In this document: positions 1 through 64,000 of the stretch, in pieces
Numbering within the stretch: the stretch's first letter is position 1
Layout: each line of letters begins with the position of its first letter
NCBI GenBank assembly: GCA_016235585.1
Contig: JACRJY010000023.1
Span: 30,560 to 94,559, forward strand
Direction of reading: 5' to 3'
Origin: Verrucomicrobiota bacterium
GTDB taxonomy: Bacteria; Verrucomicrobiota; Verrucomicrobiia; Limisphaerales; JACRJY01
DNA: 64,000 nucleotides
Notes under the pieces: generated by a model
What the model was told of the DNA's origin: nothing
Database searches by the model: none
What the model saw: the letters and a program-made list of their open reading frames with translations, nothing else
Translations under genes and position numbers: made by a program

Positions 1-2776
1 CGCCTTCGAGTTGATGACACTGCGCGCAGGTCTTGGTGAAGATGGCGTGGCCGCTGGCGGAATTCCCCTTGAGCGCGAGGATGGATTTGTATTCTTGATA
101 AACCTTCATCCGGTCGCCGCCGGTGAGGTTCTTGAACAGCTCCTCCGCCTTGGCCGCGACGGTTTTGTCGCGGTGCTTCAAGAGCTGGTTGCGCCGCGTG
201 GTGTCAATGGTCGTCGGCGCAATCGCGCCCGCCTCGATGGCAGCGAGCAGCGCCTTCACGCCCGCCGGCTGCGCGAGCAGCGACGCCAGCGCGGTCTCGC
301 GCACGGGCGGGGTGAGGCTTTTCCAGCGCACGGCGTCGAGCAGGAATCGCGGCGCGTCGAAGCCGGGCAGCAGGGCGAGCGCCTTCATGGCGGCGGTTTG
401 AATCTCCGTCGGCTGCTGCGGATTGAGCAGGCTCTGGAGCGGCTGGCCCGCCGTGGCAAAATCGGAGAAGGCGAGCAAGCCGATGGCCGCCTGCCGCGCG
501 GGCAGGGTTTGCCTGCCGTCGGTGGCAAGCTGCACGGCGCTCTTGGTGAGCTGTGCGAGGCCGTCGCGCGCCTCCGCGTTGCTCTCGGCGAGTTTTTGCA
601 GCGAGAGCTTGCGCGGGCGCAGCGCCTCGCCGAGTCCGGTGACGGCGGCGGATTTCGCGGCGTAATCGAGCGACTTGGCGGAAGCAAGTTTCGCGAGCAA
701 CGGCGGCAAAGTCTCCGGCGGCTGGCCCGCGCCGACGACGCGGCACGTTTCGGCGAGGAGTTGGGAGAGTCCGCCCGTTTCTGTTCGTTCGCCCGCTTTC
801 CCCTCACCCTGGCCCTCTCCCCTGGGGAGAGGGGACAGCGAATCGCGCGCGGCGACGTTCGATTTCGCGCTGGAATTATCCCGCGCTGCCGGTGCTTTCT
901 CCCTCTCCCCCGGGGAGAGGGCCGGGGTGAGGGGAAAACGCGCCTGCGACAAAACCGCGTCGAGAAAATCCCCGGCACGCTTGCCCACGGAACTCAACGA
1001 GGCGGCGCGCGTCCACTTGTCGCCCGCGTCGCGCACGGCGATGCGGGCGAGCAAATTCACCACCTCGGTGTCGCCGAGTTCGCCAAGCGTGAGCGCGGCT
1101 TGGACACGGACGCGGGCGTCGTTGTCCTTGGCAAGAAATTTGACCTTGGCCGCGAAGTCAGCAGATTTATTGAGACGCGGCTCGGCAAGTTGCAGCGCGT
1201 TCTCGCGCACGCCGGAATGCTTGTCCGCGAGCGCGGTGAAGACCGTGGCGTCATCCAGCCCGCCGAGGTTTTCCATCAGCCGCAGCGCAAGCACGCGGGC
1301 TTGGGCGGAATTGCCAGACCAGGCAATTGTTTTCAAAATGGGGAGCGACGCCTTGTCCGCGCGGTCGAGCAACAAGCGGAAGGCCGTTTCGCGCCACCAG
1401 ACTTTTGGGTTCTCCAGTTCTGCGACGAGTTGCTTGGTGCTGGCCTTGCCCAAATCAAACTTTTGCCTTTTACCTTTTTCCTTCTGACTTGCCGCCGTCA
1501 GGCGGTAGATGCGCCCCTGGTTGCGGCCCGAAACGAAGTCCAGTCTGTCGCGCATCTCGGCGGGCACATACTGCGGATGGTCAATGAACTTGCGATACAT
1601 GGACGCGACGTAGAGCGCACCGTCGGGGGCGTTGGCGGCGAACACGGGCCGGAACCAACTGTCCGCCGTGACCAGCACCTCGGTGCCGGGACGCGGGTGC
1701 GCGCCCTTGAGCATCGCGCCATTCGGCGAAATCACCTGCCGCTGCACGAGCGACTGCGCCGGTTCGCACGTGAAGCCATTGCCCGCAAACTCCGGCGGCA
1801 GCGCGTCGCCGTCGTAGATGCGGATGCCGCACGACGAGGTGAAGGTGCCCGCGTGCGGCGTGTGCAGCAGGCCGGGGTGCATCGAGGCGGTGGTCTGGTC
1901 GCGCGTGAGCGGATAGACGAAGCCGAGCTTGTCCGAGGCCGCCACGTCGGTGACGGTTTCGCTGAAGGCGAGGTTGGGGTTGCGCCGTAGGTAGCGCGGC
2001 GGAATCGCAATCATCTGGAGCGGATGGCGGTTGTCCACGGTGAACTTGCGCCCGAAGCTGTCGAAGCACTGGCCGAACTGCGCGACGCCCGCGACGACCT
2101 CGAACTCCAGCGTGTCGGGCCGGAAGCGCGTGTCGTTCTTCGTGAACTCGACGGCCTTGCGCTCCGGATGGTCGGGGCACGTCACCTTGCCGCCAGTCAG
2201 CCCGCTCGTGAGGTAAATCCAGCCGTCCATGCCAAGCGTCGGATGCGCGACGCGGATTTGCGTGGTCTTGCCCATTTCAAACCCGGTCAGCAAAACTTTC
2301 CGCACGTCGGCCTTGCCGTCGCCGTCGGTGTCCTTCAGATAAAAAATTTCCGGCGCGCAGGTGACGATGATTCCGCCGCGCCAGCACATGAGTCCGTTTG
2401 GATACGTGAGGCCGGTGGCGAACTCCGTGCGCTTTTCGTAAGCCCCGTCGCCATCGGTGTCCTCCAGCATCGCGATGATGCCGAGCGGTGTGCCGTCCTT
2501 CGCGCCTTCGGGATAGCCGCGATTTTCCGCGACGAAGAGGCGGCCGCGCTCATCCCATGCGAGCGCGACGGGGTCGCCGGTGAGCGGTTCGGCGGCGGCC
2601 AGCTCGACCCGCAGGCCCGGCTCGGTGCGCATCGCGGCGAGCGCCTGCGCGGGCGAGAGCGGCTTCTCGGCGGCGGTGAGCGCGGCGAGGTCGGGCGGCA
2701 GCGGCGCGGACTTGGATTGCGCGTGCGTGTCGAGGGCGAGCGCGAGGACGAGAACGATTGGGACGAAGCGCGTCAT
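1..2776 (-). CDS. PVC-type membrane-bound dehydrogenase domain / HEAT-repeat / cytochrome c (CxxCH) heme-binding protein; 3' end runs off the window
   Basis: Absent from the ORF track because it has no stop inside the window. Manual minus-strand translation from the ATG at 2776 is open all the way to position 1, and it is the only minus frame with no listed ORFs here. Landmarks: MTRFVPIVLVLALALDTHAQ (signal peptide), WDERGRLFVAENRGYPEG, EDTDGDG / KDTDGDGKAD, HEAT-like DARVRVQAALTLGELGD, ending at the edge in FTKTCAQCHQLEG (CxxCH). The architecture matches the Pirellula/Verrucomicrobium-type dehydrogenase plus heme-binding domain families. Confidence 0.8.
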   Translation of the reverse strand, partial: MTRFVPIVLVLALALDTHAQSKSAPLPPDLAALTAAEKPLSPAQALAAMRTEPGLRVELAAAEPLTGDPVALAWDERGRLFVAENRGYPEGAKDGTPLGIIAMLEDTDGDGAYEKRTEFATGLTYPNGLMCWRGGIIVTCAPEIFYLKDTDGDGKADVRKVLLTGFEMGKTTQIRVAHPTLGMDGWIYLTSGLTGGKVTCPDHPERKAVEFTKNDTRFRPDTLEFEVVAGVAQFGQCFDSFGRKFTVDNRHPLQMIAIPPRYLRRNPNLAFSETVTDVAASDKLGFVYPLTRDQTTASMHPGLLHTPHAGTFTSSCGIRIYDGDALPPEFAGNGFTCEPAQSLVQRQVISPNGAMLKGAHPRPGTEVLVTADSWFRPVFAANAPDGALYVASMYRKFIDHPQYVPAEMRDRLDFVSGRNQGRIYRLTAASQKEKGKRQKFDLGKASTKQLVAELENPKVWWRETAFRLLLDRADKASLPILKTIAWSGNSAQARVLALRLMENLGGLDDATVFTALADKHSGVRENALQLAEPRLNKSADFAAKVKFLAKDNDARVRVQAALTLGELGDTEVVNLLARIAVRDAGDKWTRAASLSSVGKRAGDFLDAVLSQARFPLTPALSPGEREKAPAARDNSSAKSNVAARDSLSPLPRGEGQGEGKAGERTETGGLSQLLAETCRVVGAGQPPETLPPLLAKLASAKSLDYAAKSAAVTGLGEALRPRKLSLQKLAESNAEARDGLAQLTKSAVQLATDGRQTLPARQAAIGLLAFSDFATAGQPLQSLLNPQQPTEIQTAAMKALALLPGFDAPRFLLDAVRWKSLTPPVRETALASLLAQPAGVKALLAAIEAGAIAPTTIDTTRRNQLLKHRDKTVAAKAEELFKNLTGGDRMKVYQEYKSILALKGNSASGHAIFTKTCAQCHQLEG
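797..938. repeat. 142-bp inverted-repeat (MITE/REP-like) element lying inside a CDS
   Basis: Arm 1 (797-836) is tttcccctcaccctggccctctcccctggggagagggga. The reverse complement of arm 2 (898-938) is ttttcccctcaccccggccctctccccgggggagagggaga, which is nearly identical. Each arm holds its own palindrome (ctctcccc/ggggagag). The spacer is 61 bp. Confidence 0.8.
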
Positions 2777-2953
2777 AAGTGTGGGGCGAGAATCATTCAT
2801 GCGAACAACACTGGCAAGCCTTCCGTCACGATGACGGACGGCAACGGGTCTGTTTCTGACGCGACGACGGCGGCGGGGATTCACACGCGGAAAGAGCCTT
2901 GCCTGCATCGGGGCGCTTCCCTACTGTGGCCGCAGATTCACAGAAGGCCGCTT

Positions 2954-3469
2954 ATGGACATTGTTTTTAACTGCCCGAACTGCAAACAGGAACTCGCCGT
3001 GGAGGACTCCGCCATCGGCCAGGAAATCGAGTGCCCGTCCTGCCGGGAGGTGCAGCTCGTGCCCGACCCCAAGGCCCTGCCCAAGCCCAAGGACGCCGCG
3101 CCCGCCGCGCCCCTGACGGCGAGCGAGGCCACCGCCGCCGCGCTGGGCCTGGACACCACGGCGGCGCACTCCGCGCACAAGCCGCGCGGCCTCTCCGTGC
3201 CGCAGCACAGCGCGCCCTCGGAAGTTCTGATAAAAAAGGCGGCGGCCCGGGAAGTGGATCCGGCGAAGCGCCAGCTTCGCATCAAGTGCATCAAGCGCAT
3301 CTCCTGCACGTCGGTCGGCAATGACCGCTTCGACGAAGTGGTGGCGGAGTTCATCGCGGGGATTGGCGACGCCGACATCGTGAGCATCAACCCGATCAGC
3401 TACGGGTTTGTGGACGGCACCGGACGGGTGCTGCCTGACTACGGCGTGATGATCGTCTACAAGGGCTGA
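2954..3469 (+). CDS. zinc-ribbon domain protein, function unknown
   Basis: Lies in ORF-track frame 2024..3469, but the upstream part looks like shadow sequence. The first plausible ATG at 2954 gives MDIVFNCPNCKQELAVEDSAIGQEIECPSCREV (two CxxC pairs), then a Pro/Ala-rich linker and a ~70-aa C-terminal globular segment. Confidence 0.6.
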   Translation: MDIVFNCPNCKQELAVEDSAIGQEIECPSCREVQLVPDPKALPKPKDAAPAAPLTASEATAAALGLDTTAAHSAHKPRGLSVPQHSAPSEVLIKKAAAREVDPAKRQLRIKCIKRISCTSVGNDRFDEVVAEFIAGIGDADIVSINPISYGFVDGTGRVLPDYGVMIVYKG

Positions 3470-3491
3470 AGAAAGCTTTCCCCGTCCGCGC

Positions 3492-4298
3492 TCACTTTCT
3501 CCGCAGGACAAACAGGATGCTGGAGAAGACGCGCGCATCGTCGGCCACCCGCGCCGTCGGCACGAGGGGCCATTCGGACGAGGCGTAACGCAGCAGCGGC
3601 TGCGCCCGAAGAATTTCAAAACCGTGCTCCTCAAATAATTTCCGCCAGCTCGCCGGCTTGAAGGCACGGTGGCACGCGAGAAATCCGCCGTTCACGCCGT
3701 GGCCGTTCGGGAGAATCCAGCTCGCGAGCTTCTGCGCGAAGCTGCGCCTCGGCGCCTGCGCCTTGCCGTAGATTTCATCCTCCTTCGCCGCGCTGCGGGC
3801 GGGCGGTTTCCTGTTCACGAATTTTCCCAGCAGCGCCCGCGCCTTGTTGTAATACTGCGAGGGCACGTCGAACAGCAGCCAGTGGTGCGTCGGCACCGAA
3901 AAGGCGTAGAGGCAGCCGGGCGCGCCGATGCGCCGCAGCTCCGCGCACGCCGCCGCCATGTCCTCGATGTGCTCCATCACGTGGTTCGAGTAAATCACGT
4001 CGAACTGCCCGTCGCGAAACGGCGTGCGCGTGATGCTCGTCTCGTGGAACTCAATGTCCGGCCGGCGGCGGATGTCCTCGCTCGTGTAGACGTCCGAGGC
4101 CACGGCGGGGCCGAGCTTCTGGAGGAAGGGGATTTGAAAGCCGTCGCCGCTGCCGAACTCGAGCACGTTCAGCCGGCCCAGCTTTTCGGCGGGTGCCAGG
4201 CCCGAAAGGGTTTCAATCGCCAGCGAGATTTCCAGTTCGCGCTTCTGGCGGCGGTGCTCTTTCTCGCCGGCCTTTGACTGGGGCAGAATGTTCGCCAT
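3492..4298 (-). CDS. class I SAM-dependent methyltransferase
   Basis: 268-aa ORF. LNVLEFGSGDGFQIPFL is the GxGxG SAM motif I. DVIYSNHVMEHIED is Methyltransf_11-like. Confidence 0.75.
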   Translation of the reverse strand: MANILPQSKAGEKEHRRQKRELEISLAIETLSGLAPAEKLGRLNVLEFGSGDGFQIPFLQKLGPAVASDVYTSEDIRRRPDIEFHETSITRTPFRDGQFDVIYSNHVMEHIEDMAAACAELRRIGAPGCLYAFSVPTHHWLLFDVPSQYYNKARALLGKFVNRKPPARSAAKEDEIYGKAQAPRRSFAQKLASWILPNGHGVNGGFLACHRAFKPASWRKLFEEHGFEILRAQPLLRYASSEWPLVPTARVADDARVFSSILFVLRRK

Positions 4299-4367
4299 GT
4301 TCGGGCGGGAGAATCTTTGGGCGGAGCCGGGGCCGTCAAGCGCGAACCCCGGCGCGCCGGTTTGAAA

Positions 4368-4811
4368 TCACTCCGGCCGCGTGGCGGTCTGCTCCTGCCA
4401 CCGGCGCCCCAGCTCCTCGAGGGTCCTGGATTTCAACAGCCGTTTCGCCAGCGGGAAAATAATCCGCTCCTCCCGGTCGAAGTGCCGCCGCGAGGCCGCG
4501 ACCGCCTTCAACAAGCTCTCCCGCGCAGCGGACACCTGCCGGGCGTGCTGGACGGCGTGGAGGTGCCGATCAATCTCGTCATGCTCGTCGTGAAAGTTTT
4601 CGCCCTGCCCAAGCTGGAGCAGGGTCGGCTCCAGCGGCTCGACGAGCAGTTGATCCTCCACTGCCGCGTGGCGCTCCAGCAGCATTTCCAGCAGCGCGGA
4701 CAGCGCCTTGATCTCGGCCAGCGTCTTGAGCCGGGGCGCGCGCTCCTGCAAATGGTCGAAGACATTGTGGAACACCACGTGTTCGGCGGCGAGGGCTTGA
4801 ATGATGGTCAT
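4368..4811 (-). CDS. hemerythrin (HHE cation-binding) domain protein
   Basis: 147-aa ORF with spaced His/Glu/Asp motifs: EHVVFHNVFDHL, HDEHDEIDRHLH, RRHFDREERIIFP. Confidence 0.7.
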   Translation of the reverse strand: MTIIQALAAEHVVFHNVFDHLQERAPRLKTLAEIKALSALLEMLLERHAAVEDQLLVEPLEPTLLQLGQGENFHDEHDEIDRHLHAVQHARQVSAARESLLKAVAASRRHFDREERIIFPLAKRLLKSRTLEELGRRWQEQTATRPE

Positions 4812-4931
4812 GCGCTGATTCTCAAAAAATTCAGATGTGTTGCGTGTGTCGTAACTAGCACCCGCGCCGGCGAAAGTCCATCTTCAGTTGCGAATCGCTT
4901 TCAGCTCGAAGACTTTTCAGGATCATCATAA

Positions 4932-5438
4932 TTACAGCTTCCGCGCGAAGTGAACCTGCCGCGCCACTTCGACGAAGCCGCACGACGGATAGAGATGATT
5001 GCCGATGGCGTTCTGCGCCATCGTTTCGATCATCGCGTATTCCAGCCCCTGTTCGCGGAAATAATCCAGCGCCCGCTCGATCAGCCGCCGGCCCAGCCCC
5101 TGCCCGCGCGCCGCCGCCGCCACCGCCATGTTCGGAATGCGCCCCTTGCCCGTCTCGTGATCCACCCGCGTCGTGATGTAGCCGAGGATTTTCCCGCCCG
5201 CCTCCGCGACGAAAATGCCCGCCGGATTCGCCGCCGCGTCCTCGTCCATGTGCCGGGCCTTGCGCCAGCGCCAGTCGCGGCCTTTGATGAGGCCGAACTG
5301 CTGCTCGACGTTGTGCTCCAGCGTCACGCCGGTGAAGGATTCGACGGTCAGGCGCTTGAGCGTGTCCAAATCTTCCGGGCGGTAAAGGCGAATCGCGATG
5401 TCCATCATGCGGCCATGGTTTGCAAGAAAACTGCTCAT
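4932..5438 (-). CDS. GNAT family N-acetyltransferase
   Basis: 168-aa ORF. The acetyl-CoA motif is ARGQGLGRRLIERALDYFREQG. The true start is probably MMDIAIRLYRPED at 5408. Confidence 0.8.
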   Translation of the reverse strand: MSSFLANHGRMMDIAIRLYRPEDLDTLKRLTVESFTGVTLEHNVEQQFGLIKGRDWRWRKARHMDEDAAANPAGIFVAEAGGKILGYITTRVDHETGKGRIPNMAVAAAARGQGLGRRLIERALDYFREQGLEYAMIETMAQNAIGNHLYPSCGFVEVARQVHFARKL

Positions 5439-5633
5439 CCATCAATACATAGGAACAAGGGAAGAATATCGCCCGCCGCCGGAAAGTCTCTCCGAAAATT
5501 GGCCGTGTCCTGATTTCAAATTGAGAGCCCGGCAAAATCCCGGTCAGGAAGGTGGAAAACCCGGAAACCGACGCGGCCGTTGGTGAATTCACGCTCGCCC
5601 GCCCGCGCCGGCTACTGCATGGTTCGCAGCGCA

Positions 5634-6503
5634 ATGAAGCCCGTCTTCGAGAAAACGCCGCAGCGCCAGTGGGAGTCCTTCCACTGCGAGGTCGTGCGCG
5701 GTTCGAGCTACAACGCGACGTGGCATTTTCATCCCGAATACCAGCTTACGCTCGTGCTCAAGAGCCACGGCCACCGGCTCGTGGGCGACAAAATCACGCC
5801 GTTGCAGGCCGGCGATCTCGTGCTGCTCGGCTCGAACCTGCCGCACGTCTGGCACCAGGAGGAGGCGCACGGGCAGTCTTCGCGCGCGGTTCACGCGATC
5901 ATTGTGCGGTTTCTGGAGACATTTTTGGGCGGCGACTTTCTGGAAATCCCCGAAGCCGAGCCGGTGCGCCGATTGTTAAAGCGCGCCGCGCGCGGGCTGC
6001 ACATCACCGGCAGGACGCGTGAAGTCGTCGCGGACAAAATGCAGCGGCTCGCCGCGAGCCAAGGTTTGGAGCGCGTCGCCCAACTGCTCTCCATTCTGGA
6101 GACGCTGGCCCGCTCGAAGGAAGTCCAGCCCATCGCGAGCGCCGGTTTCGTGCCGAACCTTTCCCGTGACGATCAGGGGCGGATGGAGCGCGTCTGCAAC
6201 TTCATCCACACCCGGCTGGGCGAACCGATTGACCGCGAGCAGGTCGCCGCCGAGGCGCACTTGAGCATCGGCGCGTTCAGCCGGTTCTTCAAGCTGCGGA
6301 CGGGCAAGACACTGCCGGAATACGTGAACGAACTGCGCGTGGGCCGCGCCTGCCGTCTGCTCGCCGAGGCGGACACGAAGGTGACAGACGTGGCGATGGA
6401 GTGCGGTTTTCAGAACCTGGCGAACTTCAACCGCCGCTTCCGCGAAATCACCAAAGTGACGCCGCGCGAATACCGGCGGCAGTTCAAGCAGAACGCGGGC
6501 TGA
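5634..6503 (+). CDS. AraC family transcriptional regulator (cupin sensor + HTH)
   Basis: The ORF opens at 5580; I chose the start at MKPVFEK (5634). The N-terminal half is cupin-like (WHFHPEYQLTLV). The C-terminal half is an AraC HTH (LSIGAFSRFFKLRTGKTLPEYVNELRVGRACRLL ... GFQNLANFNRRFREITKVTPREYR). Confidence 0.85.
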   Translation: MKPVFEKTPQRQWESFHCEVVRGSSYNATWHFHPEYQLTLVLKSHGHRLVGDKITPLQAGDLVLLGSNLPHVWHQEEAHGQSSRAVHAIIVRFLETFLGGDFLEIPEAEPVRRLLKRAARGLHITGRTREVVADKMQRLAASQGLERVAQLLSILETLARSKEVQPIASAGFVPNLSRDDQGRMERVCNFIHTRLGEPIDREQVAAEAHLSIGAFSRFFKLRTGKTLPEYVNELRVGRACRLLAEADTKVTDVAMECGFQNLANFNRRFREITKVTPREYRRQFKQNAG

Positions 6504-6539
6504 AGTTTCGCGGAATCAACGGGGCTCGAGCCTGGCGTT

Positions 6540-7910
6540 TCACTTGGCTTTGTTTTTCTTCTTTTTCTTGGCGCCGGCGGCGGGCGCGTCCTCCTTGCCG
6601 TCGCGCAAATGTGCGGGGCGGGCGTCCTTGAACTGGTCGAGCGCAGCTTGAAGCCGCTTCGCGGCGGCGGCGGCTTCACCGGTGAGCGCCGCGACCTTGA
6701 GCGGACTCTTTTCGCCCAGATCCGCACGAAGGTCGAAGAAGTCCCCGGTGCGGTAGAGTTTGAAATCGCGGTTGAAAGCGCATTCACGAACCACTTTGTC
6801 CGCTCCCTGGCGCGGCGAATACCACGAGTAAATCCATTCGCGCGGACTGCCCTTTTCGCCGCGGAGCTGCGGGAGGAAACTGCGGCCATCCATCTTCAAA
6901 TCCGCCGGCAGCTTCACGCCCGCCGCGTCGCAGATGGTCGGCAAAATATCCGTGCTGTCCACAAGGTCGGCGCTGACCTTGCCGTCCGTAATTTTGCCCG
7001 GCCAGCTCGCGATGAGCGGCACGCGCATCCCAAAGGAAGTCGTCGCCCCTTTGCCGCCGATGACCACCTTGTCGCCCATCATCGAGCGCGTGCCCTTGCC
7101 CGTGCCGTTGTCGCCGAGAAAAATAAGGAGCGTGCTCTCGCGGAGGCCAAGCTGGTCGAGGCGCGCGACGAGTTTGCCGATGAGCTTGTCCATGTATTCC
7201 ACCATGTCGCCGAAGTTCGCGTCGGCCTTGTTCACGTTTTCGCCTTTGGCTTTCGGATCCCAGGTCTTGCTGTCCGGCGTGGGCTGATAGGGCGAGTGAG
7301 TGAGCATCATCGGGTAGTAGAGGAAGAACGGCTTGTCCTTCTGCCGCGCCACAAACTTCAGCGCGTAGTCGTTCACGAGGTCGGGGCCGTATTCGCCGTT
7401 AGTGTAGTCCTTCTCGACGCCGTTGATTTCGAGGCCGGCATTGGCGTAGCGCGGCGGGCGGCGCGTGTGCTGCCAGAGACAATGCTCGTCAAAACCATAC
7501 TTCTTCGGCAGCTCCGGATCCTGCCCCAGTTGCCATTTGCCGGTGATGCACGTCGCATAGCCAGCCTGCTTGAACAAGTTGCCGAACGTGACGGCCTTCG
7601 GATCCATGTTCCCGAAGTTGATATAGTTTCTCACGTTGTATTGCCCGGTCATCAACTGCACTCGCGTCGGCGTGCAGAGCGGCTGCACATAGCAGTGCTC
7701 GAACCGCGCGCCCGCCGCCGCGAGTTTGTCCAGCACGGGCGTCTTGTAGGAGGTGCCGCCATTCGCGCCGATGGTTTCATAACCGAGGTCGTCGGCCATG
7801 ATGACGATGACATTGGGCTGGCGCGCCGCGGCGGCAAGCTGGCCGCAAAGAACGCACAACAGCGCAAAGACGAATACCAGTCGGGCGGGCCAGTTGGATT
7901 TTTTGCTCAT
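6540..7910 (-). CDS. sulfatase (formylglycine-dependent, arylsulfatase A family), secreted
   Basis: 456 aa. Signal peptide [21 protein letters not shown]. Also [11 protein letters not shown] and the CxPxR maturation motif [12 protein letters not shown]. The C-terminus ends in [12 protein letters not shown]. Confidence 0.9.
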
Positions 7911-7936
7911 AAAAATTTTGCTGCCTTCGAGGTGAA

Positions 7937-9637
7937 CTATTTTTCCAGCCGCGTCACTTTCACGAAAAATGCGCCGGATAAATCCCGCCCTTCGGCGTCC
8001 TGGAACCAGGCGTGGAACTGCGCGCGGCCCTTCGGCAGTTTCACGCGAAAGACGGCCTCCCTCGCCCCCGCGACGGCTTTGGCCGTGAGTTCCTGCCCGG
8101 CAATGGCAAGCTTCGCGGCGGCGATGGGCAGCGCCTTGCCGGGCGGAGTGATGTTGCCGTCGAGCGCGGCGTCCAAATCGAACGGCCAGCGGCGCAAAAC
8201 GATTTCATATTCGCCCGCGCGCTCGATGTTCACATTCCACGGCCCGCCGCGTGGGCCGCCGGCGGCGTTGCGGATGTGATTGGCGTTGTCAGCGTAGGCG
8301 TCCTGCCAGTCGCTGCTGGTGAGCATAACGGGGTTCTCCGCCGCCGCGCCAAGGCTGATGGGAACAAAATCACGCAGGCGCGGTTCGACGCCGCTCCACC
8401 ACGCCTCATAACGGCGGCGCAAGTCGGCAACAAGCTTCGGATTCGCCGCCGCAACGTCGCGCTCCTGCGCGCGGTCAGCGCGAACGTCGTAAAGTTCGGT
8501 GCCGTGAACCAGCCGCCACTGGTTCCACAGCACGGCGCACTCGAACTTCTTCGGCCCGCTGGTGTCCGTCTGGCCAAAGCCGGGGCCAAACTGCACCACC
8601 AGCGTGCGGTCGGGCAATGCGTCAGCTTTGCCACGCAGCAGCGGCGCGAGGCTCACACCGTCGAAGTCCGGCCCGGCGGATTTTTTTACGCCGCAAAAAT
8701 CGAGAAGCGTCGGCAGCACATCCTGCACCTGCGTCAGCGCCGCCACGTCGCCCGGTGCGCGCAAGCCACCCGCCGGCCAGCGGACGAAGCACGGCACGCG
8801 ATGGCCGCCGTCATAATAAGTCACCTTGCCGGCGCGCAGACCGGCATTAAAAGCTTTCACGCCCGCCGTGCCCCCGTTGTCGGTGAGAAACATCACGATG
8901 GTGTTTTCGCGCAGACCGGAGTCGCGCAGAAACGCATCGAGCCGCCCCATGTTCTCGTCAATGTTCGCCATCATGCCGAAAAAATTCGCGGCTCCCTTGC
9001 CGGTGTAGGGCGCGCTGTATTTCTCCGGCACGGTGTGCGGCGTGTGCGCGGCGTGCAGCGGCAGGTAGCAGAAGAACGGCTCGGCCTTTGTCTTCCGCTC
9101 GCGCATCCACGTCATCGCCTCGTCGAAGCAGAAGTCGGTGAGGTAGCCGGGAAATTTTTCCTCCTTGGTGCCGCGCAACATCGTGCCGTTGAGGAGCGTG
9201 TTGGAAAATTCCGGCGCGCTGGTGAAGCCCCAGCCACGCGCCCACACGGCGGTCTGGAAGCCCTTGTCCGTCGGGCGATGCGGGTAGTTGTCGCCGAGGT
9301 GCCACTTGCCAAAAATCCCGGTGCGATAACCCGCCGCGCCAAACATCTGCGGCGCGGTGCCGAACTCCGGGCGCAAAAACGTCCGCCCCGCCGTGACGGA
9401 GGTGACGCCCGTGCGCAGCCCGTGGCAGCCGGTCATCAATTGCCCGCGTGTCGGCGAGCACATCGGCGCAACATGAAAATCCGTGAGCCGGACGCTCTCG
9501 CCGTGGAGCCGGTCAATGTTCGGTGTCTTGAGAAACGGATGTCCGTGGCAGCTAAAGTCGCCGTAGCCCGCGTCGTCCACCAGCACGAGGAGGACGTTGG
9601 GCGGGGCGGCGATGCCGGAAGCGCACAGCGCGAACAC
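7937..9637 (-). CDS. sulfatase with extra C-terminal domain; start codon uncertain
   Basis: [14 protein letters not shown] and the CxPxR motif [12 protein letters not shown]. The track's ATG at 9922 overlaps the upstream gene by 143 nt and encodes Arg-rich junk. There is no in-frame ATG near the signal peptide ([18 protein letters not shown]). Candidate starts are GTG at 9637 or TTG at 9778. Confidence 0.8.
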
Positions 9638-9656
9638 CAGCAGAGTGTTGAGACAA

Positions 9657-9772
9657 ATTCCGAAAACCGAAGCGCGAAGGCCGAAGGAATGCCGAAGCCC
9701 GAAGCCCGAAATCCGCGCCTTCGGGTTTCGGGCTTCGGTTTTGGTTCGGAATTCGGAATTCGGAATTCGATG
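9657..9772. repeat. ccgaa/ttcgg-rich imperfect long palindrome followed by GGAATTC heptamer x3
   Basis: The inner perfect stem is gaagcccgaaa ... tttcgggcttc. The outer arms are attccgaaaaccgaagc / gcttcggttttggttcggaat. At 9748-9768, ggaattc occurs three times in tandem, creating three EcoRI sites. Confidence 0.75.
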
Positions 9773-9779
9773 TTTCAAC

Positions 9780-11357
9780 TCATTCCGCCTTTCCCTTCTT
9801 CCGCTTCTCGTTGCGCTCGCGCTTCGGCGTGCCGGTCTCCAGTTTTTTCTGGAGTTCGCCCAGCTTCTCCGCCTCCTGCGCCTTGAGCCAGGTCTCGTAG
9901 CCCTTGGTGCGCCCGCCGACATATTTCAGCGCCTCGAAATCATCACCTTTGCCGAGCGCGCGCGGGTCGCCCTCCTCCTTCAAAATGTTCATCATCTGGT
10001 AACGCAGGTTTTCCACGGTCTCCTTGTGCGCAAGGTCGTGGGCGAGATTGTTGACGCACTCCGGGTCGCGGCGCAGGTCATACAGTTCATCGGGCAGGCG
10101 TTTGCCGAAGCACAGCTCGTAAAAATGCCCGCCCAGCAGCTTGATGACTTCCTTCGTCGGGCCGGGGTCGCAGTTGCCGAAATCCGTTTCGGGATTTCCT
10201 GCCGGCCAGCGCTCCGGGTGGAAGTTGTGGACGTAGAGAAAATCCTTCGTGCGAATCGCGCGCACGGGATAGCCGAGATCGTTCGGGCGGCCAATGTCGT
10301 GCCGCTCCTTGCCCGCGAGCATCACGTCGCGGTTCTCGATGAAGCCGGATTTTTCCGAGCGCAGGATGTTCACGAGGCTTTTGCCGGTCATCTGCGCGTG
10401 CGGCTTGAGGCCGGCCAGTTCCAGGTAGGTCGGCGCAAAGTCGCGCACGTTCACAAAATCCTCGACCACGCGGCCCGGCTTGATTACCCTGCCCCACCGC
10501 ATCGCCAGCGGCAGGTGAAAGGCGTCCTCGTGAATCTGCCCCTTCACAAAGGGGAACGGCATCCCGTGGTCGGACGTGACGATGATCAGCGTGTTCTCCA
10601 GTTCGCCGGAATCTTCGAGCAGCTTCAGCGCGCGGCCAATCTGCGCGTCGCCCCACTCGACCTCGACGGAGTAGTCCAGCAGATCGCGCCGGACGATTTC
10701 CGTGTCGGGGAAAAACTTCGGCACCTTCACGTCCTCCAGCTTCTTGCCGAGGCGCACGCCGGAGTTCCACTCGTAGGCCCGGTGCGGTTCGAAAAGACCC
10801 ATCCAGAACGAGAACGGCCTGCTCTTGTCGCGCTGCTTGAGGAACTCGCCGAAGTTGCCGGGATAATCGTTGCCATTGATGCCGGTGGCGATGGGCTGCT
10901 GCTTGAGCGCGTCAAAACTCGGCCCCGCCGGGTTGCGCGTGAACTTGGCCAGCGTCTTGAAATCGCCCGGCCCCCAGCCTTTGCCGGTGAGGCCGATGGT
11001 GTAGCCGGATTTCTCCAGCAGATCGGGATACACCGCGAAGCCCGCCGGAAAATAGCCGCCGTGCGAGACGGCCTCGTTGAGCTGCCAGGTGTTGCGCCCG
11101 GTGAGGATGCTCGCGCGGCACGGGCTGCACTTGGGGTTCGACGTGAAGGCGTTCTTGAACAGCACGCCCTCGCGCGCGACGCGGTCGAAGTTCGGCGTCT
11201 TGATCCACGTGCAGCCGTAGGCGCCCGCGTGCGTGCTGCCGTTCCAGTCGTCGAAGATGATGAAGAGGACGTTGGGGCGGGCCGCCGCAAGCGCGGGCGT
11301 GCCGGTGAAAACAGCCAGCACGACAAGCGCGGCCAGCAGGTGGTCAATCAGTTTCAT
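9780..11357 (-). CDS. sulfatase, secreted
   Basis: The ORF opens at 11396; the likely start is MKLIDHLLAALVVLAVFTG at 11357. Also VLFIIFDDW and CxPxR KCSPCRASILTGR. Lys-rich tail KRERNEKRKKGKAE. Confidence 0.9.
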   Translation of the reverse strand: MKLIDHLLAALVVLAVFTGTPALAAARPNVLFIIFDDWNGSTHAGAYGCTWIKTPNFDRVAREGVLFKNAFTSNPKCSPCRASILTGRNTWQLNEAVSHGGYFPAGFAVYPDLLEKSGYTIGLTGKGWGPGDFKTLAKFTRNPAGPSFDALKQQPIATGINGNDYPGNFGEFLKQRDKSRPFSFWMGLFEPHRAYEWNSGVRLGKKLEDVKVPKFFPDTEIVRRDLLDYSVEVEWGDAQIGRALKLLEDSGELENTLIIVTSDHGMPFPFVKGQIHEDAFHLPLAMRWGRVIKPGRVVEDFVNVRDFAPTYLELAGLKPHAQMTGKSLVNILRSEKSGFIENRDVMLAGKERHDIGRPNDLGYPVRAIRTKDFLYVHNFHPERWPAGNPETDFGNCDPGPTKEVIKLLGGHFYELCFGKRLPDELYDLRRDPECVNNLAHDLAHKETVENLRYQMMNILKEEGDPRALGKGDDFEALKYVGGRTKGYETWLKAQEAEKLGELQKKLETGTPKRERNEKRKKGKAE

Positions 11358-11402
11358 GGTGGGAGGTTGGATTGGAAAACAGCGCGGCTTCTTCATTTCC
11401 GC

Positions 11403-12503
11403 TCACGGCGCGACGACTCGCAGGTGCTTGAACAAGAATTCGTGCAAGTCCTGCGGCCCGCCGGCGTCCGGCTTGATGCCCAGGCCGGGAATCTGCGCCA
11501 CGACGCCGACGCCCAGTTCGCGGCAGCGATCCAGCACGGCTTTCGCGTGCTTCGGGTGGTGCAGCAGGTGCCCGCGATCCGTGAGTTCGCCGCCGGGCTG
11601 CGAAGTGTTGAGGAACACCGGCGGGTCATCTTTGGAAATCAACCCATGCATGTCGCAATCCGCGCGCAGCTTCGCGCCCACCGGGCCGCGCAGTTCCGCG
11701 TCGGTTTTCAAACCATAGAAACCGGGCTGATCCTCGTCCTGGCGCTGGAACTTCTTCCCCGCCTCGCCGAAAAGTTGTTCCCACTTCACGATGTCGTAGC
11801 TGAACTGGGTCGAGTTCGCCCCCGCGCACGAAAGCCGCGTGGACTCGCGCAGCACCGGGTCGCTGTTCTTCGGATCGGCAAGGTCATCGTGGAACGCCAG
11901 CCACAACGACGTGCCCGCACCCGCCGAGCCGCCGTAGGACGCGACGCGCGTCTTGTCCAAGTTCCACTCGCCCGCCTTCGACCGGATGAACTGGATCGCC
12001 CGCGCGCAGTCGCGCAGCACGTCCTGGATTGGCGCGGTGGTGCGGTAGCGGTAGTTGATGGCGGCGAAGGACACGCCCGTGTCGAGGCACTGCTGAACCA
12101 TCTTGTCGTCGCGTGCCTTCGATTTGTCGCCCGCCGTGAACCCGCCGCCGTGGATGAACACCACCACGGGCGCGGGCTTGTCCGACTTCGCCCGCCAGAA
12201 ATCCAGCACGTTGCGCTCGTGCGGGCCGTAGTGGACATCGGCGAGGGTGGGCTGGCCGCCGGGGGCCGCGCCGCTCCTGGCCGGCGATTTCTTCCCCGGC
12301 CTGGCGTTTCGGTTCTCCTGCAAATAGGCGCGCGCCTCGGCCTCGGTCAGCACGCCGTCCTGGTTGGCGTCGGCGGCGGGAAACTGCTTGAGGGCGCGCT
12401 GGAGGCGGTCATCGGTTTCGGACGTGGCCTGCGCGCGGGCGGAAAGCGTGCCCAGCACGATGATCGCCAGGGCAAGGGAAAGATGGCGGGTGACGGTGAA
12501 CAT
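11403..12503 (-). CDS. secreted alpha/beta hydrolase (esterase/lipase, HGGG type) with N-terminal EF-hand-like Ca-binding loop
   Basis: 366 aa with a signal peptide. The EF-hand loop is DANQDGVLTEAE. VVFIHGGGF is the oxyanion HGGG motif. YGGSAGAG is the GxSxG nucleophile elbow. Confidence 0.8.
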   Translation of the reverse strand: MFTVTRHLSLALAIIVLGTLSARAQATSETDDRLQRALKQFPAADANQDGVLTEAEARAYLQENRNARPGKKSPARSGAAPGGQPTLADVHYGPHERNVLDFWRAKSDKPAPVVVFIHGGGFTAGDKSKARDDKMVQQCLDTGVSFAAINYRYRTTAPIQDVLRDCARAIQFIRSKAGEWNLDKTRVASYGGSAGAGTSLWLAFHDDLADPKNSDPVLRESTRLSCAGANSTQFSYDIVKWEQLFGEAGKKFQRQDEDQPGFYGLKTDAELRGPVGAKLRADCDMHGLISKDDPPVFLNTSQPGGELTDRGHLLHHPKHAKAVLDRCRELGVGVVAQIPGLGIKPDAGGPQDLHEFLFKHLRVVAP

Positions 12504-12558
12504 AGCTCAATGTTGCGGGTGCGGAGACGATGGGGCGGGGCGCGAAGTTACGCCAGCC

Positions 12559-13914
12559 TCAAACCTTGGCCTTCTTCTTGTTTTTCTTCTTCTCGTTCTT
12601 CGCTGCCTTGCGCTTCTCCTCGCCGTTCCAGCGCGCGTCCTCCCAGCGCGGGGGCTGCATCGAGGCGTTCCATTTGTCGAACAGCGACTGCAGTTCCTTT
12701 TTCTTCGCCGGGTTTTGCGCGGACAAATCCTTCCGCTCGCCGGGATCCTGCGCGAGGTTCACAAGCATCGGCTCCATGTCCTTGCCGGCCTTCACCAGTT
12801 TCCAGTCGCCGGAACGCACCGCGTGCTGCACGCCGAAGCGGAAGTAAAGTTCGCGCGGCGCGAGCTTGTCCACCTTGCCTTCGAGCAACGGGAGCAGATT
12901 CACGCCGTCAATCTGCCATTCGGGTTTCACCTCCGCGCCGGCCGCCGCGAGTGCGGTGGGCAGCACGTCGAGCTGAATGACCGGCTCGGTGGACACGCGC
13001 CCGCCGGGCACACGGCCTTTCCACGCGGCGATCCACGAGACGCGGATGCCGCCTTCCCAGCAAAACCACTTGCGCCCGCGCAGGCCGCCCACCTCGGCGG
13101 CGGCGGACGCGCCGCCGTTGTCGCTGATGAGGAAGAGGAGCGTGTTCTCCTCCTGCTTGCTCTCGCGCAGCTTTGCCAGCACCGCGCCGATGGCCTCGTC
13201 GGCCTCGGCCAGGTTCGCGGCGTAGTTTTGCAGCCCGCGGTCGAGGTGCTTGAACTTCTCCAGCCACTGCGGCGACGCGACGTGCGGCGTGTGGACGGCG
13301 TTGAACGACAGGTAAAGAAACCACGGCCTGCCTTTGCTCTGCTCGATGAAGTTCACCGACTCACGGGCGAACACTGGCGAGGTGATCGGCGCGCCGGGCA
13401 GTTCCTTCAACATCTCCTTGCCGCGATAGAACGACGACCCCTTGCCTTCGCCAAGATTGCCCACCGTGCCGACCGCGAAATCAAACCCGCGCGACGCCGG
13501 CATGAACTCCGGGCCCGTGTCGCCGAGGTGCCACTTGCCCACGATGCCCGTGGTGTAGCCGGCGGCCTTGAGCCGCTGCGCCATCGTCGTCTCGGTGAGG
13601 AGCAGCTCGCGCCCGGCCCGGGTCGGATTCGCGTCGTGGCCGGTGCGCGCCTGATAGCGGCCCGTCATCAAGCCCACGCGCCCCGGCGAGCACACGCAGC
13701 CCGACGAGTAGCCGTCGGTGAAGCGCACCCCGTTTTGCGCCAGCGAATCCATGTGCGGCGTGGGCGCGAGTTTGCCGCCATAGCAGCCCGGCTGCGCCCA
13801 GCCCATGTCGTCCACGTAGAAGATGAGGATGTTCGGCGGGGCTGGCTTCGCCGCGTGAAGCGCGGCCAGTGGAGCGAACAGAATCGAAATGATCAGTGCG
13901 AGGCTGTGCTTCAT
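12559..13914 (-). CDS. sulfatase, secreted
   Basis: The ORF opens at 14037; the likely start is MKHSLALIISILFAPLAALHA at 13914. Also ILIFYVDDMGW and CxPxR VCSPGRVGLMTGR. Tail EEKRKAAKNEKKKNKKKAKV. Confidence 0.9.
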   Translation of the reverse strand: MKHSLALIISILFAPLAALHAAKPAPPNILIFYVDDMGWAQPGCYGGKLAPTPHMDSLAQNGVRFTDGYSSGCVCSPGRVGLMTGRYQARTGHDANPTRAGRELLLTETTMAQRLKAAGYTTGIVGKWHLGDTGPEFMPASRGFDFAVGTVGNLGEGKGSSFYRGKEMLKELPGAPITSPVFARESVNFIEQSKGRPWFLYLSFNAVHTPHVASPQWLEKFKHLDRGLQNYAANLAEADEAIGAVLAKLRESKQEENTLLFLISDNGGASAAAEVGGLRGRKWFCWEGGIRVSWIAAWKGRVPGGRVSTEPVIQLDVLPTALAAAGAEVKPEWQIDGVNLLPLLEGKVDKLAPRELYFRFGVQHAVRSGDWKLVKAGKDMEPMLVNLAQDPGERKDLSAQNPAKKKELQSLFDKWNASMQPPRWEDARWNGEEKRKAAKNEKKKNKKKAKV

Positions 13915-14059
13915 GAATGTTTGGATAGCGGTTATTTCGCGCCGGGGCCAACAAATTCTTCGCGGGTCAGCTTGCCGCACTCGCGCGCATCTGAAAATGG
14001 CGCCGACAGCCTGCGGTTTCCCTCTTTGCCTTTCCATGGCGGGCGTTTACCATGGCCGC

Positions 14060-16402
14060 ATGATTTCCCGCTGGACACGGCTCGCGCTGGCACTGGCCGC
14101 GCTGGCTTTTGCCACACCTGCGGCCATCGCCGCACCGCAGAAGGAATACGGACGCGTTGAACTGATCCGCGACACCTGGGGCATCCCCCATGTGTTCTCG
14201 GCGACGGACGCGGGCGCGCTCTACGGGCTGGGCTGGGCGACTGCGGAAGAGCGCGGGTTTCAGATGACCTACAACCTGCGCATCATCCAAGGCCGGCTCG
14301 CGGAAATCATCGGCGATCGGCCGCGCGGCAGCCGCACGGAGACGACGGTGGATCACGACCGCAAGATGCGCACCTTCGGCTGGACGCCCGCCGCCGCGCG
14401 CACGGCGGCGCGGCTCGACGTTCCCACGCGCCAGCTGCTGGAGGCGTATTGCGAAGGCGTGAACGACAGTTTCGCGGCGCAGCGGGCGGCGGGCAGTTTG
14501 CATCCGTTGTTTCAATCGTTGAACGTCGCGCCGGAAAAGTGGACGCCCGCCGACTGCCTCTTGAGCTGGTGGCATCTCGCGCAATTCTTCGCGACCGACG
14601 GCACGCGCGATCTGCTCGCGGGGCGCAACCGCGCCAGTCCGCGCCCCGGCCAGCCGTCGCCGCCGCGCTCGACGGCGGCCTGGCTGGACGACGAAGCCGC
14701 GGTCGTGCAGCGCGCCGACGTGAACGATGCGTGGCTGCGGCGCGTGGAGGAGTTCCGCTCCACGCACGCGCTCGGTAAACCGGGCACCAGTGGTGCGGGG
14801 CCGAAATTCAGCCACGCCTGGGTGGTCGGCGGAAAAAAGACGACGACCGGTTCGGCGGTGCTGGTGAGCGACCCGCAGACGCCTGTGCGCAATCCGTCGC
14901 TGTGGATGGAATTCCACGTCAGCGGAAAAACCTTCGACGCGCGCGGCATCGGCGTGCCGGGCAGTCCGGCGTTGTTGATCGGATTCAACCGCCGCGTGGC
15001 GTGGGGACTGACGGCGCTGGGCGCAGATCAGGCGGACTTGTTCCGGCTGGAAACCGACCCGCAACGCCCGGACGAATACCGCTGGGACGGTCAGTGGCGG
15101 AAAATGGCGGCGCGCACCGAGCGCATCAAAGTGAAGGACGGCGCGGACGTGGAGTTGACAGTGCGGGAGACGCATCTGGGGCCGGTCACGTCGGCGTTTT
15201 GTTTCCGCCAATCCGGTGATCCAGAAGTGGCGCTCAAGCGCGTGCCGATGTGCGAGCCGGAGCGCGACACCATCACCGCCGGGCTGGCCATGATGCGCGC
15301 GCGTGACGCCGGGGAATTCACCGAGGCGCTCGCCGGCTGGCGGTTTCCCACCGCGAACTGCGTTTATGGCGACGTGGGCGGGCACATCGGCTACGCGGTC
15401 GTGGGCGCGATTCCGATCCGCTCAAAGCACGCGCCGGACGCGAACGGCAGCGAGGCGGCACCCGGCACGGGCCACGCGCATGACTGGCGGGGATTCGTGC
15501 CGGCGGAACTGCTGCCGCGCGCCTTCGATCCGAAGGCCGGCGTGCTGTTGAGCGCGAACCACCGTCCGGTCGCGTCCTTCTATCCGGTTCCGCTCGGCAT
15601 CAGCACCGGCTCGATGGGCGACACCATTCGCTCGTGGCGGCTGCGTGAGTTGCTGGGCGCGCGGCAGAAATTCACGCCGACGAATGTGCTGGAGGTTCAT
15701 TACGACACCGTCAATCCGGCGCGGCGCGAAATCGCGCGCCTCGGCCTGCACCTGCGCGACACGCAGCAGGGCGAATTTTCCAGGGAGGCCATGAACGCGC
15801 TCGTCGTGCTGGAGAAATGGCTCAAGGCCGGCGCGAGCAGTGACTTGCGGGCGGACGGCGCGGAACTGGCGGTGCGCGTCAGCACGTTCTTCCGCTTCGT
15901 CGCGACGCCGCTGGCCCTGAAATTCGGCGGCGGCGAATCCGGCCTCGCGCGCTTTCTCAAGGACAGCGCGAAACGGATTGCGGCTGATCCCAAGGCTGTC
16001 TTCGGCGAGGACGAACGCCGCTTCATCAACACGGTTCTCGGCGACGCCTGGCGCGAGCAGCAGGCGTCCGGGGCCACGCCGCGCGGGACGCTGGGCTGGT
16101 TTGACACGCTCGACGGCTTCGGCTCGCTGGACACGGCGCAAGACCTGCCGCCACCCGGCATCACCTGTCTCGACGGCCAGACGATCCACTCGCAGGCCGC
16201 GCAGTCCTACACGCAATGGGTGCCGCTGCACGACGTGGACGCCGCCCAGGCCCTCTGCCCCATCGGACACAGCGACCGCCCCGGCGGTCGTTACCGCACG
16301 AGCACGATGCCGCTGTGGGCCGGGGCGAAACTGCATTCCGCCCCGCTGGGCCGCAAGGCCGTGGAGAAAATAGCCGCTGAACGGATCGTGCTCTCGAAGT
16401 GA
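14060..16402 (+). CDS. penicillin acylase / acyl-homoserine-lactone acylase family Ntn hydrolase, secreted
   Basis: The ORF opens at 13889; the likely start is MISRWTRLALALAALAFATPAAIA at 14060. Also IRDTWGIPHVF and the putative autoproteolytic nucleophile FSHAWVVGGKKTTTGSAVLVSDPQ. Confidence 0.8.
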   Translation: MISRWTRLALALAALAFATPAAIAAPQKEYGRVELIRDTWGIPHVFSATDAGALYGLGWATAEERGFQMTYNLRIIQGRLAEIIGDRPRGSRTETTVDHDRKMRTFGWTPAAARTAARLDVPTRQLLEAYCEGVNDSFAAQRAAGSLHPLFQSLNVAPEKWTPADCLLSWWHLAQFFATDGTRDLLAGRNRASPRPGQPSPPRSTAAWLDDEAAVVQRADVNDAWLRRVEEFRSTHALGKPGTSGAGPKFSHAWVVGGKKTTTGSAVLVSDPQTPVRNPSLWMEFHVSGKTFDARGIGVPGSPALLIGFNRRVAWGLTALGADQADLFRLETDPQRPDEYRWDGQWRKMAARTERIKVKDGADVELTVRETHLGPVTSAFCFRQSGDPEVALKRVPMCEPERDTITAGLAMMRARDAGEFTEALAGWRFPTANCVYGDVGGHIGYAVVGAIPIRSKHAPDANGSEAAPGTGHAHDWRGFVPAELLPRAFDPKAGVLLSANHRPVASFYPVPLGISTGSMGDTIRSWRLRELLGARQKFTPTNVLEVHYDTVNPARREIARLGLHLRDTQQGEFSREAMNALVVLEKWLKAGASSDLRADGAELAVRVSTFFRFVATPLALKFGGGESGLARFLKDSAKRIAADPKAVFGEDERRFINTVLGDAWREQQASGATPRGTLGWFDTLDGFGSLDTAQDLPPPGITCLDGQTIHSQAAQSYTQWVPLHDVDAAQALCPIGHSDRPGGRYRTSTMPLWAGAKLHSAPLGRKAVEKIAAERIVLSK

Positions 16403-16428
16403 AAAGATGGCGTTGGTTGCCCGCCCCG

Positions 16429-16562
16429 GTAGCGCAGGATGGCATCCTGCTGTTTCGCCGGTTGGCAACCGGCCGGGGCCGTGAAATTGCGAAGAGATTT
16501 CGCTGGCCGGGGTGTTGGCCGACTGCCAGTCGGCGAAACAGCAGATTGCCAATCTGCGCTAC
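16429..16562. repeat. 134-nt dyad-symmetric element with four perfect 17-nt palindromes, between convergent genes
   Basis: The palindromes are gcaggatGgcatcctgc (16434-16450), gccggttGgcaaccggc (16457-16473), gccgactGccagtcggc (16518-16534) and gcagattGccaatctgc (16541-16557). The outer flanks are gtagcgc / gcgctac. Confidence 0.85.
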
Positions 16563-16602
16563 GCCGTCAGCCCGGTCATTTTGAAGACATGCCCTAACAA
16601 TG

Positions 16603-17988
16603 TTACTTCCCCGTCTTCGCCTTCTTGCGCTTCTGCTTTTTCCCCGGCGTGGCGGGATCGCCCTCGGTCGTGCCGGGCGCGATGTTGCGGGTGTTCCAGC
16701 GGTCCCACTGCGCCTGCAACTCCTTCACCTTGTCGGGCAGCGACGCGGCGAGGTCGCGCGTTTCGCCAAGGTCGTCGCGCAGGTTGTAGAGCTTGGCGGC
16801 GGTCGCGCCCTGGTTGCGCCCGCCGGTGAGCGTGTCGGCGTTCGTGTCGTAGCGGACAAGCTTGAAATCCCCGGCGCGGATGGCCGTCTGCTCGCCGAAG
16901 CGCCAGAAAAGCGCGTCGTGCGGCGCGCCGGATTTTTCGCCGGCGAGGAACGGAAGCAGATTCACTCCGTCGAGTTTCCAATCCGGTTTCACCTCAAGCC
17001 CGGCGGCGGCGAGCGCGGTCGCGGTGAGGTCGAGTTGAATTGCCGGCGGCGCGAAGACGCCGGGTTTTACTTTGCCGGGCCATGACACGACGAACGGCAC
17101 GCGCACACCGCCTTCGAGCGTGGTGCGCTTGCTGCCGCGCAACGGCTTGTTGACCGAGCCGTTGACGGTGACGCCGGGCATCGTCGGCCCGCCATTGTCG
17201 CTGATGAAGGTGACGAGCGTGTTCCGCTCCTGGCCGGTCTCGGCGAGTTTTTTCCGCACCGCGCCGATGGCCTCGTCCATCGCGAGCATCATCGCGGCAT
17301 AGGTGCGGCGGGTCTTGTCCGTGATGCTCGCAAACTTCTTGAGTCGCGCGTCGTCGGCATGCATCGGCGTGTGGACGGCGTTGAACGCAAGATAGAGAAA
17401 CCACGGCTGGCCCTGATGCTTCTCGATGAACGCCACCGCCTCGCGCCCGAACGCGTCGGTCAGATACTCCTTCTCGTTCGCCGGCTCGGTGCCGCGCAGG
17501 ATGCCGGACGACTCGAAATAACTGTGCGCGCCGCCGAGGAAGCCGAAGAACTCCTCGAAGCCGCGCTTCTGCGGATGCTGCTCCGGCTTCGCGCCAAGAT
17601 GCCACTTGCCGACCATGCCGGTCTTGTAACCCGCCGCCTTGAGCCGGTCGGGCAACGTGGTTTCCGTCAGCGGCAACCCGCCGCCCGCGCCGCCGGAGTT
17701 GAACTCGTGCCCGAAGCGTTGCTGATAGCGGCCCGTGAGCAGCCCCGCGCGCGTCGGCGAGCAATACGGCCCGCTCACGTAGCCGCTGGTGAAGCGCACG
17801 CCCGCCGCCGCGAGCGCATCAAGGTTCGGCGTGGGAATGTCCTTGCACCCATGGAAGCCCACGTCGGCATAGCCCATGTCGTCGCCGACGATGATGAGGA
17901 TGTTGGGCCGCTTCGCCCCGGCGGCGGAAGCGTGGTCGCAAAGAATGCAAAGCGACGCCAGAAAGCCGAAGATAAGTGATTTGCTCAT
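16603..17988 (-). CDS. sulfatase, secreted
   Basis: The ORF opens at 18309, but that upstream stretch is encoded by intergenic repeats. The likely start is MSKSLIFGFLASLCILCDHASA at 17988. Also ILIIVGDDMGYAD and CxPxR YCSPTRAGLLTGR. Tail PGKKQKRKKAKTGK. Confidence 0.9.
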   Translation of the reverse strand: MSKSLIFGFLASLCILCDHASAAGAKRPNILIIVGDDMGYADVGFHGCKDIPTPNLDALAAAGVRFTSGYVSGPYCSPTRAGLLTGRYQQRFGHEFNSGGAGGGLPLTETTLPDRLKAAGYKTGMVGKWHLGAKPEQHPQKRGFEEFFGFLGGAHSYFESSGILRGTEPANEKEYLTDAFGREAVAFIEKHQGQPWFLYLAFNAVHTPMHADDARLKKFASITDKTRRTYAAMMLAMDEAIGAVRKKLAETGQERNTLVTFISDNGGPTMPGVTVNGSVNKPLRGSKRTTLEGGVRVPFVVSWPGKVKPGVFAPPAIQLDLTATALAAAGLEVKPDWKLDGVNLLPFLAGEKSGAPHDALFWRFGEQTAIRAGDFKLVRYDTNADTLTGGRNQGATAAKLYNLRDDLGETRDLAASLPDKVKELQAQWDRWNTRNIAPGTTEGDPATPGKKQKRKKAKTGK

Positions 17989-18051
17989 ACGGTGCGCTGC
18001 TAGACCGGCATGGCTGGGGAAAGGTTTCAGATCGAATTCCGAAAACAGCGT

Positions 18052-18540
18052 GGGGAGCGCACGCGCCTCGCGTGCTGTTTTCCGCGCCCTCGCGGAAAAC
18101 CGGCGTGGCACGAAATCGTGCGACACCCTTAGCCGAATCCATGCGGTTGAAGCGGGGAGCGCGACCGTCCCGGTCGCCCCCGTCGGCGTCCCGCCGACGG
18201 GTTTGGGGCGAACCCATCGCTCACCCAACGGTGCGTCTGGCAGGCGCGGGGAAGTTTTCAGCGGGACGCCGAAAACCGCGGGCGAGACGCCACGCGCTCC
18301 CCATTCCACTGCATGGATTCGGCCTAAAGCCGGTCAGAAAATTAGGTTGTGAGTGGCAGAGGCCACTGGCCTGTCCCGGCGGGCTATCAATCCGCCGGAC
18401 TTTTCGGCGGCAAGTTGCCGTCGAAAACGGGCTGGTAGCCCGTGCCACCCATTTTTCAGACAGGCCTTTACGAACTTGTTCGCGCCACCGCGCGGGATGC
18501 GAGGGCGCATCCTGCCACACCCGAGGCGGGTGTGCTCCCC
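18052..18540. repeat. expanded copy of a GGGGAGCGC-TIR element, containing nested insertions
   Basis: It starts ggggagcgcacgcgcctcgcgtgctgttttccgcgccctcgcggaaaacc and ends ggatgcgagggcgcatcctgccacacccgaggcgggtgtgctcccc. Both ends match, in inverted orientation, the compact copy at 25081-25232. Confidence 0.75.
18154..18302. repeat. nested 149-bp element with perfect 10-bp TIRs (ggggagcgcg / cgcgctcccc)
   Basis: It is inserted between ccgaatccatgc (18133-18144) and gcatggattcgg (18311-18322), which are the two halves of a pre-existing hairpin. Confidence 0.7.
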
Positions 18541-18547
18541 AATTTCG

Positions 18548-21500
18548 CTACGGCCTGATCAACCGGAACAACCGGCGGCCACTGGCATCATTGGTGACGA
18601 CCCAGTTGCTGCCGGAGAGCGACGGCACGCTCGTGCTGTTGCTCCAGGGGAACGGTGCGGGAACCGTCAGGTTCGTCGTGGTTTGCAGCACAAAGTTGGA
18701 CGCGGCCTGCGGCCACGAAACCGCCACGCCGCCCGGCGCACGGTTGATGAGCAGCACCGGCGGCGCACTGCGCTCCACCGTGACGGTGAACGTGTTGGTC
18801 ACGGCATCCACTCCACCATCAGCCGTCCCGCCGTCGTCCTGCACCACGACGGAAATGGTGGCGACGCCGCTGGCACCCGGCACGGGAGCCAGCGCGAGAC
18901 TGCCGGTCGCGCCCGGACTGACGTGGCTGATGTTCGTGACGACAACGATGCCGGAGTCGCTCGAACTCGCCGTGATGCTGATGGCCTGCGCTTCATTCGC
19001 AGCCCCCGTCCCGATGCCGCCCAAGTTCACCGCCACCGTGCCCGCGTTGTCGGCGACGGTGAGGTTCGTGATTGGATCAAGCGTGGGCGCGTCGTTCACC
19101 GGCAGCACGGTGATCGTGAAGGTGTTGGTCAGCGCATCCACGCCGCCGCTGGCGGTTCCGCCATCGTCCTGAACCAGCACGGAGATCGTCACCGTGCCGC
19201 CGACGTTCGTGACCGTGGCAAACGTGAGCGACCCGAAATTGTCCGGGCTGGTGTAGGAAACGACCGGTGCGGTGAGGATGTTGGTGTCGCTGGAAAACGC
19301 TGCGAAGGTCAACCCCTGCGTTTCCCCAACGCCCGCGCTGATGTTCGTGAGGTTGATCGCCAGCACGCCGGAGTCCTCAAGGATGGTGAGGTTGGACGGC
19401 GCATCGAGGGTGGGCGCGTCGTTCACGGGAAGCACAGTCACCGTGAAAACCGAAGCGACCGTGTCCACGCCGCCGGCAGTGGTGCCGCCGTCGTCTTTCA
19501 CCGACACGGTGATAATGGCCGTGCCGGTGGCGTTGGGGGCGGGCGCGAACACAATCTGCCCGGTGGTGTTCGGGCTGGTGTAGTTCGTGGCGAGGAAGGT
19601 CACGAGGTTCGAGTCGCTGGACACGGCGCGGAGCGTGAGAATCTGGTTTTCCAGACCGGCGGTGATGTTGGTGACGGAAATCACCTGCGGCCCGGCATCC
19701 TCCAAAGTGGTCAGTGCGTTGGTTTCCAGTGCCAGCGTGGGCGTGGAATTGGTTGGAAGCACAGTGACGGTGAAGGTGTTGGTGCGGCTGTTTCTGCCAC
19801 CATTGACCGTGCCAGCACTATCCAAAATGGTCACAGTGATGGTGGCCGTGCCAACCTGATTGGCTGCTGGTTTAAAACTCAACATCCCGGTAGAGCGTGG
19901 GGCGATGTAAGTGTTGGTCACACCTGTAGTAGTCAAAAGTGCGGGGGGAGAAGCGCTGACGCTTCTATTGAATGCCAAAAACTGCGTTGACTCATTTGAC
20001 GGCCCCGGCGCGATGCCCGTCATCGGCACATATTGCACCGGCGCATTGATTGCCAGAATCAGATTGGAAAACGGGTTCATGGTGGGCGCGTCGTTCACGT
20101 TCGTAACCACCACACGAAACGTGTTCGTCAGCGTGTCCACGCCACCGCCGTCCGTGCCACCGTCGTCGCGCGCCAGCACCGTGATGGTGACGGTGCCAAA
20201 CGCATTCGTCAGCGGGGTCAGGGTGAGCGTGCCGGTGGCGGGATAGTTCGTGCCCGGCGTGAAATTCAGCACCGGCGGAGCCAGAACATTTGTATCCGTC
20301 ACAAACACCGGAACCACCGACTCACTGATGAACGCGGTCAGGGTGACGATTTGCGAACCTTCATCCGAACCGCCGCCGGGAGCGACAATGGTCAACGTCA
20401 GATTTGTCGGGGCGGCATCTTCCAAGATGGTCAGGTTCGTCACCGCCGCCAGCACCGGCACGTCGTTCACCGGCAGCACCACCACGGTGAGGTTCGTGGT
20501 GAACGTGTCCACGCCGCCGCCGTCCGTGCCGCCGTCGTCGCGCACGGTGACCGTGATTGTCGCCGTGCCGCTGGTGTTCGTGGCGGAGCGCAGGACAAGC
20601 TGGCCCGTCGAATCCGGGCTGGAATAAACCACCGTCGCCGACGCGACGATGTTCGTGTCACTCGACACGGCGGTGACGGTGAGCGGCTGGTTTTCCAATC
20701 CAGCAGAGATGTTGCCCAACACGATGGCCTGCGAAACATCTTCGAGGATGACGACCGGGTTCGCCGGAAACTCCAGCGTCGGCGCGGCGTTGGTCGCGCG
20801 GACGGTGACGGTGAAGGTGTTCGTCACGGCATTGACGCCGCCGTTGGTGGTCGCGCCGCTGTCCTGCGCCACGAGGGTGATGGTGGTGGCCGTCCCGAAC
20901 TGGCTGGCGGCGGGCGTGAAGACCAGTTGCGCCGTGGTGCCCGGCAGCGTGTAAGAAACCGTGACACTGGAAATCAAGTTCGTGTCGGAGACCACCTGAA
21001 GTTCAGGCGGGAAGGCGACGAACTGTCCCTCAAGAGTCACTTCGTTGGTCGGGCCGCCGGTGATTCCCGTCAGGACATTCGTCTGCGGGCGGGCGTTGAG
21101 AGCGAGCACCATGTTGGAAACCGCGTTCAACGTCGGCGGGTCGTTGACGGAACGAACGACGACGGAAAAAGTGTTCGTCAGCGCATCCAATCCGCCATTG
21201 GCCGTGCCGCCATCGTCGCGGACAATGACCGTGAGCGTGACGGTGCCGAAGGCGTTCGTCAGCGGCGTGAAGTTCAGCGTGCTGGTCGTGTCCGGACTGG
21301 CGTAGGCCACCACCGGCGCGGCGATGATGTTCGTGTCACTGGAAAACGCCGTGACGGTCAGCGTCTGTGTCTCGCCGCCGCCAGCGGTGATGCCGGTGAG
21401 GTTGAGGAGTTGCGGCCCGGCGTCTTCGTTGAGGGTGAGATTGGAAAGCAGCGTGAGGGTCGGGGCGTCATTGGTGGACAGCACCGTCACCATGAACGTC

Positions 21501-24500
21501 CGAATGAGCGTGTCCACGCCGCCGTTGTCCGTGCCGCCGTCATCCTGAACGGTGACGGTGATGGTCACGATGCCGCTCGCATCGGGCAGCGGCGCATAGC
21601 TCAATGAACCGTTCGTGGCCGGGCTGGTGTAGGAAACCGTGGGATTCGGGATGATCAACGGGTCGCTGGACGCCGCCGTCACGGTGAGGTTTTGCGTTTC
21701 CCCGCCGCCGGCAGCGATTGAAGTCAGAGGCACAGTTTGCAATGGCGCGTCTTCGAGGATGATCTGGTTGGTCAGCACGGCCAAAGTGGGGATGTCGTTC
21801 ACCGGAAGCACCACGACCTCGAAGGTGTTGGTGACGGCGTCCACGCCACCGTTGAACGTGCCGCCGTCGTCCGTGAGCACAACGGTGAACGTGGCGGTGC
21901 CGGATTGATTGGTGCGCGATGAAAACCGCAGCACGCCCGTGCCAGCGGGGTTGGTGTAGTTCACCGTTTGGTTGGTGAACAGCACTGGGTTGCCGGTCGT
22001 CACCGTGAACGCCAGCATTTGCGTGATGCCGCCGCCGGAGGAAATCCCCGTCAGCGTGATGTTCGTCAGCCCGGAATCCTCAAGCATTGTGAGGCTGACA
22101 ATCGGGTCAACTGCGGGAGGAAGATTGACGGCGATGACATTGATTGGCCGGGCCGCTGAATGGCCATCGGCGGTGAAACGCACCCGGCGCAGCCCCGGCG
22201 TGAACGCGGCGAGATTGGTGGTTGCGCTGTTCGTGTTGAAATATCGCACCGAGCGCAGCGCCTCGTCATACTGCGCGAGGCTGGCTGCACCGCTCAACGC
22301 CAGTTGCCCGCAGGCAGGATCGAAGGTTCCCGTAATGCCGTTGGTGAAATCAAATAGGAGGTAATCCTCGAACGACACGTAGAGGCTGGTGGCGTTGGAA
22401 TCGAAGCTGATCAAGGCATTCGTCAACAGCACCGGATCCGGATCACGGATGGTCACGCTGTCATCCACGACCAATGGCGGCTGCCCCACCGTGTAGGTGA
22501 GCGTGTTGGTGAAGACGAGCATTTCCGAAGTAATTTCAAAAACAGCGAATCGCCCGATGGAATTTGTTCCGATGGTGGCGAAGGAGCCGCCAGCGAACAG
22601 GCGGTTGGACGTGGCATAGAGCGCCCAGACAGTGTCACTCGCGTCGGGGTTCCAAGCGGTAGTGTAGTTTATGCTGACACTGATGTTGGTGCTGGTGTTG
22701 ATTTCTGCCAGCCGACCCCGTGCCCGATTGGCGATAATGATGAACTGACCACCGGCATACACGTTCGTGCTGCGCGTGGCCAGGGACATGACGTTGGGCG
22801 ACACACTCGGGGCCGAGATAATCGGGTTCCACGAGGTGACGATGCCATCCGCCAGACTTACAGCCGCAAGACGGTTGCGCGCGTTCGTAATCGCGTTCGT
22901 GCCGGAATAATTGGTCAGGCGCGTGAATTGCCCGGCGACAAACAGCGAGTTGCTGTGAACGGCGAGGGCGAACACGTTGGAATCGCCCACGTCGCACCGC
23001 CAGTTCGTGTTGACCACGCCGCTGGTGAAATTCACCGCCGCCAGCCCGTGGCGTTTCACGCCGTTGACGCTGGTGAACGGCCCGCCGAGATAAAGGTTTG
23101 TGCCAGAGAGCGCCAGCGAGCTGATGTTGTTCGTGGTGACAACCGCGCCCGCCATGCCGACGTGGGCGGTGAAATTGGTGTCAAACACTCCATTGCTCAA
23201 GCTCATCCGGGCGACATTGGTTCGGAGCAACGCAGTGGAGCCGTTGGTCACACGGAAGAAATCTCCACCGACAAACAGATTGGTTTCGCTAGGAATCAGG
23301 GCGCGCACGGTGTCATTCGCCCCGTTGGTGAAACTGGCAACCGGATTGCCGAGATTGGTGTCCAAAGCGGCCAGTCGCCCGCGCGGAACCGGCAGGTTGG
23401 AGGAATTGGTCAGGAAGGTGAAATCGCCGCCCGCCCAAATGTTTGAGCCGATGCCGACAAGGGCAACCACGTTGTTGTTCGCGCGTGGATTCCACGGCAG
23501 CAACTGGCCGGTTCGCGCGTTGAAGGCTGCCAGTCGGTGGCGCGGGGTGCCTTTGACAAATTGAAAGCCGCCTCCGATGAACATGGCCCCAGTTCCATCC
23601 GAGGCGATGGTGTTGACCGTGCCGCCAGCATCCACGTTAAACCCGTTCCAGACAAGCGAATCTGATGTCGTTGAACTGGTGATTGCGACCACTCTTTTTT
23701 TCGCATAAGCCGAGCCGAAATTATCATTTTCAGTGACACTATTGAAGGAACCCGCCACAAAAATATTGGTTCCTGCAAAAAAAAGGGTTTCAACCGTGGT
23801 GTCAGTTTGAGGTGTCCAGTGTGTGTTGACGGTGTCATCCGACAAGTTCAATGCCGCCAGACGGGTGCGGGAGAAAATTTGATTTGTGTAAGTGGAAGTG
23901 ATCTGGTCGAAAGCCCATTGGGTTACATTTAGAAAACCTCCGCCGATATAGAGCGCGTTGCTACCCACTGCAAGCGCTCTCGGACTGCTACTGAAATCCA
24001 GCCAGCCATTTGTCAGAGGAACGCCAGTGTCTTTGTCCACCGCTGCAAATAACCTGCGAGGGAAGACATAAGGTGCCACGGCGTTGTTTAGGATACTTGT
24101 GAAAGACCCTCCCATGAAAAGCCTGGCTCCATCGGTAGCCAACGAAGACACAACTGTCAAAGCTGGGAAGCCAAGAATGATATTGGTGCTGGCATCCGCT
24201 TGAAATGGAGTTGGCTGGCCTGTTGTCAAATCAACCGCTGTCATGGATACGCGACTCACCACGTTGGTTACGGATTCCGCCAAGACATTTGTAACCCGTA
24301 AGTAACCACCACCAACATAGAGCGTGTTTTCAATTGCCAACAACGCCAACACTTCGCCGCTGAATGCCAGAGCCGACGCCATCGGGCGCACCGTGCCGGA
24401 AGCTGGGTCAAGCACCACCAGCCGGTAGCAGGCATTGGTCAGCACGGGCGTGCCATTAACCGTATTGACGACACGGGTAAAATTGCCCCCGACAACAAGG

Positions 24501-25012
24501 TTGCCGCCGTTGAGGAGGAGTGCATTGACCCTGCTGTCGAAATCCGCCGAGAAATTCGGGTCGAGCGTCCGATCCGGCAGGATGTGGGCGAGACGAGATT
24601 TTGACACACCGTCCACGACGATGAAGTTGCCGCCGACAAACCAGCCGCCATTGCCGTCCGGGATGGCGGTGTTCACGTCGCCCACGAAGCGCGGGAAGTT
24701 CGGCAGCGGGCTGCCATTCGTCGCGTAGATGATGGCCGCGTGACCGGTGTTGGTGCCGACTTCCGTGAACGCGCCGCCGATATAGACCACGCCGCCCTGC
24801 TCGACAATGGCGCTGACCTGGCCGTTGGGAATCATGAAGTCGCCCCGGGGCACGCTCTGCAACGGCAACTGCCCAAACGCGGCGGACAGGAACAGGGATG
24901 AGGCCAGCACGCCCGCGAAAAACAGCCGCAGAGTCAAATACACCCCGGCGGATGCCAAACCACCCCGATGGTCATCCGGGACATTGTGCCGCGTCATGCT
25001 CGCCGCCTTCAT
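18548..25012 (-). CDS. giant surface protein: N-terminal signal/anchor, beta-propeller repeat region (delta-60/DUF5122-like), 10 tandem ~110-aa cadherin/Ig-like repeats, ~80-aa C-terminal tail domain
   Basis: 2154-aa uninterrupted ORF. The hydrophobic N-terminus is LTLRLFFAGVLASSLFLSAAFG. Blades of the form LFVGGxFTxVxNxxRxRLAAV recur over ~22.4-24.9 kb. Ten repeats end in VNDAPTL and contain DDGGTxNGGVDxxTNTF. The protein ends in ...RRLFRLIRP. Confidence 0.9.
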   Translation of the reverse strand: MKAASMTRHNVPDDHRGGLASAGVYLTLRLFFAGVLASSLFLSAAFGQLPLQSVPRGDFMIPNGQVSAIVEQGGVVYIGGAFTEVGTNTGHAAIIYATNGSPLPNFPRFVGDVNTAIPDGNGGWFVGGNFIVVDGVSKSRLAHILPDRTLDPNFSADFDSRVNALLLNGGNLVVGGNFTRVVNTVNGTPVLTNACYRLVVLDPASGTVRPMASALAFSGEVLALLAIENTLYVGGGYLRVTNVLAESVTNVVSRVSMTAVDLTTGQPTPFQADASTNIILGFPALTVVSSLATDGARLFMGGSFTSILNNAVAPYVFPRRLFAAVDKDTGVPLTNGWLDFSSSPRALAVGSNALYIGGGFLNVTQWAFDQITSTYTNQIFSRTRLAALNLSDDTVNTHWTPQTDTTVETLFFAGTNIFVAGSFNSVTENDNFGSAYAKKRVVAITSSTTSDSLVWNGFNVDAGGTVNTIASDGTGAMFIGGGFQFVKGTPRHRLAAFNARTGQLLPWNPRANNNVVALVGIGSNIWAGGDFTFLTNSSNLPVPRGRLAALDTNLGNPVASFTNGANDTVRALIPSETNLFVGGDFFRVTNGSTALLRTNVARMSLSNGVFDTNFTAHVGMAGAVVTTNNISSLALSGTNLYLGGPFTSVNGVKRHGLAAVNFTSGVVNTNWRCDVGDSNVFALAVHSNSLFVAGQFTRLTNYSGTNAITNARNRLAAVSLADGIVTSWNPIISAPSVSPNVMSLATRSTNVYAGGQFIIIANRARGRLAEINTSTNISVSINYTTAWNPDASDTVWALYATSNRLFAGGSFATIGTNSIGRFAVFEITSEMLVFTNTLTYTVGQPPLVVDDSVTIRDPDPVLLTNALISFDSNATSLYVSFEDYLLFDFTNGITGTFDPACGQLALSGAASLAQYDEALRSVRYFNTNSATTNLAAFTPGLRRVRFTADGHSAARPINVIAVNLPPAVDPIVSLTMLEDSGLTNITLTGISSGGGITQMLAFTVTTGNPVLFTNQTVNYTNPAGTGVLRFSSRTNQSGTATFTVVLTDDGGTFNGGVDAVTNTFEVVVLPVNDIPTLAVLTNQIILEDAPLQTVPLTSIAAGGGETQNLTVTAASSDPLIIPNPTVSYTSPATNGSLSYAPLPDASGIVTITVTVQDDGGTDNGGVDTLIRTFMVTVLSTNDAPTLTLLSNLTLNEDAGPQLLNLTGITAGGGETQTLTVTAFSSDTNIIAAPVVAYASPDTTSTLNFTPLTNAFGTVTLTVIVRDDGGTANGGLDALTNTFSVVVRSVNDPPTLNAVSNMVLALNARPQTNVLTGITGGPTNEVTLEGQFVAFPPELQVVSDTNLISSVTVSYTLPGTTAQLVFTPAASQFGTATTITLVAQDSGATTNGGVNAVTNTFTVTVRATNAAPTLEFPANPVVILEDVSQAIVLGNISAGLENQPLTVTAVSSDTNIVASATVVYSSPDSTGQLVLRSATNTSGTATITVTVRDDGGTDGGGVDTFTTNLTVVVLPVNDVPVLAAVTNLTILEDAAPTNLTLTIVAPGGGSDEGSQIVTLTAFISESVVPVFVTDTNVLAPPVLNFTPGTNYPATGTLTLTPLTNAFGTVTITVLARDDGGTDGGGVDTLTNTFRVVVTNVNDAPTMNPFSNLILAINAPVQYVPMTGIAPGPSNESTQFLAFNRSVSASPPALLTTTGVTNTYIAPRSTGMLSFKPAANQVGTATITVTILDSAGTVNGGRNSRTNTFTVTVLPTNSTPTLALETNALTTLEDAGPQVISVTNITAGLENQILTLRAVSSDSNLVTFLATNYTSPNTTGQIVFAPAPNATGTAIITVSVKDDGGTTAGGVDTVASVFTVTVLPVNDAPTLDAPSNLTILEDSGVLAINLTNISAGVGETQGLTFAAFSSDTNILTAPVVSYTSPDNFGSLTFATVTNVGGTVTISVLVQDDGGTASGGVDALTNTFTITVLPVNDAPTLDPITNLTVADNAGTVAVNLGGIGTGAANEAQAISITASSSDSGIVVVTNISHVSPGATGSLALAPVPGASGVATISVVVQDDGGTADGGVDAVTNTFTVTVERSAPPVLLINRAPGGVAVSWPQAASNFVLQTTTNLTVPAPFPWSNSTSVPSLSGSNWVVTNDASGRRLFRLIRP
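18784..22125 (-). repeat. 10 in-frame tandem coding repeats, ~330 bp (~110 aa) each
   Basis: I counted ten units by hand in the translation. Each has the form PTLxxxxNLTLxEDxxxxxxxLTGIxAGxxExQxLTxTAxSSDxxIxxxxxVxYxSPxxxGxLxFxPxxNxxGTxTITVxVxDDGGTxxGGVDxxTNTFxVxVxxVNDA. Confidence 0.85.
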
Positions 25013-25080
25013 TTTGAGGTGGGGTTCTCATAACAAATCCCCCGCCGGTGCGCCATTCATTTTTCGTCAGCCCCAAGTCG

Positions 25081-25232
25081 GGGGAGCACACCCGCCCCGG
25101 GTGTGGCGGGATGCGCCCTCGCATCCTGCCCCGTGGCGCGAACCATGGCCGTGAAAATTTTGTATGGTTTCGGGCCACGCCGGGTTTTCCGCGAGGGCGC
25201 GGAAAACTGCACGCGAGGCGCGTGCGCTCCCC
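25081..25232. repeat. compact 152-bp copy of the GGGGAGCGC-TIR element
   Basis: It runs ggggagcacacccgccccgggtgtggcgggatgcgccctcgcatcc ... ttttccgcgagggcgcggaaaactgcacgcgaggcgcgtgcgctcccc. Its reverse complement aligns to 18052-18115 (about 95% over 60 nt) and to 18495-18540 (2 mismatches in 46). Confidence 0.8.
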
Positions 25233-25246
25233 GCTCGGCTTCGGGT

Positions 25247-26851
25247 TCAGTTCTTCGCCGCCGCCTTTTTCTTCGCGCCTTTCGGTGCCGCCTTGTCGGC
25301 GGGCGCGCCGCTGGCAACCGGCACGTCGTTCGTCTGTGCCGGGCCGGGCGTGCTGCGACCATCGCGCTGGTATTTTTCCAGCAGCGCCTTCAGCTCGCGC
25401 ACCTTGCCGGGCTGGTCGGCGAAGTGATTATGCCGCTGGGCAACATCTTCACGCACGTTGAACAACTCGCCGGGCGCAGCGGACTTCGCGTAGCCGCGCT
25501 GCTCCTTGAGCCACGGCGGTTCGCCACGCGCGCCGTTGTCGTCGCCGGTCGGCGCGTCAATGAGCACCCAGTCGCCCTTGCGGATGGCGAACTTCCCCGA
25601 AGCCGCGTGATGCACGGTCGCCTCGCGCAATGGCTTCGGATACGGCTCGCCAAGAAAAACCGGCAGCAGGCTGTAGCTGTCCGGCGCGGCAGAGTCGGGA
25701 AGTTTCGCGCCGAGAATCGCCGCGACCGTCCGCATGAAATCCACGTGGCAGATGGTTTCGCCGCTCACCGCGCCCGCTTTGATTTTCCCCGGCCAGCGTG
25801 CGAGGAACGGCACGCGATGGCCGCCCTCCCAGAGGTCGCGCTTCGCGCCGCGCAGTTCGCCCATGCTCCAGTGCTGGAACTGCGTCACCCGGTCATACGC
25901 GCCGGGGTTCACTTCGCCGGTGATTTCCGGGCCGTTGTCGCTGGTGAAGATGACGAGCGTGTTGTCGGCAACCCCGCTGCGCTGGAGCGCGGCGAGCACC
26001 TGTCCTGCCGTCCAGTCGGTCTGAACGACAAAATCACCAAAATCCCCTGCCCCGCTCTTCCCCTTGAACTCCGGCGCGGGCACCACCGGAAAGTGCGGCG
26101 ACGTGAGCGGGAAATAGAGGAAGAACGGCTGGCCCGACTTCGCCGAATCCTCGACCCACTTCACCGCGCGCTTCGTCAACTCCGGCAGAATGTTCACCAG
26201 CTTCCAGCCGGGCAGCATCGGGCCGGGGATGTTGAACTGCTCATCGCGTCCGCCCTCGCGCACCGACGGGATGCCGACGGTGCGGTCGTTCTCGATAAAG
26301 CAATACGGCGGGTAGTTCGGCACTTCGGTGCCGAAGTAGTAATCGAAGCCGCGCGTGGTCGGGCCGTCGGTCACGGGCTTCGAGAAATCCACGTTGCTCA
26401 TTGGATTCGTCCGGCCCGAGGGCGGCTGGCCGTCCTTTGTCGCCCACGTCCAGCCGAGGTGCCACTTGCCGATGGCGGCGGTCGCGTAACCATGCTGCTT
26501 GAGCAGCGTCGCGACCGTGAGCCGGTCGGGTGCGATGAGCGGCGGGGAATACGGGCCGAGCACATTGCGCTGAAGCCGCGTGCGCCACGAGTAGCGGCCC
26601 GTGAGCAGCGCGTAGCGCGTCGGCGTGCAGACCGAGTCGGGCGAATGTGCGTCGGTGAAGCGCATTCCCTCGCGCGCGAGTTCGTCAAGATGCGGCGTGG
26701 GGATTTTGGAATCCTTGTTGTAGCAGCCGAGGTCGCCGTAGCCGAGGTCGTCGGCGAGGATGAAGACGATGTTCGGCTTCGCGGCGTCGGCCAACCACGG
26801 AAGACACAGAAGACACGGAAGGAGGAGGCGGAGAAATGATTTTGGGTTCAT
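25247..26851 (-). CDS. sulfatase, secreted
   Basis: 534 aa. Starts MNPKSFLRLLLPCLLCLPWLADA. Also IVFILADDLGYGD and CxPxR VCTPTRYALLTGR. Tail AAPKGAKKKAAAKN. Confidence 0.9.
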   Translation of the reverse strand: MNPKSFLRLLLPCLLCLPWLADAAKPNIVFILADDLGYGDLGCYNKDSKIPTPHLDELAREGMRFTDAHSPDSVCTPTRYALLTGRYSWRTRLQRNVLGPYSPPLIAPDRLTVATLLKQHGYATAAIGKWHLGWTWATKDGQPPSGRTNPMSNVDFSKPVTDGPTTRGFDYYFGTEVPNYPPYCFIENDRTVGIPSVREGGRDEQFNIPGPMLPGWKLVNILPELTKRAVKWVEDSAKSGQPFFLYFPLTSPHFPVVPAPEFKGKSGAGDFGDFVVQTDWTAGQVLAALQRSGVADNTLVIFTSDNGPEITGEVNPGAYDRVTQFQHWSMGELRGAKRDLWEGGHRVPFLARWPGKIKAGAVSGETICHVDFMRTVAAILGAKLPDSAAPDSYSLLPVFLGEPYPKPLREATVHHAASGKFAIRKGDWVLIDAPTGDDNGARGEPPWLKEQRGYAKSAAPGELFNVREDVAQRHNHFADQPGKVRELKALLEKYQRDGRSTPGPAQTNDVPVASGAPADKAAPKGAKKKAAAKN

Positions 26852-26866
26852 AGAGGGCAGAGGGTG

Positions 26867-28186
26867 CTATTCGGCGACGGCCACGGGCCGCGAGTTTTTG
26901 GCGAGGTCGGCGCGGAGGGAGTCGGCCAGCTTCAGCAGGCGGGCCACCACGTCGGGATTCTTCTCCGCGACATCGGCGGTTTCGCCGAGGTCAGCGTCGA
27001 GGTTGAATAGTTGCGGCGGCGGCTTGAGGTGAAGTTTCCACGGGCCCGAGCGGATGGATTCGAGGCGGTTGGTATTGTAGCCGTAAAGCGAGTAGAACGA
27101 TTCACGCGGCGAGCGCGCGCCCGGCACGCCGAGCAGCAGCGGCGAAAAATCTTTCCCGTCAATCACCCGGTCGGTGGGCGCATATCCGCCTGTGAGCCGC
27201 GCGAGCGTGGGCAGCACGTCGAGGCCGGTGACGAACTCGTGGCAGACCGCGCCCGCCGGCACGCGCCCCGGCCACCACGCGAGAAACGGCACGCGCAGGC
27301 CGCCCTCGAACACGGTGTGTTTCGTGCCGCGCAGCGGCCCCGCCGAGCCGGGCGTCTTGCGTTCCGGCCCGTTGTCGCTGGTGAACAGCACGAGCGTTTT
27401 CTTGTCGAGACCGAGCGTGCGGAGGCGGTCGAGGATTTGCCCCGTGCTCCAGTCCAGTTCCTCCACCACGTCGCCGTAAAGTCCGGCGGCGGACTTGCCC
27501 TTGAACGGCGGCGAGGCATCGAACGGCAGGTGCGGCATCTGGTGCGAGAGAAACAGGAAGAACGGCTCCGCCTGTTTCGCTTCGATGAACTTCAACGCCT
27601 CGGTGGTGTAGCTTTGCGTCATCTTCGCAGGATTTGCGGGCCGCTCGATGACCGTGTCGCCGCGCAGCACGGGCATTCCGCCCTCCTTCTCGAACACGAC
27701 CACTTCCGGCTTGTCCAGGTTGTGCAGCACGCCGAAGTAGCTGTCGAAGCCCTGCTCCATCGGTCGCATCCCACGCTGAAAGCCGAGATGCCATTTGCCA
27801 ATCATGCCCGTAGCGTAGCCGCGCGATTTGAACACCTCCGCCAGAGTAATTTCGTCCGGGTGCAACCCCTTCTTCGCATCGGGCCGCAGCACGCCTTCCG
27901 CCAGCCCCACGCGCCCCGGATAACACCCCGTCATCAGCGCCGCGCGCGACGGCGTGCAGAGCGCCGCCGCGACCGAGTAATCCGTGAAGCGCATCCCCTC
28001 GCGCGCCATGCCGTCGAGGTTGGGCGTTTTGATTTTTTCCGCGCCGTAACTGCCGAGGTCGCCGTAGCCCAAATCATCGCAGAGGATGAGAATGACGTTG
28101 GGGCGCGGCGCGGCAGGCGCGGCGGATGCCAGCCACGGCGAACATAGAAGGATAATTGTCAGGAGTCGTTTCATGTCAGTCATCAT
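26867..28186 (-). CDS. sulfatase, secreted
   Basis: 439 aa. Contains MKRLLTIILLCSPWLASAAP, VILILCDDLGYGD and CxPxR LCTPSRAALMTG. Confidence 0.9.
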   Translation of the reverse strand: MMTDMKRLLTIILLCSPWLASAAPAAPRPNVILILCDDLGYGDLGSYGAEKIKTPNLDGMAREGMRFTDYSVAAALCTPSRAALMTGCYPGRVGLAEGVLRPDAKKGLHPDEITLAEVFKSRGYATGMIGKWHLGFQRGMRPMEQGFDSYFGVLHNLDKPEVVVFEKEGGMPVLRGDTVIERPANPAKMTQSYTTEALKFIEAKQAEPFFLFLSHQMPHLPFDASPPFKGKSAAGLYGDVVEELDWSTGQILDRLRTLGLDKKTLVLFTSDNGPERKTPGSAGPLRGTKHTVFEGGLRVPFLAWWPGRVPAGAVCHEFVTGLDVLPTLARLTGGYAPTDRVIDGKDFSPLLLGVPGARSPRESFYSLYGYNTNRLESIRSGPWKLHLKPPPQLFNLDADLGETADVAEKNPDVVARLLKLADSLRADLAKNSRPVAVAE

Positions 28187-28240
28187 GGCGTGGCGTGAAC
28201 GCCCCGGCCAACCGCGCGCGCCATGCCGGGGGTTGCATCG

Positions 28241-29470
28241 TCAGCGGCTGTTCCATGTCGTGTTCGGCTTCTTCCAAAGAATGCGCGCGGCGAACACGGC
28301 GTTGTCCGATCCGTATTTCATGCACTGCGTGTAGTCGGCGTAGTTCGGCGGATTGGTCTGCATCCATTCCGCGTCGGTGACCCAGGTTTCGTTTTCATTC
28401 ACCTCGGTGACGCCGAAGTTGCCGAGCTTCGCGCCACGTTGCGGCATCAGCTCGCGCTCGGTGCTGCGAATCACGTGCAGTTTCTTGGCGTCAACTTGAG
28501 CGATGAACAACGGCGCGCGGTTCCGGGGAATATGATCATTGTTCGCGCCCCGCCGCGTGTAGCAGAGGAACAGCGCATCGTCGTGCGTGACCCAGTGCGC
28601 CTGCGTGTTGTAGCTGCCGAGGTCGGTGCCGTCGTCCCACGTCCACGATTTGAGCGGGCCGTAGTTCAAGCCGTCGGCGCTGGTGGTCACGAAGGCCTGT
28701 TGATCGTGGCGGATCGTGAGGTAGTAGCGCCCTTTGAACCGGGCGAGCGACGGCTCGTGCAGCCCGCGCTCCACGTCCACGCGCAGCTCGTTCCCGATTT
28801 CCTTCACCGACAGCCGCCGCCCGTCGAAGCCGCAGCGCAGCACCACCACGCGCGAGGTCGTCTCGCCCTTGGGGGTGAAGTAAATCGGCAGCAGAATGTC
28901 GCCATCCGGGAGATCAACGCGTTGCACGCTGCCTGCGCCGGCGTTGTGAAAACGGTTCGTGTCCGGCACCGCCAGCGTCTCCCACGCCGTCCAGTTACGC
29001 GCGCCAGGATCGTAGATGGAGAACACCGTCTCCCGCGCGCGCACGCGCATGACCTTGTTGTCCTGATAACGCACGTCGTGCCCGATGCCGAGCAGCTTGC
29101 CCGATTTCGCGTGCCACTTGGGCCAGAAGTCCGACGGCGTGACCGTGACGCGCCCCGGCTCCTCACGCGGCCCCAGCGTGCGCGCGTGCTCCACCGGCCC
29201 CGACCATGTCTTGCCGAAGTCGTCGGAGCGCATCTCGTTGAGCGGATCGAAAATGTCGCTGCCCACGAGCGCGGCCTTGTTCATCGTCAACACGATCTTC
29301 GGCACCGCGCCGGGAATCGCGCCCGCGCGCGGATGCACCCAGCAGGATTTTTTGTCGAAGCCGGTGCTGATCGTGTCGAGCTTGAGATCGAAGCCGGGTG
29401 GCTCGGCGGCGTGAAGCAACGCAACTGAACCAAACAACAGGGAGGCAAGGAGGAGTCGGGGTGTGTTCAT
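28241..29470 (-). CDS. secreted sialidase-superfamily (BNR/Asp-box) beta-propeller protein, paralog 1
   Basis: The ORF opens at 30181, but that upstream stretch is Arg-rich shadow. The likely start is MNTPRLLLASLLFGSVALLHA at 29470 (in frame, 409 aa). Asp-box SDDFGKTW, a second degenerate box SADGLNY, and the conserved block YTRRGANNDHIPRNRAPLFIAQV. Confidence 0.7.
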   Translation of the reverse strand: MNTPRLLLASLLFGSVALLHAAEPPGFDLKLDTISTGFDKKSCWVHPRAGAIPGAVPKIVLTMNKAALVGSDIFDPLNEMRSDDFGKTWSGPVEHARTLGPREEPGRVTVTPSDFWPKWHAKSGKLLGIGHDVRYQDNKVMRVRARETVFSIYDPGARNWTAWETLAVPDTNRFHNAGAGSVQRVDLPDGDILLPIYFTPKGETTSRVVVLRCGFDGRRLSVKEIGNELRVDVERGLHEPSLARFKGRYYLTIRHDQQAFVTTSADGLNYGPLKSWTWDDGTDLGSYNTQAHWVTHDDALFLCYTRRGANNDHIPRNRAPLFIAQVDAKKLHVIRSTERELMPQRGAKLGNFGVTEVNENETWVTDAEWMQTNPPNYADYTQCMKYGSDNAVFAARILWKKPNTTWNSR

Positions 29471-29499
29471 CAGTTCGTGGAGTGCAGTTTTGATTTCCG

Positions 29500-30747
29500 T
29501 CACCTCACCGGCGCGGAGGTCGCAGCGCCGGCCGGCCTGAGCTTGTTCGGCTTCGACCAAAGAACGCGGGCGACGAAGGTGGCGCCCTCGGCGCCGCGTT
29601 GCTTCGAGTCCTTCATGAACATGCCTTCGGAAACGGTGACCCACGATTCGCGTTCGCTGATCGCGCACGCGCCGAAGTTGCCCATCTCCGCGCCGCGCTC
29701 GGGCACGACGACCTTTTCGGTGGCGCGCATCACGCGCAGTGTCGTCGGGCTTACCTGCGCCATGAACAGCGGTGCGCGATGGCGCACGATGTGGTCGTTG
29801 TTCGCGCCGCGCCGGGTGTAGATGAGGAAGAGGCCGTCGCTGTGCGCGAGCCAATGCTGCTGCGTGTTGTAGCTGCCGAGTTCCGCGCCGTCGTCGAAAA
29901 GCCACGGCTGCGGCGCGGCGAACTGCAATCCATCCTCGCTTACGCTGACGTAGCCGCGCACATCGTTGCGCAGCGTGAGAAAATAGCGGCCGTGAAACGC
30001 GATCAGCGACGGCTCGTAAAATCCACGCGCCACGTCGAGCCGCAACACGTTTCCATTGCGCACGAAGGTGAGTTTCGCACCATCGAACCGGCACTCGGAG
30101 ACGGTGGTGCTGTAGCGATCCTTGGCGCTCCTGCCGATGTAGAGCGGCACGAGCAGTGTGCCGTCGGGCTTCACGAGCCACTGCGCGCAGGCGTTGCGGG
30201 CGAAATTGAACTGCTCGTCATCGGGCAGTTCCAGCACCTGCCACGGCGTCCAGCGTTCCGTCTTTGGATCGAAGATCGCATAGACTGTCTGATGCGCGCG
30301 CTTCACGTCGTCAAGTTGCTTCCCTTGCGGGCTGTAGCGGACCTGGCAACCGATAGCGAGGAGCTTGCCCGTCGGCGCGTGCCAGCCGGGCGTGACATCC
30401 GCCACGCTGATCGTCACGCCATCCGATTGCTGCCGCCAATCCAGTTCCGGCGGCAAAGTCGGCCCCGTCCACGGCGCCGTCGGCGACTTGCGCATCATCA
30501 CATGGAGGCCGGAGTAGTAGTCTGATATTTTGAGATGCTTCTGAATCGTCATCACGACGGTTGGCTCGCCGCCGGTGCGCGAAGGAATGGCGGCCGCGCG
30601 CGGATGAAACCACAGGAACTTCCCGTCATCGTGTTTCATCACCGTCTCCAGCTTGACGGTGAACTCGACCGGGGCGGGTGCGGCGGCAGCAAGGACGGCC
30701 AACGGAGCCAGCAGCAGCGCGGTGAGGGTGACGGTCGTGATTCTCAT
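29500..30747 (-). CDS. secreted sialidase-superfamily beta-propeller protein, paralog 2
   Basis: The likely start is MRITTVTLTALLLAPLAVLAAA at 30747. It is collinear with paralog 1 (GSYNTQQHWLAHSDGLFLIYTRRGANNDHIVRHRAPLFMAQV), but its Asp-boxes are degenerate (SEDGLQF). Confidence 0.7.
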   Translation of the reverse strand: MRITTVTLTALLLAPLAVLAAAAPAPVEFTVKLETVMKHDDGKFLWFHPRAAAIPSRTGGEPTVVMTIQKHLKISDYYSGLHVMMRKSPTAPWTGPTLPPELDWRQQSDGVTISVADVTPGWHAPTGKLLAIGCQVRYSPQGKQLDDVKRAHQTVYAIFDPKTERWTPWQVLELPDDEQFNFARNACAQWLVKPDGTLLVPLYIGRSAKDRYSTTVSECRFDGAKLTFVRNGNVLRLDVARGFYEPSLIAFHGRYFLTLRNDVRGYVSVSEDGLQFAAPQPWLFDDGAELGSYNTQQHWLAHSDGLFLIYTRRGANNDHIVRHRAPLFMAQVSPTTLRVMRATEKVVVPERGAEMGNFGACAISERESWVTVSEGMFMKDSKQRGAEGATFVARVLWSKPNKLRPAGAATSAPVR

Positions 30748-30889
30748 TCTCGGAACAAGCGTCAATTTCGTGGCATTTGGTTTCAGGACGGACGGGCCGG
30801 ACAATGACAGAAGCCTCCGCCCAAGGCCAGCCGCAGTTCACGTCACGAATGAATTTCCTTTTCCCGCGCCCGCGCTACAGTCTCCAAAA

Positions 30890-31633
30890 ATGTCCGGCGC
30901 ACTCGTCGTCAACGAAATCTATTTGAGCCTGCAAGGGGAAAGCACCTTGGCCGGAATGCCGTGCGTCTTCGTGCGGCTGACGGCGTGCAACCTCCGCTGC
31001 TCCTACTGCGACACGGCGTATGCCTTCACCGAGGGGAAGAAAATGCCTCTCGACGAAATTCTCGCCGAAGTGCGACGGCTGGCAGTGCCGTTCTCCAACC
31101 TCCAATCTCCAATCTCCAATCTCAAACTGCCCCTGGTCGAACTCACCGGCGGCGAGCCGCTGCTCCAGCCGAATTCGCTGCCACTGATGAAATCGCTCTG
31201 CGACGACGGCTTCACCGTGCTGCTCGAAACCAGCGGGGCACTGGACATCGCGCCCGTGGACCCGCGCGTGCGGCGCATCATGGATTTGAAATGCCCCAGC
31301 AGCGGCGAGTGCGAGCGCAACCGTTTGGAAAACCTCGCGCACCTCAAGGCCACGGATGAAATCAAGTTCGTCATCGGCACACGCGAGGACTACGACTGGG
31401 CGAAGCAGATGATTTCCACGCACCATCTCGCCGCCCTCTGTCCCCTGCTCTTCTCGTGGGTCGCCCCGCTCGCGCCGCACCAGCAGGACAAGTCGCTCAA
31501 GAAAGTTCCCGCCGGGCTGACGCCCATCTCCCGCCTCGAACTCGTCGAGCAAATCATCGCCGACGCGCTGCCCGTGCGCTTCCAGTTGCAGATGCACAAA
31601 GTCATCTGGCCATCGGAGCAAAGAGGAGTTTGA
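30890..31633 (+). CDS. queE: 7-carboxy-7-deazaguanine synthase (radical SAM)
   Basis: Start MSGALVVNEIYLSLQGEST at 30890. The radical-SAM cluster motif is CNLRCSYCDT. Also LVELTGGEPLLQ. Contains an atypical insert, FSNLQSPISNLKLP. Confidence 0.85.
   Translation: MSGALVVNEIYLSLQGESTLAGMPCVFVRLTACNLRCSYCDTAYAFTEGKKMPLDEILAEVRRLAVPFSNLQSPISNLKLPLVELTGGEPLLQPNSLPLMKSLCDDGFTVLLETSGALDIAPVDPRVRRIMDLKCPSSGECERNRLENLAHLKATDEIKFVIGTREDYDWAKQMISTHHLAALCPLLFSWVAPLAPHQQDKSLKKVPAGLTPISRLELVEQIIADALPVRFQLQMHKVIWPSEQRGV
31093..31127. repeat. heptanucleotide tandem repeat CTCCAAT x5 inside queE
   Basis: The tract is ctccaac ctccaat ctccaat ctccaat ctcaaac. It encodes SNLQSPISNLK. Confidence 0.9.
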
Positions 31634-31700
31634 GCCACAGATGAAACACAGATTGAACACCGATTTCATTCCGTGTTTCATCCGTGTTCAATCCGTGGCT
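31633..31700. repeat. CCACAGATGAA-family hairpin in the queE-aminotransferase spacer
   Basis: Arms agccacagatgaaacacagattgaacac and gtgtttcatccgtgttcaatccgtggct (imperfect), with loop cgatttcattcc. Confidence 0.8.
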
Positions 31701-31705
31701 GAAAA

Positions 31706-33037
31706 ATGACAACCAAACAAACCCTCGACCTGCTTCGCGCCCACGAGTCGCGCAACGTGCTCTTCCTGGAGCCGGACGGCTCATGGCCCATCGTCTGGGA
31801 GCGGGCGCGCGGCGTTCACGTCTGGGACGCCGAGGGGCGCAAGTATCTCGACCTCACGGCGGCCTTCGGCGTCGCCGCCGCCGGGCACGCAAACCCATGC
31901 GTCGTCCGCGCCGGCCAGCGGCAGATGGCCACGCTGCTCCACGCCATGGGCGACGTGCATCCACACGCGCTCAAGGCGCGGCTCGCGCGCGAATTAAGCC
32001 GAATTACGTTCGAGCGATGGGGGCGAGCGAGGGCAAAAGGCAAACGGCAAACGGCAAAAGTTGCGGCGGCAACGGGCAAAGTAATCTTCTGCAACTCCGG
32101 CTTCGAGGCAGTCGAGGCTGCGCTCAAGACCGCCGTGCTCGCCACCGGCAGGCGCGGCGTCATCGCCTTCGAGGGCGCGTATCACGGGCTTGGCTACGGC
32201 GCGCTCAACGCCACACACCGCGAGCATTTCCGCGGCCCGTTCCGCTCGCAGCTCGGTGAGTTTGGACATTTCGTCAGGTTTCCCGGCGAGCGGAGTGCTC
32301 TCAAAGAAGTGGCGCAGAACATTACCAAGCTTTTCCGCCGCCACAAAACCGGCGCGATTCTCGTCGAGCCAATCCAGGCGCGTGGTGGCTGCAACATTCT
32401 GCCGACGGGATTCCTCCCGCTGCTCCGCAAACTATGCGACCGGCACGGCGCGCTGCTGATTCTCGACGAGATTTACACCGGCTTTGGCCGCACGGGAAAA
32501 TGGTTCGCCTGCGAGCACAGCGGCGTGGTTCCCGATTTAATCTGCCTTGGCAAGGCGCTCACTGGCGGTTTCCCGCTCTCGGCCTGCGTGGGTCGCGCCG
32601 ACGTGATGGACGCCGCGTGGCCGCCGTCCTCTGGCGAGGCGATTCACACCAGCACCTTCCTCGGCCACCCCGTCGGCTGTGCGATGGCCCTGGCGCAGAT
32701 GGAGGAAATCAAGCGGTTGAAACTGTGCGCGCGCAGCGCGCGGCTGGGAAAGGTTCTGCTGGCCAAGCTTCGTTCAATTCAAAATTCAAAACTCAAAACT
32801 CAAAACTCCGCTCGCGCACTCGGCCTCATGGCCGGCCTCGAACTCCGCCGCGCCGACGGCTCGCCCGCGAGCGCCGAGACGATGCACGTCATCAAGGCCA
32901 TGCTCCATCGCGGCTTCATCCTGCTGCCGGAGGGCGCGCACGGCAACGTCATCAGCTTCACGCCGCCGCTGACCATCACGGAGGCGCAACTGCGCGCCAC
33001 GGTCAAAGCACTCGCCGAGGTTTTGGCCACAGATTGA
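31706..33037 (+). CDS. class III (PLP-dependent) aminotransferase, acetylornithine/GABA aminotransferase-like
   Basis: 443 aa. Contains NSGFEAVEAALK, LILDEIYTGFGRTGKWFACEH and the PLP-lysine context CLGKALTGGFPLSA. Confidence 0.85.
   Translation: MTTKQTLDLLRAHESRNVLFLEPDGSWPIVWERARGVHVWDAEGRKYLDLTAAFGVAAAGHANPCVVRAGQRQMATLLHAMGDVHPHALKARLARELSRITFERWGRARAKGKRQTAKVAAATGKVIFCNSGFEAVEAALKTAVLATGRRGVIAFEGAYHGLGYGALNATHREHFRGPFRSQLGEFGHFVRFPGERSALKEVAQNITKLFRRHKTGAILVEPIQARGGCNILPTGFLPLLRKLCDRHGALLILDEIYTGFGRTGKWFACEHSGVVPDLICLGKALTGGFPLSACVGRADVMDAAWPPSSGEAIHTSTFLGHPVGCAMALAQMEEIKRLKLCARSARLGKVLLAKLRSIQNSKLKTQNSARALGLMAGLELRRADGSPASAETMHVIKAMLHRGFILLPEGAHGNVISFTPPLTITEAQLRATVKALAEVLATD
32032..32059. 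repeat. heptanucleotide tandem repeat GGCAAAN x4 inside the aminotransferase gene
   Basis: The tract is ggcaaaa ggcaaac ggcaaac ggcaaaa. It encodes AKGKRQTAK. Confidence 0.85.
32774..32807. repeat. heptanucleotide tandem repeat CAAAAYT (~4.9 copies) inside the aminotransferase gene
   Basis: The tract is tcaatt caaaatt caaaact caaaact caaaact. It encodes IQNSKLKTQNS. Confidence 0.9.
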
Positions 33038-33241
33038 CACAGATGCTCACAGATATGATGAGACCTTTGCAAAAGCCACCATTCCGGCGGAGCGCCGGGC
33101 ATTGCTCGGCAAGCAACCCTCGAAAACCGGGCCGAGCGATGCTCGGCGTTCCGGTGATGCGGGAGTTTTGCGGAGATCTCAAGATTTCCCGCCGAGACAC
33201 CGGATGTTATTCATCTGTGCTTATCTGTGTTCATCTGTGGC
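33026..33241. repeat. 216-bp MITE-like element with CCACAGAT-type terminal inverted repeats and nested GC-rich hairpins
   Basis: The left arm is gccacagattgacacagatgctcacagatatga and the right arm is tcatctgtgcttatctgtgttcatctgtggc. Inside are the palindrome gccgagcgatgctcggc and its imperfect partner gccgggcattgctcggc. Confidence 0.8.
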
Positions 33242-33254
33242 TGCTTTTCTTCCC

Positions 33255-34106
33255 ATGACGCTCACGGAAATGCGACAGATACTCGGCACGCGCGGCATCC
33301 AGCTCACCAAGTCGCTCGGCCAGAATTTCCTCCATGACGGCAACCAGCTTCGTCGCATCGTCGCGGCGGCGGAACTGACCAAGGCCGACAAAGTGCTCGA
33401 AATCGGCCCCGGCCTCGGCCCGCTCACGGAACTGCTGCTGGCGCAGGCCGGCGAAGTGCTGGCGGTGGAGATGGACAGACGGTTGGTGGAGTTTCTGCGC
33501 GAGCACTTCAATTCAAAACTCAAAACTCAAAACTCAAACCTTCAACTGCACCACGCCGACGCGCTCAAATTCCTCCGCGACGAACCGCGCGACTGGTCGG
33601 ACTGGAAGCTCGTCGCCAACCTCCCCTACTCCGTCGCCTCGCCGATTCTTGTCGAACTGGCACAGGCCGAGCACAGCCCGAAACTCATCGTCGTCACGCT
33701 CCAGCTCGAAGTCGCCCGCCGCTTGATGGCCGGGGCCGACACCGACGACTACGGCGTGCTCACGCTGCTTGTGCAGCTCCGCTATCAGCCGCGCGAATGG
33801 TTCAAGATACCGGCGACGTGCTTCTTCCCCGCACCGGACGTGGAATCCGCGTGCGTCACGCTGGAACGGCGCGCGCAGCCGCTGTTGCGCCGCGCGCAGG
33901 AGACCGTGTTCACCCGGCTGGTGAAGCTCGCTTTCTCGCAACGGCGCAAGATGATGCTCAAGCTGCTCAAGCAACACTGGCCGGTGGAAAAACTGGCGGG
34001 CGCGTTTGCGGAGCTGAAGATTTCTCCGCAGGAGCGCGCGGAGAAACTCACGCTCGAACAATTCGCCCGGCTCACCCGACTGCTGAACACATCAAGTGAA
34101 ACCTGA
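33255..34106 (+). CDS. rsmA: 16S rRNA (adenine1518/1519-N6)-dimethyltransferase
   Basis: Start MTLTEMRQILGTRGIQLTKSLGQNFLHD at 33255. SAM motif VLEIGPGLGPLT, and ANLPYSVASPIL. Confidence 0.9.
   Translation: MTLTEMRQILGTRGIQLTKSLGQNFLHDGNQLRRIVAAAELTKADKVLEIGPGLGPLTELLLAQAGEVLAVEMDRRLVEFLREHFNSKLKTQNSNLQLHHADALKFLRDEPRDWSDWKLVANLPYSVASPILVELAQAEHSPKLIVVTLQLEVARRLMAGADTDDYGVLTLLVQLRYQPREWFKIPATCFFPAPDVESACVTLERRAQPLLRRAQETVFTRLVKLAFSQRRKMMLKLLKQHWPVEKLAGAFAELKISPQERAEKLTLEQFARLTRLLNTSSET
33508..33547. repeat. heptanucleotide tandem repeat CAAAACT (~5.5 copies) inside rsmA
   Basis: The tract is tcaatt caaaact caaaact caaaact caaacct tcaact. It encodes FNSKLKTQNSNLQL. Confidence 0.9.
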
Positions 34107-34484
34107 CTCCCAAGGGCGAATCCTCCTCCTCGCATCGGTTGCGGTTGCTGCCTTCGGAAGTTTTGGCTGTCTGAATATTCCCCGCAGCGCGAGAAGGAAG
34201 GTGCCCGGGTGGAGCATATTCGTGCCGCTCGCGAACACGCGGCGAGGTTCATGCTTTTGACTGCTGGCACTTCCCCTCGCTGGCCTGACAACAGCGGGTC
34301 GTGGCGAAGGCGGGCGAGCGAGTTGCTGCGCTGGTGCAATGCGCGGAAAGCCCGGCTCACCGCCACTCGCCTCCTCGACGCCACCTCCAACAAATCCTGG
34401 TCGCCGCCTGGCCAAACCGCCCCGTCCGCCGTGTCCTTCAAATCAGTTTGATGAAAAGTTCATTTTCAGCTTTCATCCCGCCGC

Positions 34485-35030
34485 ATGAAAATTGAACAGC
34501 TTCACCTCGGCATGGCCGTGCGCCATCCGCAATACGGCGCCGGCACCGTCAAGTCCATCGCCGAGCACACCGCCGATGTCCGCTTCAACGACGGCCCGCG
34601 CACGCTCGCGCCGGAGACCTGCGGCCTCGAACCCGCCGAGGCGCAGATGAGCGCCGCCGGACTCGAAGTGCCGCTGGCGCAGTTCGTCGAGCAGGTCGTC
34701 GCCGCCACCGTGGGGAAGCTGGGCTTCGAGAAGCCCGACGCCGTGGCCGAGCAGCTCGCCAACCGCTGGCGCGGCGGACGCGCCGTGCTGCACCCCACCG
34801 ACCCGGCGCTGGCGACGAAGGAAGTCTCGCTGGAGGTGTTCTTCCACAAGATCGTGATGATGCGCAACCAGCTCCGCGTGCTGGAGCAGAAGATCAATTC
34901 GCACCCGCAACTGGGCGAGGCCGACAAGGTGGAGTTGCAGCAATACATCACTCGCTGCTACGGCTCGATGACGACGTTCAACCTGCTGTTCAAGAGCAAG
35001 GAGGGCCAGTTCGCCGCAGGCGGGGAGTGA
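34485..35030 (+). CDS. hypothetical protein
   Basis: 181-aa ORF with coding-like composition. The N-terminal segment [18 protein letters not shown]...VRF resembles small Tudor/SH3-like folds. I recognised no family. Confidence 0.55.
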
Positions 35031-35501
35031 AGCCGGCTTTGAGCCACGGATGAAACTTGGCTGAAATTTTGTTCACCGCGAGCCGGGGCTTGCAGTGCGG
35101 CGGGGCGGCGGGCAGAACTCGCGGCCAGCCACCCATGAAATTAGCGCGGCAGAGATTATTTTCCGCCCCGCCCGCCCCGCCGGCGCGGTTTTCCGGACGG
35201 AGTTTGGGGAGCCAGCTTCCGCCCTGCACGTCCGCGAGGAAAATTGGCGGTTTCATATTCCCGTAATGTTCCCTCGCATAGGGTGTGGGCCTGAAAATTT
35301 GCCAGATCACCCTTGCTTTCAGAAGGAAACGGGAGGGCCAGACGGTCAGGGCAATATTTTCTCACAGTTTGCTTGCAAAATTGTCCCGACTGTGGCTTTT
35401 TTAGCGAAACCCGACTCATGTTGCGACAATTAAATAAACGATCCTCACAAATGGATCGTTCGTCACCGCGAGTGGGCTTTATTCCAGAAAACCATAAACT
35501 C

Positions 35502-38500
35502 ATGAAATCCGCATCAATCCGGCGATTTTTCCTCGCTGCTGCCCTGTGCCTCGCCGCGGCGGCCCCCGTTGCCGCCCAAGTGCTGAACCAGGCCTCGGTG
35601 ACGCGCTACAACAACGGCCTCGTCGTGCCCACGACGGACATCCCGGCGAAAATTGTCGTGGACAGTTCCGCCAACAGCTACGTCGCCGGCTCGTCCGGCG
35701 GCGACATCATCACGACGAAATACGACGCCAGCGGGAGCGGTGTCTGGACCAACCGCTACAACGGCCCGGCCAGCGGCAACGACGCGGCGACCTCGGTGGC
35801 GGTGGACGCCAGCGGCAACGCCTACACCGCCGGCTACTCGGAGGGGACGGGTTCCGCCAGCGATTTTGTGGTGATCAAATATGACAGCACAGGCACGCCG
35901 GTGTGGACAAACCGCTACAACGGCACGTTGAACGGCGACGATCAGGCCCGGGCGCTGGCCGTGGATGCCACGGGCAACGTATACGTCTCCGGCGGCGCGC
36001 AGAGCCTCGGTTCGTCGTATGATTTCGTGACCATCAAATATAATTCGAGCGGCACCCCGCAGTGGACGAATATTTACAACGGCCCCGCCAACAGTTCCGA
36101 CAAGGCCGCCGCGCTGGTGATCGATGCCACGGGCACCAACCTCATCGTGACGGGTGAATCCACCGGCAGCGGCACGGGCCTGGACTACGCCACCATCAAA
36201 TACCAGCCCAACGGCACGGCCATGTGGACCAACCGATTTTCCGGTGCCGGCAACCGTTCGGACATTCCCGTGGCGATCGCTTTTGACAACACGGTGAACA
36301 ACAATGTTTTCGTCACCGGCTCGTCCTCCGTCTCCGGCTCCGGCAATGACTACGTGTCCGTCAAATACAACGGCACCACGGGCGCCCCGGTCTGGACCAA
36401 CCGCTATAACGGCACGGGCAACAGCAGCGACCAGCCGGTGGCCATCGCCGTGGACAGCGCCCGCAATGTCTACGTCACCGGCTATTCCTACGACTCCGCC
36501 AGCTCCTACGACATCGCCACGGTCAAATACGATTCCGTCGGCAACGGCGTCTGGACCAACCGCTACAACGGCACGCAGAACGCGGACGACCAGGGCAAGT
36601 CAATCTTCCTCGACGGCGCGGGCAACGTCTACGTGGCCGGCACCTCGGACAATGCCGGCTCCTCCTACGACTTCACCGTCATCAAGGTGGACACCGCCCA
36701 GGGCACCAACGTCTGGAGCTTCAACTACAACGGCCCCGGTAACGGCCCGGACGTCGCCGCCTCCCTCGCGCTCGACAGCTCCGGCAACATCTACGTGACC
36801 GGTGCCTCCGAGGGCAGCGGCACGGGCGCGGACTTCGCCACGGTGAAGCTCGATTCCTCCGGCGCGCAGCAGTGGGCGGCCCGCTACAATGAATTCATCA
36901 ACGGCGCGGACGAACTCGTCGCCCTGGCCGTGGACAGCGAGCGGAATGTTTATCTCGCCGGGCGCTCCGTGGGCCTGGGTTCGGGCGTGGACTACGTCGT
37001 CGTCAAGCAGAATTACTCCGGCGCAACTGTCTGGATCAGCCGTTACAACGGCGACGCCAACGGCGACGACGCCCTCACCGCCCTGACCGTGGACGCCAGC
37101 GGCAACGTGTATGCCACCGGCACCTCGGACGGCGACTACGTCACCGTCAAGTATTCCGCCAACGGTGCGGCAATTTGGACCAACCGCTACAACGGTCCGG
37201 GCAATGCCAGCGATATTCCCGCCGCCATTGCGACCGATGCCGGCGGCAATGTCGTGGTGACCGGCTCCTCCGCCGGGAGCGCCGGCGACCGGGACTTCGC
37301 CACCATCAAATACAACTCCAGCGGCGCCGGAGTCTGGACCAACCGCTACAACGGCCCCGGCGCGAGCGACGACGAGGCGATCGCGCTCGGCCTTGACACC
37401 AGCGGCAACGCCTACGTCACCGGCAGTTCCCTCGGCACGAGCAGCGGCGCGGACTACGCCACGATCCGGATCAACGGCACGACCGGCGCGGGCGTGTGGA
37501 CGAACCGTTATGACGGCCCGGTGAACGACTACGACATCCCATCGGCGATCACGCTCGACGGCAGTGGCAATGTGATCGTGACCGGCCAATCGATTGGCGA
37601 CGCCTATTATGAGGACTACGCTACAGTGAAATACAACGGCAGCGGCGTGGCCCAGTGGACGAACCGTTATTCATACATCCTTACGAATATTACCGAAAGC
37701 CCGCCTCTCTCGGGCATTTTTTATACGAACCTCACTGAAGTGTCCGACATCGCCCGCGCCATTGCAGTCGATTCCAGCGGCAACGTCTACGTGACGGGTT
37801 ATTCTTACGGATCGGATCCGTTTAGCTTCGGTGGTGGCGGCAGCCTGAAAGACATCGCCACCATCAAATACAGTTCCGCCGGATCGCAGGTGTGGGTGAA
37901 ACGCTTCAACGGCCCGGCGGGCACCTTGAATGACGAGGGCACGGCGGTGGACGTGGATGCTGCGGGCAACGTGTATGTGACCGGCTCCGCGGAAAGCGCC
38001 GGCACCGGCAGGGACTTTGCCACCATCAAATACAACTCCGGCGGCGCGGCGGTCTCCACCAACTACTACGACGGCCCCGGCAGCCGGGCGGACGTGGCGA
38101 CGGCGGTGGACGCCCGGGGCGTGTATAACGTCATCGTGGCGGGCACCTCCCCCGGCAGCAGCGGCGAGGCCGACTTCGCGGCCATTCTCTACTACCACAC
38201 CAACGCCGCCAACGTGGCCCCCACGGCGGACGCGCAGTCCGTTTCCACCCTCGAGGACGCCGCCCTGCCCATCACCCTGACCGGCGGCGACGCGAACAGC
38301 GACGCCCTCTTCTACGTCATCATCACTCCGCCGGCCAACGGCACTTTGACCACCATCGCCCCCAACGTGACCTATCAGCCGAACGCGGGCTACGTCGGCG
38401 CGGACAGCTTCACCTTCAAGACCTCCGACGGCCTGCTGGAATCCGCCGCCACCACGATCAGCATCACCGTCAACGGCGTGAACGACGCCCCGGCCTTGAG

Positions 38501-41500
38501 CGCCTTCACCAACATGGTCTTCGTCGGCGTGGCGGGCGGATCCACCCTGCCCTTCACCATCACCCAGCCGGCGAATGAAAACACCCAGACCATCACCGTC
38601 ACGGCCACCTCCAGCAATCCCTCCCTCATCCCGTCGCCGCTCACGGTCAACTACACCAGCCCGAACTCCACCGGCAACATCACCTTCACGCCGGTCGCCA
38701 ACGCCAGCGGCTCCGCCCTCATCACCGTCACCTCCAGCGACAACGGCGGCACGGCCAACGGCGGCGTGGACTCCACCACGCAGACCTTCGTGGTGACCGT
38801 CTATCGCGCCCTCGTGAAGGATCCGCGCGTCAACTTCCCCGTGGCCAACGGCCCCATCTTCACGATGACCGAGACGAACAACACCCTCTTCATCGGCGGC
38901 GGCTTCACCGAGGTCGGCACCAACTCCGGCAAGGCGGACGCCTTCTACGCGACGAACGACGCGGCGGTGGGCACTTTCCCGCAGGTGGACCGGCAGGTCT
39001 TCGCCGTCATCCCCGACGGCGCGGGCGGCTGGTATCTCGGCGGCGACTTCACCACGGTCGGCGGCCTGCCGCGCTCGCGCCTCGCGCACGTGCTCGCGGG
39101 CGGCACGGTGGATCCGGGCTTCACCGCGCAGGTGGACAGCACGGTGAGCGCGCTCTACCTCAATGGCACGAACCTCTACGTCGGCGGTTTGTTCGTGCGT
39201 GTGACGAATGTCACCGGAACCGTGATCACCGGGATCAGCAACCGCGTGCGCTTCGCCGTGCTGGACAAGGATTCCGGCGCGGTTCGCGACCTCGGCTCCA
39301 ACCCGTCCTTCGACAACCAGGTGCTTGCGCTGCTCGCCACCAGCAACACCGTTTATGTCGGCGGCATCTTCACCAACATCACCAACATCATTGCGGGGCC
39401 GACGACCATCGTGAGCAACAGAAATCTTCTCGCGGCGATTGACCTCTCCAGCGGACAGTTGCTCTCGAGTTTTGCGGCACACTGCAATTCCAACAGCGGC
39501 AACGCGGTTCGCGCCCTTGCCTTGAGCGGCACCAATCTTTACTTCGGTGGTGACTTCAACACGGTTTCCAATGGCACGACCGCCTTCACCAACTTCCGTC
39601 TCGCCGCCGTCAACTACACCTCCGGCGTGCCCAAGGTGGGTTTCCGCGCCGACCTCCAGGCCCGCGCCCGCGCGCTGGTGGTGAACGGCAACGACCTCTT
39701 CGTCGGCGGTGATTTCACCAGCATCACCAACACGCTGGGCGGCACGCAGACGAACCGCAACCGCCTCGCGGCCGTCGCGCTGACCAACGGCCTCGTCCGG
39801 TTGTGGAATCCCAACGCCGGCAATGTCATCCGCTCCATGGTTCTCGCCGACACGAATCTTTATGTGGCCGGCGATTTCACAAACATCCTTGGCACGAATG
39901 CCCTTGGGTATTTCCGGCGCCGGCTGGCGGCGGTGAGCACCAACACCGCCAACACCAACCAGGTCATCAGCGCCTTCAACCCGGCCGCCAGCGATCTCGT
40001 CAACGCGGTCGCGGCCTCCGGCGGCGTGATCGCGGCGGGCGGCAACTTCAGCTTCCACCACGGCCTCATGCGCCAGCGCCTGGCGGCCATCGCCACGGAC
40101 ACGGGGGAGATCACAGACTGGGATCCCACTCCGAACAACACCGTCCTGGCCATGACCCTTTACGGCACCAACCTCATCATCGGCGGGCAGTTCACCGCCA
40201 CGCGGTATGGCACCGGCAACCGGCTGGCGGTGATCACCACGAATGACGGCAGCTTCGTCGCCGGCATCACCAACGGCCAGTTTGACAACACCGTCCGCGC
40301 CCTCGCGGTGTCGGGCACACGGGTGTTCGCCGGGGGTGACTTCACCATCGTGACCAACAAGGTGGGCGCGTTTGAGCGTTCCCGCGTCGGCCTCATGGCC
40401 CTCGACATGAACCTCAACGGGGCCACCGCCACGGACTTCATCGCGGACGCCCTCCTGACCGGCGGCAGCAACGTGCTCGCGCTCGCCGCCAGCGGCAGCA
40501 CGCTCTACGTGGGCGGCACCTTCACCAACATCAGCGGCCAGACCCGCTGGCGGCTGGCGGCGGTGGACGCCGCGAACGGCGACATCATCCCCGGCTTCTT
40601 CGTGGATGCCAACAACACCGTGCAGGCGCTCATGCTGCGCGGCAACGTGCTCTACGCGGGCGGTGCGTTCACCAGCCTCACCAACAGCCCCGGCGCGGCG
40701 GGCGGAACCCGCAACCGCATCGCCTCGCTGGCCCTGCCCAACGGCGGGATTACGTCGTGGAACCCGAGCGCGGGCGGCACGATTTACGCGCTGGACACGA
40801 TTGCCACCAATGTCTACGTCGGCGGCTCCCTCACGGGAACCACTGGCGGCCAGTCCCGCAACCGCATGGCGGAATTAAGCTCCACCTTGAACACCGCCAC
40901 GGCATGGAACCCGGACAGCGACAACACGGTGTTCGCCCTCGTCGCCCGCAATGGCAGCCTCTACGCCGGCGGCCAGTTCACCCAGTTGGGCGGCCTCACG
41001 TCCGGCACGGGCGTTTCCCGCCAAGGCCTCGTGTCCTTCGACACGAACAGCGCGCCGGTCAACATCTCGCCCACGATGAACACCCTCGCCAACCTCACCC
41101 TCAACGAGGACGCGAGCCAGACCACGGTCAACCTCTCCGGCATCAGCGCCGGCCCGCCCTCCGAGAGCAGCCAGATCCTCACGCTCACCGCCACCTCCGG
41201 GAACACCGCCTTGATTCCCAACCCGCTGACCGTCACCTACACCGACCCGGACACCACCGGCAGCATCAGTTTCACGCCCACCGCCAACGCCAGCGGCTCG
41301 GCCACCATCTCGGTCGTGCTGACAGATGATGGCGGCACGGCCAACGGCGGCCTGAACAAGACCACGAACACCTTCCGCGTCACCGTCTTCTCCGTGAACG
41401 ACGTGCCGACCCTCAACGCCCTCGCCAGCGTGACCTGGAACGAGGATCCCGGCGCCAAAAGCGTCACCCTCTCCGGCATCGGCAGCGGCGCGGCCAACGA

Positions 41501-44500
41501 GAGCCAGGTGATCACCATCACCGCGACCAACAACAACCCCGCCCTCTTCAGCGCCATGAGCGTCACCTACACCAGCCCGACGAGCACCGGCACGCTGAAC
41601 TACACCCCTGCGGCCAACGCCTTCGGCACCGCCACTGTTTCCGTCGTCGTCACGGACAACGGCAGCACCACCAACGGCGGCATTGATTCGGTGACGAACA
41701 CCTTCTCCGTCGTCGTGAACTCGGTCAACGACACCCCGACCCTCGACGCGCTGGGCAACCTCACGGTGAACGAGAATGGCAACCTGCAGACCATCAACCT
41801 CACGGGCATCTCCTCGGGCGCGGCCAATGAAAGCGCCCAGGTGCTCACCGTCACCGCCACGTCCAGCACCCCCGGCCTCATTCCGAACCCCAATGTCAGC
41901 TACGCCAGCCCGGACGCCACCGGCACGATCACCTTCACCCCCGTGCCCAACGCCTCGGGCACGGCGACCGTCTCCGTCACGGTGAACGACGGCGGCGGCA
42001 CGGCCAACGGCGGGGTGGAATTCCTCACCCGCAGCTTCACCGTCGCCGTCACCGGCGTGAACAACGCGCCGACCCTCAATGCCATCGCCAGCCTCACCCT
42101 CAACGAGGACATCAGCACCAACATCACCCTCACCGGCATCAGCGCGGGCCCGGGCGAGAACCAGACCATTTCCGTCGCGGCCACTTCCAGCAACCCGGGC
42201 GTGGTGCCCAACCCGGTCGTGACCTACACCAGCGCCTTGAGCACCGGCTCGCTGGCCATCACCCCGGCGGCCGACGCCAGCGGCTCGGCGGTCATCACCG
42301 TCGTCGTGAGCGACAACGGCGGCACCGGCAACGGCGGCGTCAACGCCGTCACCAACGCCTTCACCGTGACGGTCAATTCCGTGAACGACGCGCCGGTGAT
42401 TGACGCCGTCGCCAACCTCACGCTCAACGAGGACGCGGGCGGCCAGTCCTTGAACCTCACAGGCATCAATGCCGGCGGCGGCGAGAGCCAGACACTCTCC
42501 CTCACCGCCAGCAGCAGCAACACGGCAGTCATTGACGGCGTCAGCCCGACCTACACTAGCCCGAACAGCACCGGCACGCTCGCCTTCTCCACGGTGCCCG
42601 ACGCCTACGGCACGGCCACCATCACCATCATCATCACCGACACCGGCGGCACGGCCAACGGCGGCGTCAGCGCCGTCACGAACACGTTCAGCGTGGTGGT
42701 CAATTCGGTGAACGACACGCCCGCGATGACCCCGCTGGGCACGCAGTTCCTCGGCTACAATTCCGGCGCGAATGTCCGCAGCCTGGCCGGCATCTCCGCC
42801 GGCCCGGCAAACGAAAGCGGGCAGACGATCTCCATCACGGCCACCTCCGGCAACCCGACGCTGCTGCCCGATCCCGTGGTCGGCTACACCAGCCCGAACG
42901 GCACCGGCACACTGACCATGACCGTCAACGCGGCGCAGAGCGGCACATCGCTAATCACGGTCGTCGTGAGCGACACGGGCGGCACGGCCAACGGCGGCGT
43001 GGACGCCTACACCAACACCTTCGTGGTGAATGTGAACGCGGGAAACACCGCGCCGGTGATCAACGACCAGTCCCTCACGACCGCCGAGGACACGGCCTTG
43101 AACTTCATCCTCGACGCGACCGATCCCGACCCCGGCAACACGGTCACGGTGACGATCCTCACCAACACCCTGCACGGCACGCTGTTCATCGCCAGCCAGA
43201 CAAACGTCACCTACTACCCGGCGCGCAACTACGCCGGCCTGGACAGCTTCCACTATCAGGCGACCGACGGTTTGCTGACCGCCACGGGCACCGTGACCAT
43301 CACGATCACCAACGTGTCCGACCTCTATCCGTTCGTCTTCTCGAACGCCCTGACCCTCCCCGCCGGGGCCAATCCCTCGGCCATCGTGGCGGCGAAGTTC
43401 TACAAGAAGATTGACCTGGCGGTGGCCAACTATGCGGACAACACCGTCAGCATCTTCTTGGGCACCGGCGGCGGGATTTCCACCACCAATCCCGCGTTCC
43501 AGGCGGGCGGTCTTTTCACCAACGCCATTCCCGCCACCGTGGCCGTGGGCCAGGGCCCGGTCGCGCTGGCGGTGACGGACATCACCAAGGACAAGTCCAA
43601 CGATCTCGTCGTGGTGAACCGGCTCGGTGGCAGCGTCCAGCTCCTCCAGGGCAACGGCGGCGGCGGGTTCACCGTCGTGTCCACCACTTCGCTGGGAGCC
43701 GGCTCCGCACCCAGCGGGGTGGCCGTCGGCGACTTCAACAAGGACACGCACCTCGACCTGGCCGTCATCTGCGAGTCCAACAACACCGTGGTCATCTTGA
43801 ACGGCAACAGCACCGGGACTTTCACACCGTTCCGCACCAACGCCGTCAGCGGCCGCCCGATGGCCATTGTCGCCGGGGACTTCAACAAGGACATGAAGAT
43901 TGATCTCGCGGTGGCGAACTACGACAGCAACACGGTCAGCGTCCTCTTCGGCGGCGGCACGGGCCTCTTCAGCAACAAGAATGACTTCGCCGTGGGCCAG
44001 GGCCCGACCGCGCTGGTGGCCTTCGACTTCAACAAGGACGGCCGCGTGGACATCGCCGCGGCCAATTACCAGGACGACACCGTCAGCATCCTGCGGAGCG
44101 TGCTCGTCACCAACGCCTTCATCGCCGGCAAGCCGGTGACGAGCAACACCTTCACGCTGACCAACTATCCGGTGGCCGTCAACCCGAGCGCGCTGGCCGC
44201 CGTCAACGTCAACAAGGATCTCTACACCGACCTGGTCATTGCGAGCCACTTTGAAAACACCGCCAGCGTGATGCTGGGCAAGGCCAACGGGCAGTTTGAT
44301 GATTTCTACTTCCTCGACCCCTCGGCGTCGCAGACGGTGGGGACGAACCCCATCTCGCTCGCCTCCGGCATCCTGAACGCCGACACGGATCCGGACGTGG
44401 TGGTGGCCAACTGGGGTTCGGGCAACGTCTCGGTGCTGCTGAACAACTACACGCCGCTGGCCTACAAGCTCAAGCTGAACGTGCTGGAAAACACCACGAC

Positions 44501-45797
44501 GCTGCCGGAGGGCAGCCGCTCGACCATCATCAAGCTGCAGGGCACCTACGGGCCGTTGAACTACGTCTTCGTCACCCTGCCCACCAACGGCACCTTCACC
44601 AGCACCAACGGCTCGCTGACCCGCGCGCTGACCGGGCCGGAGCTGCGCTACGAGACCTTCCCCAACTCCAACGGCAAGGATCTGTTCAGCTACTACGTGC
44701 AGGAATACAACACCAACGGCGGCGGCAAGGTCTCCGCCGTGGCCAAGGTGGAGATCGTGGTCCTCGCGGTGAACGATCCGCCGGACTTCGATTTCGCCAG
44801 CAACAGCGTCACCGTGCTGGAGGACGCGCCGAAACAGGCCGTCACCAACTTCGCGGTGAACCTGGATCGCGGCGCAAGCTTCCATCCGACCGAAGCCAAG
44901 CAGACCATTTTATTCGTCGTGACCAACAGTTCCTCGAACCTCTTCAAGGTTCAGCCGGCCATCACGGACAAGGGGCTGCTCACCTTCCAGTCGCTGCCCA
45001 ACGCCCACGGCGTGGTGGACGTGGGCGTCGTGATGAAGGACAAGGGCGGCACGCTCAACGGCGGCGACGACACCGGGGACTTGAAGATGTTCACCATCAC
45101 CATCGTGCAGTCCAACGACAAGCCCGCCCTCAAACTGCTCTCCGCGCCAAAATCCATCAACGAGGACACCACCGGCCAGGCCGTGTTCACCGTCTATGAC
45201 GTGGAAACGCCGCGGGAAAACCTGATCTACCGTGTGGCGAACGTGACCAACACCACCCTCTTCCCCGACGTGAACGGCAACACCTTCACCGTCGTGGGCG
45301 ACACCTCGACCAACTTCGTCTGGGGCTGGACCAACGCGACCAACCGCACGCTGACGATTGTCCCGGCGACCAACCAGTTCGGCACCAACGTCGTCTGGAT
45401 CCAGGTGGATGACGGGACCAACACCACGACCATCACCCAGACCGTCGCCATCGCCTCGATCAACGACGCGCCCTCCTTCACCGTCGGCACCAACGTCATC
45501 GTCACGGGCACCGCCCAAATCACCCGCCTGCTTCCCGGCTGGGCCAGCAGCATGAGCCGCGGCCCGGCCAACGAAAACTCGCAGACGCTGACCTTCGTGC
45601 TGAAGGCGGCAAGCACCACGATGTTCTTCGTCAGCCCGGCGGTGGATTCCGCCAACGGCACGCTCACCTTCACGCCCAAGACCGGCGTCACCGGCTCCAC
45701 GACCGTGAGCATTTACCTGAAGGACAACGGCTCAAGCACGGCGCCCAACAAGGCCTACTCCACCACCAACACGTTCACCATCCAGATCAACCCGTAG
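35502..45797 (+). CDS. giant (3431 aa) multi-module surface protein: SBBP beta-propeller repeats, cadherin/Ig-like domains, delta-60/DUF5122-like propeller, 110-aa tandem repeats, FG-GAP/VCBS propeller, further Ig-like domains
   Basis: The ORF opens at 35313; the signal-peptide start MKSASIRRFFLAAALCLAAAAPVAAQ is at 35502. The frame is uninterrupted to the TAG at 45795-45797. A canonical terminator follows. Confidence 0.9.
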   Translation: MKSASIRRFFLAAALCLAAAAPVAAQVLNQASVTRYNNGLVVPTTDIPAKIVVDSSANSYVAGSSGGDIITTKYDASGSGVWTNRYNGPASGNDAATSVAVDASGNAYTAGYSEGTGSASDFVVIKYDSTGTPVWTNRYNGTLNGDDQARALAVDATGNVYVSGGAQSLGSSYDFVTIKYNSSGTPQWTNIYNGPANSSDKAAALVIDATGTNLIVTGESTGSGTGLDYATIKYQPNGTAMWTNRFSGAGNRSDIPVAIAFDNTVNNNVFVTGSSSVSGSGNDYVSVKYNGTTGAPVWTNRYNGTGNSSDQPVAIAVDSARNVYVTGYSYDSASSYDIATVKYDSVGNGVWTNRYNGTQNADDQGKSIFLDGAGNVYVAGTSDNAGSSYDFTVIKVDTAQGTNVWSFNYNGPGNGPDVAASLALDSSGNIYVTGASEGSGTGADFATVKLDSSGAQQWAARYNEFINGADELVALAVDSERNVYLAGRSVGLGSGVDYVVVKQNYSGATVWISRYNGDANGDDALTALTVDASGNVYATGTSDGDYVTVKYSANGAAIWTNRYNGPGNASDIPAAIATDAGGNVVVTGSSAGSAGDRDFATIKYNSSGAGVWTNRYNGPGASDDEAIALGLDTSGNAYVTGSSLGTSSGADYATIRINGTTGAGVWTNRYDGPVNDYDIPSAITLDGSGNVIVTGQSIGDAYYEDYATVKYNGSGVAQWTNRYSYILTNITESPPLSGIFYTNLTEVSDIARAIAVDSSGNVYVTGYSYGSDPFSFGGGGSLKDIATIKYSSAGSQVWVKRFNGPAGTLNDEGTAVDVDAAGNVYVTGSAESAGTGRDFATIKYNSGGAAVSTNYYDGPGSRADVATAVDARGVYNVIVAGTSPGSSGEADFAAILYYHTNAANVAPTADAQSVSTLEDAALPITLTGGDANSDALFYVIITPPANGTLTTIAPNVTYQPNAGYVGADSFTFKTSDGLLESAATTISITVNGVNDAPALSAFTNMVFVGVAGGSTLPFTITQPANENTQTITVTATSSNPSLIPSPLTVNYTSPNSTGNITFTPVANASGSALITVTSSDNGGTANGGVDSTTQTFVVTVYRALVKDPRVNFPVANGPIFTMTETNNTLFIGGGFTEVGTNSGKADAFYATNDAAVGTFPQVDRQVFAVIPDGAGGWYLGGDFTTVGGLPRSRLAHVLAGGTVDPGFTAQVDSTVSALYLNGTNLYVGGLFVRVTNVTGTVITGISNRVRFAVLDKDSGAVRDLGSNPSFDNQVLALLATSNTVYVGGIFTNITNIIAGPTTIVSNRNLLAAIDLSSGQLLSSFAAHCNSNSGNAVRALALSGTNLYFGGDFNTVSNGTTAFTNFRLAAVNYTSGVPKVGFRADLQARARALVVNGNDLFVGGDFTSITNTLGGTQTNRNRLAAVALTNGLVRLWNPNAGNVIRSMVLADTNLYVAGDFTNILGTNALGYFRRRLAAVSTNTANTNQVISAFNPAASDLVNAVAASGGVIAAGGNFSFHHGLMRQRLAAIATDTGEITDWDPTPNNTVLAMTLYGTNLIIGGQFTATRYGTGNRLAVITTNDGSFVAGITNGQFDNTVRALAVSGTRVFAGGDFTIVTNKVGAFERSRVGLMALDMNLNGATATDFIADALLTGGSNVLALAASGSTLYVGGTFTNISGQTRWRLAAVDAANGDIIPGFFVDANNTVQALMLRGNVLYAGGAFTSLTNSPGAAGGTRNRIASLALPNGGITSWNPSAGGTIYALDTIATNVYVGGSLTGTTGGQSRNRMAELSSTLNTATAWNPDSDNTVFALVARNGSLYAGGQFTQLGGLTSGTGVSRQGLVSFDTNSAPVNISPTMNTLANLTLNEDASQTTVNLSGISAGPPSESSQILTLTATSGNTALIPNPLTVTYTDPDTTGSISFTPTANASGSATISVVLTDDGGTANGGLNKTTNTFRVTVFSVNDVPTLNALASVTWNEDPGAKSVTLSGIGSGAANESQVITITATNNNPALFSAMSVTYTSPTSTGTLNYTPAANAFGTATVSVVVTDNGSTTNGGIDSVTNTFSVVVNSVNDTPTLDALGNLTVNENGNLQTINLTGISSGAANESAQVLTVTATSSTPGLIPNPNVSYASPDATGTITFTPVPNASGTATVSVTVNDGGGTANGGVEFLTRSFTVAVTGVNNAPTLNAIASLTLNEDISTNITLTGISAGPGENQTISVAATSSNPGVVPNPVVTYTSALSTGSLAITPAADASGSAVITVVVSDNGGTGNGGVNAVTNAFTVTVNSVNDAPVIDAVANLTLNEDAGGQSLNLTGINAGGGESQTLSLTASSSNTAVIDGVSPTYTSPNSTGTLAFSTVPDAYGTATITIIITDTGGTANGGVSAVTNTFSVVVNSVNDTPAMTPLGTQFLGYNSGANVRSLAGISAGPANESGQTISITATSGNPTLLPDPVVGYTSPNGTGTLTMTVNAAQSGTSLITVVVSDTGGTANGGVDAYTNTFVVNVNAGNTAPVINDQSLTTAEDTALNFILDATDPDPGNTVTVTILTNTLHGTLFIASQTNVTYYPARNYAGLDSFHYQATDGLLTATGTVTITITNVSDLYPFVFSNALTLPAGANPSAIVAAKFYKKIDLAVANYADNTVSIFLGTGGGISTTNPAFQAGGLFTNAIPATVAVGQGPVALAVTDITKDKSNDLVVVNRLGGSVQLLQGNGGGGFTVVSTTSLGAGSAPSGVAVGDFNKDTHLDLAVICESNNTVVILNGNSTGTFTPFRTNAVSGRPMAIVAGDFNKDMKIDLAVANYDSNTVSVLFGGGTGLFSNKNDFAVGQGPTALVAFDFNKDGRVDIAAANYQDDTVSILRSVLVTNAFIAGKPVTSNTFTLTNYPVAVNPSALAAVNVNKDLYTDLVIASHFENTASVMLGKANGQFDDFYFLDPSASQTVGTNPISLASGILNADTDPDVVVANWGSGNVSVLLNNYTPLAYKLKLNVLENTTTLPEGSRSTIIKLQGTYGPLNYVFVTLPTNGTFTSTNGSLTRALTGPELRYETFPNSNGKDLFSYYVQEYNTNGGGKVSAVAKVEIVVLAVNDPPDFDFASNSVTVLEDAPKQAVTNFAVNLDRGASFHPTEAKQTILFVVTNSSSNLFKVQPAITDKGLLTFQSLPNAHGVVDVGVVMKDKGGTLNGGDDTGDLKMFTITIVQSNDKPALKLLSAPKSINEDTTGQAVFTVYDVETPRENLIYRVANVTNTTLFPDVNGNTFTVVGDTSTNFVWGWTNATNRTLTIVPATNQFGTNVVWIQVDDGTNTTTITQTVAIASINDAPSFTVGTNVIVTGTAQITRLLPGWASSMSRGPANENSQTLTFVLKAASTTMFFVSPAVDSANGTLTFTPKTGVTGSTTVSIYLKDNGSSTAPNKAYSTTNTFTIQINP
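35640..38190 (+). repeat. ~15 SBBP-type beta-propeller coding repeats (~55-60 aa each)
   Basis: The recurring pattern is W[TV]NRYNGxxNxxDxAxA[IV]AVDxxGNVYVTGxSxxxxxxxDYATIKY. I counted 15 occurrences of the RYNG-type core. Confidence 0.8.
41070..43322 (+). repeat. ~7 in-frame tandem coding repeats of ~330 bp (110 aa)
   Basis: The units begin PT(L/M)N... and end ...VNSVND(A/T). The 21-nt core ggcggcacggccaacggcggc (GGTANGG) recurs at about 38750, 41330, 41996, 42650 and 42978. Confidence 0.85.
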
Positions 45798-45823
45798 CGG
45801 TGGCTTCAGTCACCACGTCTGGC

Positions 45824-45857
45824 AAAGCGCGCCGGCCAGTCCCGGCGCGCTTTTTTT
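45824..45857 (+). terminator. rho-independent terminator after the giant gene
   Basis: Stem gcgcgccgg (45827-45835), loop ccagtc, stem ccggcgcgc (45842-45850), then ttttttt (45851-45857). Confidence 0.8.
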
Positions 45858-45915
45858 CTAAATTTCACGAACCATCCTTGCCAAGGGCGGGGATGAAATT
45901 AAGCTTCCGGGGCTT

Positions 45916-46845
45916 ATGGAAAAAGTCGTCATCATCGGAACCGGCTGCGCCGGGCTTACGGCGGCGCTCTACACCGCGCGCGCAAACCTCTCCCCGCTCG
46001 TCCTCACCGGCATCATGCCCGGCGGGCTGCTCACCACCACGAGCATCGTCGAGAATTTCCCCGGCTTCCCCGAGGGCGTGGACGGCTACGAGCTGATGAC
46101 GCGGATGCAGAAGCAGGCCGAGCGCTTCGGCGCGCGCGTGCAGTTCGCCACGGTCGAGGCGGTGGATTTTTCGCGGCGCCCGTTCACGCTGGCCGTGGAC
46201 GGCGAGCCGGTGCAGGCGCAGACCGTCATCATCGCCACCGGCGCGGGGCACCGGCACCTCGGCGTGCCGGGCGAGGACATTCTGGAGAAGAAGGGAGTGA
46301 CCTATTGCGCGACGTGCGACGGCGCGCTGCCGATGTTCCGCAACCAGCCGCTCGTCGTCGTCGGCGGCGGGGACTCGGCCTGCGAGGAGGCGACGTATCT
46401 GACGCGCTTCGCCTCGGTGGTGCATCTTATTCACCGGCGCGACAGCCTGCGCGCCTCAAAAATCATGGCGGAGCGCACGCTGGCAAATCCTAAAATCAAG
46501 CCGGTGTGGGACTCGGTGGTGACGGAAGTGCTCGACCCGAAGCTGGACAAGGTGACGGGCGTGAAATTGAAAAACTTGAAGACCGGCGCGGAGAGCACCC
46601 TGGATTGCGCGGGCGTGTTCGTCGCCATCGGCCATGTCCCAAACACGCAGCTTTTCACGGGCAAGCTTGATCTGGATGAAGCCGGCTACGTGATTCCCCG
46701 GCAGGGCGCGCAGACCAATGTGGAAGGCGTGTTCGTCGCGGGCGACTGCTCGGATCACATCTACCGGCAGGCGATCACGGCGGCGGGCATGGGCTGCGCG
46801 GCGGCGATTGAGGCGGAGCGCCATCTCGCCGGTTTGAGCCAGTGA
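45916..46845 (+). CDS. trxB: thioredoxin-disulfide reductase
   Basis: 309 aa. Contains IIGTGCAGLTAALY (FAD GxGxxG), the redox-active CATCDG, and VVGGGDSACEEA (NADPH site). Confidence 0.9.
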   Translation: MEKVVIIGTGCAGLTAALYTARANLSPLVLTGIMPGGLLTTTSIVENFPGFPEGVDGYELMTRMQKQAERFGARVQFATVEAVDFSRRPFTLAVDGEPVQAQTVIIATGAGHRHLGVPGEDILEKKGVTYCATCDGALPMFRNQPLVVVGGGDSACEEATYLTRFASVVHLIHRRDSLRASKIMAERTLANPKIKPVWDSVVTEVLDPKLDKVTGVKLKNLKTGAESTLDCAGVFVAIGHVPNTQLFTGKLDLDEAGYVIPRQGAQTNVEGVFVAGDCSDHIYRQAITAAGMGCAAAIEAERHLAGLSQ

Positions 46846-46959
46846 CGCGGGCGACGTTGTGCGGCGAGCTTCCGCCGCCCCGCACGGCACAGGTTTCCGG
46901 GCAATTTTGCGGCGCGATTTCATTTATCATTCCTGTAAAATGATGTTTAATCCACCGGC

Positions 46960-47622
46960 ATGAAACAACGACGGTCGCAAATCAGCCGCGTCACGAAGGA
47001 GACTTCCATCCGCGTGCGATTGAATCTCGACGGCACGGGCAAGTCATCGGTGAACACCGGCATCCCCTTCTTCGATCATATGCTCACGCTGCTCGCCAGA
47101 CACGCGGTCGTGGACTTGTCGCTCCGTTGCAAAGGCGATCTGGAGGTGGACGCGCACCACACGGTGGAGGACTGCGGCATCGCGCTCGGCCAGGCGGTGC
47201 TCCGCGCGCTGGGCGACAAGCGCGGCATCCGGCGCTATGGCGCGGGGTTTGACCCGCGCAACCCGTTCACCGGCGAGGCCTACGTGCCGATGGATGAAAC
47301 CCTCGCGCGCGCCGTGGTGGATTTTTGCGGGCGGCCAACCCTTGTCTGGCGCGGGCTGGAGAATTTTTCCCACAAGCGCATCAGTCCGGCGGAAAAAAGG
47401 CAGGACGCTTCGTCGGCGTTCCGCTTCGGACTGGCGCGGGAGTTTTTCCAGGGCTTCGCGAACGAGGCCCGTTGCGCGCTGCATCTGGAGCTGCTTTACG
47501 GCAGCGAGCCGCATCACGTCGTCGAGGCGCTGTTCAAGGCCTTCGCCCGGGCGATGGACGCCGCCGGCCAGCGCGATCCGCGCATCGCCGGTGAACTGCC
47601 CAGCACCAAGGGCAAATTGTGA
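46960..47622 (+). CDS. hisB: imidazoleglycerol-phosphate dehydratase
   Basis: 220 aa. Contains TKETSIRVRLNLDG, DAHHTVEDCGIALGQA and SEPHHVVEALFKAFARA. Confidence 0.9.
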   Translation: MKQRRSQISRVTKETSIRVRLNLDGTGKSSVNTGIPFFDHMLTLLARHAVVDLSLRCKGDLEVDAHHTVEDCGIALGQAVLRALGDKRGIRRYGAGFDPRNPFTGEAYVPMDETLARAVVDFCGRPTLVWRGLENFSHKRISPAEKRQDASSAFRFGLAREFFQGFANEARCALHLELLYGSEPHHVVEALFKAFARAMDAAGQRDPRIAGELPSTKGKL

Positions 47623-47660
47623 AGCGTTGAATAAGCCCGCCCACCACCCCGTCGAAACCC

Positions 47661-48257
47661 ATGCCGAAAGCGACTGACTACAGCGGCCACGAGGACAAGG
47701 CTCTGGTAAGCGCAGCGCAGCGGGGGCGGATGCCGGCATTTGAAGAGCTGGTCGCCCGGCACCGGGACAAGATATATGCCCGCGCGTTCAGCATGGTTCG
47801 CAACGAGGACGAGGCTGTTGACCTCTCCCAGGAAGCATGGGTGAAGGGCTGGCAGCGGATAAAGCAGTTCCACGGCGACGCCAGCTTTGCGACGTGGATG
47901 ACGCGGATTGTCATTAATCTCTGTCTGGATCATCTGCGGAAGCAGAAGCGCCAGCGTGCGGAGTCCATTGAGCAGTTGTCCGAAGAGATGGGCGGAGTCG
48001 AGCGGCAGATGCCGGTCGTCAATGTTAATCCAACCGAGCGGTTGGAACGTTCGGAACTGCGGGCGCGAATCGACCGGGCGATGCAGCAGTTGTCCACGGA
48101 GCACCGGGTGGCGCTGGTGCTGCACGAATTCGAAGGCTTGGAATACAAAGAGATTGCCAAGCGTATGGACTGCTCGATCGGCACGGTGATGTCGCGGTTG
48201 TTTTACGCGCGCCGCAAGATGGCGGTGCTGCTGGCGGGATTGAAAAAAGATTTTTAA
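47661..48257 (+). CDS. ECF-type RNA polymerase sigma-70 factor
   Basis: 198 aa. Region 2 is FEELVARHRDKIYARAF...DLSQEAWVKGW. Region 4 is VLHEFEGLEYKEIAKRMDCSIGTVMSRLFYARRKM. Confidence 0.9.
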   Translation: MPKATDYSGHEDKALVSAAQRGRMPAFEELVARHRDKIYARAFSMVRNEDEAVDLSQEAWVKGWQRIKQFHGDASFATWMTRIVINLCLDHLRKQKRQRAESIEQLSEEMGGVERQMPVVNVNPTERLERSELRARIDRAMQQLSTEHRVALVLHEFEGLEYKEIAKRMDCSIGTVMSRLFYARRKMAVLLAGLKKDF

Positions 48258-48260
48258 CTT

Positions 48261-48767
48261 ATGAACTACGAGACACAACTGAAAATCCAGGCCGGCTTGG
48301 ACGGAGAAATTTCCGCCGCCGAGCAGCGTGATTTGGAACGCCTGCTCGCCACGGACGAACAAGCAACGGCGCTGTTCACGGAACTGCGGCAAACCTCCGC
48401 CGCCCTCGCCGGCAACGAGCTCGCACCGACGGTTCCGCTCACTCGCGAGTTTTACTGGAGCCGGATTGAGCGCAACATCGAACGGCTGGAGAAGGAGGCC
48501 GCCTCCGCCCCGTCGCGCCTGGCCCAATGGCTCCGCTGGCTGGCTCCCGCCGGCGCCTTGAGCGCCCTGGCCATCGTGGCGTTCCTTTCCCTGCGCGAGG
48601 CTACTCCCGGCATGGATGAGATTGAAACGCCGCTGGAACAGGCCAGCGTCTATTCCTTCCGTTCGCCGTCGGAAAAAATGTCCGTCGTCTGGGTGCAAAG
48701 CGATGTCAACTACGAGTTCACCTCGCCGGATCTGGAAGGCAAGGCGCAGCCCGATGAGGAGAAATAA
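48261..48767 (+). CDS. putative anti-sigma factor (single-pass membrane protein)
   Basis: Starts 4 nt after the sigma gene stop. N-terminal helical segment LDGEISAAEQRDLERLL, and a TM helix WLRWLAPAGALSALAIVAFLSL. Confidence 0.65.
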   Translation: MNYETQLKIQAGLDGEISAAEQRDLERLLATDEQATALFTELRQTSAALAGNELAPTVPLTREFYWSRIERNIERLEKEAASAPSRLAQWLRWLAPAGALSALAIVAFLSLREATPGMDEIETPLEQASVYSFRSPSEKMSVVWVQSDVNYEFTSPDLEGKAQPDEEK

Positions 48768-49218
48768 GCCGGGCCGGTTTTTCCTGCGCCTCTCGCTTTG
48801 GCTTCTCGTTGGGGCCGCGATTTTGGGGAGTGTTTCTGCAGGTGCATCCGAACTCCAGTTGCAGGCACAACTCATTTGGGGCAGCAACGGCGGCGTGCCC
48901 TCCAAGCCGTCGCATAAGGAAGTGGACGCCCAACTGCGCGACAAGCTGCGGAACATCTTCAAGTGGAACAAGTATTTCGAGGTGGAGCGCAAGGCTTTCA
49001 CCGTCCCTCCGGTGCGGGAGGTCAAATTGAGCGAGGATTGCACGATCCAAGTGAAGCATCTGGGCGAGAACAAGGTTGAGGTTCGCCTCTTCGGCAAGAA
49101 TCGCCACATGGTAACCAAGCGCCAGTCCATCACTCGCGACGAGTCAATCGTCCTGGCGGGCGACGGCAAGGACGGCACTGCCTGGTTCGTTGTCGTGACG
49201 TTGGCTGGAAAGAAATAA
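48754..49218 (+). CDS. small secreted protein of unknown function, translationally coupled to the anti-sigma gene
   Basis: The ATG at 48754 overlaps the anti-sigma stop by 14 nt. The N-terminus MRRNKPGRFFLRLSLWLLVGAAILGSVSAGA is a signal peptide. 154 aa. Confidence 0.6.
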   Translation: MRRNKPGRFFLRLSLWLLVGAAILGSVSAGASELQLQAQLIWGSNGGVPSKPSHKEVDAQLRDKLRNIFKWNKYFEVERKAFTVPPVREVKLSEDCTIQVKHLGENKVEVRLFGKNRHMVTKRQSITRDESIVLAGDGKDGTAWFVVVTLAGKK

Positions 49219-49441
49219 CTCCGGCCTCCCGGTTCGGCGGCCCCGCGATTTTTCGGGTTTGGTTCCCTCTCCCCGCCTGCAATCAGCCCGTGGTGCGACA
49301 CCCAATCTGTCCAGTCCCGCCATTCCGGAGCACACAACTAATAGATTTTTAAGCCCAAATATCACCAGATTGGTGTTGTCATCCATCGGCTTAAAAAGTA
49401 GGATTTTCCGTGTAAAATATGCGCCTTGAAACGCGCCTTGA

Positions 49442-51970
<2,529 letters not shown>

Positions 51971-52003
51971 CCGCGCCCCGGCAATTTTTCCCGAACCCGC
52001 ATC

Positions 52004-54703
52004 ATGCCAGACGAAAACGACTCCAATCAAACGCCCCGGCCACCGCAGTCGCCGGAGCAGAGGCCCAGCGGCGGTGCTTACACGCAGGGCGAGAAGATTT
52101 CCAAGATCAACGTCGCGGACGAGATCAAGAACTCGTTCCTTGACTACTCGATGTCCGTGATCATTTCGCGCGCGCTGCCCGACGTGCGCGACGGACTCAA
52201 GCCCTCGCAGCGACGCATCCTTTACGCGATGGAGAACCTGTCGCTGTTTCCGGGGCGCAAGCACATCAAGTGCGCGAAAATCTGCGGCGACACTTCCGGC
52301 AACTACCACCCGCACGGCGAAGCGGTGATCTACCCGACGCTCGTCCACATGGCGCAGCCGTGGGCGATGCGCGAGAAGCTCGTGGACGGCAAGGGCAACT
52401 TTGGCTCGGTTGAAAACGATCCGCCGGCAGCGATGCGTTACACCGAGGCGCGGCTCACGCATCTCGGCGCGTTGCTGATGTCCGACATGGAGAAGGACAC
52501 GGTGGACTTCGTCCCGAACTACGACGAACGCCTCACCGAGCCGACGGTGTTTCCCGCCGCGTTTCCGAACCTGCTCGTCAACGGCGGCACGGGCATCGCC
52601 GTCGGCATGGCGACGAATATGCCGCCGCACAATCTCGGCGAAGTCATTGACGGCATCTGCGCGCAGATTGACAAGCCGGCGATCACGATTCCCGAACTGA
52701 TGAAGTTCATCAAAGGCCCGGATTTTCCGACGGGCGGTTTCATCTGCGGCGTCGAGGGCATCAAGAATTATTTCACGACCGGCAAGGGCAGCATCAAGCT
52801 GCGCGGACGCATCGGCGTGGAGGAGATGAAGGGCAACCGCGAGCAGCTCGTCATCACCGAGATTCCTTTCAACGTCAACCGCGCCGGCCTGGAGGAGCAG
52901 ATTGCCGCGCTGGTCAACGACAAGGTCATCACGGAAATCTCCGCGATGCGCAACGAGTCGGACGAGCATTGCCGGCTCGTGATCGAGCTGAAACGCGACG
53001 GCGCGCCGAAGGTCGTCATCGCCAACCTGTTCAAGCACACGCAACTGGAGATTTCGTTCAGTGTCAACTCGCTGGCCATCGATCATGGCCGCCCGAAAAC
53101 GCTCAACCTCAAGGAAATCATCCAGTGCTACATCGAGCACCGCCGCGAAGTCATCCTGCGCCGCACGCGCTTCGAGTTGAAGAAGGCGGAAGAACGCGCC
53201 GAACTGCTCGAAGGCTACATCATCGCGCTGTCGAACCTCGACGAGTTCATCCACATCATCCGATCCAGCAAGACGCGCGACGAGGCGAAGGTCAAGCTGC
53301 TGGCGTTCGAGTGGTCACGCGCACAGGTGGAGAAGTGGGGCGTGCTGATCCGCAGCGAGGCTCGCTTGCAGGCGGGCCGTTACGCGCTGACCGAGCGGCA
53401 GGTGGATGCAATTCTGGACTTGCGCCTGTATCAGCTGACCGGCCTGGAAATCGACAAGATTGACAAGGAATACAAGGCGTTGCTCGAAATCATCAAGGAT
53501 CTGCTCGACATTCTCGCGAAGGAATCGCGCGTGATGGCGATTATCAAAGCCGAACTTCAGGCGATCAAAGAGAAGCACGCCACGCCGCGCAAGACCGAGA
53601 TTGTCCCCGACGAGGGCGAGATCGCCATCGAGGATCTCATCGCCAACGAGGGCGTCATCATCACGCTCACGCACGCGGGCCTGCTCAAGCGCACCAACGT
53701 CAGCCAATACCGCGCGCAGCGGCGCGGCGGCAAGGGCGTCATCGGCATGACCACGCGCGAGGGCGAGACGGCGGACGACACGGATTTCGTCGAGCATCTC
53801 TTCACCGCCAGCACGCACGACTATCTGATGTTCTTCACGAACAAGGGCCGCGTGTATGTGGAGCGCGTGCATGAGATTCCCGACATGGGCCGCGCCGCGA
53901 AGGGCCGCAGCATCGCGAACCTGCTTGAATTGAAGGCTGATGAAAAAATCGCGGCCCTCATCCGCATCCTTTCCAAGACTGACGCAAACAAGGAGGACGT
54001 GACGTGGCAGCAGGCTGGCGAACTGTTCTTCGCCACGCAGCAGGGCACGGTGAAGAAAACTTCCTTGAGCGATTTCGCCAACGTCCGCAAGGGCGGCATC
54101 ATCGCCATCACGATTGATCCGGGCGACACGCTGATTGACGTGAAGCAGACGCGCGGCAGCGTGGAGGGCGGCGACGAGGGCGACGACGTGGTGCTCATCA
54201 CACGCGACGGCATGAGCATCCGCTTCGGCGAGTCCGACGTGCGCTCGATGGGCCGTTCCGCCGGCGGCGTGAAGGGCATCACCTTGGAAAAGGGCGACGC
54301 CGTGGTGGCGCTCGCCGTGGTCGTTCCCGACGCGGCGCTGCTGGTTGCCGGCGAGAACGGCATCGGCAAGCGCACTTCGTTCGACGAATATCTTGTCCAG
54401 TCGGAAAGCGGCGCGCGCAAGCAGTCGCGCGGCGGCAAGGGCCGCATCACGATGAAGGTCGGCGAGAAAACCGGCGGCGTCATCGGCGCGCTTCCGGTTC
54501 GCGACACCGACGAAATCATGCTCATCACCGTCGGCGGCCAGATGGTGCGGACGTCCGTGAAGGACATCCGCGAGGCGGGCCGCAACACGATGGGCGTGAA
54601 GCTCGTGAACCTCGAACCGGGCGACAAGCTCCAAGCCATCGCGCCCGTCGTCAGCGAGGACGGCGGCGAGGAGCGGGCGGTCGCGGAGGCGGCGCAGGTT
54701 TAG
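52004..54703 (+). CDS. gyrA: DNA gyrase subunit A
   Basis: 899 aa. Contains [14 protein letters not shown], the catalytic-Tyr context [10 protein letters not shown], and the GyrA box QRRGGKG. Confidence 0.95.
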
Positions 54704-55758
54704 GCCTGCGCTTTTCCGGCCTGGATTTCGATTCCTTGGGCGACTGGCGTGGCACGTGCCTTCCCGTTGGCACGGGGCAGCACCAGCCAGCGCATTTTCT
54801 CCCGGCGGATAATCCCGCCGCCCTGCCCTGCCCCGCCCGCGATGAGCAGCGCCGTGGACAACGCATCCGTCTCGGTCGCCGACGGCAGAATCACGGCGGC
54901 CAAGTCCGCGCGCTCCGCCGGCTGGCCGGTGCGTGGATCGATAATATGCCCGTATTCACGCCCCTGAATGCGGAACAGCCTTCCCCACACGGCGGACACC
55001 GAGAGCGATTCTTCGCGCAGGGAAACCGTCGCGATAATTCCGCCGGGACTTGAGCCGTCTTCTTCCGATGGCCCTTCAATGGCGACCTTCCAAGGGTTGC
55101 CGTCCGGCTGATGTCCCAGGGCGCACACGGTGCTGGTGCCGCCGTGGAGCAGGGCGTGGATGACCCCGGCCTCGCGGAGAATTCCCCCGGCCCGCTCCAG
55201 GGCGAACCCTTTGCCGATGGCCCCCACGTCCAGCCGCACACCGGAGCGGGCAAAGCGAACCTCGAAATTCGTTTCATTCAGAAGAGCGTGGCGCATTCCG
55301 ACGCTGGCGCGCGCGATCTCCAGCTCGGGTGGCGTCGGAATCCTTCCGTTGCCTGCGGCCGTCTTCCAACAGTGCATCAACGGCCCGACTGTGAGATCGA
55401 ATGCCCCGTCGGTTTCCGCGCTCAATGTTTTTGCCCGCCGCAAGAGCTGAAACAACACCGGGGAAACTCGCACCGCCCGTTCCGCCGCCAGCTCGTTCAC
55501 CTGGCAAATTTCACTCGTCACCCGGTAGGGGCTTAACATCGCGTCAAGCCGCTCGATCTCGTCCAGTGCCTCTTCCGCTGCCGCGCGCAGCCGGGCGGGA
55601 TCATCGCCATGCAGGATGATTTCAAAGCGCGTCGCCATCGCGTGGCGCGCGACGCGGATCAGATCTTCAAATTGGGAGGCCATTTCCTCAATGAAAAGCG
55701 GGCTTTGCCCTTCGGCAAAGCCCGCCTCGGATTTCAGAGCATCGCGGATGCTGCTCAA
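54700..55758 (-). CDS. apbE: FAD:protein FMN transferase (ApbE family)
   Basis: 352 aa. Contains AMATRFEIILHG, DGAFDLTVGPL and GAIGKGFALERA. I see no signal peptide or lipobox at the N-terminus. Confidence 0.8.
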   Translation of the reverse strand: MSSIRDALKSEAGFAEGQSPLFIEEMASQFEDLIRVARHAMATRFEIILHGDDPARLRAAAEEALDEIERLDAMLSPYRVTSEICQVNELAAERAVRVSPVLFQLLRRAKTLSAETDGAFDLTVGPLMHCWKTAAGNGRIPTPPELEIARASVGMRHALLNETNFEVRFARSGVRLDVGAIGKGFALERAGGILREAGVIHALLHGGTSTVCALGHQPDGNPWKVAIEGPSEEDGSSPGGIIATVSLREESLSVSAVWGRLFRIQGREYGHIIDPRTGQPAERADLAAVILPSATETDALSTALLIAGGAGQGGGIIRREKMRWLVLPRANGKARATPVAQGIEIQAGKAQA

Positions 55759-57161
55759 GACTTCGGCAGCGAGCCGTAGGTCAGCGGCTTGAGCTCCTTG
55801 CCGCTGCCGTCGGTGATCTTGCGCGTCTTCTCGTCAAAGAGGCAGACGGTTTGCAGGCGGTCGGACATTTCGGCGAGCGAAATGACGCATTGCACGCGCA
55901 CGGCGAGGTTGATGCCGGCGTTCGGCTCCTTGTTCGCGCGGATGCAGTCGAACCAGTTCTTCTCGTGCGGCGGCAGAGCCTCGACCGGCTTCAAGTTGTC
56001 GAACACCTGCGGGTCGAGTTCCTCGGAGTAGGGCCGCTCCGGCTTGATTTCCACGCGGCCGCTGCCGCCCATTTCGATGCGGCCCTTGTGCCCGCGGATC
56101 ACCTCCTGCAAACCGAACTCGCTGACGGTCGCGCTGGCGATGACCGCCGTCAGCCCGCTGGGAAACTCCGCGAGCATCTGCACGCTCTCGGCCACGTCGC
56201 GCTCCGGCGTGCCGGGCGTGTTGCGGTCGGTGTGGATGGCCTTGGTGCCGATGGCCGCGACGCGCTTGGGAAACTCCGGGTTGCCGGTCGCGAGCATATA
56301 GGGATGCAGGCGGTGCGGAAACAAATCGCCCAGCAGGCCGGCGCAGTAGGGATAATATTTGCGCCAGCGGAAATAATGATCCGCGCTGAAGGAAACCTTG
56401 CTCCGCACCGGGCCGAGCCAGCGCTGCCAGTCAATGTCCGTCTCGGTCGCAAAATCCTTGATGGCGTAATTCCATTCGCCCTTCGGGCTGTTCCGCATAT
56501 AGGAGCCTTCCAGCATGACGAGCTGGCCGATCTTGCCCGCCTTGATCAGCTCGGCGGCCTTGTGCCACTTGGCGTCGGAACAGCCCTGCGAGCCGACCTG
56601 AAGAATCTTGCCGGTCTTCTTGACCGTGTCGTAAATCTCGAACGCCTCGCCCAAGTAACGGGTCATCGGCTTTTCCACATAAACGTGCTTGCCCGCGTTC
56701 ATCGCATCCACGGAACACGCCGTGTGCCAGTGGTCCACCGTGCCGACGACGACAGCGTCAATGTCCTTTCGTTCGAGCAGCTTTTTGTGATCCTCGTAGG
56801 TCTTCACATCCTTGGTGGCGCGGCCCGGTTTCTTGGCGTCCTCGCTCGTGATCCAGTCCCTGGCCTCGGCGGCGCGCGTCTTCGACACGTCGCAGGTGGC
56901 GACCTGCACGATGTTGTTGTCGGCGGCGTTGGCCTTCATGCTGCGGACGTGCGCCATCCCCTGCCCGCCCACGCCGATGTGCGCGACGGCAATGCGGTTG
57001 TTCGCGCCGGCGGCGCCGACGGAGGGAGCTTGGTTCTGGCCGTAGACCGGCGTCTTGAAGAGATTCACCGTGGCCGCGGCGGCGGAGGCCGTGGAGGCCT
57101 TCTTGATGAAATCCCGGCGGGAATCGGAACTGGCGATGGAGTCGTTTGGTTTGTTGTTCAT
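55755..57161 (-). CDS. Gfo/Idh/MocA family oxidoreductase with twin-arginine (TAT) signal
   Basis: The ORF opens at 57257; the likely start is MNNKPNDSIASSDSRRDFIKKASTASAAAATV at 57161 (RRxF TAT motif). The Rossmann motif is IAVAHIGVGGQGMAH. Confidence 0.85.
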   Translation of the reverse strand: MNNKPNDSIASSDSRRDFIKKASTASAAAATVNLFKTPVYGQNQAPSVGAAGANNRIAVAHIGVGGQGMAHVRSMKANAADNNIVQVATCDVSKTRAAEARDWITSEDAKKPGRATKDVKTYEDHKKLLERKDIDAVVVGTVDHWHTACSVDAMNAGKHVYVEKPMTRYLGEAFEIYDTVKKTGKILQVGSQGCSDAKWHKAAELIKAGKIGQLVMLEGSYMRNSPKGEWNYAIKDFATETDIDWQRWLGPVRSKVSFSADHYFRWRKYYPYCAGLLGDLFPHRLHPYMLATGNPEFPKRVAAIGTKAIHTDRNTPGTPERDVAESVQMLAEFPSGLTAVIASATVSEFGLQEVIRGHKGRIEMGGSGRVEIKPERPYSEELDPQVFDNLKPVEALPPHEKNWFDCIRANKEPNAGINLAVRVQCVISLAEMSDRLQTVCLFDEKTRKITDGSGKELKPLTYGSLPKS

Positions 57162-57224
57162 AAATTTGTGCGATGAATTGTGCTGAACAATATATTCCCC
57201 GCCGCCGAGGTCAACCCCGAAGGA

Positions 57225-57392
57225 GCGCGCCTCCACAATAAGGGCGTATCCGGACACTGCCCCCGCTCCGTCAGGCCGGGCGGAACGCCGATCTCCGAAT
57301 CGGCGCGCGGCGGGAGATTTTTCACCCCTGCCGGATCGGAGTCCGGCGCTCCGGGGGCAGTGTCAGGATGCGCCCCCACAATAAGCCCGCCA
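57225..57392. repeat. intergenic inverted-repeat element upstream of the TAT oxidoreductase gene
   Basis: An 18-bp inverted repeat, atccggacactgcccccg (57248-57265) and cgggggcagtgtcaggat (57352-57369), with 1 mismatch. Internal hairpins are gccgatctccgaatcggc and ccggatcggagtccgg. A direct repeat cc(t/c)ccacaataag flanks it on both sides. Confidence 0.7.
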
Positions 57393-57439
57393 AACCGGGG
57401 CTAGGCCACGGCGCAGTTTCACCTGCGGGCTGACTCGCT

Positions 57440-57919
57440 TCAGCCCACGGACACCACGCGGTAATCCTGCGGCACGCCGCCGAGCGTGAGCCGCAGCCGC
57501 TCGCCCTGTTTTCGCCCCACAATCTGACGGCCCAGCGGCGACGATGGCGTGATGACGAGCACTTCCTGCTTTCCGTGGACAATCTCCGTGCCGCCCGCGC
57601 CGGGGCCGAGAAAATAGAAAGTGCGCGTTCCTTTCGTCTCCAGTTCCACCAGCGCGCCGAGGTCAATCGCCTCCCCTGCCTCGAACGCCCGCACCGTCAG
57701 CTTCTCGAACAGCTCCAGCGTCCGCTCCGTCTCCGCCGCCTGCCGGGACTGGCCGCGCGCGAGATACGAGGCCTCCAGCCCGCGCGTGTCGTATTTGTTC
57801 TCGGCCTTGCTCTGCTCGTCGGTGGCGTCGGCGCGCGCCGTGAGGGCGGCCCGGTGGTAAAGGGCCAGTTCGTCTTCGAGCCGGGCGAGGATTTCCTTGA
57901 TGAGTGCGCGCTTGTTCAT
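57440..57919 (-). CDS. GreA/GreB family transcription elongation factor-like protein
   Basis: 159 aa. N-terminal coiled coil, and a C-terminal FKBP-like GreA/B domain (LVITPSSPLGRQIVGRKQGERL). Confidence 0.75.
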   Translation of the reverse strand: MNKRALIKEILARLEDELALYHRAALTARADATDEQSKAENKYDTRGLEASYLARGQSRQAAETERTLELFEKLTVRAFEAGEAIDLGALVELETKGTRTFYFLGPGAGGTEIVHGKQEVLVITPSSPLGRQIVGRKQGERLRLTLGGVPQDYRVVSVG

Positions 57920-57931
57920 GCCGCCAGCCCG

Positions 57932-59884
57932 TCAAAGTTCCGCCTCGCGCTCCGCCAGCTTCGTCGCGGCGGCCTCCCACTCGCGCTGCAAGCGCTGCAA
58001 GTCATCCATCACCACGTTCAATTCGCGGTTGAGGTGCATTGCCGAGCCGGCCTTGGCGTAGGTCGCGGGATTTTCCATCTCCAAGGTCAGTTCTGCCTGC
58101 TTGGTTTCGCAGTCGGCAATCTGCTTCTCCAGATCCGCCACGCGTTTCCGCTCGGTTTTGGTCTTGTCCGCACGCGCCTGGCGTTGCTGGGCTTCGAGGC
58201 GCTTCTGCTCCTTGCGCGAAGCCCCGTCGAGTTTCGGCTCCACTTGTCCGGCGCGTCCGCTGGACACCGCCGGCTTCTGCCCCGCCGTCAGCCCGATGCG
58301 CGCCGACGCCGCCCTGGTCTTGTCGAGGTAGTATTGATAGTCGCCGGGATAATTCGTCAGCAAGCCGGCGTTCACGTGCAGCACGCGGTTGGCGAGCGCG
58401 CGGATGAAATACACGTCGTGGCTGATGAAGAGAATCGTGCCGGTGAACTCCTTCATCGCCCCCAGCAGCGCGTCAATGCTCGCCATGTCCAGGTGCGTCG
58501 TCGGCTCGTCCATCAGCAGGAGGTTCGGCGGATCGAGGAGAATCTTCACCAGCGCCAGCCGGCTCTTCTCGCCGCCGCTCAACACGCTCACTTTCTTGAA
58601 AACATCGTCACCGCGAAAGAGAAACGCGCCGAGCAGCGTGCGGACGGACTGCTCCGTCACGCGCGACGGCGTGTCGAGCGCCTCCTGCAAGACCGTGCGG
58701 CTCACGTTGAGCATCTCGGTGCGATACTGCGAGTAGTAGCCCTCCTTCACGTTGTGGCCGAGGATGCGCTCGCCCCGCTGCACCGGCAGTGCGCCCGCCG
58801 CGAGCTTGAGCAGCGTGGATTTGCCCGCGCCGTTCGGCCCGACGAGCACCACGCGCTGGCCGCGCTCCACCTCGAAGTCCACGCCGCGATACACGACATT
58901 CTCGCCGTAGGCGTGATGAATGCCCTTGAGATTCAGCGCGCGCTGGCCACTGCGAACGGGCTGCGGAAAGGAAAAGCCCACCACCGGCCCGGACGATTCC
59001 GGAGCCTCGATTTTCTCCATGCGCTCGATCTGCTTGAGCTTGCTCTGCGCCTGCGACGCTTTGCTGGCCTTCGCGCGGAAGCGGTCGGCGAACTCCTGCA
59101 GCCGCGCGATGTCGCGCTGCTGGTTCTTGTAGGCCGCGAGCTGCTGCAGCTCGGCGGCGGCGCGCTGTTCAAGGTAATTGTCGAAGTTGCCGGTGTATTT
59201 GAACAGTTGCGACTGGCGGATTTCAATGATGCCCGTGACCAGCGAGTTCAGGAACTCGCGGTCGTGCGAAATGATCACGACGCCGCCGGGATACGCGCCG
59301 AGATAATCCTGGAACCACAGCAGCGTTTCGAGATCGAGATGGTTCGTCGGCTCGTCGAGCATCAGCAGGTCCGGCTCCTGCACCAGCAGCCGGGCGAGGT
59401 GCGCGCGCATCACCCAGCCGCCGCTCAATTCACGCGCGGGCCGCTCGAAATCCCGCTCGCGAAAGGCGAGGCCCGCGAGAATCTGCTTGGCCTTCGCGTC
59501 GAGCTGCCAGCCGCCGAACTCGTCGTAGCGCGCGTGGAGATTGTCGTGCGGATCAACGTCGTCGGGATGCGCGGCGTCCCATGCCTTGATTTTGCGGCGC
59601 AGCTCGACGAACTCCGGCGAGATGGCCGTCGCCAGTTCCAGCACCGTTTCGTTACCGGCGGGCGCGCTCTCCTGCGGCAGGAAGCCGACCGTCGCCCCGC
59701 GCTGGCAGGTGATTTCGCCGTGGTCGCACTCCTCCTGGCGGAGGATGAGCTTGAAGAGCGTGGACTTCCCCGCGCCGTTCGGCCCGACCAGGCCGAGGCG
59801 GTCGTCGCGGTTGATCTGGAGCGTCACGTCTTCAAACAACGTGCGCCCGCCGTAACTCTTGCCAACTTCTGAAAGCGTGAACAT
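57932..59884 (-). CDS. ABC-F family ATP-binding cassette protein (no TM domain)
   Basis: The ORF opens at 60067; the likely start is MFTLSEVGKSYGG at 59884 (650 aa). Two Walker A motifs (GPNGAGKST twice), signature motifs LSGGW and LSGGEKSR, and a C-terminal coiled coil. Confidence 0.9.
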   Translation of the reverse strand: MFTLSEVGKSYGGRTLFEDVTLQINRDDRLGLVGPNGAGKSTLFKLILRQEECDHGEITCQRGATVGFLPQESAPAGNETVLELATAISPEFVELRRKIKAWDAAHPDDVDPHDNLHARYDEFGGWQLDAKAKQILAGLAFRERDFERPARELSGGWVMRAHLARLLVQEPDLLMLDEPTNHLDLETLLWFQDYLGAYPGGVVIISHDREFLNSLVTGIIEIRQSQLFKYTGNFDNYLEQRAAAELQQLAAYKNQQRDIARLQEFADRFRAKASKASQAQSKLKQIERMEKIEAPESSGPVVGFSFPQPVRSGQRALNLKGIHHAYGENVVYRGVDFEVERGQRVVLVGPNGAGKSTLLKLAAGALPVQRGERILGHNVKEGYYSQYRTEMLNVSRTVLQEALDTPSRVTEQSVRTLLGAFLFRGDDVFKKVSVLSGGEKSRLALVKILLDPPNLLLMDEPTTHLDMASIDALLGAMKEFTGTILFISHDVYFIRALANRVLHVNAGLLTNYPGDYQYYLDKTRAASARIGLTAGQKPAVSSGRAGQVEPKLDGASRKEQKRLEAQQRQARADKTKTERKRVADLEKQIADCETKQAELTLEMENPATYAKAGSAMHLNRELNVVMDDLQRLQREWEAAATKLAEREAEL

Positions 59885-59960
59885 TCGAGCCGGGCAGGAT
59901 GCCGGAAACGGAACCAAATGAGAACAGGGAAATGTGAAAAATGTGGCGTGATGCGAGTTG

Positions 59961-60063
59961 GCGTCTGGGAGCGCGGCCTTCAGGCCGCAGACGCACGAAC
60001 AAGCCAGGAACGTGCGAGCGCACTTTTGCGGTCGCACCCTCTGCGGCGTGAACGCCGCGCTCC
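59961..60063. repeat. intergenic element with inverted hairpin-containing arms (GGAGCGCGGC...GCCGCAG type)
   Basis: The left arm is gggagcgcggccttcaggccgcag (59967-59990). The reverse complement of the right arm (60041-60063) is ggagcgcggcgttcacgccgcag. Confidence 0.7.
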
Positions 60064-60071
60064 ACAAAAGT

Positions 60072-62843
60072 TCAGGTCGAGACCCCCAGCCAGCCGCGCG
60101 TCACCTGGAAATCCGCGTTGCCATCGGCCTGCGCGCGCGGCTGGTGTTTGCCGGCCAGCGTGTCGGCCAGCAATTGAACGAGCGCGCGGGCCGTCGCGAT
60201 TTCATCCGGCTGGTCGAGCACCAGGTCCACTTCGGAGGAAACCGCCGCCACGCTCACCTGCAAGGTCGGCACGAAGGGATGCGCCTGCGCCGGGGCGTCG
60301 CCCACAAAGGCGAGCAGCAGTTCCACGCCGCACGCGCCCAGCCCGGTGAACGCCTCGACGAGGTGCGTGCCCGCCGATTCCATGACGTGAAAGCCGGGCT
60401 TCGCCGCGATGCCGCCGTAAGCCAGCGTGGGCGCGGGCGGCGAATCAAACAGTTCGCGGGCGAAGGCGGGCGTCGCCAGCAACGGCGAAGTTTGCGGCAC
60501 GACGACCGTGCCGCCGTTCTCCACGAGTGCGCGGGTGAGGAGCGCAAGCGCCGCCGCGATTTTGTCCGGCACTTCGCCGTTCGCAGCGAGACCAAGGCGG
60601 AAGTTTTTTCCAGATGCACGGGGAGCGCACGCGTCTCGCGTGCCGTGTTCGGCGTCCCGCCGAACACTTTCCCGCGCGGAGTCCGCAGCGGGGACGCTGC
60701 GGACAGCAGCCGGGACGGCTGCGCTCCCCTGTTCAAACCACTTCACCACTTTTTCCGTCACGTTCTCGATGCCGCCGTCGAGCTGGATGCTCGCGAAGCC
60801 CATCCGCGAATAGTCCATGTCGTGCGCGGCGAGGAAGTTGCGGATGGCGTCGTTGTGCGTCTTCTCGCAGCCGTGCTCGACGAGGCACACGCGCTCGGCC
60901 AGCGGATGCGCGGCGTAACCGGCGATGGTCTGCTCCAGAATCTCCACCGCCTCGCCGGAGACGCCGCAGCCCTCGGTGTGCGGCAGCGCGACGTAGCGCG
61001 GCGTGGCGTCGCCGCGCGTGGCGTTGAGTTTGTCGGCAATCATCCGGCTGATTTGCCCGGCGCAAAGACTCGTGGGAATGATGAGGCGGGTGCGCCACGC
61101 TTCGGAAGGACAAGCTGCGCGAGTCCCCAACTGGGCCAGGAAATTTGTGGGACTCGCGTAGCTCGTCCCTCCGACGGCAAGCTTCAGCTTCACCGGTTCG
61201 CCAGCGGGCTTCGGACGGCTGGCGAACTGCGGCAGCGACTTCACCGAGGTCTGCCGCCACTCGCGCCAGAGCTGCGCCTGCGAGTGGCCGGCCTTTTCAC
61301 CGACGCTCTTCATTCCCGACACGACGCGCATCGTGTAGTCGAACGCCTCCGCGCCGAGCCGCTCCATCGGCTCGCCGTCGAGGTAGCGGCCCGCGTTGAA
61401 ATCCATGTCGCGGCTCAAGAGATTGAAGCGCGGCGTGTTGGTCATCAGCTTGATGGTCGGCACGAAGGGATGGTTCGTGATGGAGCCGTTGCCTGTGCTG
61501 AACAAAATCAAGTTGCAGCCCGCCGCGACCTGGCCGGCGATGCTTTCGAGGTCGTTGCCGGGGCTGTTCATGAAGCAGAAGCCCGGCTCGCGCATCGGCT
61601 CGCCGTAGCCGATGACGTAGTCCAGCCGCACCGCCGGGTCTTTCTTGCGCGCCGCGCCGATGGATTTGATGGCGATGTTGTAGAGGCCGCGAAAGATGTT
61701 GCCGCCGCTGGGATTCGTCTGCCCGCTGACGCCGTGCCACGAGAGCTTCTCCTCGAACTCCTTGAGCGTGTCCAAAAACTTCCGCGCCGTGGCGAGGTCG
61801 CGGACTTTGGCGAGCACATACGGCTCCGCGCCCATCAGTTCGTCCGTCTCCGCGAGATTCGCCGAGCCGCCGTGGCGGACGGTCTCGCGCGCGATGATGC
61901 CGACGACGGGATTGCCGGACACGCCGCTAAAGGCGTCCGAGCCGCCGCACTGCAAACCAATCTTCAGGTGGCGCAACGGCTGTTCGGTGCGCGGCGTGGA
62001 ACTGGCCTGGAGCAAAAGTTCCTCCACGAGTTTCGCGCCTGCCGCGACGTTCGCCGCGAAATCCTTTCCGAGCCGGAAGAAGTGGTGCGGCACGGCGTCG
62101 AGCGGATAATGGTTCGCGCGCATCCAGTCGCGGAGCGCGTCGTTGTTAATCGGCTCGTGGCCGTAATCCACCGCGAGCACCGCGCCGACGTTGGGATTCG
62201 TCACCCAGCCCGCGAGCGTGCGGAGCGAGAGTTCGAGATTGTTGGGCCGGCCCGCTTCGCCGCCCTCGGTGTGCGCGACGGCAACCACGCCGTCGAGGTT
62301 TGGAAATTTTTCCGGCGCATCCTTGAACTTCGAGGCCAGCACACGCGCGAAACTGCCCGTGAGCGAGCTAGTGCCGAGCACGACGACATAGTTGCGCGTG
62401 CCCGCGCCGCGCCCGCCGTTGCGGGCAAATCCAAGGAAAGTGCGCGGGCTGGCGTAGAGCGGCACTTGCTCGGCGGGCAGGAAGTTTTTCTCGTCGAGCG
62501 TGCAGGGCTGGAAATAGTCCGTGAAGTTCGGCTCCGCCGGAATTTCAAAACCCACGTGCCGCGAGTGCAGCGCCTCGATCATCGTCGCGTTGCACACGTA
62601 GTCACCCGGCGCGAGCGGACGCAGCGCGCGACCAAACGGCTGTCCCCACGACGTGAGCATTTGTCCTGCGGCGACCGGGGCGACGACGAAGCGATGCGCC
62701 TCCAGCACCGTGTGCGACAGCGCGAAACTCCGCTCCGGCATCACGACGACCGTGCCCGCGTCGAGGCGGCGGATGGCGATGGCGCAATTGTCACCAGCGG
62801 CGGGGAGGCGGCCAGCCTGGGCAAAATTCAGTGCTTCACTCAC
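60072..62843 (-). CDS. UxaA (altronate/galactarate dehydratase) family protein with a second, divergent UxaA-like module
   Basis: 923 aa. Module 1 has an N-terminal SAF-like segment NCAIAIRRLDAGTVV, then VVAVAHTEGG, GLQCGGSDAFSG and NLILFSTGNGSITNHPFVPTIKL. Module 2 has YVALPHTEGCG, LGLAANG and ELLLAFVGDAPAQAHPFVPTLQV. Confidence 0.8.
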   Translation of the reverse strand: MSEALNFAQAGRLPAAGDNCAIAIRRLDAGTVVVMPERSFALSHTVLEAHRFVVAPVAAGQMLTSWGQPFGRALRPLAPGDYVCNATMIEALHSRHVGFEIPAEPNFTDYFQPCTLDEKNFLPAEQVPLYASPRTFLGFARNGGRGAGTRNYVVVLGTSSLTGSFARVLASKFKDAPEKFPNLDGVVAVAHTEGGEAGRPNNLELSLRTLAGWVTNPNVGAVLAVDYGHEPINNDALRDWMRANHYPLDAVPHHFFRLGKDFAANVAAGAKLVEELLLQASSTPRTEQPLRHLKIGLQCGGSDAFSGVSGNPVVGIIARETVRHGGSANLAETDELMGAEPYVLAKVRDLATARKFLDTLKEFEEKLSWHGVSGQTNPSGGNIFRGLYNIAIKSIGAARKKDPAVRLDYVIGYGEPMREPGFCFMNSPGNDLESIAGQVAAGCNLILFSTGNGSITNHPFVPTIKLMTNTPRFNLLSRDMDFNAGRYLDGEPMERLGAEAFDYTMRVVSGMKSVGEKAGHSQAQLWREWRQTSVKSLPQFASRPKPAGEPVKLKLAVGGTSYASPTNFLAQLGTRAACPSEAWRTRLIIPTSLCAGQISRMIADKLNATRGDATPRYVALPHTEGCGVSGEAVEILEQTIAGYAAHPLAERVCLVEHGCEKTHNDAIRNFLAAHDMDYSRMGFASIQLDGGIENVTEKVVKWFEQGSAAVPAAVRSVPAADSARESVRRDAEHGTRDACAPRASGKNFRLGLAANGEVPDKIAAALALLTRALVENGGTVVVPQTSPLLATPAFARELFDSPPAPTLAYGGIAAKPGFHVMESAGTHLVEAFTGLGACGVELLLAFVGDAPAQAHPFVPTLQVSVAAVSSEVDLVLDQPDEIATARALVQLLADTLAGKHQPRAQADGNADFQVTRGWLGVST
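60620..60729. repeat. 110-bp GGGGAGCGC-TIR hairpin-chain element lying inside the UxaA-like CDS
   Basis: It is bounded by ggggagcgca ... tgcgctcccc. It contains four consecutive hairpins: gcacgcg/cgcgtgc, gtgttcggcg/cgccgaacac, gtccgcagcg/cgctgcggac and gcagcc/ggctgc. The first 24 nt differ by 1 nt from the start of the 18052 copy. Confidence 0.8.
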
Positions 62844-62966
62844 GGTATTGAAAATTTAGGCGAAGCTCCCGCCGGGACAAGCCCGATGTTTCCGTGAACA
62901 AATCCGCGCGGCCTCGGTCGAAGGATTGACAGTCCGGCTTGAGCAAGATACTTCTGCGCCATCGTT

Positions 62967-64000
62967 ATGAATTTGCCCCGCCTATTATTGTCCGCCTGCG
63001 CCGGACTGCTCGTTGGATTCACGCTGTCCACTTCCGCCGCCGACTGGCCGGGCTGGCGCGGCCCGGATCACAACGGCATTTCCACCGAGAGCGGCTGGAC
63101 GACGGACTGGCCGAAGGCGGGGCCGAAGCAGCTTTGGCGCGCCTCGGTGGGCACGGGCTTCGCGTCCATCGCCGTCAGCGGCGGACGCGCCTTCACCACC
63201 GGCAACGAGAAAGATACCGACACGCTTTTCTGCCTCGACGCGAACACGGGCCGGGTGCTGTGGAAGCATTCGTATCCGTGCCCGCTCGCGCCGAACTATT
63301 ACGAGGGTGGCACGAGCGCGACGCCCACGGTTTCCGGCAGCGATGTGTTTCATCTGGGGAAGCGTGGACAGCTTTTCTGCCTTGACGCCGCAAGCGGAAA
63401 GTTGGTCTGGGAGCTGAACCTCGTCGAAGAACTCGGCGTGGAGGTCAACGAGTGGGGCTTCGCCAGCTCGCCGGTGATTGAGGGGAATCTGCTGCTGCTC
63501 AACGTCGGCACCGCCGGCACCGCCGTGCACCGCACGACGGGCAAGGTCGTGTGGACTTCCGGCAAGGAGGCGACGGGTTATTCCTCGATGGTGCCGTTCA
63601 CCGCCGACGGCGTGCGCTATGTCGCGTTCATGGCGAAGAAGGCGCTGGTCCTTGTCGAGGCCAAGACCGGCAAGGAGGTGGCCCGGCACTCGTGGGAGAC
63701 GAACTACGACACCAACTGCGCCGATCCGATTGTCAGCGCCGGCCAGATTTTCATTTCATCCTACACCCGCGGCGGCGCGCTGGTGAGTTTCTCCGCAGGC
63801 AAGCTCACATCCGGCTGGAAAAATGAGACGATGCACAATCACATCAACAGCTCCGTGCTGCTCAAGGGCCGCCTCTACGGCATCAACGGCAAGGCGGGCA
63901 AGCCCGGCGATTTGCGCTGTGTGGACTTCAAGACCGGTGAAGTCAAGTGGGTGCAGCCCGGCATCGGCATCGGCTCGCTCATCGCGGCGGACGGCAAGCT
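62967..64000 (+). CDS. PQQ-like (BamB-like) beta-propeller repeat protein, secreted; 3' end runs off the window
   Basis: Absent from the ORF track because it has no stop inside the window. Manual translation from the ATG at 62967 gives MNLPRLLLSACAGLLVGFTLSTSAADWPGWRGPDHNGIS..., then LFCLDANTGRVLWKH and LFCLDAASGKLVWEL. The frame is open to 64000. Confidence 0.8.
   Translation, partial: MNLPRLLLSACAGLLVGFTLSTSAADWPGWRGPDHNGISTESGWTTDWPKAGPKQLWRASVGTGFASIAVSGGRAFTTGNEKDTDTLFCLDANTGRVLWKHSYPCPLAPNYYEGGTSATPTVSGSDVFHLGKRGQLFCLDAASGKLVWELNLVEELGVEVNEWGFASSPVIEGNLLLLNVGTAGTAVHRTTGKVVWTSGKEATGYSSMVPFTADGVRYVAFMAKKALVLVEAKTGKEVARHSWETNYDTNCADPIVSAGQIFISSYTRGGALVSFSAGKLTSGWKNETMHNHINSSVLLKGRLYGINGKAGKPGDLRCVDFKTGEVKWVQPGIGIGSLIAADGK

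Follow-up and report, generated by a model that had tools for sequence, protein, structure and literature searches.

In Pseudomonas and E. coli, REP sequences occur as inverted hairpin doublets (REPINs) with covarying stems, and a single-copy, REP-flanked gene encodes a Y1 HUH transposase (RAYT) that leaves no target duplication (Nunvar 2010; Bertels and Rainey 2011; 4ER8). REPs of this type have a GTAG head and one hairpin per unit, and are almost wholly extragenic. In-frame intragenic REPs (GTAG/CGTC super-families) have also been reported from Opitutus terrae, which has the largest number of them, and from other bacteria (Di Nocera, De Gregorio and Rocco 2013, PMC3733652); in O. terrae, a member of Verrucomicrobia, REP singles and dimers are read in frame, as inserts of ~7-50 aa. 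Similar behavior was described for Rickettsia palindromic elements (RPE; Ogata et al. 2000, as cited in PMC3733652), palindromic noncoding repeats that lie in frame in many functional protein genes and are tolerated as surface peptides. RPEs belong to an unrelated alphaproteobacterial lineage and are probably unrelated in sequence; the likeness to the case presented here is one of behavior (in-frame genic insertion) only. RPE-1 elements are longer than the element presented here, and to our knowledge the first account of RPEs mentioned no link with RAYT.

The window analyzed here, a whole stretch of 64 kb of Verrucomicrobiota DNA, contains a repeat family that shares with the Pseudomonas and E. 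coli systems the inverted hairpin doublets, the covarying stems, the REP-flanked Y1 transposase gene (in related genomes) and the absence of target duplication. In contrast to those REPs, it has two hairpins per unit, a G-rich head, and ~1/10 of its copies within genes. Both this family and the O. terrae REPs are associated with RAYT 'REPtrons' (PMC3733652); unlike the O. terrae REPs, the present family has the head TCYGGGGAGCRC followed by two hairpins, and no GTAG/GTGG tag. In-frame genic insertion of a REP is an already documented kind of event, and the case below opens no new mechanism.

The first-pass annotation had described a 110-bp chain of four perfect hairpins with terminal inverted repeats at 60620-60729, read through in frame within a 923-aa ORF. 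The sequence is as described, and the reading holds: within the ORF, the element extends from the third position of codon 705 to the first position of codon 742, with no stop. It is composed of two inverted units (Table 1). Unit 1 contains an exact 24-mer common to 18052 and 25232(-), and unit 2 is built like 18151-18204, its stem changes being compensatory. At the site of the spacer, the long copy 18151-18305 has ~37 nt more. The gene-strand RNA of 60610-60740 folds with a predicted energy of -82.7 kcal/mol, against a shuffle mean of -60.6 (z = -5.4; 0/200 shuffles as stable). The in-frame translation is QGSAAVPAAVRSVPAADSARESVRRDAEHGTRDACAPR, ~37 residues (~706-742) rich in Gly, Ser, Ala, Arg and Pro. 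The element lacks the usual outer TCY/RGA triplets of its family and its 110 nt are 2 mod 3; thus, cut-and-paste of canonical units alone does not explain the kept frame.

Table 1. Coordinates of the host gene, the 110-nt element with its parts, and related repeats in the window
Feature	Position	Strand	Description
Host gene	60072..62843	-	923-aa two-module UxaA/GarD-family hydrolyase (basis: ORF list)
REP doublet (REPIN-like)	60620..60729	.	110 nt between outer ends of the terminal repeats
Terminal repeat	60620-60629	+	GGGGAGCGCA; perfect, 10 nt; pairs with 60720-60729 TGCGCTCCCC
REP unit 1	60617..60670	+	head GGGGAGCGC, then HP1, then HP2; R1 71 bits, E ~1e-13
HP1	60627-60643	+	7-bp stem, loop TCT; GCACGCG-TCT-CGCGTGC
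HP2	60645-60667	+	perfect 10-bp stem; GTGTTCGGCG-TCC-CGCCGAACAC
Spacer between inverted REP units	60668..60680	.	13 nt, TTTCCCGCGCGGA
REP unit 2	60678..60732	-	inverted stem variant: head GGGGAGCGC, then HP4, then HP3; R1 57.9 bits
HP3	60681-60704	+	perfect 10-bp stem
HP4	60706-60722	+	6-bp stem; GCAGCC-GGGAC-GGCTGC
Composite repeat	18049..18543	.	intergenic; outer units 18049-18103 (+) and 18489-18543 (-)
REP doublet	25078..25235	.	intergenic, ~152 nt; same subfamily as outer element at 18 kb
Strong R1 units	18049-18103, 18151-18204, 18251-18305, 18489-18543, 25078-25132, 25181-25235, 60617-60670, 60678-60732

The host protein is 100% identical to NCBI MAG protein P0001, annotated as 'UxaA family hydrolase [Verrucomicrobia bacterium]'. 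It has the two-module UxaA/GarD-type dehydratase form (SAF, GD_AH_second and GD_AH_C, then a second, degenerate module), for which full-length orthologs measure ~880-900 aa. Pfam detected GD_AH_second in two stretches, of which 138-280 is the best, and GD_AH_C at 291-529, which sets the module-1 boundary at 280-291. More than 100 full-length homologs were found at 50-72% identity, none of them an empty-site allele by which the insertion could be dated or reconstructed; the 90% cluster of the protein has this one member, and its next relative is 72% identical. The score against TIGR03248 (galactarate dehydratase) was 169.5, far under the cut-off of 730.85, and the substrate of the enzyme was therefore not assigned.

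A BLASTP comparison of the two modules revealed an internal duplication, with matches 154-244/587-674 and 411-466/807-863, and the insert (705-742) falls between both. In the AlphaFold model, residues 708-745, for which pLDDT was <50, are enclosed by a helix (692-705) and a strand (749-755) and flanked by well-modelled domains; the insert is predicted to be a disordered surface loop of the host enzyme. Both results place the element at the junction between the two halves of module 2, as the first-pass annotation had proposed. In the family alignment, the flanks of the insert occupy exactly adjacent positions, and invariant UxaA-family residues are retained on either side, including downstream. 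The closest ortholog (locus L121; syntenic, 72% identity) has an ordinary, unstructured linker of 19 aa at this position (-0.9 kcal/mol). Other orthologs have unrelated repeats there or in other loops; in one of them, the repeat is palindromic and occupies the site of the insert. The downstream ABC-F gene agrees in synteny with the orthologs. A scan of 60300-61000 gave no terminator-like or promoter-like signals and no internal starts, so that nothing there points to a split gene.

A covariance model of the unit (R1) detected eight strong REP units in the window, at 48-71 bits. Six of the eight were in its training alignment; the two that were absent from it, 25078-25132 and 18489-18543, still scored ~49 bits. 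The window contains three intergenic doublets in addition to the genic one. In the composite repeat at 18 kb, a full inner doublet (18151-18305) is nested and a weak additional unit is present (18400-18453); its neighbors are a sulfatase gene (16603-17988, -) and the gene of a giant Big_9 protein (18548-25012, -). On one side of the doublet at 25 kb the giant gene starts (25012), and on the other a sulfatase gene ends (25247). Intergenic family copies had been noted at 18052, 18154 and 25081. R1 upheld their membership, and they do lie between genes; however, 18052 and 25081 are ends of larger (~150-nt) or nested doublets, not 110-nt copies. A 9-mer count in the window (6 observed, 2.0 expected; 4/100 shuffles reached 6) was rejected as family evidence because it is too weak by itself, and a 24-mer was used with the covariance model instead.

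This 24-mer, GGGGAGCGCACGCGNCTCGCGTGC, matches at least 120 stretches of Verrucomicrobiota genomes. Among the matches listed, it frequently occurs in +/- pairs 90-130 nt apart; 89 complete doublets of 71-182 nt were found, and single half-units also occur alone. In each unit, the head TCY-GGGGAGCRC is followed by two hairpins, a short one and one of 9-10 bp. The family has several properties of REPs: short hairpin units in many dispersed copies (eight in the 64 kb), inverted pairing of units (e.g., 60617-60670 (+) with 60678-60732 (-)), and retention of the hairpin through compensatory changes. The last was evident in HP2, where all 10 pairs showed two-sided changes and 90.5% of cells were paired. 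There were 261 double-change cells as against 76 in shuffles, none of 500 shuffles reached the observed value, and slid controls were far lower. Among the matches listed, 82 distinct perfect stems were found in 123 units. Structure, rather than sequence, is conserved in this family. The GTAG (or CGTC) head tag is absent and 60620-60729 lies inside an ORF, not in an extragenic position. The element would work as REPs do, but by its head it lies outside the GTAG/CGTC super-families as defined.

RAYT genes flanked by inverted units were found in related genomes only, tblastn having detected none in the 64-kb window. An ORF is bordered by single REP units at each of three loci, L005, L116 and L050, with L050 truncated where the locus ends. 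The L005 ORF scored 31.7 bits against Pfam Y1_Tnp (cut-off 23) and 82.8 bits against NCBIfam REP_Tyr_transpos (cut-off 80), the value for L116 in the latter being 78.2 bits; the sole PDB match of the L005 ORF was E. coli TnpA-REP, 4ER8. The RAYT gene of at least one lineage is located within metH, as an in-frame open sequence with no start codon of its own.

These findings make it likely that the 110-nt element is a REPIN-type doublet that was moved by a RAYT, landed in the linker of the UxaA-family gene, and persists as a tolerated passenger loop. The doublet consists of two inverted units of the Verrucomicrobiota-wide family, and the units would be substrates of the REP-associated tyrosine (HUH/Y1) transposase, which would act in trans on single-stranded-DNA hairpins and leave no target duplication. 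One doublet would have inserted between the domains of the second module, in a variable linker. Because the frame used is stop-free and the net change preserved the frame, the insert would be translated, as a disordered surface loop of ~37 residues. The enzyme would tolerate this loop, which is presumably a passenger and not an adaptation. We infer that a RAYT mobilized the doublet in the source genome and that the insert is neutral, and likewise how exactly it was inserted. The earlier proposal of a non-autonomous repeat absorbed as coding sequence with the frame intact is supported by the dispersal of the mostly intergenic, noncoding family, the in-frame reading, the position at the junction and the plain linker of the closest syntenic ortholog, and can be refined: the repeat is of REP/REPIN type and tied to RAYT, not a generic MITE.

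A classical MITE, derived by deletion from a DDE-type insertion sequence and mobilized via its terminal inverted repeats, would account for the size (100-180 nt), for the terminal inverted repeats of 10-12 nt (TCYGGGGAGCGC), and for a unit with neither a GTAG nor a CGTC tag. It would have no connection with REP or RAYT. However, a comparison of the flanks of 89 complete elements gave 0-1 matches at k = 2-5 and hence no target-site duplication, and the inverted conserved flanks TCY...RGA are part of the element itself. The only transposase found bounded by units is Y1/RAYT, at three loci; in addition, half-units occur singly and the stems covary as sequence drifts, as they do in REPs. We therefore regard a DDE-derived MITE as very unlikely. 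REPs elsewhere stabilize mRNA and affect translation, and the hairpin chain may have been retained in this gene because it acts in RNA or DNA (translational pause, RNase or mRNA-stability site, or binding site for gyrase or another protein). This would fit the highly stable fold, the position exactly at a domain boundary, and the fact that all four stems are still perfect, although a young insertion would equally show perfect stems. The closest ortholog is unstructured at this position, others have unrelated repeats at the site or in other loops, and copies of the family are scattered, some in unrelated genes and most between genes. Neither a terminator- or promoter-like signal (60300-61000) nor an Rfam match was found; in the whole window no Rfam family reached the gathering threshold, and matches at the element were at chance level (E > 6). 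Retention for such a function is very improbable. A pausing or RNase role of the hairpins is speculation, and nothing found argues for it.

Since the contig is metagenome-assembled and repeats are classic places of mis-joins, the gene could also be broken or mis-assembled (a pseudogene, two genes, or a chimeric join at the repeat); the length of the element, 110 nt, also does not divide evenly by three. Against this, the frame is continuous, the flanks are adjacent in the family alignment, all downstream invariant residues are kept, the ABC-F gene lies downstream as in the orthologs, and internal starts and terminator signals are absent. An artifact or a broken gene is highly improbable. The presumed passenger loop provides a clean, well-documented example of a selfish palindromic repeat absorbed by a protein without harm. 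For annotation, the 37 residues lie outside the enzyme fold and should not be taken for a novel domain; the insert also marks a permissive site of two-module UxaA-family enzymes.

Approximately 1/10 of the sampled family copies lie in frame within other genes, including copies at domain boundaries in MetH, DnaE2, UvrA, a class-I aaRS and an ATP-dependent ligase. A single reading frame, (L/P)GSARASRA, is used in nearly all genic copies. Candidates for spanning ORFs such as L009, L034 and L043 were discarded: the GC-position profile on one flank was noncoding, and such ORFs are therefore chance open frames in GC-rich DNA. The REP family could be a regular, frame-biased source of interdomain-linker peptides in Verrucomicrobiota, with permissive linkers (uvrA, dnaE2, metH, ligase, queA and the UxaA-family gene) being colonized repeatedly; we consider this doubtful. 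If it were true, the element and its transposase would take advantage of translation by the host, or the element would have been exapted by host genes; alternatively, the genic inserts are merely tolerated.

The O. terrae REPs share several kinds of host gene with the present family: uvrA, dnaE2, ATP-dependent ligase, queA and tRNA synthetases (PMC3733652). The present case suggests that intragenic REPs are general in Verrucomicrobiota and not a peculiarity of O. terrae. A UxaA-family host is absent from part 1 of 3 of the supplement, and the word 'altronate' is absent from the accessible supplements of PMC3733652. The peptides differ: GSARASRA..., ...TRGACAP and AREARALP in the present family, as against GTGVPPV, HGRDARAT and VAGVADPGPGSASPA in O. 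terrae (PMC3733652). Identity with the O. terrae REP family was rejected, since the peptides in the accessible supplement do not match GSARASRA or TRGACAP. As far as the literature was searched, no sequence-level description of the present family was found, and the catalog of REPs gains a phylum-wide, untagged, two-hairpin family and its RAYT. The HP1 core (CACGCG-TCT-CGCGTG) would only loosely resemble a back-translation of HGRDARAT, a peptide listed for GTAG-19 and GTAG-17 in the supplement of PMC3733652.

The four-hairpin chain with terminal inverted repeats that the first-pass annotation had reported at 60620-60729 (GGGGAGCGCACGCGTCTCGCGTGCCGTGTTCGGCGTCCCGCCGAACACTTTCCCGCGCGGAGTCCGCAGCGGGGACGCTGCGGACAGCAGCCGGGACGGCTGCGCTCCCC) is real, and its parts were located in the sequence (table). 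Gene-strand RNA of 60610-60740 had a predicted folding energy of -82.7 kcal/mol, compared with -60.6 ± 4.1 for shuffled sequences (z = -5.4). Stops occur in only one of the element's six frames, and the end-to-end span between its terminal repeats (110 nt) equals 2 mod 3. The outer TCY/RGA triplets usual for the family are missing from this copy.

Features of the element, its host gene and in-frame copies elsewhere (L numbers, genome stretches matched by the family 24-mer scan; HP, hairpin)
Feature	Location	Strand	Description	Basis
Host ORF	60072..62843	-	923 aa; carries the element
Terminal inverted repeat	both ends of 60620-60729		perfect, 10 nt
HP1	60627-60643		7-bp stem
HP2	60645-60667		10-bp stem
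Spacer	between HP2 and HP3		13 nt
HP3	60681-60704		10-bp stem
HP4	60706-60722		6-bp stem
MetH	L085		insert between Hcy domain (26-359) and pterin domain (450-688)	Pfam
MetH	L005			Pfam
DnaE2-like polymerases	L047, L086		insert between HHH_6 and OB domains	Pfam
DnaE2-like polymerase	L117		insert inside PHP domain	Pfam
UvrA	L069, L080, L111			Pfam
Class-I aminoacyl-tRNA synthetase	L012			Pfam
ATP-dependent ligase	L075			Pfam
QueA-like, MnmA-like	L066, L089			by eye only
REP-RAYT-REP cassette in metH	L005:3012-3588; L116:~1946-2530; L050:7625-8000 (cut off)

The element runs from position 3 of codon 705 to position 1 of codon 742 of the host ORF, which reads ...WFEQ-GSAAVPAAVRSVPAADSARESVRRDAEHGTRDACAP-RASGKNFRLGLAA... 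across it. The frame is open from codon 705 to 742, in agreement with the in-frame read-through claimed earlier. The host protein carries GD_AH_second and GD_AH_C domains and is 100% identical to an NCBI MAG protein ('UxaA family hydrolase [Verrucomicrobia bacterium]'). Its full-length homologues, each of about 880-900 aa, number more than 100. In the homologue alignment, a variable linker of 10-20 residues follows a conserved W-F; in the host protein this linker is about 40 residues long, and no invariant residue is lost downstream of the insert. When module 1 was compared with module 2 by BLASTP, residues 154-244 matched 587-674 and residues 411-466 matched 807-863, which places the insert between the 'second-domain-like' and 'C-domain-like' halves of module 2; its module-1 counterpart is the 280-291 boundary. 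An AlphaFold model (mean pLDDT 79, pTM 0.79) had pLDDT <50 at 708-745, flanked by a helix (692-705) and a strand (749-755) lying in a 10-residue block with mean pLDDT of about 92. The module comparison, the module-1 boundary and the model all support the proposed position at the junction of the two halves. No promoter-like or terminator-like site was found in 60300-61000. The main interpretation of the first-pass annotation is correct; the insert appears to be tolerated in frame as a predicted disordered interdomain loop.

Comparison with orthologues lacking the insert had been proposed. P0002, the closest orthologue (72% identity), shares the ABC-F neighbour and has a plain 19-aa Gly/Glu/Arg-rich linker whose coding sequence has no structure (-0.9 kcal/mol). 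In P0003 the insert site is occupied by a linker of 48 aa, encoded by an unrelated palindromic repeat of the CCCTCTCCCC/GGGGAGAGGG type (-82 kcal/mol); in P0030 the linker is normal, and another loop carries a CCCTCTCCCC-type insert of 78 aa. The plain linker of P0002 and the unrelated repeats in the linkers or loops of other orthologues argue that the linker is a permissive site, colonised independently by different repeats. Another palindromic repeat (...CCCTCACCCTGGCCCTCTCCCCTGGGGAGAGGG / CCCTCTCCCCCGGGGAGAGGGCCGGGGTGAGGGG...) occurs at 791-943 of the window; by eye, its CCCTCTCCCC/GGGGAGAGGG motifs recur in in-frame repeats of UxaA-family orthologues, at the L122 linker and in the 78-aa insert in L123.

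The claim that the element has intergenic relatives was borne out within the window. Its opening 24 nt are found again at 18052 (+) and 25232 (-), and over 47 nt it shows 85% complementarity to 18244-18290. In the copy at 18151-18305 the parts follow one another as in the element, with a centre about 37 bases longer, and compensatory changes distinguish its stems from those of the element. A covariance model trained on the family units sampled across genomes (below) found eight strong units and one weak unit forming four doublets, three of them intergenic, between sulfatase genes and the Big_9 giant-protein gene. The region 18049-18543 is a nested cluster: the complete 149-nt doublet (18151-18305), bracketed by a short inverted repeat (GCCGAATCCATGC/GCATGGATTCGGC), lies inside another doublet with ends at 18049-18103 and 18489-18543, and the weak extra unit is at 18400-18453.

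With GGGGAGCGCACGCGNCTCGCGTGC as query and one genome searched per species, at least 120 genome stretches were matched. Nearly all of the matches listed were from Verrucomicrobiota (Chthoniobacterales, Udaeobacter, Opitutales, Verrucomicrobiae, Prosthecobacter, Pelagicoccus, Methylacidiphilum), often as +/- pairs 90-130 nt apart. Each unit combines a TCY-GGGGAGCRC head with two hairpins: HP1, which is short (loop NCT/NCC), and HP2, of 9-10 bp; among the matches listed, complete elements (71-182 nt) comprise two inverted units and a variable spacer. HP2 was perfect in 123 of 150 units from these matches, with 82 different stems. Because the search pattern fixed HP1, HP2 was the only fair test of covariation. 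Double-sided changes occurred in 10/10 HP2 pairs of a 98-sequence alignment (261 double-change cells versus 76 in shuffles); 0 of 500 shuffles reached the observed value, and slid controls were far below it. The family keeps structure rather than sequence.

In an alignment of L001-L120 and the window, HP1 and HP2 of one unit share the first loop base (C with CCT/CCCT, A with ACT, G with GCT, T with TCC/TCT), which suggests joint copying or correction of the two hairpins. The 24-mer also occurs in L011 and L085 (labelled Bifidobacteriaceae/Bifidobacterium) and L083 (Nitrospirota), in L085 within a MetH context resembling Verrucomicrobiota loci; these are probably contigs mis-binned in those MAGs.

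Target-site duplications were sought in 89 complete elements and matched in only 0-1. In L005, two inverted single units enclose an ORF (about 146 aa) in which HVH (HUH-type) and ...YICRNPW motifs were recognised by eye. This ORF scored 31.7 bits against Pfam Y1_Tnp (cut-off 23) and 82.8 bits against NCBIfam 'REP-associated tyrosine transposase' (RAYT; cut-off 80), and its single PDB match was E. coli TnpA-REP (4ER8). Its homologues adjoin family units in L116 and L050; no RAYT gene was found within the 64-kb window. The unit-bracketed transposase represents a REP/RAYT ('REPtron') arrangement, and the window element is therefore best described as a REPIN-like REP doublet, a member of a RAYT-associated family occurring across Verrucomicrobiota. 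Unlike the described REP super-families, its units have no GTAG or CGTC head; the element was therefore filed as REP-like in its working, outside those super-families.

About 16 of the 150 sampled units lie in open frames with a coding GC-position signature on both flanks, and Pfam identified host domains around the insert in ten of these ORFs. Encoded peptides recur: one end gives (L/P)GSARASRA..., and the opposite end either ...TRGACAP(Q/R) or ...AREARALP. The window copy (QGSA...TRDACAPR) uses the same frame as other genic copies. By a rough count, the (L/P)GSARASRA frame, one of three stop-free frames, is used at about 8 of 9 independent sites (L004, L047, L069, L080, L086, L089, L111 and L117 versus L066), and no copy among those compared used the third, reverse-orientation frame (HARRRVRSP). 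This bias is only suggestive, because orthologous insertions were separated loosely rather than rigorously.

Intragenic REPs were reported by Di Nocera et al. 2013 (PMC3733652). Opitutus terrae (Verrucomicrobia) had the largest number, in genes that include both uvrA copies, dnaE2, DNA ligase and tRNA ribosyltransferase-isomerase; Rickettsia RPEs are cited there as precedent. The phenomenon is already known, and our finding is a further case. The window family itself is distinct from the O. terrae GTAG-17, -18 and -19 families, since the encoded peptides differ. In-frame REPs of different families occur in uvrA, dnaE2, ATP-dependent ligase and queA of O. terrae and of the sampled genomes, which suggests permissive linkers in common, or a connection with ssDNA-processing genes.

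In metH, REP-RAYT-REP cassettes were observed that separate the homocysteine-binding domain from the pterin-binding domain. In none of L005, L116 and L050 is there a canonical RAYT start codon downstream of the 5′ REP; the RAYT frame runs on from the REP-encoded peptide GSARASRA.SGASPE. The frame stays open throughout the L005 cassette and yields an ORF of 1514 aa; the L116 cassette is followed by a stop, and the pterin domain there begins anew at its own ATG.

The window also contains a 50-nt imperfect inverted repeat of short CGAAG/GCCGAAG-like motifs at 9661-9769 (CGAAAACCGAAGCGCGAAGGCCGAAGG... / TTCGGGTTTCGGGCTTCGG...). Giant repetitive coding regions occupy 18548-25012 (-), a 2154-aa ORF containing Big_9 with units of about 327 nt, and about 35600-45100, where the repeat periods are about 159 nt and about 330 nt. 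Between 7 and 28 kb there are several sulfatase paralogues, of which two were confirmed (16603-17988 and 25247-26851).
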